Positions 1-64,000 of a stretch of DNA of 64,000 bases are shown piece after piece. The stretch is from Asterias rubens (lineage: Eukaryota), in NCBI RefSeq assembly GCF_902459465.1, contig NC_047063.1, forward strand, positions 18,414,001 to 18,478,000, given 5' to 3'. How positions within the stretch are numbered: position 1 is the stretch's first letter; each line of letters opens with the position of its first letter. A program made the position numbers and the translations under genes. The notes beneath the pieces are model-generated. The model was not told where the DNA came from. It ran no database searches and saw only the letters and a list, made by a program, of their open reading frames with translations.

Positions 1-194
1 TACAATAAAGATCAACTCCATGTGTTTAGAATGTCTGTCATGATTTTGGAAAGTGGAAAAAAAGGACGAATCTGATCACGAGTCTGGCAAAAACTGGTCA
101 AAACTGCTAGTTACACCGATAGTATCAGTCTTGTGTCGTAACCCTCCGGTCTCCGACCGTCGGGAGGATGGAGGGTTACGATTATCGCAACTAC
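1..194 (+). repeat. Near-identical inverted copy of 57874-58067, ending in a hairpin/TIR module
   Basis: The reverse complement of 57874-58067 matches 1-194 with 2 substitutions by manual alignment. It may extend left of the window. Confidence 0.9.
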
Positions 195-780
195 AAAACA
201 CCAATCAAAATTTTCAGCTGGAGTTCATGTGTATGCATACCGCAATTTTACACCTACATTTCCGACAGCAAAACAACTAAGTATAAACTAAACACAAAAT
301 ATTCAATATACATACCAATGCAATTGTTCTGCCAACTTTTTGAAGCCAAAATATCACACCAACTGACTAACCTTGCGCTACCTCTTTAACTTTGGTCCAC
401 ACTCACACCGGTCTATTTTACACAGCGCCACCATCGGTCACGTTTGGAGTCGCAGTTAAAACAACTTTTATTTTAAATTAATAAAAAAATAGCTTTGTAT
501 TATTTTATAAAATTCCACTTAACTAAAATATAACAATTTTCAATACTAAGAAATATTTTATAGCATTTTAATAAAAATAGTATTGAGTTTGATTTGATTA
601 CAGTAAAACAAAATCGTGTTCCTTGAGTGGGACTGTCATGGCAGCACCCGCGATAAAAATTAAAACGTGAAACTGTCGTTTGTAACACACAAACAGTGAG
701 TAAACACTACGTAATAACTAATTATTCTCAACCATTTTGCAAGCACGGTTTTCCAGAGGTCACATCCAGATTTGTTCGAG

Positions 781-3300
781 ATGGCGTCGGGACTGGAGAG
801 TTATATAAACCGTATCCTTTACAAAATACAAGCAAATTTCGCCACGATTCGTCATGCTTGTTTTGCCGTTCGTTGCGTTCCCGGCCGACGTTCGCCGTTG
901 GGTCGCACTAAATTAAATGCATTAAGCCGACAACTGACGACAACAAAATTTTAAATGTTCTTTGAATATAAACAAGATATTAAATAAATGGGAAAAGTTT
1001 CCGTATCGCGCCACCACTTTTTTATTCGATATGAAATCAGTATAAAACTATAACTATGTCATTGTAATTTTGTATTTTGTTTACCTCAATGGGATATCCC
1101 TTTCTGTAAAAATGGGTGAAAAAGTGGTGGCGCCATACGGAAAGTTATCCAGATTCCAGTTGTAGTTTTAAATTAACTGAAAAAGTTTATAAAATTTAAA
1201 AAGGTTTTTTTTTTTACCCTGAATTAGTCATTAATGTTTTTCAACTACATTTTGGGGGGCTACAGGGGGGCAGGCCTATAGCGTAGCTACATACAATACA
1301 AAAATAGTTGCAACTTACTGCTTTGTGAAGTTATTATTGTGTCACTTGAACGACTATTCATGACAACATATTTTACTTGATATTCAAACACAACCAGACA
1401 TCACTGACACAATCTCTCAATCCTTTCAGCGTGAATTCTATAAACAACATGCAGCTATGCATCAATAATGCGACTATTTAAGGCGCAACTAGTCGAGTAG
1501 TAAATTTCACTTGCACCCAGGCCTACTTGCAAGTAAACATCATTTAACAAGTTTGCAATCTGGTAGTGCAGAGTGTGGTACTTAGATTGGGCATAGTTGC
1601 GATAACATAACCCTCTGACTATGCCGTCGGCCGGGAGGAGGGTTACATTATCGCAACTAGATTGGGCACAGCTGGCTGTTGCACCATGAAAACATTATGC
1701 GCGCTTCACTGATCATGATTGGTTTTGCACACTCTGATCCAATGTTTAAGCTGGAAAGTGTGTACAACAAAGCTGTGAGGTTTACAGTGGCTCATGTTTT
1801 TTAAAGAACTTTATTTTAACATTTAATTAATTTCGACTTTCCTAGTGAAAGTTTTCCTTTACTTTCCGATGCACAGACACAGTTTCTGTCATTACCAACG
1901 ATGGCCGACAGATAGTGGTAAGAAAGATACTTTTCACACTCGGGGTTCTGCCCTCAGTGGTTGGTGCTGGAACCCGCCCGGCACTTCTCAAGACACCTCT
2001 GGCAGAATCTATTCTCAATCTGACCACCATTCATTTTCAAATTTTGATATTTAAACTCGCAATTTCCTTCAAAGATTTCAACAAAAATCGAGCATGCAAC
2101 TTTTCCTTGGATCTGCTGATTTCCTCTTTTTTAAAATCTCAATTTTACCATTCAAAATTAAAAAATACTATACAAATATTATACTATATCATTGAAATTT
2201 TGTAATTTCCTTTTTTTTTGGGGTGAAGTTACATTGCATGCCTGGAAAGAAATGAAAAGAAATGGTATCAAAAGCGATAAATTTAGACTACTTGTTTAGG
2301 GTATTTTTTTTTCATGAACTAGGGATATATTTTGTTACCCACTAAAGAAATCCTCGGCAGAACCCTGTTCATTGAAGTGGAACTTAAATTCAATTGAAAA
2401 AAAAAACATGTGCAATACTTTGGAGATTAACAAGAATTAAATAGCCTCAAAATAATGTCAATTTTTCCACAGGGAACGTTAAAAGGTTTTGATCAGACAA
2501 TTAATCTGATCCTGGATGAGAGTCACGAGAGAGTTTACAGCAACACGGCAGGCGTGGAGCAGGTGGTACTTGGTCTTTACATCATCAGAGGAGACAACAT
2601 GTAAGAAACGAATAAAGCCGGGTTCATACTTTCTACGAATGTGAATGCAATTCAAATTTTGACGTCACAACAGTTGAGCTATGTTCAACTACTGCAAAAC
2701 AATCGCTGCAAAAGCAGCTATGTGAACGTCAAAATCAAATAATGTCCAGCCTTGCACTTATTTCAAAGTTTTTGTTAAAGTAGCTCACTGGGCTTAGTTA
2801 ACTTTGTGTTCAACTTGTGCACAGGAAGTTTTGATAACCCAGGTTTTATCAATAAATTGTCATAAATGGACCTTTTATGAAGTTACTTTCACAGGATCAA
2901 CAGTTAACACATTTACAAAATATTATTCCAGGGTCGCAACATCAGGCCATTTAATATTTTTTTCCATTTATACCATAGGTCCTTTTTGTTGATAAGCAGT
3001 TTGCTACAGCGAATGCTTTTTTTCCAAAATATTAATCTAAAACAAAAACTAATAAAAAGAGAAAACGTTCAAGCCTAATATAAATAAGCACGAGCACCCC
3101 CATAAAGTTCTCTCTTGCTTCCAGGAGCTGCAACCACGCAAAAGAAAATATTTATGACATTTTATTAAACCATTATTCATCCAGATTTAATTTCTTTCTT
3201 TGTATTCAGTGCGATCATTGGTGAAATAGATGACGATACAGACAGCGCCTTGGACCTGACCAATGTGAAAGCAGAGCCTCTCAACCCTGTTGTGCACTGA
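781..3300 (+). CDS. LSM8: U6 snRNA-associated Sm-like protein LSm8 (96 aa, 4 exons)
   Basis: Exons 781-811, 1877-1917, 2473-2600, 3210-3300 total 291 nt and give MASGLESYINHTVSVITNDGRQIVGTLKGFDQTINLILDESHERVYSNTAGVEQVVLGLYIIRGDNIAIIGEIDDDTDSALDLTNVKAEPLNPVVH*. This has Sm1/Sm2 motifs and matches remembered LSm8 sequence and length. Confidence 0.97.
991..1150. mobile_element. About 160-bp MITE (TIR GGAWAACTTTCCGTATGGCGCCACCACTTTT); other copies at 61027-61158 and, partial, about 16745-16830
   Basis: About 30-bp terminal inverted repeats and several dispersed copies. Confidence 0.8.
1594..1659. mobile_element. 66-bp hairpin micro-MITE with 9-bp TSD (Mutator-like signature)
   Basis: TIR TAGTTGCGATAA / TTATCGCAACTA. 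Perfect direct repeat GATTGGGCA at 1585-1593 and 1660-1668. Confidence 0.85.
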
Positions 3301-6300
3301 CAGGTCAGCCATGTCAAAGACTTACTGTTTTTTCAAATGTCCTGAACTTATAAACCGAAGACAGTGGTCGAGCGGATTCTGTATTATAGCTCTTTAAATT
3401 CCAGTCCAGGCCTGATTCTGCACGGAGGCAACGAAGGGGATTGCCTCCATGCCTCCTGGTCATTGCCACAGTGCCCTTGAAATGCTCCAGTAGAAATTTA
3501 CATTTTCCTTAAAGGGTGCCTGCCCTTTACCAAGGAGAACATGCCTTGGTTCCCTTGCCCCGTTAAAAAACGAAGCATACATGCTTGCCAGCTATTGGTT
3601 TCTGGAGATGACTTGCACAGTACTCAAAGACTTTTGTGATGACAATTTCCTAAAGATCGCCAGAGCTATAAATGCAACTGTCACTACACAAAATATCGTG
3701 GATTGGACTATTGTTCATCCCGAGAAACTTCTCAGAGCTATGGTGGTGTGCCAGGACAGTCTTGCGTAGATTCAAACATCATAGAGGGAGTCTGGTTAAT
3801 AAAATGTTTAAGGCGTTATGAATGCTTCGTGGCATCGTTTCCCGTCTGTTTCGCGTATTCAAACATTTCATAGAGGGAGTCTGGATAATTTTTTTTTTAA
3901 AGGCGTTATGAATGCTTCGTGGCATCGTTTACTGCCTGTTTATGCAAATGAGGTAAGGTTGTGTCATCGCGGACAAAGTTGGTGTCTACATGGAGTCGTC
4001 CACATTGTTAAGAAGGGTTTTGTAGAATTTTCAGAGTGTGGGATTGATGTGCAACAAATTTTAAATGCATTCGGTTTGTGCATTCTTTCAGAATACAATT
4101 ACTCTGGCTTTTCCATTTAAAGGCACTGGACACTACTGGTAATTACTCAAAATAATTGTTAGCAAAAAAACTTACTTGGTATCGGGCAATGGAGAGTTCT
4201 TGATAGTATAAAATATTGTGAGAAGTGGCTCCCTCTGTATACTAGAAACAAAGTTTTGGAGAAAGAGGTAATTTCTCACTCAAATATCTTTCATTAATAT
4301 TCTCTTGCAACTTCAATGACCAATTGAGTCAAATTCTTTTACAAGTTTGTTACTTTATGCATATGTTGTGATACACCAAGTTAGAGTACTAGTCTTTGAC
4401 AAATACCAAAGGTGTCCAGTGTTATTGACTTTCTAGTGAGGTTACATTTCCAGGCAGTTGTTTTTGATAAAAAAAATTATTTTTTTAGGAACATCTGTTG
4501 TAAATAACTTTTTAAGATAACTTGTTGTTTTTAGGTCTGGGTACATGAAAAGGTGGACTCAATGATTCATCTTTTTTGAGATATTCATTATGAAATTAAA
4601 ATGGGTAGAAGGGAAAAGATGTTTAATTGAATTGTTACAACCCTCTTACTTTCAGAACCAATGGGAGACTTTCTGGGACGATAGAGGGCAGCAGACTTAC
4701 CGGGTAAATCCATTGTTCTAAGAATTATGCGCATGTTCAGAACTACGTAAACAATGGAAATTTACCCGGTATGTCTGCTGCCACCTAGCGTTGGAAAGTC
4801 TCCTATTGTCAGTAAATTGACCAACCAATGGGAACCATTCGTTATATTGTTTCTGGAAAAAAAAATCTTTTTCAACTGGTATGCTTCCTTTGATTCTAAA
4901 TTGTACAAAACTGGTTTTATCTTATCTATGACCTTGTTGGTAGCTTTTGATTTGAAACGTATATTTATTTTAAAACGTATATACTGTTGGCTCTTCAGAC
5001 ATGGCTGGAATTGTTGTGTACTGTAGATGCATTCACTGGCCAATATATGCCGTAATTGCTGTCTACATTTTTCATGTTATTCAAAACTCTGGATAATATT
5101 GAATGGTCAAATAGTAGGAGGGTTGTCTCACTATTATTTTTTAGCTGTTAATTAGGGAAATATTCCTTTTAGGGTATCTTTGCTATTACAAGATGTGAAA
5201 TAAAACAATGTACAAAGAAACAAATACGAGTTTTTCATTTCTTTTTATTTACAGAATTGTAACAGCATGTTTTTCAAATGCGTGTGTCCATTATTTCTGT
5301 AAGATAAGTTTCTTTTACAGTTGAGTTTTATAAACTGGAATGTTTCTTCCCTTTGATTCTAAATTTTCAAGCAGATAGCTTTTGATTCATTCAGTAATTT
5401 TGTGAACTGTAGTTTATTAAAAAGGAAAATGTAATAAATTTCTACATCAGAGCAGTTACTAGACTACACAAACCAAGTATTCCCGCCAGCCAAAGAGAAA
5501 TCCTACAACTACACTATCTTGATGCATTTACAGTTAATCCAATGGCAATAAAAACAAAGAAGAGAAAGAAAAATTGATTTCAGCCAGATTGGAAAAGCCA
5601 TCAAGTTTATTTTGATTCCAAGTTCACAGTAATACAGGTATAAAGCTCACATTAAACCAAATCCGGACTTCAAGTTTCACCCGACAATTCAATTGAAATT
5701 ACAAATTTGTTGATTTAAAAAGAAGGCAAGAAAAATGCCAAACAAAAATGAACCTTCATCTCCAATGTATTCAAGCAATTTCTAAAGTGCTTCCTTCTTT
5801 GAGCAAATGTAGTGTGAAACAATGTTGCAAGGTGAAACTGGCTGGTAGTTCTAGTTCCCCCGCCATTTTAGAACACAGTGATATAAAACTCTTTGATTAG
5901 GGTGTAGGTTGATTATTGATAGGTCTGATACTTCACGGAGGCAACGATTGCCCCTGGCCATGCCTTGGTGCCCCTTGAATATTCCAATAGAAATTTACAA
6001 ATTTCTCATTGAGGTGCCCTTTACCAATGAGAAAATGCCTTGGTACCCTTCCCCCTTTCAAAAATGAAGCATCAGGCATGCAATGTGTTCTTTTTCCACA
6101 GATTTTTTCCAGGAGAGGTGGAAGAAATATGCATATCTATTGTGGCAAATCCTGCACCATTGGCACCAAATGTCTTCCCTTTCCGAGTTCTTGCATGGTC
6201 AAGACCTTATAAATATTTCATGAAAGATAGCTTGAAACTGAATTCCAGCAGCTTACAGTTTACAATTCTGCTGGTTGTTAACCTCAGAAACTGCTATTTG

Positions 6301-6483
6301 GCAGACAAAAAGCTAAAATCTAACTTTAGGGTGAATATTGAAAAATTTAAAACAGTACGATTTGAACCCCATCTTTGATTGGGGTGCTAGTGAGAAGCCA
6401 CTCGTTGAACAAATTGTAACCTTAGTTTCACACTTTTCTTAGTTGGCATTTACAAAAAAAAAAGCCTCCAAAAATGAACTGTC

Positions 6484-9400
6484 CTAACGTAGAGTGGTGA
6501 GAATTGCATCCACTTTGGTGTTAATGTCATTACGTTTGGCCGTAAGAGTCTTGTCCACGTCTATGTACTGCTGCTTAGACAACTTGCCGGCAACAACCTT
6601 CTCAGCGTTGTTTACGGCTGTCTGAGCAAAGTCCTTCAGGAGACCTCCATACTTCTGAAGTTCAACAACCTGGAAGATGGGTTGGACAAAAATGATTGTT
6701 TAGATGTTGAGGTCTTCGTCTCAAATGAATTATTGACAAGAGGATTCACACTTTATTAACAAAGTCAAGGTATATTGCCACTTTAATAGACGACACAATT
6801 TAGCAAGCATGGGGCTCCACACCAATTTCTTTTGACTTGGCTAAGATTTAAATGCCTGACCCTGTGCTAAGCAAATATTATTTGGGCTGACAGCCCTCAG
6901 TCCTTTAGAATCTATTTATTTAATTATAAGCTTACTTACTTTAAACACACTTTATTGATTATGTTGCAAACTACTGTTTAAATTGTCCTTATATTATTAT
7001 TATACAAATTGTATCCACGGTTATTGAGGATGTCATTATGAAATAAATGTCTTATCAAATTGAATTGAATGATGACCCTTTTAATAACCTACCTTTTCAG
7101 TGACATCTGAGCCTTCCTGCTTGAGGCTAGCCACGAGGCCCTGCACGACCTTGTCCATGGCGCGGTTCTCTGTATCCAGCTTCTTTAGAGTACCCTGGAA
7201 TCCTGAGAACAAATGCAAAGAGATTAAGAAGTTAAGGTAATGTCCAAACTGGCAGCTACAGCTCAGCTAGATTTCTGCATCATCATGCTTTGAGGTATAG
7301 GTTGCCCTAAACAAAACCCTTAACAATAATCAAGGAGGTTGTCGAAGTTGTTCATCACGGCAAAATTAGTTTTTTTTTTTTCAGGAAACTTTTTGCAGGA
7401 TCAGGGAGAGTTGGCACAGGGAGATTTGGCAACTCTGCCACACAGTGCTCCTGCCATGATTTGAACTGGGGTCCTAGAGGTAAGGAAAAATACCCCTACG
7501 CCAACCCGACCTTATGCATGCGACGTCATTTGAGTAGGTCGCCCTCGTCTAGAGGTAAAAAAAAAAAAGGTAGTTGTGCGTAGACTTGCATTTGCCAATG
7601 TTGCGTCATCATTTTACCTCTAAGAGGGCGGAGTAATGACATCAATGTATAAGGTCCATTGATGACTTCAATGTAGAAACAACTATCTACCCTGGTTTTT
7701 CTTTACCGCAGTCTGAATGATGTAATACCTTACCTTGAGAGTCTTTACTAGACTTGTACTTGTTGATGGCATCCTCATAGCTTGAGTATAGAGCTCTCTT
7801 CTTCTCTACCTGCTCGATAACGTTGTCCACCAAGCTAGCAATTCGCATACGAGACTCACTCGCTTCATCCTGCAGGAAATAGAAATGATTTTGGAATTTT
7901 AGTAAAACTGTTTATTTGTTGTTTTATTTTCATTCATACAACAAATAATACCAATTCATAATATACAAGGTGATAGAGTTAATAAAAATAGACTAAACCG
8001 AGTTATACACATGTCGAGTCCAATATTGAATAAATATGTATGAATGGGGGTGTCATTCAAGAGAAGGATATGGTCTTCTGTAGTGGAACACCCAAGACGG
8101 CTGACAAATTACAAAAAAGTAGATGCGGTTAAGAGTAAACAATTCATTTCAGTTGCAAACAATCATAATACAATATAATTCTATTAAACGCGCTTTGTGA
8201 CCCGCAGGTCACATAACATTAGAGTCATTACACTAGTCAGTGATGCAACTTTCTTATTGCAAAAAAAGAGGAAATGGCCAATCACACTAAACTCTTGTAC
8301 AGTGTTTTTTCAGTTGTCTATGGCACTTTTTTGAGAAAAGAGGAAATCGGCTGATCAGCTGAAAAGTCACATGCCTGAATAGTTAAAATTACATGACATA
8401 TAGTATATTGTTTAAAGACAGTGGACACTATTGGTAATTGTCAAAGACCATTCTCACTTTTTTTCTCACTTGGTGATCTCAACATATGCATAAAGTAAAC
8501 AAACCTGTGAAAATTTGAGCTCAATCGGTCGTCGAATTTGCGAGATAATAATGAAAGAAAAAAACACCCCTGTTACACGAAGTTGTGTGCTTTCAGATGC
8601 TTGATTTCGAGACCTCAAATTCTAAACTTGAGGTCTCGAAATCAAATTCGTAGAAAATTACTTCTTTCTCGAAAACCACGTCACTTCAGAGGGAGCTGTT
8701 TCTCACAATGTTTTGTACCATCAACCTCTCCTCATTTCTCGCAATCAAGAAAGGTTTTATGATGATAATTATTTTGAGTAATTACCAATAGTGTCCACTG
8801 CCTTTAAAAGTACACCTAAATAGTAAATATAAATAATATAAGCAAAAAACAATTGCACCCTCGCCTATAAAACAGAAATAGAACCACATTTTTACTAAAG
8901 AAACACCTCACTTTAGATTAAGGGAAATAAAATAATTATTAAGGGACATAACAGTCTAAATAAAACATTAAATTAAATAAGAACCTTACACAGAAGGCAA
9001 GTTTTACTTATGAAAACCATTAACGTAAAGACTGATATGTGATTATTGTGTGATTTCCATTTCAAGGCACTGCTAACTGTAAACCAAAAATAAATTAGCA
9101 CATTTCAAAAATGTATTATTCACATCTGAAAGGTGGTGTTTACAAGCCTGGAACAGTTTTTACTAGCCAATGTACGCCGGGCTAGTGTTAAGGGCGAGCC
9201 CTGCTGATTAACTCAATCCATCAGGGTAACACGCCCTTCTTAATGGTAACACGCCCTTCTTAATGGTGACACGCCCTTCTTAATGGTGACACGCCCTTCT
9301 TAATGGTGGCACACCCTTCTTAATAGTGACATGCCGATCTTAATGGTGACACACCCTTCTTAATGGTGACAAGCCCTTCTTAATGGTGACACGCCCTTCT

Positions 9401-10540
9401 TAATGGTGGCACGCCCTTCTTAATGGTGACACGCCCTTCTTAATGGTGGCATGCCCTTCTTAAAGGTGGCATGCCCTTCTTAATGGTGACACACCCTTCT
9501 TAATGGTGGCACGCCCTTCTTAATGGTGGCACGCCCTACCTAATGGTGACAGCCTTACCTTAGTGATGGAGAAGTCAAGTCGTACGATGATGATGACGCT
9601 AATGAAGAGGATGAAGAAAGCACCCACAACAAGAAGAGGTTCCTGGAGCAGGAGAACCTTGTTGAAGGAGTAGTGCAGCTGCAAACAATCAGATCAATTC
9701 AATAAGAACATACTTAATATTATTCTCATTTAATTGTCATCAATTATTTTTCTTTACAACTTCTTTACTGTCTTTGACTTAATTTGTTTATTGATCTATG
9801 TTTTTATGGAAATAAATATTGATTGAATTGAATAATAACAGTTGCTTTTTAAATAGCCCTAAAATCTGTCACAATGTGAAACAAATGGCACTTCAATATC
9901 ATTAACCCTGGTCACTGGGCCATTTCTTTTAAATTTGTAATAATTGTCCATGTTTGTAAGTACCCAACTCAATTTATATCTAGAAGCTATTTAAAGTGAA
10001 ATTCAACAAGCAAACAAAGGCCTTGCTAACTATATATGAAAGTATTTTGACTCACTCACAACTATTTCATTTGGCATTTGGCAAGAGAGATACCACTAAG
10101 GTCATATTCTGAATATCATTTACATGTTTCCATTAATTTCATACTTTGTCTCACAGGACCACTTGACTTTTTCTTAACAATATTGAATATTTTATCAGAA
10201 TGTAAAATCACATCACAGAAAACTACCACCAAAACACTACCAATACAGAGCAACAATATTGACAGACTTACTTCAAAATCAGCAATGTGTTGCTCTACCA
10301 GGTTGGTCTTCTTAGCGACGATGACCGGGCGACCGATGGTGTCCAGGTAGGTGTAGTGGACCTCATCCGACTTACGCTCAATATCAAATGTTGTCTTAAG
10401 ATCAATGTCCCTGAAGATAAAAAGGGTTCAAGTTAGTGGCATATTTGTATTAGCTTGAATGGTTGCTTTTAAGAAGAAAACAAATCCTAAACAACATCAA
10501 AATGAATCCTGTGAGATTAAGGTTTTGCTGGTTTGTGTGT

Positions 10541-10573
<33 letters not shown>

Positions 10574-13500
10574 CTTTTCAAAACAATTACTTTATTCATT
10601 CACAAAATATAACAAATTTACAAAAGACAAAGAAAGCTAAAAATTTACATTAGCAGACAAAAAAACAAGTCGGTAGCTGGGACTGAAATTACATTCAAAT
10701 TAACACTTAAAGACACTGGACACTATTGGTAATTGTCAAAGACCAGTCTTCTCACTTGGTGTATATCAATATATGCATAAAATAACAAACCTGTGCAAAT
10801 TTGAGCTCAATTGGTCGTTGAAGTTGCGAGATAATAATGAAAAGAAAAAACACCCTTGTCACACAAAGTTGTGTGCTTTCAGATGCTTGATTTCGATACC
10901 TCAAATTCTAAATCTGAGGTCACAAAATCAGCTTCGAAAATGTTTCATACTATCAACATCTCCCCATTACTCGTTACCAAGTCAGGTTTTATGCTAATAA
11001 TTATTTTGAGTAATTACTAAAAGTGTCCACTGTCTTTAAGTAAATACATTAGTACGGCTTGGTTAAGGACGATAGACACAAATACAGAATGATTGATTGA
11101 ACTTTTTATTTGGGCTTTTAAAAACATAACAGTATAAATACGGAAGAATTTGAATAACAATCAGACCAAGAAATGCAAAAACAGGAATAAGTGAAATCCA
11201 AAATTAAAACAAAACCCTAGGAATTGCTCCTCAGCAACTAAATCACTATCTAAAAGAGCGATCACCGAAAATACAAAAAGAATATTAGAACATACAATTA
11301 AACATCCAAAACAAAAAATAATGATATTCAATCTTACAATATTATTACACTTTGGTGAACTTACTTGGATCCTTCAGGGAGAATTATTCTGACTGTAAGC
11401 TCATCAACGATCATGTCATCAAAGACATGGTCCAGAACTCGCATCTTCAAGACGTACTTGTCCCCTATGAAGGAAAAAACAAACCACAAAACCACATTTT
11501 CAGCAAGGATTAAATTAATTTCAAGAAATTTGTAAATACATTTTTAATGGAATTATTCAAGAAACAGTACGATAGGAAACAGTAGGGGAAATAAATCAGA
11601 AACTATTTCGCTGGTAGGAAGCATCTCAAAAGTCGGCACATTCTAGGCGCAAAAGAATATTCCTGTTGGCACTTTTCAGCAATCTATTTGGCTGCCAGAA
11701 TGTTCCTCTAGAACACATCATTGTGTCCAAGTTGTAACAGCATCAATAACAGTTTATCAAGTGTTCAATATTAAACAAGTATACACAAGTAAACCGTTGT
11801 AAAGATTTCAAATGAAAAGATTTGTATGCAGGCCTGGAATTACAGCGCGGTCATGGGGGCCAAGGCCTTGATTTTCACGGGTCTCGGTACCCCTTAACAA
11901 GTTCCCATAGACTTTAAGATTTCCCAATAGATTTCCCAATTTCCCTTTGCGAAATTAAAATGGCCTTACCCTCTCAAAGATAACCAAACATGAGATGAGA
12001 GAAAAATCAAAGTGTCCTCATTAGGATTTGAACCCAAGATCCTGCAAGATCCCCCCCCCACCCCCAACACTCTGGGCAGATGCTCTACCAACTGAGCTAT
12101 GAGGCACAGCGATTAATTCCCTTAGGTATTCCCTAAGAACCACATTTTTCTCTCGGAGTTGCATGGATGCGCAACTAGACAAGGTTTAAACACAACGTTT
12201 GATTTGATATGGTGCCTAATCACCATCATCATTCAAATATGAAATTGCAGGCCTGCTTTTGGCCAAACAGACGTAGGGTGGCACCTGGGCCCAATGTCAT
12301 AGCACCGCTTAAACGGTAAGCAAATTTTCGTGCTTACCGTAGCAGAAAAATTTTCCCAAGTGCAAGCAGCACTATGAAATGGAAATCGCACAGTAAGCAC
12401 AAAATCTGCAGCTAAGCAGCGCTATGAAATTGGCACCAGCTCTCTAGACTTACCAGAGTTGTAGAGATTCTCATAGCTGGGTAGATTGTACCCAATGAGG
12501 TAGTGCGTCTTCCATCCTCCAAAGAGTGGGAATCTTGGCCTGAGTTCCAGCTCTACATGGTCGTCATGCTCAAGCAGGTTACTGGTGGAGATGTTGCCGA
12601 TCTCGTCGCGGTAGTAGACATCTTTAGCTGAGGCAGGCAAGAAGGTCTGTAGGATGTAGGATGCAGGTTTGTAAATCTATACAAGAACTTCTTTAGTCAC
12701 ACAATAAATCTTGTTTGATTAGTTTGGGAGTCTGATTCCTCTGTATTACTTTGCATTGCGCAAGGGGTTTGGGTACTTTCTGTACGACACAAAACACAAA
12801 TGTCCACAGACTTACATTAAACTTACAGGGTTTAAATTGAATGATGGTAGAAAGAATCCCTTGAAATGTTACTTGCTGAGGTGCTGTAGTTTTTTAGTTG
12901 CTAACAATTTCAACATTTTTATCCCTGCTCATCGGGCATACTTTAGACCATTCCTCAAACTTGCTCAACTCCTTGTGGAGCATACAACCCAAACTGCTTA
13001 AATTAGCATCTCCTGTGGTGTTTTGGGGCAGGAGCCAGTTGGGCAGGAGAGTACACCGATAATACTACAGGGTTAAACAACCAAATCTTTACCTAAAGTT
13101 TGATATTTGTCAAACCACTCCTTGTCAATAAAAATCCTTTCACTAATCAGGCAGTCCTGAAAGTACACTGAGGCTACAACAGCTGATGCCCTTGTCTTGG
13201 CTTTGGTGGTCCTCAAAAACTCTCCATAGACATAATATAAATTTCCAATGAAAGTGCCCTTTGCACAATGAAAATGGCCTTGCCCTCTAAAAATGAAATT
13301 CCAGTCCCGATCAAGCCTAGGGCTTTTCTCAAACTTTGGCTCAGGCCCCGGCTCCGCGTACTGATGTTGGTGCAATTCGTGCTGAAAATGCAGGTTAAAG
13401 GCCGAGCTGCATACACAGAGCGCAGGGCCTTAGCCTGCGCCCAAGCCGAGGTATGAGAAAGGCCCCTAACATCTTCAGAATAAAGAATCACATCTCGTTT

Positions 13501-16500
13501 CACTTTCACCAATCAATTATGATACAAAAATTCTTAATAATGGCATGTAAAAGCAAATCCCATCCATTTGACTCACCTTGTAAGATTTAATTGATGAGTA
13601 GCCATCCTGCGTCCTCTGGTAGTCATAGCGAGAGAATGATCCCTTCAGCTTGGCCCCGGAGTGGTAGACGTCGTAGGTCTCTTCCACTGCGATGTTCCCC
13701 CAGTGAGACACCTCTATGAGACGGGTCATGCTGGTCACAACCAGGAACTGGTTGTTGTTCTCGTAGTGGACTCGAATTTTCTCCTGCCGAGACAAAACAA
13801 GCAAAAGATTCAGAACATTCCAAGGTCAAATTTGGGGAGTTTTTTTTTCGAAAGGGTTTGGGTAACGACATAAAATATAAAGGTCCACAGATTCACATTA
13901 AATTTACACATTTTGAAGGTATGATGGTAGAAAGCTTCTCTTAAAATATTACTTGTTGAGTTGCTGTGCTTTTTTAGAAACGAGTACAACAATTTCACAC
14001 CAAAAATACAACGGATTTACGCGGCTCTCCTGAAAATGTCGCTCTGTGATTTTCACCCTTTTTTCCCTCAAAAACTTGACAACTAATGACACTGAAAATT
14101 TACAATTTCCTCATAGAGTTCACTTTTCCAAGGAAAAATACCTTGGTGCCATTGCCCTTTCAAAAACAAAGCATACAGGCCTGCTACTAATAATAACATG
14201 GCACTGTGTTGATTGATAACACACACATACAATAATAATATTCAAACTCACCACAGCCAGTGCCTCCACATTTTCATAAGGCCCATAGGTGATGACAGCA
14301 TCGTTCAGGGTGACTGGGTTCACCTTGCTGTAGAACTCCAGCGTAGATGAGGCCAACTTGACCTCAGTGGTCTGAGACTCGGTCAGGTAGGGTGTGTAGA
14401 AGTAGGCGCTACCGGTGTACTCCATAAACTGCTTCTCACTCTGCTGGATCTGGGCGGGGTAGGCGCGGAGGGCTTTGGTGAAGACGGTGTCCACGACAAC
14501 TTCAACGGAGTCTCCAGCTGCTAGGCTCTTATCAAGGCTGACCCTGAAGAATGTGCCATCACTAGAAAAGAGTATTTAGAATATTACACATGATTTATAC
14601 CTGTTACATGCTGAAAACATACGACTAACCCTCCAACTGATACACCAAAATTTATACATAGACAACATTTATACAGACAAAATTTGCCAAATTTTTGCCA
14701 AATTTTAACACACAGTTTGTTGTAGCTCTTTAGGTCGGAGAGCTAAGATTATAGCAGCTGGCCTTTTGTGGTTGAAAAGACACATTGTCACCACTGAACT
14801 TTTCAGTGGTGACAATGTGTCTTTTTAACCACAGAAGGCCAGGTTGGTAGTATAGTCTTGCCTTCCATCTCTGGGACCTTGGTTCGAATCCAACCAGGGG
14901 GCACTATGTGGATTGGGTTTAAAATCCCTACTTGACTGCATGAGTTTTCCCTGGAATAATTCTCTGGGGTTTACTCCCACATCTAAAACTGAAATTCCCT
15001 CATTGTCTTCTCTCTTCTCCTTTGGCTCTTAATCTTATATTATAAGAAAATAAATATCCAAATCCAAAAAGGTCCCTTTCACCACATTCTGAACCTTACC
15101 TGTATCCAGCGACGTCAGCCTTAGCTACTTTCAATACCTTCTTTTCATCACCGTCTGGTTTGACCTGAAATCAAAACAATTATTAGGTAAAAGAAATTGT
15201 AGAATTAGTAAATCTCATTTGTTTAAACTGGTTGTTTAACATTTTGCCAGCTTTCTGTATTATCTTAGGTCTATCTAGATTCCTTAAATTATTTTACTGT
15301 TTAATACTTTTGCTTTGTATAAATTTTGTCTGGTCCTGACTTTTATTGTTGTTCTTTTCCAGCACCTTGAGGCGGATTCTTTCTGCTATTGTTTTTTGTT
15401 CTAAATAAATGTCTCTTTATTATTATTAATATTATTATTGCTGTGATCCAGTTTTGTAATTGCGATAGTGATAACAGGTAACCTCTGACCTTTATAAAGA
15501 TCCATGGTTAATAGCACAATCCACCATAGATTTCTCACTCCCCGTCGAATGTCTTTGTTGGGTGCTATCGGTCAATCTGCGCGATCAACCGATCGCGCTG
15601 TGCTATCGAGCGATCGCGCTGCGCTATTGAAATATCTATTGGTCGCGCAGCAATCGGTCGATCGCGCAACAATCGGTCGATCACGCAACAATCGGTCGAT
15701 GGCGCAATATTCGGCAACGAACATGCGCAATCAACCGATTGTGCGGGAATGACTCGGCGCGATCGGCCGATTGTGCAGGAAAGGTTTTGCGCGATCGGCC
15801 GATTGTGCAGGAATGGTTGTGCGCGATCGGCCGATTGTGCAGGAATTGTTAGGCGCGATCGGCCGATTGTGCAGGAATGGTTTTGCGCGATCGGCCGATT
15901 GTGCAGGAATTGTTTGGCGCGATCGGCTGATGTTCAGGGGCCGAACTCACAAGATGTAAGATTGATCATAACTGCAAATCAATCGTAGTTGCTAACAAAA
16001 GTGTGACGTCACAATATAAATCACTATGGTGGTATGGTTTACCTGCACGATCGGTCGAACGCGCGAAACCATTCCTGCACGATCGGTCGATCGCGCAAAC
16101 CCATTCCTGCACGACCGGTAGATCGCGCAAAATTTTCCTGCACGATCGGTTGATCGCGCAAAACTTTTCCTGCACTATCGGTCGATCGCTCAAACCCATT
16201 CCTGCACGATCGGTAGATCGCGCAAAATTTTCCTGCACGATCGGTTGATCGCGCAAAACTTTTCCTGCACTATCGGTCGATCGCTCAAACCCATTCCTGC
16301 ACGATCGGTAGATCGCGCAAAGCCTTTCCTGCGCAATCGGGAAAAAAATAATCGGGATACTCGTAGCGCGATCAGTCAATCGCGCAAAGATGTTCATTGC
16401 GCGATCGACCGATTGTTGCGCGATCGACCGATTGTTGCGCGATCGACCGATTGCTGCGCGACCAATATTGATCTTAATTCATTTTTTAATAGCGCAGCGC

Positions 16501-17622
16501 GATCGGTTGATCGCGCAGATTGACCGATCGCGCCCAACATCTTCATATGTAAATTTTTGGGACAGACTTGTATATGGTGGATGTTTTTTAATGCCAGAAA
16601 AAATAAAAAAATACTTTGGATATATTAATTCTTATCTTGGGAAAAGTTTCTCTAGTAGTAGGCTTCTTCGGTCCTACTAAAAGCCGACAACAAGTCAAGA
16701 GCGTTGTCAGCTTGTTGTCGGCTTTTAGTGTTCTACAGTTACCTCCATGATCTAATTTACCTCAATGAGGTATCCCTTTTTGTAAAAATTAGTAAGAAAG
16801 TGGTAGCACCATACGGAATGTTATCAAATATTTATGGCACACCTTAACATGATTAATCTACAACTAAATAAACTGGAAAAAAGAAAAATGAGTACAACAA
16901 AATCTTACTTAACTTTGTTTGTATTCTACGTCATTAATCGAAGATAAGAATGTTCACAATGGAAAGTTGAAAATTAAACCGACATAACTAAAGACTTGGC
17001 TATAAAATAACTATACATTTTGTGGTTTATAAACAATAAAGGAGGGTAAAATCTTGGTTGCCCCTCCCACCCTCACACAGAACAGGGCAAGGGCAGCTGC
17101 AAGATTAAATTAGACTTTTTTGGCAAAGGTAAAAAAGCAGTACTACATGGTAATATATCACACATATAATTGGAAGGAATTGATACATGGTTCATAGTTA
17201 AAATTCTTCCCTGTAATTGTATTACATAAATTTTATTTGTTAGACTCGGTTCGGATAACAAAATTGTAAACAAAAACAGTGAACAAACAAAAACACTGAC
17301 CAAATTAAAACAGAAACAATAACGCATACATTTTATACAATACACAAGTTGTCCTAAAAATACAAGGCAAACCTACCCCACCAATAAATGACAGAAAAGC
17401 AGCTTTCTTTGGCTCCACGGCAACAAGGAAACTTTTTACGGCTGAAGAACCATCGTTTCTCAGCGTTATTGCAGAGTTGACTTTTACAAGTTGGGAAACC
17501 AAATCGACTGTTCTTTCTACATTTACATTCACCAAATCAGCGTTGATTCTCTCTTGCTTTACAGCAAAAACGCTGGCAATAATGCCCAGCATTAAAAGAG
17601 GCAAAATTACGGCGATTTTCAT
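6484..17622 (-). CDS. RPN1: Ribophorin I, oligosaccharyltransferase subunit 1 (603 aa, 11 exons)
   Basis: Exons 17377-17622, 15100-15164, 14252-14561, 13577-13783, 12454-12646, 11365-11464, 10272-10410, 9559-9678, 7734-7869, 7093-7202, 6484-6669 total 1812 nt with all phases consistent. The protein has a signal peptide, the motifs [37 protein letters not shown] and [11 protein letters not shown], and one TM helix ([27 protein letters not shown]). Confidence 0.98.
8416..8803. mobile_element. TTAA-flanked MITE family A (TIR AGRCASTGGACACTATTGGTAATT); copies also at 4121-4421, 10711-11035, about 30840-31490 (composite), about 40012-40280 (partial), 46991-47333, about 54470-54610 (partial), 60731-61169
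   Basis: Terminal inverted repeats flanked by TTAA, with a shared internal sequence across at least 7 copies. AG termini plus TTAA are Kolobok-like rather than piggyBac-like. Confidence 0.85.
9224..9558. repeat. 20-bp minisatellite (CTTAATGGTGACACGCCCTT, about 16 units) abutting an RPN1 5' splice site
   Basis: Tandem units read directly in 9224-9558. Confidence 0.95.
10544..10572. repeat. (GATT)n microsatellite
   Basis: About 7 tandem ATTG units. Confidence 0.9.
14845..15015 (+). mobile_element. tRNA-derived SINE fragment; related pieces at about 19940-20010 and 35065-35170
   Basis: B-box-like GGTTCGAATCC followed by a shared body (TTTTCCCTGGAATAATTCTCTGGGGTTT...CCCACATCTAAAACTGAAA). Confidence 0.7.
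15556..16539. mobile_element. 984-bp foldback element with TGT...ACA ends, 4-bp TSD and arms built from about 32-bp CGATCG-rich tandem units (in RPN1 intron 1)
   Basis: TGTTGGGTGCTATCGGTCAATCTGCGCGATCAACCGATCGCGCTG at the left end is mirrored at the right end. TCTT lies at 15552-15555 and 16540-16543. A unique spacer spans about 15931-16040. Confidence 0.88.
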
Positions 17623-18029
17623 TGTTGATTGGGTGATGGATGGTACAGGATTAAGAGGATAGAAAAACCATCCGAAACTACCGATCCCTACACGGATCTC
17701 AAAAAGGATGCAGACGCCGAATTTTAACCCAACAACTTAAAAAAGTCTGGATGTCGCTCCATGCATTAACGAATGAAAAAAGACGAGTCGGTGCATAGAC
17801 CATTTACATTCGCCAGGCACCGGCAGCCACGTAGACGGTGTACATGTGTCAAAAGTGGAGAAATCACTTCCGGGTCATTTGAGTTTATCAACTCTTTTGA
17901 CCTGCGGTATTGACCTCACTGTCTGTGGTTTCCGGTTAGATGGTGAACCCGAATGGCGCGCTAGCTGTGTGAAGTTTCTTGTTCAGAGCAGTGCAGTTTA
18001 GCCGGCTGAAACAAAGTTTTATCAAAGAG
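17623..18029. promoter_or_regulatory. Bidirectional promoter between RPN1 (-) and IPO9 (+), including a probable non-coding IPO9 exon 1 ending at 18029
   Basis: CpG-richer segment between divergent genes. ETS motif ACTTCCGG at 17866-17873, CCACGT at 17827-17832, and donor GAG|GTAAAT at 18029/18030 that pairs with the acceptor at 19492. Confidence 0.7.
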
Positions 18030-19533
18030 GTAAATGTAGAGTTGTGCTTCACATTGTTTATACATAATAAGATCTGAGTGTAGTTCGTTATATTAGTTTG
18101 TAAATATGTTCTTGTTTTCTAAAAACTAATCAGCAACAACTTTATTGAGCATCGATCGAGTCTCCTCTGCATGCCTGGCTCTGGAGTGTTCGGCGCTGTC
18201 TGTGTCTGCTGGCTGTGATTATCATGTGCGCCATATATTGAGTCTAAGTCGAGCTACGAATATAAAATATATAAACTGATTGTGAGATCATGGAGGTATG
18301 CTGAGATACACTGCTCACGGTGACGGTGACGGTGTCATGACCAGATGACTGCATCAGTGTCTGTGTCAATGTCACTGTCACTGAGTCAGTCATCAGTGTC
18401 ACTGTCACCAGGTCACTGACTACAGTACAGTATTTAAGTAAAGTAAAACAGTAAAAACAACCATAATTTTTCCTCCACGCTGACAGTGCTTTGCCTGACT
18501 GATGTATCGTTAATCTGAATTAAATATCTTCTGTTCTGCTCGTCATAATAAAATGTCAGTGGAACACGTATTGCATCTAAACTACTAGACTACAGAATTG
18601 CCCAACTGCTTGGCCCTGTCCTGCCCCCAACATCATAAATAGGTCGCTCCAAACAAGCTTGTCCGCTCAGTCTTTTTAGTTGTATTGCCCCAAACTTTAA
18701 AATAGAATGCAAGTTGTTCTGGAAATTGCTAGCCAGCCTAACTGCCAGTTTAGTCTATTCATTGACAAACGCATGCCTTTTTCTTAAAGAAACATTAAGC
18801 TTGCAGGTAGAATTATACATTATTATTAAACTCTTTTGTTTGTTTAGATGATCTTCCCGCCAAGGGAACTCGGAGCAAGAGGTGTTGACTCTAACTGGGA
18901 AGAGGCAGTGTGGTTTTGAAGTTTAGAACAGTACACTCCGCTCGTTTTCAGGAGACATGCAGACTTTACTGTTTGAGAAATGTAGAGAACAACTGGCTCT
19001 TCTTACTTAGACTTGGAGCCAACACTTCCACCCAAAAAGTTTTATAAATGCATACCAACTATATAGTTTTTTTATTTAGGCTTATAACTCCTATGGTTGG
19101 GAGGGGAGGGGGATGGGGTCAAGCATAATGACCGAGGAAATGCCTAATGAGATGAGTTTGTTACTTTTTAAATTAATTTTTTTAACTTAACATTCACAAG
19201 AAAGATTCCCTAAAAGTAATATAAGCCAGTAGAGCCTAAAGCCTCATCAGGAATATGCAAAGACTTGCAAAGGGCGGACGTGGGTTCGAATTCCACCCGA
19301 GTTTTATACCTGTGGTTCTTTTCACAGAGCTGGGGAAAGTACTGATTGTAGATTTGTACAGTGTTACACACAACGTCGTATATATATGGGTGAAACCAAA
19401 ATTATTTTTTATCCCCAATGCAAATTTCCACCTATTAAAAAGAGGAGTATGGTTGATAATTGATTGTATTTTTATTTTATTTTTTATTTCAGGAGAATCT
19501 TATTATTTCAGCGTAATTTCACGGCAGAGTAGG

Positions 19534-22500
19534 ATGGCTGGCTTCAACGGAGGCGATGTGAGTCGCTCGCTGCGAGACGCTCTCTATGACAGCTTGACAG
19601 CAATTCTTTCACCTCAACAAGATGTTCGGAATCTAGGAGAGGAGCAGCTGAAGGTCCTCGAGGTCACAGAAGGTGAGGGTCAGATCAGTGCCCAATTTCA
19701 TCGAGCTGCTTTTAAAAGCAGAAAATATTGCTTTACAATTGTCTGCTTACCAGAAATGAGCAGATTACCAGTCACAAATTGTACATGTGGCATGGTGGTT
19801 TAGCTGGTAACCTTATTCTGGTAAGCATAACTTTGTTGTGCTTAGCTACTTTTTGTGCTTAAGCAGCTCTATGACCTTGGGCATAGGTCAAAACTCAACT
19901 CATTTGGGGGTATTAATCCACGGTTAGCCAATCTCTGGGATCAGGTTTTCTCAGTGGTTTCTTTCCAGCTGCCTTTACCTCTGGTGGACTCGGGTTCAAA
20001 TCCCACCTTGGCCTAATTCATTAATAAAATATGAAGTAGAAAAAAACCTCATTCATTTTCATGGCCTTTTATTAAACAAGAACCTTTTTTCCCTGATTTT
20101 AAAATTGTGTAAAACCTAAGACTGACTGAATTGTATTCATGGAAATCATTTGAATTGTGGCCTTTTCTCCTTCAGAGTTTGGAGTACATCTGGCTCAGCT
20201 GACACTTGATCCTAACGGTGCTTTGGCAATCAGACAGGTAGGTGATTTTCATCTTTCTATTCCTACTCTTTTTATGTATGAGAAGTCCACCACCTATGTT
20301 CCTGAAGGGTAGGGTAAAAAGAATTGTAAAATACTCATAAAATGAATGACCAAAAACTTACTGAGAAGCACTGCAGCTGTCGATAGTATAAAATAGTATA
20401 AAATATGTTGAGACACGTTTCCCTTCAAAGTAGTATGGTTTGGATACTTTTCATCCCAAAACGATTTAAACTGAGAAAGATTCATGCATGGATTGTTTCT
20501 CAGATTTCATTGGGTTTGTGTCTGTTCGCGTATGCAGCTGCCACATGGCGCAGTTGGTACTTGCTGTCACATCGCTAATTGTCTTGTGAAAATGCTGTTA
20601 CAGTTTTCTCAGCAAGTACACAGACACTGTATTCGGATCACCCTGTATTCAGCTGAAACTTTAAAGGAACACGTTGCCTTGGATCGGTCGAGTTGGTCTT
20701 TGAAAAGCGTCCTGTAACCATTTGTTATAAAATTGATATGGTTAGAAAGATGTTGTAAAAGTAGAATACAATGATCTACACAAATATGCCTCGAAATTGC
20801 GTGGTTTTCTTTTTACCTCGTCGACTAACCCGGTCGACCATTTATGGGAGTCAATTTTTTGACTCCCATAAATGGCCGACCGTTATAGTTCGCGACGTAA
20901 AATGAAAACCGTGCAATTTTGAGTGATACTTGTGTGGATCATTATATTCTACTTTTAAAACATATTTCTAACCATGTGCATTTTATAACAAACGGTTTCA
21001 AACGATTTTTATAAACCAACTCATCCAATCCAAGGCAACGTGTTCCTTTAACATCTGACTTTTATAATACTACCTCTAAATAGTAGGCATTATGTTGACA
21101 AGAACCAATGATCTTAACGTGACAAAGGTACTCTATTTAACATGCAGACTTTCTTGTTCTTTTGTACAGCTTGCGTCACTTATTTTGAAGCAGTATGTTG
21201 AAGCCCATTGGAACAAAGAATCGGAAAAGTTTAACCCGCCAGTTACCACAGATGAGGTAATCATTGACAGTTATGTCATGACACTTATGTCTTACATTTT
21301 TTCATTTTTTTTTTTTTTACGTCTTTAATTTTTTAAAAACTCTGATCATCACCCAGCTCTGCTTTCCATGGAGGTCCTCAGTACAAAAATACACAATCAA
21401 ATTTGTTAAACTCTCCTCATTTTGTTACAAGAAAAAACATACAAAGATTCTTTGTATGTTTAACTTCAAACATAAGTAACAGGGGGAACAGAAGGAAAAC
21501 ACACGAAGCTGAAACCTCATCTCATTTTACTCTGAACAGTTTAAGTGCATTCAATAATGATTGAAGCTTTTCATGGTGTGGAAAATGAGAAGGTGATATC
21601 TAGTTAACTTGCGGGTACAACCATGTGTGAATCTTTTTTGGCAGGCGTGTGGCTCTGGAAAAACACCACTGTGGTCTTGGCTTTTCAGACAGTATACTCA
21701 GGAGAAAATGTTGACTTTAGCCCCTGTAGTTAGCATTTTGAAAAGACAGGGTATCTTTTTTGTAAAATGTACAGACAGAAGTGTAATTGTTTCCGTGAAA
21801 CATGTCAAACATTATATGTAGGCCAAGACAGAAATCCGCAAGATGCTACCAGTGGGACTGCGTGAGTCAATCAGTAAGGTTCGCTCTAGTGTGGCGTACG
21901 CCATCTCTGCTATTGCATCATGGGATTGGCCAGAGTCGTGGCCGGAGCTTCTGACGGAGCTGATGGACTTGATCACCAGTGGAAACGGTGACGCCGTCCA
22001 TGGTGCAATGAGAGTACTTACAGGTAGGACTAAAACAAGTCTAATGTTGTAGAGCTGCTGCGGCAGGAAAGTATGCTCTTAAATTTTGTGTTCTAAGCAA
22101 AAACTAGCAGGGACCCAGTGAAAATGTGTATACGTTACATGCTGTTTTGGCTGGTAATTTGTTAGTGTGCAACCATCTTTTTATGTGTAAGCGATGTTCG
22201 CGTGTGTGTAATGTGGGTGTGGAAGTTCGATAATTGCTTTGTAAAACGCATGCGCAGTAGACTGTTTGCGACAGTCTGCATTGCATTCGTATTGTCCCTG
22301 TGCGTGACTGATGCCCATACCCTGTGCGTAAATACTTGGCTTGCCCTTTGGCAAGTACCAAACATAGCACCTAGGACAGGATGGTAAATGGAACAGTGAG
22401 AATTCGGCTCTCGATCATGAAAATATGTATGAGTTAAAGTAATACAAGATGTTAGTGAACTAGGAGAGTGGCACTGGAAAATTGTTTAATCTAAACTTCC

Positions 22501-25500
22501 TTTTGGTGCATTTTTTATCTTTGAAGAATTCACAAGAGAGGTAACCGATGTTCAGATGCCACACGTAGCCCCCGTCATTCTCCCAGAAATGTATCGCATC
22601 TTTGTCCAGGCCGACATGTACAGTATACGGACCAGAGGCAGAGCGGTTGAGATCTTTAATGAATGCGCTAATATTATCTACAACATCATGAGCATCAGTG
22701 ATGCAACAAAGGTGATTAGTACGTTGACGATGTTTATTTTTTAGGGTGGGGTGTCATGTCATGAGTGGAGCATCGAATTCAAGTTCTGGTGATTAAGTCA
22801 TCGGAGTGTGGGTTCGAATCCCGGTCATGGCACTTGTGTAATTGAGCACGATGCGTTACTATTATTGCAATCAGAATGTGTAATTATGAAAACAGTTTTT
22901 AAATGTTTCTTCTGTTTTAGGATGCTGCCAAATCTCTCCTGTTTCCAGTTCTACCAAAGTTTACAGAAGCGTTTGCTCATGCACTAAATGTTCCTTATGG
23001 AGCAACATCCGACTGCGGACTCAAAATGGAAGTCATCAAGGTATGGACAAAATCTTAAAGAATTTTCCCCATCTTGTAAATATCTTTGCTCGGGGATGAA
23101 AGTTGGAAGCCATACAGGGGTGATCAACCTGTGACTGCTGCTATATACGCAGCTCTAAATATCATGCATGACGTCATAATAAAAAATTTTACCATCTTAC
23201 CAAAAATTAGGCTGTAGGCCCGCTGAGCAAGGAACCTATTTCATCGGAAGACCATTTTTCTAATCTTGCTATAGAGAAAATGAATTCAGATTTCATTTGA
23301 TTCACTTCTTCCTGTTTTATTTGTTTATCTTTTGGTCCATGCAGGCTCTGACGACACTGATTAAGTTCTTCCCAAGTTACATGAGTAAATGGATGGGTCA
23401 GATCTTACCTACCATATGGACAATGTTAACGGAGTGTGCAACCATCTATGTAGCGACATGTGTGAATGATTCAGAAGAGATCGATAATCCAGTGGACTCC
23501 GATGGTATGTTGTGTTGACACCTAAATGTACCCAAAAACCTGAATGTAGCCCCAACCCAGCACCTTAATATACCTAGATAACTGTATGTAGCCCAGGATC
23601 TGAGTTTAGCCCCGAGTCAGCACCTAAATGTACACAAAAACCTGAATGAAGCGCAGGATCTGAGTTAGCCCTAACCCAGCACCTAAATATACCCAGATAT
23701 GACTGAATGTAGCCTGGGATTTAAGTTTAGTTTTAGTCATGCAACACCTAAATATACCTAGATACCTGAATGTAGCCTGGGATCTGAGTTTAGTTCGAGT
23801 CATGCAGCACCTAAATATACCTAGATACCTGAATGTAGCCTGGGATTTGAGTTTAGCTCCATGTCAGCACCTTAATATACCTAGATACCTGAATGTAGCC
23901 TGGGATCTGAGTTAGCCTCAACCCAGCACCTAAATATACCTAGATACCTGAATGTAGCCTGGGATCTGAGTTTAGCTCCATGTCAGCACCTAAATATACC
24001 TAGATGACTGAATGTAGCCTGGGATCTGAGTTTAGCTCCATGTCAGCACCTAAATATACCTACATGTAGATACCTGAATGTAGCCTGGGATCTGAGTTTA
24101 GCTCCATGTCAGCACCTAAATATACCTAGATACCTGAATGTAGCCTGGGATCTGAGTTAGCCCCAACCCAGCACCTTAATATACCTAGATGACTGAATGT
24201 ACATGTAGCCTGGGATTTGAGTTTAGTTCGAGTCATGCAGCACCTAAATATACCTAGATACCTGAATGTAGCTTGGGATTTGAGTTTAGCTCCATGTCAG
24301 CACCTAAATGGACCCATATACCTGTAGCTCGAGATCTGAATGTAGCCCGGTATCTGAGTTTAGCCCCAATCTAGCACCTAAATGTATCCCAAATGTAAGC
24401 TTCAACCCAGCACCTAAATATACCCAGATGCCTAAATGTAGCTCAGGATCTGAGTGTAGCCCCAACTCAGCACCTAAAACGTACCCAGATACCTAAATGT
24501 TGTTTGGGTTTGAGTGAAGCCCAAACAACCCAGTTGGTAAATGAAGCCCAAATCTAAATATAGCACCAAGTCTTTACCTACAAATGTAGCCCAAACACAG
24601 TACCTAAATGTAGCTACCAAAATGAGGCCCAAACCTCTTTGTTGCTCAAAACCAGGGATGGATTTCATAAAGAGCCTAGGAGATACTAAAAAAGGCATGG
24701 CTAGTCCTAAGTTTGGACGAGCAACTCATCCTAAGTCGAGATAAGACAAGTTTTAACTCTTTGTGGAATCCACCCCTGTACCTACAAATGCAGCTACAAC
24801 CCGGTACCTAGGTTAAGCTTAGGATCCAAATGTAGCCTCATCAAATAGGGCCCTGTTGTGTCCAGCCGAAGTGACCTGATGTCATGTTTCTTGTTGTTTT
24901 TGTTACAGGGGAGGTATTGGGCTTTGAGAATCTGGTCTTCAAAATCTTTGAGTTTGTCACAGCTATGATCGAGACGTCTAAATTCCGAAGTTTGGTGAAG
25001 AAGAACAGTAGCCTGTTGATGTATTACTTGGTGATGTACATGGAGATTACGGAAGAGCAGGTTTGACCATTAACCATGAAGCATGTTGGCCAGAGCACTA
25101 GGTCATGCTGCGTTTTAAAGCCATTGGACACTTTCGGTAAACAGTATTGTCCAAGGCCCACACTTCGTGTATCACAACTTATATATAAAATAACAAACCT
25201 GTGAAAATTTATTCTCAATCAGTCATCGGAGTCGGGAGAAAATAACGGGAAAACCCACCCTTGTTTCCGCACGTTTTGCCGTGTCATGACATGTGTTTGA
25301 AATAAATCCGTAATTCTCGTATCGAGAACGTAATTCTCGTATCGAGAATTGATATTGTTTTAATGTTTTTTCAAAAAACTAAAGCAATTTATGGAATAAT
25401 ATTACAGAGAAGTCTTTCACCATTACCTTCAGTAAACCCTGTAAATTATTTGTAAATCTGTGAACTTTTAATTTTTTTTCTGTACCGAAAGTGTCCAATG

Positions 25501-28500
25501 GCTTTGAGCCATGTCAGGGCATCCGTGTTTGTTACAGACCTATGTAAAAAAAGCTTGAGATTTTGTTACGACTGTTGCTCAGATTTGTGCTTTTTGTTCT
25601 TTCTGTGAGGTAAAATTTATAAACTGAATGCATGATCAATCAATGAACTTGCATACTTTTGTGCGCTTATCAGTTTCAACTCGAGTGTAATTTCTATGAA
25701 AAATGTATTCATTCTACAGTTATGCTCAAGCCTCAATCATGTCTGCGTCAAGGAGGTTTCTAAAAAATTAAGCATGTGGGATTAACAGCTAGCATTCCAG
25801 TTAACATTCATAGCTCTATGTTATTAACTTACATTTATACGTAAGTTAACAGTTCTACACTAAACCAGATTGCTAACGAGTGTACTGTTCAAGTAGATTT
25901 AGGACAAATCTCATTCCTTTTTGATGGGTGTCTCTTGCTACTTTTCAGGTCAAGCAATGGACAGAGAATCCCAATCAGTTTGTAGTTGACGAAGACGATG
26001 ATTCTTATTCCTACAATGTCCGCATCTCAGCCCAAGATCTCCTCCTGGTAAGACTGTATGGCTTCGGTCAGTATTGTAATTAGCTGACCTTCAAGACCAT
26101 TGTGTCTGTTTTTGTCTTGGAAGTCTGTATTTTCACTAGTAAATAGGGATGCTTTTCATCAGTAAAATTGCCAGCCAGATCACTTTGACTTGTTCGCAGG
26201 TGTTTTCCAAAAGAGGAGGGCAACTCTTACCAAACTACTGACTGCTTACACAACCTCTGTGTTTTAACCGGCATTTGGCCAGTGTTAGAAGAGAACCATG
26301 GGAAAATATTTGTTTGCAAGGACACAAGCTAAGCTGGGATTCAATCCCACACTTTGTAAATGACAAAATTTGCGGTGACCACTTTTCCAAAACACTCAAC
26401 ATAGCTGTATCAAGCTTAATCCTAACAAGAGTAATTGTTTATGAAACAGATACAAAATTGTCATAAGTACAATTCATTGTTCACATTTTTTTTTTTTGGT
26501 AATTTGTTAAAGTTTGAATGCCATGAGTTTGTTTCATTTCTCTACAGTCCCTCGCTGGTGAGTTCCCTCAGGAGAGTGCTGTTGGTATCGTTCAAGCTGC
26601 TATGAAACATCTACACGATGCAGATCAGAACATCGACACACCAGCAGGAGCAAATTGGTAAGAATCTGTCCCTAAAGTCAAGAATCTTGCATGTCTCTAG
26701 CTTCACAGAAACCGGCAGGCCTCGTCATTGACTTAAAAAACAACGTTTGTGTTTCCTGCAATCTAACCGACTCTGTTCACAAACCTGCTGACTATAAAAT
26801 TTGCTACCAATAATTTGAAAAAAGTTTCCTGACAGACGTTTTTTTTTTTACTACTATACTAACGGAACTCTAGACTATTTTATCAAATCTGATTGCATTC
26901 GAGAATCTCTTTGGAAATATTTGTTTGTTTAACTTTGACTGTTTGATTTTAAACTTTTAAAAGAAGCTTCATGAGAGCTTGTTTTAAACCTGGAACCTCC
27001 GAATTAACGTACTGATGCTCTATTAACTATGCCATCTTGCCCTCATGTTGGCGGTCTCTATAGAGCCCTAACATAATGACATCACAAGCCCAATACAGTG
27101 CCCTCACTACGGTCATTTCATGACCATTTCTTGACCTCACACTGATGGCGGCCAATGCATGAGGTCTATACATCTTTGATTGATTTATTACTTGATATTG
27201 TTGATTATTTGTGCAGGTGGAAAGTTCATGAATCGTGCATGCTAGCGTTAGGTTCCATCAAGTCACTCATCATTGACAGGACGGCCAGCGGGAAGTTGAC
27301 CTTTGACATGAACTCCTTCCTGACCAACATTGTACTCAGTGACCTCAACAAACCAGGTACAAATGAGGAACTCACTCCGTGGTAGTGAAGTTTATAACGA
27401 GAAGTCCCCTCGATCCATTAAAGCTAAACTAGTAGTCCCGGCTGATTTTCTACCTTCTGCCCAGTTAATAAGCAGGGCAGTTCTTTTCCGAACTGAGAAT
27501 TATCCTGAATTCCGAAAACCTACTACGCGATAGTAGAATATAAAGCAAGACAAGTTCTCAAAAGAACATAATTTACCTGGCAAGTAGAAACACACATGGG
27601 GGTGGGGCTAATCATCGCAGCTAAGAGCTGAATTGCGAAGGACGCGGCTACAACGTGTTCAAGAAGCAGGCATGCAAGGGCGCATTTAGCTGCCAGCCAC
27701 ATCAACCCATTATGACCACGGAGCACAGCCAAGATCGAAAGTGTTTGATTTTTCCCGAGGGAGGAAAACCGGATGGTCTGGAAAACCCTCGTAGCACAGC
27801 AGAGAACAAACTCACAACTCAGCTCACATATGGCCCTGGCCGGGAATCGAACCGCGGTCACCTTGGTGAGAGGCGAGCGCTTTACGCACAAGCCAACCGT
27901 GCCACCAACACGTGGTGTTACCGCAAACCAAAATGGCGGAAAGTTTGTCTAGCAGCTGGGTATTTTGAGCAAGAGTGATCCTTGACCCTGTAATAAGCAG
28001 TTTCTATTTTATATCATAATTTTCAATGATAATTTAAACTCTTTTTATATATGTGGTATTCTCTTTTATTTGACAGTCTCGCCATTTTTACTTGGACGGG
28101 CGCTGTGGGCAGCCAGTAGATTTTCATTAGCCATGTCTCCAGATTTAATTCAAAGGTTGGTCATGAGGCAATTCTAAAAGCAAATTTAAGGAGAATGTTT
28201 TTCCAAAAATATTTGGGGGTTTTTGCCGATCGAAATCAGCAACATTATCAGTGGCTGTGAAGAACAAGAAACCAGTGCACCTGACGTTCTTGTCACAAAT
28301 ATTTGGGGAGTCAATAATTCCGTGTTTTGTTACAGGGGAATGCTCTCTTTAGGTGATGAAACATAGTTTCATTTCGAATTTTACATACCATTTTGTTCAC
28401 AGAATTTGGGAAAAATCCGAGTCTACAGTGCATACATACAATGGTGTTAGGGTAAAACTTAGGAATTCGAATGGCCTCTAGCTACCGGGCAATCTCGGTG

Positions 28501-31500
28501 GTCTATTTGGTATGACACTGCTCTAGACTTGCAAGGGTCGTGGGTTCGAATCTCACCATAGTAATATGCCTGTTATGTTTGTGGAGAATGGCATATGAAC
28601 CGTAACAATATAAAAATAGACTTTCTTTGATGATTTGGGTAATCCTCCCTCCATTTATTTCCTGGTAGATTTTTAGTGTTTACAGTCAAGGGTCTCGAGG
28701 CAACCCAACCCCCTGCGATAAGAATATCAGCAGTGCGAGCTATCTATGGTTTCTGTGAGCATCTTAAGACGTCAGGAAGCACACAGATCATCGTGCCTTA
28801 CCTTCCGGAGATCATGGAGGGATTGATTCAACTAGCGACGCAGTTTAACAATGACGTACTCTCACTAGTACTAGAGTGTGTTTGTGTTGTACTTACGGTA
28901 AGTACGATATTGTTATTTTATTAATGATAGTAATAATATTGTACATTTATATGTCACACATATTCCTTATGAATGCCTCAGGCGCATACAAGAAATCCTG
29001 ACTATGAAACAAATAAGTAACTAATTAAATGGTAAGGCCACCAGGGCCCAGTTTCATGGCTCTGCTTACCGCTGAACTCTGACCCGTGAAATACGACCTC
29101 GCGTCCGCAAGCGTCGCTTCTTTGCTTACAGTAAGCAGAGCCATGAAATTGGGCCCTGTTGATGTACGAAGGCCAACTCTTCAATGAACGAATTGTTTGA
29201 TATGCTGTTGCAAACTGCTCACCAACATAATTGACCTGGGGGTCGATTTCCTAACTTAGGACTAGTCCTAGGAGTAATAAAAAACTTAAGGCTAGTAGTA
29301 GTCTTAACTCTTTGTGAAAACCACCTCTGTGTTGTGAATGTAAAACCTGGATTTTTTTTTTTTACATCGAAGCGTCTTTCTAAAACCCTACATGACAACA
29401 CAAAAAAAACGGTTATTTTTGTAACTTTCTAACAGAACCTTTGTATGTTGTTTTCAGAACTGCACACTGATTTGTATTTTGCTGAATATTCTTTTTCCGC
29501 TACAGATAGATGACGCCTTTACAGTACAATATGAAAGTAAAATTGCACCACTCACGATAGCCCTATTCTTAAAATATAATCAAGGTGAGAAAGATGAATA
29601 TTTTTCATTGTAAGTTTGTATATACTCGGCGCCTTGAGTACCTTGTTTGGTAGATACGTGCGCTATACAAGACTTCAATATTATTATATTTTTGCGTCTG
29701 CTAGAGCACGTTGTTTAAGAATCTTTTCCCAAAGTTAGACTTGAATAATTTCTATAATTATTATTTTCATAGATTTCTAGTATTGAAACCAAGGATGCCT
29801 CTTACGGGTTGTATACCTTTTGTAGATCAAATTTTTGGCCATGACATGAATCCATACTCACTGTGAATAAAGATGTATGTTATATAATTTAAATGCAAAA
29901 AATACTTAATGGCCTGACGTTTCTACCCTAGCAGAGTCTTTCTCCCTACTTAAACGAACAGTCTCTCTGTGGTTGCCTAGTGCCTCTATGCCCTGTAAAA
30001 TCATGTCAGAAATGGAGTGATTAGGAAGATTGAAGTGATTTCCTATAGGTGTATCCAGCTTTTGGGTCTTGACTGTAGATCTGTGGCCGTAGAAACACCT
30101 CTTGGGTGTAGTTCTTGTTTCACCTATGTATTGAACACCACAGACTCTGCAAGATATGAGATAAATGAGATTAGTGGTGGTGCAGGTGATATGACCCCTT
30201 GGCTTATGGGTGGTACTGCCGGTGTTGTTGGTGAAGGAGTTAGATTCCCTGACGTGTTGTCTACAGACGATGCATTATATAATTAAAGTTTCAGCTTCAT
30301 AAGATAAGTCGTCAAGGTTTGAGGAAAAATGTAAAAATGTTAACACTGAGCAATGTTTTCAGGAGAGTCGCCTAAATACCTTCTACATGCTAAATTAATG
30401 TTCGTCTTGTGAGATGAAAATTACTTTCTTGACATTGTTGTACTCATTTCTCAAAAGCTACTGCACCTCAGCACGTAACATTTTAAGGAAAGCTTTCTAC
30501 CATTATCATCTTCAACACGTGAAGGTTTAATGTAAATCTGTGGACATTGTGTTTTGTGTAGTTCACAAAAGTACCCAAACCCTCCAATATAAATCAATTT
30601 TGAATTTCTGTTATAATTTCAGATCCAGCCACGACGTCACTGGTGGAAGAGATTTTCCGAGAGCTATGCAGTAGACGAGGGTGTCAGGACTCATTGCATG
30701 CAAGGTTACTGCCTACCCTTGTCAGTATACTTGTTGCTCCAGTTGAGAAAGTGCCCATCGGCTTACAGTCGGTAAGTAGGATAACTTTGTGGAGTTTCAG
30801 TTTATAATTATTTTGTTTTTTCTTGGATACTTTTCTACTGGAACTGGATACTTTTGGTAATTACTCAAAATAATTGTTAGCATAATCATAGTGGCTTTCT
30901 ATGAAGTTTCAAATCTGTCATTCCACATCACTGGGCCATTTATTTCATGCCAAAAACCATCTCAGCTTTATTGGGAGTCTCCGGTCTGTGGTAAAAAGCT
31001 CATTTCTCTGCAAATAATTTTTAGCATAAAAACTCACTTGGTAACAAGCAGTGGAGACCTTTAAATAGTGTAAAACAATGTGAATAGGCCTCCTCTGAAG
31101 TAATGTAGTTTTTTAGAAAGAGGTAATTTCTCACTCAAATTATAAGGTACTTCAGGCTTGATGCCTTTTTTTACGCATCTGAAAGCATACACAATTGTGC
31201 AACAAGGGTGTTTTTTCTTTCATTATTCTCTGGCAACTTCGATGACCAATTGAGTCCAAATTTACACAGATTTGTTATTTTATGCATGTGGTCTTAAAGG
31301 CAGTGGATACTATCGTGACTATTGGTAATTACTGAAGTGATGTAGTTTTTGAGAAAGAAGTAACTTTCCATGAATTTGATTTTGAGACCTCTAATTTTCA
31401 CAGGTTTGTTATTTTATGCATATGTTGAGATACACCAAGTAAGAAGACTGGTCTTTGACAATTACCAATAGTGTGCACTGCCTTTAAAAGCATTTTAAAT

Positions 31501-34500
31501 TTTGTCACATTTTCATTACTATAGAGCACCTCTGTTTTGTTTTAAATGTAACTAATTTACTGTAAAAGCTAAATCGTCCACTATGTGTTTACTTCACAGA
31601 CGACGCTGGATATTTTAACAGTGGTCGTTCGGAATAGTTCGGTCCCTTTGTCTGACACACTCATCAACAATGCCTTCCCATCTGTAGCACATTGCACACT
31701 AAAGACCGATGACAATGCAACAATGCAGGTAAACAGTTTAACAGTTAAATGCAGGTAAAGAGTTAGATTATAAAATTAAAAAAATTACAGGAATCATTGA
31801 TTATTCAACCGATAATAACAATGGCGATGACTAGGGTGAGATTTGAACTAACGACCGTTGCAATTCTGGAGCAGCGTCTTACCAAGTAGACCATTGAGAT
31901 TGCCCGGTAGCTAGAGGCAGTTTGAATCTCAGTTTTGACTTGTAATGTGCACATAATACAAATAATAATTAATAATAAATCTTATAAAGCGCCTAGAAAA
32001 AATTATTCACTGCGCTGTATGATTAATGGAAAATTAATGGTACTTGGGTGTTTTATAATAACATGAGTGATTTGGCTAAAATTTAGTTGAGGAACTGTTT
32101 TTCTGTTTGTGAAAATATCCCATTTGCAGAGTGGTGGTGAGTGCCTTCGTGCATACGTTGCCGTCGCCTACAACCAAATCGCCTCATGGCAGGATGCAGA
32201 GGGTCGTAGCGGTCTAAAGTACGCCATCGAGGTCGTCACACGGCTACTCAACCCGTCAACATCGGAGTTCACCGCGGCCTTTGTTGGAAGACTGGTTGCG
32301 ATACTCATCACGAAGGCCGGCAGCGCTCTGGGGGATAACTCTGATATGATCTTGAGGGCGGTGTTGAGTAAAATGCAGCAGGCTGAGACGTTGAGTGTTA
32401 CGCAGGTGAGCAGGGTTGGAATTGAGGGGGTGGGGATCTACAAGATCACAGGGCTTGTTGCTGAAAATGTTTACTGGACTGAACTCATGTTACAAGACCG
32501 GATTCAAAATTATGAAAAAGTTCTGACCCAGTTTAACTTGCTTTTCTGTAAACTGTTCTTATTTGAAACAGCGATAAGACATATAAGAGAAGATTGATCT
32601 CATTTGTCTTTATGGGTATTAAAATGTTTGGGTATTTTTTGTACGGCACAAAAGTCCTCAGATTTACATTAAACTTACATGGTTTAAAGATAATTATGGT
32701 AAAAGGCAGGGTCCCTTAAAATATTACTTGCTGAGGTGTGGTAGTTTTTGAGAAATGAGTAAAACAATTTCACAAAAATAGTTTTTGTCTCAGAAGACGA
32801 AATTTTGTTTAGTATGTACAACGGATTTACGCAGCGTTCCTGTGCAAACCTTGCCCTATGATTTTCACTTTTTCTCAAAAGTGGACGACTAATGAAGCTG
32901 AAATTTCTACGGGTGAGTGGGGATCATGTCATGGCCAAAAGCATGATCTACAAAAGGTATCAAAGGTATCAGTCTCCTGACGATGACTAGAGCAAGCTAG
33001 TTGAAACGTTGAGACCAATTCAAGAACTGACTCCGCTGTAGTACAGTTAATTACGATCCTATAAGCTCAAGTATTAGTCCCAGTCTATTTCTATACCATC
33101 TGCCATGGTAATAGTCAATAAGTAGGACAGTTCTTTTCAGAGCTGAGAAATCTCCCGAACACCCGAACAATCTACTCCGCAATAGTAGAATCAAAGCAAA
33201 ACAGTTCTCTAAGAACTAACTCTACCTGGCAAGTAGACACACACACACACACGATGTTACCGCAAACCAAATAAATAACGTATCAAAACCATTTAAGTAT
33301 ACCTCATTGTACCTTTACTCAGTAGAATTGAAAGGTATTTTATCAGACTTGAAGGGTGTATGTATGTACTTTTTGTAGGACTAAAATACAATGTCCACAG
33401 ATTTACACTAAACTTACACAGTTTGAAGATAATGATAGTAGAAAGCTTCCCTGAAAATATTACGTGCTGAGGTGCTGTAGTTTTTGGGAAATGAGTAAAA
33501 CAATGTCATGAAAACAGGGTTTGAAGATAGTGATAGTAAAAAGCTTCCCTTCAAATATTACGTACTGAGGTGCTGTAGTTTTTGAGAAATGAGTAAAACA
33601 ATGTCATGAAAATTATTTTCAGCTTTTATAATTGAATTTTCATGACATTGTTTTACTCATTTCTCAAAAACTACAGCACCTCAGTACGTAATATTTGAAG
33701 GGAAGCTTTTTACTATCACTATCTTCAAACCCTGTAAGTTTAATGTAAATCTATGGACATATTGAAAAAGTACCCAAATCCCTTTAAAGTAAACTTTGTT
33801 GTCAATTTTCTTTCAGTCTCTTTTGATGGTCTTTGCACATCTTATGCACAGTTGCATGGAGGACGTGCTAGAGTTCCTAAGCAGTGTCCCTGGTCCTACT
33901 GGCAAACCTGCGCTAGAATTTGTATTAACCGACTGGGTCACGAGGCAGAATATGTTCTATGGCGCATATGACAGCAAAGTCAGGTAAGAACTTTGTCTTG
34001 CAGTGGTTAGTTTTAAAGAAAGAAGTAAAGTGAAATTTGAATGTTATCATTCACAGATATATTATTAGGTTTGATTGGCGAAAGGAATTAAAATTGACAA
34101 GGAGAGGTTGAACAAATATCAAGTTGTCAGAATTATTTGTCCAATCCAATATTAAGTAGGATTTGGAACTTTGCATGGTGGAAAGTTTCTGAGCACAACA
34201 AAATTATGCTTACCAGATTAAGGTTATTATTTTACATCTGCAAATCATAAATGTTATCCTGCTTAGTTTTGCTTTGCAGAAACATAAGTAGGATTTGAAA
34301 CTTTGCATGGTGGAAATACGCTATAGCAAGGTTTGCGTTAACACCATGTAATGACTATCTCTAATGAGTTGGGGTGGTTCTGAAAAGAACCGTTGGTTTC
34401 AACTCGACCAAGAACCGTTGGTTTCAACTCGACCAACGGTTCTTTTCAGAACCACCCCAACTCATTAGAGGTAGTCATTACATGGTGTTACCGCAAACCT

Positions 34501-37500
34501 TTCTATATAGCAGAAACATGTTTAGCAATAGTTTTTGTTGTACAGCAATATGGAATTGAGCCCAGGTTGCAGACCTCAGACCTCTTGCCTTTTTTACGTG
34601 GTCGATTTGTTTAACTCGAAACCTGTTTTTGTTTGTTGTAGTATAACGGCGTTGAGTAAACTCCTACAGCACATGATCAATAAACCAGATCAACGATTAG
34701 AAGGAATTATCGTCAAAGGAGACCAAATCTTCAATCCAGCAGAGGGGATACGGACAAGATCGAAAGCAGCCCAATGTAAGATTCAATTACTGTTTCAAAT
34801 ATAATAAGAGTAATAAATAATAAGGGAATCAAATCCCACCAGGGTCAGTATTGGTGCTGTAGCGAGACAAATTTTAGTGGTGGGCTCTGAATCCAATTTA
34901 GTCCACCAAGGGAGAGCGGTGTAACTAAATTATTCACGTGTAGATAATGGGCCATCATGGCTGAAGTGCAATCTGGGAGAAATCTGTGCTGGGCAGCACA
35001 GTGTATTTTACTCAGAGTGCTGGGCAGGCCTGCCTGGCACTGCCCACCGTGGCTACAACGCTGGTCAGTAGATTGAGTTTTCAGTCCCTACTTTATGCTA
35101 TGGGTTTTCCCTGGAATAATTCTCTGTGGGTTTTCTCTCAAATCTAAAACTGAAACTTCCTTCCTTCTCTTGGCTAGTACAGTATTTAAGTTCCCTTTTC
35201 TGAGAATCCTTGGATTCACAAACAAAACAAATAAATAGTCAATAAGTTTACTTTCATCCCCCATGCCCTCTCAACCTTTGACATTATCGTGAAGATGTTT
35301 GAGCCTTTCTCTTTCTTTCTTGCGACAGCACCGGAGCAATGGACCAGTATTCCTCTTCAAGTGAAGATCTATAAGTTATTATTAAATGAGCTACTCAATG
35401 CAATGGAGAGCAACGTCTCGCAGCAAGCATCGGCTGGAGGAGAGGATCTTGAAGAGGTTAATTGCTTTGTCAAGTCGCGACTACCCTTTTTCAACTACTT
35501 GGTTAATCGTTGCGCAATGACTACTACAAAAATAGTCAACACTACTTTTTGTGTGAACCAATCGTGTCCACAGATACACATTTAAAAACTTACATAGTTT
35601 GAAAATAATGATGATGGTAGAAAGCTTCCCTTTATAACATAACTTGCTAATGGTGCTGTAGTTTTTGAGAAATTAGTAAAACAACGTCACAAAAATATTT
35701 GTTTGTCTCAGGAGATGAAAATTATTTTAGTACTGGTAAATCTGTTGTGCGCGCTAAAATAGTTCCGTGTTTCCGCAACTCTCCTGAAATTTTATTCACA
35801 TCAAATGTATCAAAACCCTATAAGACTGCCAAAACACACCAAAGGTGAACTATGAACCCAAACTGATAGTAACATTTACTTATTCTTTTTTTTGTCAGGA
35901 TGATGGTTGGGAGGAAGGTGAAGATGAGGATGAATATGAAGATGATGATGATGGTGATGAGGGGCCACTGAGTGAGCAGGCTTTACTAGCTCAGCTATCT
36001 GACTACTCATCAGGTCTTATCTACCCTGGTAAAAAAACAAAAAAATCACTTCTACTTCAGAGTGTCCTAATTAAATCAGACTTTGTATCTTTGTTTAGAT
36101 GATCTTCCCATCAAGCAGGTCTGGGAAATTCTCCGCTTTAAAGCGTACATCCGCTTTTTTCCTGTTTTTTTTTTTTTCCATAATTGTTTCTTTTTCCCCT
36201 TACAAACTTGGCATGCCTTTACATCAGCTTAGCAACAATAATGTACATCTAGAATAATGTGAGATAAGCCTAGTTACTGGATTAATGGGGTGCCCCAATT
36301 TGACCAGTGTAAATGTGTGCCGCACGCTCACTTGGCGTTACACGATCATTCTTACATCATGTAGTGTTTCAGCTCTTTTTTTAAGGGTCCACTCACAGGT
36401 TTGCATCAAGGGAACTCAGCAAACCCCCACAATGGGGATAAATAATCACCAAACATAGGTTTAACGTCCAGGATTGTGAATTGCACAAATCAAGAAATTG
36501 TCATTCAGTATTAACTAGACAACAATATTTATTCTAGTCATTGTGAAATCAGCGGTTAACTGGGGGATACGAACCCACAACCTTGTGATTGCAAGTCCTG
36601 CAGTCTAACCACTTGACCACAGTGACATAAAACGGTTTGTTTGGCATATTTTTATTGAAGCGCTTAAAGCTCTGCGCCCTTCTTCCAGGCACACATAGTA
36701 CTTTTTTTTAGTAACAGAAGGGCATTAGCAATAAATTGGCTCCTAACGAAAATTGTGATTAATGTTGGATCTGTGTTACTAAATATTCCCTAAATACATG
36801 TTTTCCCATTCATATGCATTTCTATGCACAATAATTGCTTAGTATAAGAACTTTTCAGGAACTCCTTTTTGTGGCAGTTTCGGGTTAGAATTTTAATCAA
36901 AATATAACAACTTTAAAAATAATGTCAAAAATAGAGAGTGCTTCGTACAGGAACGTGAAATAGATTTTTATGCTTGTTCCCATGTAACAGGATTGCATGA
37001 TCTTTGTGGGGATGAGGTTGATGAGGAGGAGGATGACCCAGATGCTCTGAATGATCCTATCTTTCAGCTTGATCTTCAGGTATTTATGGATTTGTTTGTC
37101 TCTCCATTTGACCATTACATCTGACCCCACTTGACCTTTATGCCTGACCCCACTTGACCTTTACATGTAAGTAGATTTATTGCGCACATGCTCAAGGGGC
37201 TTCACAGTATTTCCTGCAATCTGGGGACTGCGTTTGAATTAATGGTTTACAAGGTGCTGTGGTGCAATATGCTGCCAATCAAACCAGTAACACCTTGGCA
37301 AACCCTCTCTCTTGGCGATAAGTGCACTGTTTTTTTGTACGTGTGTTGTGTGTTGTGTTACACAACTCATGGGACCAAGGGCTTTACGTCCCATCAGAAG
37401 GATGAAGCAATGGTTAAGTTTCTTGCTTAAGGACACAAGTGTCACGACTGGGACTCGACCCCACAATCTGCTGATCAGAAACACCAAAAATCTACTTTTT

Positions 37501-37761
37501 AAAAAAAGTTATTTATAATCAGTTTAACTTTAAGATTATTTGAACAAAATGAGCTTTGAAGTAAAATTAGTTTGAGTGATTTTTTTTTTGTCTTCTTCAA
37601 GTAAATCATTTTTTTTTTTTTTTCGCTCCCATTTTTTTTGGCAGGCGTATCTTACTGACTTCATGCAGCAACTATCCCACCAGCCTTGCCACGGCCTCTT
37701 CACACCCCACCTAACCTACAATGAGAAACAGTTATTATCAAGCATAGGAGTGTCAGTATGA
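19534..37761 (+). CDS. IPO9: Importin-9 (about 1048-1053 aa, 23 coding exons)
   Basis: Exons 19534-19672, 20176-20237, 21170-21256, 21822-22023, 22527-22711, 22921-23040, 23345-23504, 24909-25060, 25949-26047, 26548-26657, 27217-27356, 28077-28155, 28669-28897, 29506-29584, 30623-30771, 31600-31728, 32130-32405, 33817-33983, 34642-34775, 35329-35456, 35899-36013 (or 36028), 36991-37079, 37645-37761, all phases consistent. Diagnostic strings include [68 protein letters not shown] and [16 protein letters not shown]. Confidence 0.98.
20665..21047. mobile_element. TTAA-flanked MITE family B (TIR AGGAACACGTTGCCTTGGAT); second copy at 61324-61700
   Basis: TIRs with TTAA at 20661-20664 and 21048-21051, and a homologous internal body in the second copy. 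Confidence 0.85.
23518..24640. repeat. About 57-bp minisatellite in IPO9 intron 7 (CAGCACCTAAATATACCTAGATACCTGAATGTAGCCTGGGATCTGAGTTTAGCTCCATGT), roughly 18-19 units with degenerate edges
   Basis: Tandem units read directly. Confidence 0.95.
25119..25503. mobile_element. MITE family D (TIR AGCCATTGGACACTTTCGGTA), flanked by TTAA/TTGA
   Basis: 21-bp TIR; TTAA at 25115-25118. Confidence 0.8.
27600..27906 (-). mobile_element. Apparently full-length tRNA-derived SINE with a Meta-domain-like core, inserted into a GGTTTGCGGTAACACC-family element
   Basis: The minus strand has A-box-like TGGCTTGTGCGT and B-box GGTTCGATTCC, then GAGGGTTTTCC...CCGGTTTTCCTCCCTC...AAAAATCAAACACTT. TSD-like ACACATGG (27592-27599) and ACACGTGG (27908-27915). 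Confidence 0.75.
34329..34500. mobile_element. 172-bp near-perfect hairpin member of the GGTTTGCGGTAACACC-terminal family; other members at about 27400-27930, 33040-33270, 40629-41042, 42310-42500, 61306-61815
   Basis: Arms of about 68 bp and a shared terminus, GGTTTGCGGTAACACCAT / ATGGTGTTACCGCAAACC. Confidence 0.8.
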
Positions 37762-39552
37762 GTGGAACCAGACTATTTTATTCACGGTCAGTGAGGATGG
37801 TATAATAGAGTCGAGTGTGAAAATGGTGAATGCGTTTTTTGGATGCGAGGATAGTCGGCCGTGAGTTGCCAACTGTTAACATTGTAATGGCTCAAACAAA
37901 TTCCATGAAAATGGTAGTGTGACCCGTCAACCAAGCAACCTCTAGAAATAAGTCATTTATGGCGTCGTGCTTTTAGTTGTTGGACTGAATGTAAAGGGTT
38001 CTGTTTTCATAGGCTAGGGTTTCAACGATTCTGACGCTATTCAAAGATTGCAGTAGGTTGGTGAAAATTGGTAGTGTGACCCTGTCAATCTCCAGAAATG
38101 CTATCGAGTCAAACATGGCGTCTTGCTCTAAGGTTGTTGGACTGACTCTTAAGGGCGCTGTTTTCATAGGCTTTCAACAATTGTGTTTTTATGGAATGCA
38201 AATAATATTTGACAAAGTCACTTCTGAGATTCAGTTTAATGGATCTTGATCTTGATGTCTTTTAAGAGAAGTTTAAATGCAAAAATTTGTAAAGCTTTTT
38301 TCCCTCTTCAGTCTACGTCTAATCTCGCAAGAAAGTCATCCATGAACTGTAGGCAGCAATTGTATCCACTACCTAAATTATGACATAAGTACAATTTCAG
38401 ATAGATTTTAAAAGAAAACCTAGATTGAAATAAAATCCTTGTTTGTTTCTGTGCCAAAACCAAGACAACTAGTGAAATGTTAGTAATGCACTCACAAAAT
38501 AATAGATTGCTTATTATTCAGTACTGAAAATGAGTGCTGAAAAAAGGCAATGCATTAAGCTTAGGGTTGGGGAGTAACAATAATAAAACTATAGGCAGAA
38601 TTTAATGCGTGTTGGTCTTAGAGGAACAGCTGTTAACAGCTCGTGAAACTTTTCAGCTCTGCAGCTGATGTCCTCAGTTGAAGTTTTTCAAAAATTGAAA
38701 AACACAAGAGGAAGCCTTGCGGTACCCGGAAAACTCCCTCTTTTTTTGGCAACCCGTTGTTGCATTCCTGAAGTATGGTTTATTAAAAGTAACGATACTA
38801 TTTATTTATTGTTTTGTTTTTGCTCAATTGTGTTTTTAAGTATGACGTAGGATTGTTATTAACCAAAAGGACTTCCGAACATTTCTTTTACTTTTTGTTT
38901 ACTTGATGATGGCACACAATAATCCCGATTATTGTCTTTTTCGAAAAAATACTGCCATTTTGTGATGATGTTATCTCTTAATTCTAAGAGTTTAATTTTG
39001 GTTAAAAAAAATCTAAATGAGTCGAAATCGCCGCTAAAATTACAATGTTTCCTTGCAACAAGACGACATGTGAATCCCAATTGAATAAATTCACCCTTTG
39101 AATGGAGTGACTGTTGTGAAATATTAAATTGAATAAACTCTTAACGAAAACCAAAACAATGTTTTGTTTATACCTTAATATAGAAGGTAGCATTCAATAA
39201 CTCCAATACTACACGCACAACTATTCTGTGAAATAGTTTTAGTAAGATGTTAGTAATTAACAGCAATTATAACACACCTCTTGCTTGTTCTGTATTCTGG
39301 GTGGCTGAAACACGATCACGTAGGATGAACTAATATAGTCCCGTGATCGTGTGCCCGTGTTTTACGAGAACTAGTTCCCGAGCGGGCACTAGTCTTAGAA
39401 AATGTGCCCGGTTACACTGCCCTCTCTTGACTTGAACCATGAACAGCAACTACAAAACTTCCTTTCTTTTCCAGATTTCTGTTCTTATTTCACATTTAAG
39501 ACCGAGCTGTGTTATAAAACACATATTGACAGGCATAATTCGGTAACTAGTG

Positions 39553-39675
39553 TACGTCTATTTCCCCTCAGGCCTGTGAGTGACCAGAAGAGGGGCCTAT
39601 TTCCCTCGGCCTTCGGCCTCTGAAAATACTAGTCGCTCTTCTGGTCACTTAAAGTCCCTCTTGGGAATAGACGTA
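39553..39675. mobile_element. About 123-bp hairpin element (TACGTCTATTTCCC...GTGACCAGAAGAG / CTCTTCTGGTCAC...GGGAATAGACGTA)
   Basis: Two blocks of inverted complementarity. Confidence 0.6.
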
Positions 39676-39821
39676 GCCTACAAAACTCTTTGCTACGTAT
39701 GACAAAACAAACTTTGCAATGGTATCTTATTTGTACTGTTTGTATAGAATTTGACTTTAAAAACACCAACTAAACTTTTCCTTTTGAGAGATTTGGTTGG
39801 AAACTATGACACCTCTATGTG

Positions 39822-39962
39822 TTTTTGCTTCTCTTTTGAAGCCTTCTGAAAAGGTTTTTGCTTCTCTTTTGAAGTCTTCTGAAAAGGTTTTTGCTTCTCT
39901 TTTGAAGTCTTCTGAAAAGGTTTCAGCTTCTCTTTTGAAGTCTTCTGAAAAGGTTTCAGCTT
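39822..39962. repeat. About 31-bp tandem repeat (GCTTCTCTTTTGAAGTCTTCTGAAAAGGTTT) x about 4.5
   Basis: Read directly. Confidence 0.9.
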
Positions 39963-41270
39963 ACATTAAACTACTCTCCCATTTCTTCAGACTTTTGCAA
40001 AATATCTTTAAAGGCACTTGACTCCTTTGGTAATTGTCAAAGGCCGTACTTCTCACTAGGTGTATCCCAACATGCATAAATTAACAAATCTGTGAAAATT
40101 TGGACTCAGATTTGTCATCGATGTTGCAAGAGAATAATGAAAGAAAAAACACCCTTGAGTCACAACTTTGTGTGCTTTCAGATGCCTAATAAAAGGCTTC
40201 AGGCCTGAAGTCTTTTAATATTTGAGTGAAAAATTACTTCTTTCCCAAAAGCTACGCTACTTCAGAGGGAGTAATTTCTTACAAAGTTTTATACTATCAT
40301 TACGTGATGTTGCCGCAAACCTTATTCTATCGTATTTCCACCATGCAAAGTTTCAAATCCTACTCACTTCTTACCAGTTCAAATTGACAATGTTAAAAGA
40401 AAATATGGACAAGTGAAAATGCAGAGGGCCTAGTCACAAGCTAACTGATCATGATGAATAGTCACTAAGATAGTTCAGGGCAAACCCTGCTAAGGTATTT
40501 TTTTAAACCTAGTATACTGTGTTTGTTACTCAACATCGTATTCAGGATTCAGAAATTCACGATAGGGTAATTCAAATTGACTGTGAAAGTATCCAATAGG
40601 CCTTAGTGTTTCATTTTGATATACATTTGGTTTGCGGTAACACCATAGACCTTATCGCAAATACCAATGCGCAAGCGCAGACTGTTGAATGAGGTGCATT
40701 GTGGGATAGATATGGATCAAATTTTGATACCAGCAAGACCACAATGCACCTAATTCCAAGCTTTACGCGCGTGCCCCGGTATTTGCGATAAGGTCTATTG
40801 TGTGTATCTACTTGCCAGGTTGAGTTTGTTCTTAGCTAGAACTGTCAGTCCCTACTACTGCGGAGTAAATTTATTGGATTGTTCGGGTAAAATCTGAAAA
40901 GAGTTGTCCTGCTTTTTAACTAGTACCGCGGTAGTGCAGTTAGAAACGATCCTCTAAGCTTAAGTAGTTATCCCAGCCAAATTTCTATACATCTGCCCAG
41001 GGAGTATTGGTAGTAGATACACACATGGTGTTACCGCAAACCAACTTTTTGATATCTTCATTGCCTCAAATCCTATATATTATAATTTAGTGTACAGTTT
41101 TATTTTTTGAGTGAACGAACTATGGAGATTGCACCCTCATACGGTTGGCTAGATAGTTCATCTGGTTGAGTGCTGGCATGTAAAGTCAAGTTCGCACATA
41201 CATGTAAGGACCATTTTACGACTAGCAGCTGATATTAACTGGTACTCGTACTCAAAACTAGTATTGTATA

Positions 41271-41540
41271 ATAATAATAATAATAATAATTATAACAAAT
41301 TCTTATATAGCGCATTTCACAATAACCGTATCAGTGCGCTTTACTAATGTAAAGCGCTGGTCATAGAGCCAATAACATCCATGTAACGCTCCCTGGGGAG
41401 TATACAGCCCTGAGCTGCCTGTAAGGCGCTTGTGGCTTTTTCATACACAATATCAACCTCTACCCTCGCAGTTACCCATTTATACCCCTGGGTGAAGAGA
41501 AGCAATTTTAGTAAAGTATCTTGCTCAAGGACACAAGTGT
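41271..41540 (-). mobile_element. CORE-type SINE with (TTA)n tail; related fragments at about 22760-22860, 37340-37480 and 62230-62330
   Basis: Minus strand reads GTGTCCTTGAGCAAGATACTTTAC...CTCTTCACCCAGGGGTATAAATGGG (CORE-like) and ends AAATGCGCTATATAAG plus a (TTA)n tail. Confidence 0.7.
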
Positions 41541-43160
41541 ATACCAGGCAATATCAACGACTAGTCAACTTAAGTCCTTGTTTGAACTTGGCCCAAGCTT
41601 GGAAGTTGCAGATTCAAATCCAGTTCAAGTTGAATATTTTTCTTAGTTCACCCAGAAATGAATCATATTTACCCGGGCAGTTTTCCTTGCCGTTTATTAC
41701 TCGATCATAATTATTATAGCTGATGAAGCCGCCAAATCATGTATTGGGATTAAGTTGGACATAAATTTAATATTTATCTCTCGCCAGCCACTTCTGAGGT
41801 TGAATGGAAATTTGGGTGTGATCGGTGGCTATATGGCATTTACTAGTTGTATGGCTTCCGAATAGCACCCCCAAAGAGAAATACTGACAAAATAGTAAGA
41901 CTGCCAATAAAGGGGCTAGATAGCTCAGTTGGGGTGTGATTTCGCAGCTGTAACCAAAAAACGGTTTCGGTCATTGGCCAGTGATTAACCACGACCTCCC
42001 CCAAACAAACAAACAAAAACTTATCACATGGTTTCAATGAAATAAGATTCAAGAATGTCCGTCTTAATGCACAAATTGTTCTCTTTGAAAAAAAATTGAT
42101 TGTTCTTTTTGAAATATTAATGCAAGTAAAATATTGAATGCTGGCTTAAAAAAAATACCAATGTTTTTAAATGTTTTAATTTTTGATCACACCATTGGAT
42201 ATGTTTTGGTTCCTATATATTTCGGCCGAAACTAGGTTCTTCAGTGTCCTTGTGGACATGTGATCCCAACACTGCACCGTAGGGGTCACACATCGAGGAA
42301 GGCCCTAAAGTAGTAGTCGCGGTCGATTTTCTACCTTCCGCACAGGTACTCGTTAAAAAGTAGGACAGTTCTTTTCAGAACTGAGAAGTCTCCCTGGTTC
42401 TGAAAAACTACTCCACAGTAGTAGAATATAAAGCAACAAGTTCTTTAAAAACAAAATCTACCTGGCAAGTAGACACACACATGGTGTTACCGCAAACCAA
42501 GTACATGAATATACTGTACTGAAGTATCGGTCGCAAATTTCAGGTACGGATATATTTCCAGTGTTTTGATCAAAAGTTAAACATTTTTAAAACGTTAAAG
42601 TGTATCGAAATTACCAATAGTAATCTATGTGCCTACTACTACTAAATATTTCAGTGTGAATGGTGTGCATTGAAAATGCGCACTTCTTTTTGTATTGTGT
42701 AAAATATGCAATTCTCACTGGATGTGTTAGATTTCTTTTGTGAAACATTGTCCTACAAAATCGGTTGTTAATATCAGAGATATCAATAACAAAGCAATCA
42801 CTTTTCATATATTACCTTGTCATGTGGCCATGGGGGGCAATAAAATTAGAAGAAAAATGTTAATTATGAATTACTAAGTGTCTTTTTTTTACAGTTGGTT
42901 CTCATTTTTGTTTGTGTAACAGCACTAGTCTCTATAGGTCATGTGCATGTACACCAACGCCATTGTGATTTGTAGCTTAGATATGAATAAACCAAAGATT
43001 CAACAGAATTATACGAATTGCATTGAGCAGTTCGTCCACAACATAATTTATAGAAGTGTTGTTATGAGGTATCGCCTAACAACACAGACTGGACGACCAC
43101 TTCAAGGTGAAGGCTACAATTAACCGACTTGGGCTTGCAACCCAGATCAACTGTCACCAG

Positions 43161-43395
43161 GGCCCAATTTCATAGAACTGCTAAGCACAAAAATTTGCTT
43201 AGCATAAAATGTCTTGCTTGACAAAAACAGGATTACCAACCAATTTTCCACATGATTTTCAGGATAAGCAAAGAACAGCTGAATACCAGTAACAAGCAGT
43301 ATGCAAAAAATTTTGGTTGGTAATCCTGTTTTTATCAAGGAAGAAATTTCATGCTAAGCAAATTTTTGTGCTTAGCAGCTCTATGAAATTGGGCC
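43161..43395. mobile_element. Harbinger/PIF-like MITE (TIR GGCCCAATTTCATAGARCTGCTAAGCAC) with CAG TSD; relatives at 12288-12436, 29045-29155, 63397-63545
   Basis: Long TIRs with CAG at 43158-43160 and 43396-43398; the relatives have CWG flanks. Confidence 0.75.
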
Positions 43396-44926
43396 CAGGG
43401 GCATGTTTCAATCTACTTTGTTGGCTGAAACAGGGTTCCCCTTCAAAGTAGGGATGGGTAAAAACCACGTCTTAGGAGCCTGGTTGGTAGAGCAGAATGC
43501 CCTGTACCATCTCCATTTAATTTTTTTTTATGAAGCAATTATTGCCAAGTGCCTTGCTCAATAACACAAGTGTTATTACCAAGTTTGTTTTTCAATGAAA
43601 AAAGTAATTTTTTCTTAATTTAGATACATTAAAAAAAATTAAAAAATTCCCTCTTTTTTGTCACTTATTTTGACGAAAACTCTACTGTTAAACAATAATA
43701 AGTAATTCATGAAAGCATTATCTTATTTCAAAAAAATGTTTATTGCTATCAACATTGGAACATCAAAACACAAAAATATAAACAAGAAACATATATCAAG
43801 AAACATTTTGTTTGTCAACATGTGACTTGCTTGATAAATAGCATCAACAATAACAACGACCTCTGAAGAACTGATACAAAATCTTTGTACAAAATGTACC
43901 AAAACAACTTGCTGTCAATAAAACTTGACAAGAAATAGAACCAACTGCCTTCGCTCTAAAGCCAACAGCAATATTTGCACAAAACCTCCCTAAGAAAAAT
44001 CTTTTTCTAAATGTAATAAAAACAGGGCACCAGTCAAAACAATGTTAGTGACGTTCGTTTTTGATGAGCAATTTCTTTTCTGCGCTAAGCAATGTTTGTT
44101 GCTTACGGAAAATTATGAAAATGGTCGCCGGTACTTCCAAAACCGAACCGTAGAGTTATAAAATAGTAAGTTGCACCGTCCCTTAATGGGCTTGAATCAA
44201 AATGGGTGAACACAGAAAAATCATGCTCAGCAAAAAACAGGTTACCAACCAAAATGCCATGTGCAGTATATTGTTTGTGACTTGTTCCCTGCAGATATTT
44301 GCTTAGCAAAAAATTGCTAAGTTTCTTTTTTTGTTCATTAACAATTTTGGGCTTATGAAATTTAGCCCTGATCTTCGTCATCAATTCTTTCAGTGTATAG
44401 TGAAGCTGGTAAATCATCCTCTTTCTTAAATACACCGTCATTTATCAACAGGAAGGCAAAACATTATTATAGAAAGACAACAAGCAAAATGGCAAGCTTG
44501 CAAACAATGAAAACAATAACTCAAACAGGGTGGCAATTAAAGAACTGGTGGATTAAGGTTTGATAAAAGTTTTCATGATTATTAAGACTAAAGGTCAAAT
44601 CAATGGACTCTGGCTACAGCTGAGACAACATTGAAGCTACAACTTCCGCCCGAGCCATTAATTTGGACACAGCATTAGCTTTTTGCTATTTAATCTCGTT
44701 CCTTTTTCAATGCAACAAGTCAACAATCTGCAATTGGCAGTAACCAGTCCAAACATGATTTATAGTTATTCTTCCAAATTTAACAAACGTAAACAAAAAC
44801 AAAGTCTGCTTGACTTTTGTTTTATACAAAAATAGATCAGCCCTTGCTGAATTCTTCGGCTTTTTCTTGTCAAGTGTACATGTACATGTACATAATGTTT
44901 GTATTGGACCCATATGAAGTTATATA

Positions 44927-45383
44927 TATTGACTAGAGCGCTAACTTGCTCTGCGTTTTGAAGCCCCCCTGGGCGTAGACATGTTTGATGTGTTGCTTGA
45001 CTGTATACGGAATGATTTTAATTTTAAGAGAACACACATTGCCGCGATATTTTTACATTCAGTGCCCATCCGCGTACATCCGCGCTACGAAAACCGTAAG
45101 TTCGACTTGATTGACATAATAAAAAAAGTATACGCGCCTTAAACATAACGCACATGACGCTCGCAGTTTGTACGCTCATCAGCAGATTGTGCGTTCACAT
45201 TTGCTGCATTTTTTGGTTAGATGACACATAGAAAAGAACAAACGCACTATCATGCAAATAGCCGTACAATTGCCGTACAAAAATTCAAGCTTTTGTATTG
45301 GTTTGTACATAAACATGGATGTGCCCACACGGCTTCAAAACCAATAGTGCGTGTCTAACAGGGTGTTGGCGCTCTAGTCAATA
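44927..45383. mobile_element. About 457-bp TIR element (TATTGACTAGAGCGC...GCGCTCTAGTCAATA)
   Basis: 15-bp perfect TIR plus an inner imperfect inverted block (GTTTTGAAGCC / GGCTTCAAAAC). Confidence 0.7.
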
Positions 45384-48284
45384 AATATAGCTCTATGATT
45401 GGACCACTTTAAAATAGACTGTGCAGGTCTCACATGCAACGAAAAATACACAAACAAATTTCCAAATAAACCTACATGTAGATTTTTCTATGAACTCAAT
45501 CCTTTGAAAAATTGTATTTTTTTATTTTCAAGATTTTTGTTAAAACTAAGTTCTGGAAAATAAAATACCCAAAGCACCTTGTTGTAAATACAATGTCATT
45601 TTTAAGCATTTTGTTAAAATTGACATTGAAACAAATGTAAAACTTGGGACTAGGATGCTTGTTTTTAAGAAGTCCCATTTGCAAATCATGCCCGAGCTTG
45701 TTTGACCAAAACATTATGTTTAATTATACATGTCATATGAGCATCAGTTGGGCAGAATTCTGAATTGGTTACAAGTAATCAAAAATGGAGGTCAACTCTT
45801 ATCCTCTGGTTTTCTTAAAAAATGTATTTTTCACTTTCGTATATTTCATGGCTTAGTAAGACTTTTCAAACAATATGACATGGTTTTTATAACCAAAAAC
45901 TAAAGCATTTGAAGAAACAGGATCACATATACGTAAAACTCAATTATGGTTGGGGCCAACTTGTCCCCTGGATGTTTGAGTATGCACGAGACTTGCACAG
46001 TCCGTTGTCAAATAAAGACCAAGATAATTATCTAAAAAAATAATATTAAGTGAAGTTATTTGGGGCTCCCACTAAACTTTGGCATGAAATATAACACTTC
46101 GATATAAAGTCAACATTATTTCATTGTGGACTTCTTTTTCTTCCGTAAACCAAAACAAAATGCAAGGTTTCTGTCCTATGAGTTGAGAAAGGTTTCGGGT
46201 AGTAAAAAAAAAGGTACCAAAAGCATCTATGTACCTTCAAAATATAAATAAATAACCCTGACAGTTATGAATACAATAAGTGTAATAAAAATGCATATTT
46301 GAAGGGTAGTTTGCCACTTCTCTACATTTACAAATATTAAATAAATACAAAATAAGGTATAAAAATAAATACAGCATTGCAACTATTGGCCAGATGTCTT
46401 TTAGTTTAGGGGTCATGCTATAAACTTCATGGCCGTCATGTCTGCATCTTTCTGGCATTTCTCATTTGGGGGGTTGAAAAATGAAATCAAGGCCTCAGAA
46501 AAAACTGCTTAGCGAATTTCTGATATGCATTATAATGCCCCGTTGCAAATTGGCGCATAATATGAAATGATACACGAATGTATCCTGCAGTGAACATATT
46601 AAATGAATACCACCGAGAATATAGTTCTAAAGTTTTCAAGTCCAGCATAATTCATCTCGGAATAAAAGATGCTGTGGTTTTCTGTATTTCTATAAAAACC
46701 TATAGTCAACAGTAGCACCCAATTATAAAAAGCCTGTACGCACAAAAACTTGGCAAAAACTAAGCCAGTACATTCTTGCTTAGCAGATACAGGTTACCTG
46801 CCAAAAATCTATGAAGCTGGCATTACTGCAACTGGTTCCCCACTCATTTCCTGCCTAGCACAGAAATTTGCTAAGCAATTTTTCTCTGCTTAACAGCTTT
46901 ATGAATGTGTTCTCAAAACTGCTTACAGCAAATTTCTGCACTTATAGCAAGTAGAATCACACGCTTTACTAGGCACTGTACAGACATTAAAGGCACTGGA
47001 CACTTTTGGTAAATGTCAAAGATCAGTATTCTCACTTGGTGTGTCCCAGTATGCATAAACTAACAAACTTGTGAACATTTTGGCTCAATTGGTCATCAAA
47101 GTTGCAAGAAAATAATGAAATAAAAGACACCCTTCTTGCTCAAAATTTGTGTACTTTCAGAAGCCTAACTTAAAAGGATTCATACCTGAAGTTTTATAAT
47201 ATTTAAGTGAGAAATTACCTCTTTCTCAAAAACTAACAGAAACAATGTTTTATACTATCAACAGCTCCCCATTAACAAATAAGTTTTAATGCTAACAATT
47301 ACTTTGAGTATTTACCAATGGTGTCCAGTGCCTTTAAGTCTGCCACGCGTTATTCAATAAATAATAATAAAGCAATTTTTATCGCGGTACAGAAAGATGT
47401 CAATTGAAATGGGTCTCGAGTATCAAAAGTTTTACGTTCGATTGAAGCGATGTAGACACAATTACTGAGCCGCAGTTCAAGTTTGCTGCAAAGATACAGT
47501 TCAAGTACATGTACAACTGCATAGTGCGACAATTAAAGCGGTCACCAAGGTCAACTTAATTTTGTGGTGCACTCATTTTCCAAAATACAAAGTCCTAAAT
47601 AAAATATGGAAATTAATTCCAGCAGCTAAATCCCATTGTGTTTAATACCCTTCAAGTTCCTTTTTTTTCTTTTTCCAAAAGCGCAAAAAAACGTAACAAT
47701 AAAAACAAAGTGTGGTTTGTAACTTTTGTACAAAGATTTTTCAGTTGACATTTGAATTCCGTTGATAGTCAAACAAAAAGGCATTGAATTTAAGCTTATG
47801 ACTTGTGCAGAAATTCCTCTTTGAAATACACAGACCAATATGTTTTTGACGATGACATTATTTTTCTGAAAAAGTGTCAAATATCACAATTTCCACCATC
47901 TTTAACAAGAGGTATAGAGACTTTTCCCCTGCTTTCAAGAGGATTCTGTCTAGTGGTAAATGACGGAATCACAAAACCCATTTTGACCTGGGAGCCTTTC
48001 TTTAAGTGTCAGAGTTACTGGGTACGCACTAGACCATACATACCGGCCAATGTTAATCAAATACATCACACAAAAGTCTCACCTTATTACTCATAAAACA
48101 GAAAAAATTAAACACATCTTTCGTTGATAATGGTCCAAGAGACTTTGTCTTGAGTCCAATTTCAAAGAGCTGCCGAAGCCGATTGCTGAACAAAATAAAA
48201 AAACCAAGCAGGGAAAGACATGATATTTTGATTGGTACCCTAGTTTAGGTACTCAACATTGCTCACAGTTGTGCTTTAACAGCT

Positions 48285-51200
48285 CTATAAACTTGGATCC
48301 AGGTTTGATCGAATTGGAGGCAAGACATGCTTTTTGCCTGAATAAGTACGCATTGGTCGCTTACCATCCCAGGGGACCTTTGGGTCACTGATAAAACCTG
48401 CGAAACTCCCAAGGATAGATGGCGTGCTTGTTTTACGATTTGATGGGATGACCCTGGACGTAGACGTGCAGATCGTAGTAGATTTATTGCAGCTTTTACC
48501 GTTCTGGTAGTGGTTGTTGTTTCGGTCGTGCATAACATTTCGAACAGGAACGGCGGTCTTGTGATGTGAGTCCTTGTTTGCGTTAGCTTTACTCTTAAGT
48601 AAGAATGAGTTGTATTCCTCAGTCCATTTGCAGGTGATGTTCGGAGCCAAGACTATCTCAGTTGGAGATTGCTTGGCGACTTGCTTATGGGATTTGGTCC
48701 GAGTTGTCTTTTTACGTGGGGTCTTCGATGCTAGACGAGGTTTCTTTGAAGATGTTGTGGTTGGAGGCATTGTACCAGACTGAGAAGCATTTCGCAGATG
48801 GTATCGTCTTGTCTCGCCAAAGTTCTTACCGCAATCCTTTGATTCAGAGTTTGAACTGCTTAGGCAGTGGCTAACTGTACTGTGAGTTGTTCTGAGATTG
48901 TACCTGCCAGTCATGGCTTCATCTGTTTGTTCTGGCTCAAGGTTCCTCTTAACCAACTTTGCACTTTTCTTTGGCCTCATTTTACACTCATTAACACCTC
49001 TCCCAGTCGGAAGAGAAGAACCCTCTACAGCTTTGGTTCCGTTAGAAGTTTCCTTCACCTGATTTTGAAGCTCTACATTTGGAACAGAACAGCTCTCTGC
49101 AGGTCTCTTTCTGCCACTTAGAGACCACCTGCAGTTCACGTCTGGGACCAACTCAAAATCACTACAGTCCGAGTCTGAGTCTTTACTCTTGTCTTTAATG
49201 GGACATGGGGAAGCCGCCGAACTATTAACCTGCTTAACCGTCTCTGCTGTTCCAGAGTTAACCACCCCAAATGACCCCCCTTCAATTACAGTTAATTTCC
49301 CGTCTTCATAGACAAATCGTTTGGATTTGCCACTTTGGGAAATTGCTTCAGATGTTTGCGCCAACTGATTTAAAACATAGGCTTCAGGCTCTGGTTTCTG
49401 AACTGGGGTAGGACTTAGCTCCCTAACAGCTGTTTCTTCATTGCAACTTTGCATTGAATTAATGGTCTTGTTGTACTCACTAGCACACACTGCAATCAAC
49501 GATTCCAGAAGTATCTCCTTCGACTCTTTAATAACTTCAGTTTCCTGTTTCACAGTTTGGCCTTGATCCCCTTTCTTTGTTGGACTATCAAAGTCTGTGC
49601 TGATCATCATGACGCTGCCTTCTTGTGATGTACAGCTGGATGGGGAATCCGGAAGCAAGTCTTTGTGGTCATATGAACTATCTAGACCCACTCCAACTTT
49701 GTAGAGGCTGGACTCATTTTGGCAACAAGATATTTCTTGAAAAGCTCTGTGTTTTTCCTCGTTTGGGCTCAGTTCTTCAAAACTGCCTTGATTATCTGAG
49801 TTGTTGGGTATTTCATTCTGTGGTTCGAAAGTTGGCAATTTGTTCGCCAACTCTTGATCGGTGGATTGAGAGTCGACAGAGAGTTGATGTCCAGGGAGAA
49901 TGTGGTTTGGCAACTGTTGCTGGTCATTTGGGTTTTGGATGGCAGAATCGGTGGAGACTGTTGGTTGGCTAGCTGATTCCAGGCTGACCAACTGTTCTTG
50001 TTGAACAGAGTTAGTGTTCGTGCTTGAGTTGTCAACAGACTCTGCATTGATTGGCTGTTGGTAGATGCAATCCTGGTTGGTTGAAGGTGAGTGGGTCAAT
50101 TGTGATTCGTTGGAAGACTGGTCTACATTTGGGCTAAGACAGGTAACAGGTTTTAAGTCGGCTGAGCATTGGCCGATAGACTGCTGCTTGATTGATTCCA
50201 AATTTTGTTGACTGGAATCATTCTCCATGACAGAGTTTATGGTTGAATCAGAGGTGTTAAGCTGCTCACAAGATGATTCGTGGGTGACTGATTCAAAGAA
50301 ATCCAACTGCTCTTCAGTGGGAACCACAAGTTGGGTCAGAGCTGGCTCAGAGTTGGCTAACTGTTGCTGGTTCGTCGAATCCAAGCAGATCAACTGCTGA
50401 TCGATTGAATTCACTGATAGAGTGGAGCTAGCGGCTCTGTCAGAGTTCAACAACTGTTGATGAGGTGACTGCTGTTTAACGGACTTTAAGCTCATCGACT
50501 GCTCTTGTCCAGCTATATATTGGTCGCTTCCCTGGGGATTATTCCACGGTTGGTCAATGGGTTGCTGCTTTACCATTTCTTGGCAGCTACTTTGAGTTGT
50601 TGATGTGTTGGCTTCCGACAGTGGACTTGTTGAATCCCGACCGTTCAAATTAATTCCAACGAAATTGTCATCCTTGTCGACAAAAGTTGCTCTCAGTCTA
50701 CTGATGGTATTTTGAAGACTTTTACACTTCTCGGTTTTTGTTTTCTGAATCGGTTTGGCATCCCGACACAGACCCACGCTATCTGTTTGAAAGGCCTGGG
50801 TATAAGGCGCAGGTTTGTGGCAGTGGACGATGGAATCCTCCAACCATGAATCCATCTCATTCCAGTTCAGTACATGCGACGCTGGATCTACAATCCCATC
50901 AACTTCTTTAATGGCCGCCCACTGTGCACTCATCTGCTCAGCGTCCATGGCAGGTTCCGACAAAACATCCTCTTCCATCAGACTCGCTTGCGGCAGCTTA
51001 TCGAAGTTCTGAAACCAGGTATCCATGTCCAATGGGATTTCAGTGGAGTTGTAGATATTCTGCATCAGGGGAGTTTCAGAGATGATTTCGTTGTCAGCAG
51101 AATCTTGCAGGAAAGACTCTGCCGTGTAGTTCTCTGCATCTTCACCTAGACTTCCACGTGTTGAATCAAGAGAGCTTTCAAACAACTTGGTGTATTGTCT

Positions 51201-61969: not shown

Positions 61970-64000
61970 ATGCCACGTCTCACCAATGTACAGGGCACCA
62001 CCCTGCTGAGATCTCTGCCCTATCCTAATATGATGAGATTGTCGCAGCTTCTTGATCCGCCAACTCCAACATTTCTAGACTGGAGAGGCCTAGCCGGTCG
62101 GATTCTTCGAAACTCAGACGGTGCACCGAGATACGATGCGCTTGCCATAGCGTAAGATTTATTACCTACTGGGAAATAGGAATCAAGAATTGTGAAAAAT
62201 TGTCAAAACGCTCCAAGTCATGACACACAATTTTGTGTCCTTGAGAAAAAGACACTTGATTTTTATTGCTTCCCGTCACTAGGGGTAAATGGGAACCTGT
62301 GAGGACAGAGATGTTTCTTGTGAATGAATAAGCTTAGTGCGCTATAGACGATGTGACCTGCGACATCACATCTTAACAAGAGAGCCACAGAGCCTGGACT
62401 TCCTGTAGGCAAGATTTGTACACAGCCTTATTAAAGAAAACATAAAATCTTATATTTTATGGAGATTGCACTGCCTAATTCTTATCGACTTTAGATATGA
62501 TGAAAGGGGCACACCTCAAAACTTGTCAAGCTTTTACTTTCATAACCCTTGGATTTATGTGGAAGTTATGACACAAAACATCAACTTTCTCATATGGTCA
62601 GTGCAGTATCTTGCTTGCCAGAATACCCAAAAAGTGTACAAGGTCACACTTTTTGTAAAGAAAGTTCACATGGTATATACTTGGCAGCATTGGCTGTATA
62701 CTCCCCAGGGTGCTAAGATGGTTTAAGGAATGAAAATATATGACCCAGGGGTAATAATGTTAACAATGTAATATGCACAATGATCAGTTTCAGACTTTTT
62801 TTGTCAGCGCTGATTCTCATCTCTGGTTTTGACTCTGGTTGTTTTTTACAGGAATTTTGATTTGGCACACAGACGCCGTGGGGGAAGTCCGACTATGGAG
62901 CTGATCAGAGACTGGGGTACATCTAATGCAACCGTACAGGATCTAGTAGGATACCTGAATGATATGGGACATTATGCTGCTGCTGAGAGCCTTCTACCTG
63001 GTAATATAACACCGTTTCAGACAGGCGCTCCAGAGTTGTGCCGAACCAAATTCTGAATTAAGTACATGAAAAGTTTGACGTCTGAAACAGTTAGGAGCGA
63101 CTGGATGCGCTGGAGGTCGAAAGATCAACTGTTGCAGTCGGTCGGAACGACTCTGGAGCGCATTGGTTTCAGACGTCGATCTTGTCATGAGCCTAACCTA
63201 ATGTGAATGTTATGTTAAGTTCGCCTGTATGAAACCAACATTTAATTGGGTCATCCCAGAGTCGCTCCTAATCTATTTGGTTCGGCGCGACGCTGGAGCG
63301 CCTGTCTGAACTGAGTGTAATATGAGTATTGAATTAAATTATTACCCAAATTTGACAGAAAAGACTGCAGGCTCGAGGCCCGTGGTTTACACCCAGGGCC
63401 GATTTTACAAAGAGCTAAGAACGATCTCAACTGCAAATCGATTGTAGTTGTTTTAGCAGCAAAGTGTAATGTCACAATGCAACTCACAATGGGAATACTG
63501 ATAATTTGTCTAGCGATGAATTCAATTGCTCTGTGAAATCGAGCCCTGGGCCATTAAACTCATGACCTGACAAGTCGAACAATCTTGTATTTTTCCATTG
63601 AATTTCCTGTAAGGTTTCATATCTTTAGCAGAAAAAAAATGATTTGCAATTGTCCCATTGTCCTTTTGAATTTGTACACAATTTTGCTGTTGCCAAAGCA
63701 TTGTATTGACTTTCTTGTAATCAACTTGCTATTGTCTTTTTTACCTTGCCATATTTTTTGGTGTAATTATTGTTCTATTTTATTCTATTCTACAATAGAT
63801 CTTAATCTGAATGCACAAGGTCAAGTTTCTTCTTCCACAGTGAGCCAAGACCAGTACGAGAGCTTGGCAGAAGGGGCTAACTTTGCCAGCCCATCACATC
63901 GGCTCCTTAGCGACTGTAGTTCCGGGGAAAACGGGGACACACAAGAAAACCCCAAAACACCGTCAGAAACAAATGACTGCAACGAGGTGTCTTCTTCAAC
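61970..64000 (+). CDS. IRAK4: IRAK4-like protein, N-terminal death domain (partial; continues past the window end)
   Basis: Exons 61970-62151, 62852-63000, 63799-64000 and beyond give ...RLSQLLDPPTPTFLDWRGLAGRILRNSDGAPRYDALAIANFDLAHRRRGGSPTMELIRDWGTSNATVQDLVGYL.... This matches the IRAK4 death-domain pattern (SPTxELxxDWGTxNxTVxDL). An in-frame stop at 61916 lies upstream of the ATG. The kinase domain is not in the window. Confidence 0.8.
63016..63310. mobile_element. About 295-bp MITE (TIR TTCAGACAGGCGCTCCAG...GCCGAACCAAAT)
   Basis: About 36-bp imperfect TIR in an IRAK4-like intron. Confidence 0.7.

Follow-up and report, generated by a model that had tools for sequence, protein, structure and literature searches.

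Probable excision scars at TA dinucleotides account for the excess of a palindromic octamer in a sea star genome

We have found that insertions of exactly 6 bp recur at TA dinucleotides in a sea star genome, where they turn TA into the palindromic word TACATGTA, and we think it likely that most copies of this word are excision scars left by cut-and-paste transposons of the Tc1/mariner/pogo superfamily. The insertions are specific to TA, recurrent and accompanied by variants of the end-joining type, and the genome also contains elements that combine TA/CA...TG/TA ends with an intact transposase gene. The work began from an earlier note on a single window, by which we mean the whole 64,000-nucleotide stretch of DNA that was analysed (G000:C2:18414001-18478000), and which had proposed that an insert-and-excise process aimed at TA was scarring this genome. 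That proposal is supported by a genome-wide enrichment of the word, by a comparison of repeat copies from two MITE families and by TA-flanked CA...TG elements found elsewhere in the genome.

Results

By eye, at least ten copies of TACATGTA had been counted in the window against a chance expectation of roughly two. The number is exactly ten and the positions are correct (Table 1). When the window is shuffled 100 times with its dinucleotides preserved, the mean is 1.35 ± 1.23 copies and no shuffle has more than 6. The enrichment of the 8-mer, which the earlier note had set as a check to be made across the genome, is present: the 417.6-Mb assembly contains 91,620 copies, or one per 4.56 kb, where base composition leads one to expect ~12,900 (the observed number is ~7 times this); for the reversed word the count is 38,898. 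At this density the window is typical of the genome and not special. In a 264-kb sample consisting of the window and twenty 10-kb stretches, TACATGTA is the commonest of the palindromic 8-mers and occupies 50 sites, as opposed to the 6-9 predicted by Markov models of orders 1-3. A maximal-order Markov model alone yields 7 of the window's 10 copies, because the sub-words TACATGT and ACATGT carry the same excess; this figure therefore reflects an excess common to the 6- and 7-letter sub-words and not the lack of one.

Within the window the insertion state can be seen at two of the ten words, both of which lie in a minisatellite whose sister units serve as an internal control, and the remaining eight are word matches. 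At the first of these sites nine units read ATACCTAGAT and one reads ATACCTACATGTAGAT, and at the second eleven units read GAATGTAGC and one reads GAATGTACATGTAGC, so that the +6 insertions at TA claimed earlier for these two units are exact in both cases. Neither insert is a tandem copy of the neighbouring letters; the one at 24200 is imperfect when read as such a copy, the next base being G.

Table 1. Positions of the minisatellite and TACATGTA words in the window, and of a Tc1-like element elsewhere in the genome
Feature	Location	Strand	Observation
60-bp minisatellite	23540..24526	+	period 60, ~13-16 copies, 75-80% matches; internal control for two insertions
TACATGTA, +6 at TA of ATACC-TA-GATACC, one minisatellite unit	24061..24068	.	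9 sister units without insert
TACATGTA, +6 at TA of GAATG-TA-GCC, another minisatellite unit	24200..24207	.	11 sister units without insert
TACATGTA word	37162..37169	.	word match alone
TACATGTA word	41199..41206	.	word match alone
Double word TACATGTACATGTA, TA plus two CATGTA	44877..44890	.	word matches at 44877 and 44883
TACATGTA word	45473..45480	.	word match alone
TACATGTA word	47506..47513	.	word match alone
TACATGTA word	54106..54113	.	word match alone
TACATGTA word	58308..58315	.	word match alone
Tc1-like element	L007:1092-2860		TA/CACTG...CAGTG/TA ends, 31-bp inverted repeats, 344-aa HTH_Tnp_Tc3_2+DDE_3 ORF

A spike of 6-bp TACATG insertions at TA had also been predicted, and it is seen among the copies of two unrelated MITE families, for which a pattern search between conserved anchors of high-copy repeats served as an indel caller. 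In the first family (MITE 1), two conserved anchors enclose a 24-nt segment with four TAs; the spacing of the anchors is unmodified in 6,221 copies, and in 572 there is a net gain of 4 to 8 bp. Among the 100 of these 572 variants that were listed, 36 are +6, and of these 13 are exact conversions of TA to TACATGTA, three are one-mismatch versions of it and two are TAGGCCTA, the rest being duplications of various kinds and changes in homopolymers. If variants that have a second indel are included, the same 100 yield 15 exact scars, at three different ancestral TA sites. The second family (MITE 2) is palindromic and offers a 12-nt segment with three TAs, for which all 46 variant copies were listed. 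Fifteen of the 46 are +6, and eight of the fifteen are exact conversions of TA to TACATGTA that between them cover all three TAs; one further exact scar carries an extra 1-bp deletion, which brings the exact cases to nine. In neither family does an exact scar stand at a position other than TA, and the two together provide six ancestral TA sites. The ancestral flanks at these six sites, and at the two minisatellite sites in the window, lack CATG.

The same MITE TAs carry variants of the end-joining type (TACATA, TACGTA, TACTGTA, TACACTA/TAGTGTA, TACATTGTA and TACAAATGTA) as well as a second palindromic scar, TAGGCCTA, together with +5 forms that read TAGGCTA/TAGCCTA. Scaled up, ~86 copies of MITE 1 bear the scar, which is ~0.32% per TA as compared with ~0.27% of TA sites genome-wide (overall ~0.3%, or about one TA in 300). 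The MITE copies are ~10% diverged from their consensus, and repeats of this divergence are thus scarred at the average rate. We estimate that a ratio of exact to one-mismatch scars of ~4 to 1 fits roughly steady production over the age of the MITE. In the 264-kb sample, interspersed repeats contain 3 of the 50 TACATGTA sites where 10 are expected; depletion of the word in such repeats was nevertheless dropped as a reading, because the direct MITE census gives a rate per TA equal to the genome average.

A self-comparison of 291 kb provides three TACATG insertion events, and at L025:9742 the added letters stand at an ancestral TA with TA kept on both sides. Some of the insert-bearing MITE copies could descend from small subfamilies and so not represent independent events. 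Even so, recurrence is the simpler reading, since two families are hit at six sites and further events are seen in the minisatellite and at L025:9742.

No parent element had been visible to the earlier reader of the window, and we find none there or in the 264-kb sample; the search that the note suggested, for Tc1/mariner families with CA...TG ends, brought out TA-flanked CA...TG elements with intact transposase genes elsewhere in the genome. Two candidates in the window, at 16736-18036 and 16861-18682, are weak and within chance expectation, and the MITEs that abound in the window and sample are rejected as parents because the ends that flank them are TTAA-like (TTAAAGG...CCTTTAA) and not TA/CA. 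A scan of 291 kb for inverted repeats of the form TA/CA...TG/TA returned a complete Tc1-like element (L007; Table 1) and otherwise matches that are at chance level or reflect internal palindromes. The candidate at L008 has 113-bp inverted repeats that end in AACTG...CAGTT, not CA...TG, and was set aside, and no inverted repeats were found around the transposase ORFs at L001 and L003. Across the genome the DDE_3 profile has at least 93 matches and the Mariner (PF01359) profile has none. The Tc1-like element is present in a single copy, with one relative of 66% identity, which excludes it as a high-copy parent.

Searching with DDE_1 brought to light a young pogo-like family, with four full-length copies of 3,286 bp and one truncated copy on five chromosomes (L029-L033), all 98-100% identical. 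Its 524-aa ORF contains CENP-B_N, HTH_Tnp_Tc5 and DDE_1 domains (E-values 2.9e-12, 1.2e-19 and 6.7e-47, respectively). The family is present in several copies, has terminal inverted repeats with CAG...CTG termini and shows TA duplication, its ends reading TA/CAGTCGAC...GTCGACTG/TA (the left end is also given as CAGTCGACTCCCGTTAT). It comprises ~100 elements, of which 4-5 are autonomous copies, with many internally deleted derivatives of ~1.47 kb (683 first-look candidates) and ~194 exact termini (157 with H at position -14). These termini cluster around the autonomous copies, for example with eight in C8:3.40-3.86 Mb, which is the pattern of local hopping. Features of the sequence, namely the intact ORFs, the near-identical copies and the clustered termini, argue that the family is mobile. 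A second DDE_1 family has ORFs of 715-725 aa and ~5 near-identical copies (L035, L036). The added letters of the scar, CA and TG, are the terminal bases of both the Tc1-like element and the pogo-like family, which share this genome with the scars.

The pogo-like termini lie close to the scar word more often than expected. Of the ~194 termini, 14 have TACATGTA no more than 30 bp away on the outer side, where 1.3 are expected, and 11 have it within 6 bp, where 0.85 are expected (Poisson p ~1e-9); the gaps between word and terminus are 0 (four times), 2, 4 (four times), 6 (twice), 11, 26 and 30 bp, and one element on C8 has a scar at both sides. In the sequences covered here no element was seen at a site that reads TA or the scar elsewhere; scars that abut its termini come nearest to such evidence. 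The pogo-like element itself contains three copies of TACATGTA, and four copies of the element read CG-TA(CATGTA)2-CACG where the 98% copy reads CG-TA-CACG. This +12 double scar at an ancestral TA is younger than the family, and scars therefore still formed within the family's lifetime.

The association with termini could also reflect a target preference for scar-like sequence, which would mimic re-insertion near a donor scar, and not scar production. The TA of pogo-like insertions follows ATG in 11% of cases, against a background of 2.65%. The base before TA is A in 44% of pogo-like insertions whereas it is G in 47% of TACATGTA sites, and this difference indicates that the pogo-like family is not the only source of scars, or not the main one. 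We note too that a 3-nt cut on its CAG/CTG ends would give TACAGTA/TACTGTA, 7-mers that show no enrichment. We put the chances that the pogo-like family is a current source of scars at roughly even.

Contigs from four public sequencing runs were compared with L027:3700-9699; the runs represent the probable source sample, two samples that are ~1% different and one relative that is ~4% different. At the six TACATGTA loci of this segment no 6-bp indel appears among the rows listed, in a comparison whose power is low and in which contigs break at some of the sites. The word at site 3836 is also present in the ~4% different relative, and these scars are, at most, to be described as not very recent.

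Discussion

Excision of Tc1 and Tc3 leaves TACATGTA, and a process of this kind would explain what we observe. A transposon would insert at TA and duplicate it; on its exit the transposase would cut the 5' ends a few bases within the element, with the result that the left flank would keep TA and the terminal CA and the right flank TG and TA, and host end joining would then seal the break as TA-CA-TG-TA, with a net gain of 6 bp. Transposases of the Tc1/mariner superfamily cleave the 3' ends exactly where the element stops and the 5' ends 2-3 nt further in (PMC2170065), and cleavage inside the 5' ends means that the flanks keep TA and the terminal bases of the element as 3' overhangs. The footprints of this superfamily are 2-4 nt from either end of the element, set between TAs, those of Sleeping Beauty being TACAGTA/TACTGTA (PMC6943129), and Passer, a member of the pogo superfamily, leaves 0-4 bp between TAs (PMC9976928). 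The spectrum of variants at the MITE TAs is that described for Tc1/mariner footprints.

The word could be produced by a cut 2 nt inside the end of a CA...TG element or, alternatively, by a cut of 3-4 nt on CAT...ATG or CATG...CATG ends followed by annealing on AT or CATG, which would explain the uniformity of TACATGTA. We infer that scars accumulated over a long time and that the bulk of them came from several families. TACACTA/TAGTGTA match the CAC...GTG ends of the Tc1-like element, and TAGGCCTA implies an unseen family with GG...CC ends. Double words might form when an element re-inserts into the scar's own TA and leaves again, possibly with a contribution from slippage; if an element occupied the final TA of a scar (gap 0), its departure would yield precisely a double word such as that at 44877-44890.

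The earlier note had called the process very active. Its excision reading is supported, and high activity is not required: with ~0.125 substitutions per site, arising at ~5e-9 per site per generation, we estimate that ~80,000 scars in the time that an 8-mer survives need ~0.003 new scars per gamete per generation, a supply that a hundred elements excising at ~3e-5 each would meet. At such a rate one expects a 64-kb window to contain no parent.

Could the excess instead have arisen through slippage and expansion of a self-complementary hexamer microsatellite, (TACATG)n, of which the change from TA to TACATGTA would be the shortest state? In the sample each of the six registers of (TACATG)n shows a 3-5 fold enrichment, which places some of the words in hexamer-repeat-like DNA; pure repeats of at least 20 bp give 411 matches genome-wide, double words make up ~10-15% of TACATGTA loci (about one in seven to ten), and ATG precedes the word in 19% of half-sites. 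We nevertheless regard this as unlikely, because neither the two window sites nor the six MITE sites had a CATG in their ancestral sequence from which a copy could be made, which means that the insert is not a duplication, and because TACATGTA is the most enriched of the registers, pure arrays hold ~1% of the words or less, and the GG/CC counterpart TAGGCCTA occurs at the same TAs. The tandem copies that mark a (TACATG)n microsatellite are lacking at the MITE sites and at both minisatellite sites (24061 and 24200), though they may be present in double words, and the paralogue data point to a first step, from TA to TACATGTA, that is common at sites without an adjoining ATG or CAT. Passive carriage of the word by repeats or satellites that contain it, or a bias in base composition, is a very improbable account. 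It has precedents here, in that a 34-bp-period satellite at G000:C1:197067-198324 contains more than 30 copies of TACATGTA, the pogo-like element carries its three, and a high-copy MITE of ~385 bp accounts in just this manner for the excess of TATGCATA and TGAGCTCA. Against it stand the Markov predictions for the sample, the small share of sample sites that fall in interspersed repeats, and the fact that the word is inserted within repeat copies and absent from their consensus.

Elements that target TA are few at present (~100-300 copies) beside ~80,000 scars. This would suit an enzyme of the host, perhaps a nuclease domesticated from pogo, that cuts TA and leaves CATG with no mobile element involved. 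We consider such an enzyme very improbable: no known mechanism gives CA/TG without element ends, the same TAs bear scars whose end letters differ (TAGGCCTA, TACACTA/TAGTGTA and TACTGTA), as several element families would leave, and by our estimate a low-copy element is enough to supply the scars. We give the least credence of all to the idea that selection maintains TACATGTA as a functional motif, for instance as a palindromic site bound by a protein. The word is a perfect palindrome, and in oomycetes it is known as a transcription-factor motif (PMC11134190), but in this genome minisatellite units have acquired it de novo, as have decaying MITE copies, whose rate per TA is the genome average, and decayed one-mismatch versions occur alongside it.

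Excision footprints are textbook knowledge at single donor sites and are seldom counted as a force that shapes genomes. The mechanism that we favour, excision followed by end joining, is already known; what is new is its scale, the proof from paralogues that it recurs specifically at TA, the second scar type and the candidate parent. In the literature searched we found no published report of a genome-wide excess of TACATGTA. The footprints of Tc1/Tc3 (TA-CA-TG-TA) and Sleeping Beauty resemble the scars described here in having TA as target, in the duplication of TA and in added letters that are the terminal bases of the element, and Tc1/mariner footprints resemble them further in the minor end-joining variants that occur alongside (PMC6943129; PMC2170065). 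They differ in that Tc1 and Sleeping Beauty footprints come from experiments at single donor sites, whereas we describe ~80,000 fixed scars in a wild genome. Such scars provide a datable fossil record of cut-and-paste activity that outlasts the elements themselves, and, for echinoderms, an indel signature specific in sequence for which neutral models and variant calling should be prepared; they also offer a plausible route to the origin of the hexamer-repeat class.

It is conceivable, although we would lean against the combined claim, that excision and end joining form a major sequence-specific class of germline mutation in sea stars, that the pogo-like lineage of ~100 elements re-inserts within a few bases of its own scars and has, with older relatives, rewritten ~0.3% of TA sites, and that the scars seed the (TACATG)n class. 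Local hopping is usually described over kilobases to megabases. The present family resembles cut-and-paste elements that hop locally in the position of its termini near autonomous copies, and in scars that lie 0-6 bp from present insertions, and differs from them in that re-insertion within a few bases of a donor scar would be of far shorter range. It also resembles pogo/Tigger-like elements such as Passer (PMC9976928) in its combination of CENP-B_N, HTH_Tnp_Tc5 and DDE_1, its TA duplication, its inverted repeats that start with CAG and its non-autonomous deletion derivatives. The footprints of 0-4 bp reported for Passer are compatible with CATG (PMC9976928), while the sea star family is known here from its sequence. 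As a young pogo-like family with intact genes, it makes the idea testable at the bench.

A second palindromic scar at TA

We find that TACATGTA, the palindromic word read as a +6 excision scar at TA, is accompanied by a second palindromic +6 scar in which TA becomes TAGGCCTA. Comparison of high-copy MITE copies places the two scars at the same ancestral TA, and in the 264-kb sample (the window plus twenty 10-kb stretches of genome) TAGGCCTA occurs at 12 sites, against ~2 expected. Forms of this scar with +5 (TAGGCTA/TAGCCTA) are present too; together with TAGGCCTA, these sequences imply a candidate TA-targeting family with GG...CC ends.

Transposase-encoding loci

Termini of the pogo-like family, the young DDE_1 transposons that are candidate makers of the TACATGTA scar, are clustered at G000:C8:3.40-3.86 Mb, surrounding the autonomous copy L033, and at G000:C1:27.15-27.91 Mb, near matches to a second DDE_1 family and the DDE_3 gene of locus L003. 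The second DDE_1 family encodes ORFs of 715-725 aa with HTH_psq and DDE_1 domains and comprises ~5 copies with the same scores, two of which are 99.3% identical across the full 3.4-kb locus; the ends of the element lie outside these loci. In L003, a low-complexity stretch rich in GTAC/TGTACA (L003:200-430) holds five TACATGTA words and lies directly upstream of a 372-aa Tc1-like ORF. Two further loci, L001 and L002, contain a DDE_3 ORF of 419 aa and have no detectable inverted repeats; they share 99.9% identity, differing only by three 1-bp indels, and represent either a haplotig or a very recent duplicate.

Repeats that carry palindromic words

Almost all units of a 34-bp-period satellite (G000:C1:197067-198324) contain TACATGTA, and a minor share of its genome-wide count is therefore satellite-borne. 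The 23 occurrences of the 8-mer GCGCGATC are explained by GATCGCGC-rich tandem repeats with 19- and 32-bp units at 15643-16461 of the window, arranged in blocks of opposite orientation (15735-15938 versus 16042-16340). The excess of the palindromes TATGCATA and TGAGCTCA arises because both lie within the consensus of a ~385-bp MITE of very high copy number (~45 copies in 291 kb) that ends in TTTAAAG...CTTTAAA. Palindromic MITE families A and B have TTAAAGG...CCTTTAA ends in common, and a window copy of family A bears an internal 98-bp duplication (33421-33612). The window also contains a long open frame, probably the large exon of a zinc-finger gene that resembles Rlf/ZNF292.

Coordinates of scars, transposons, MITEs and the open frame (G000, A. 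rubens assembly)
Feature	Position	Strand	Remarks
TAGGCCTA scar at MITE TA	G000:C1:14940371-14940422; G000:C1:29545366-29545417		
L001	G000:C15:14243506-14246949		
L002	G000:C98:472-3915		
Second DDE_1 family, L035	G000:C17:13829232-13832603		
Second DDE_1 family, L036	G000:C5:12293905-12297276		
~385-bp MITE	window 8411-8814, 10704-11040, 31012-31488, 40005-40299, 46987-47337, 60731-61026		
Palindromic MITE family A	window 33366-33787, 57040-57400		
Palindromic MITE family B	window 20661-21051, 61320-61704		
Open frame, 1,483 aa	window 48285-52736	-	N-terminal TPR_Rlf domain, E 1.7e-10
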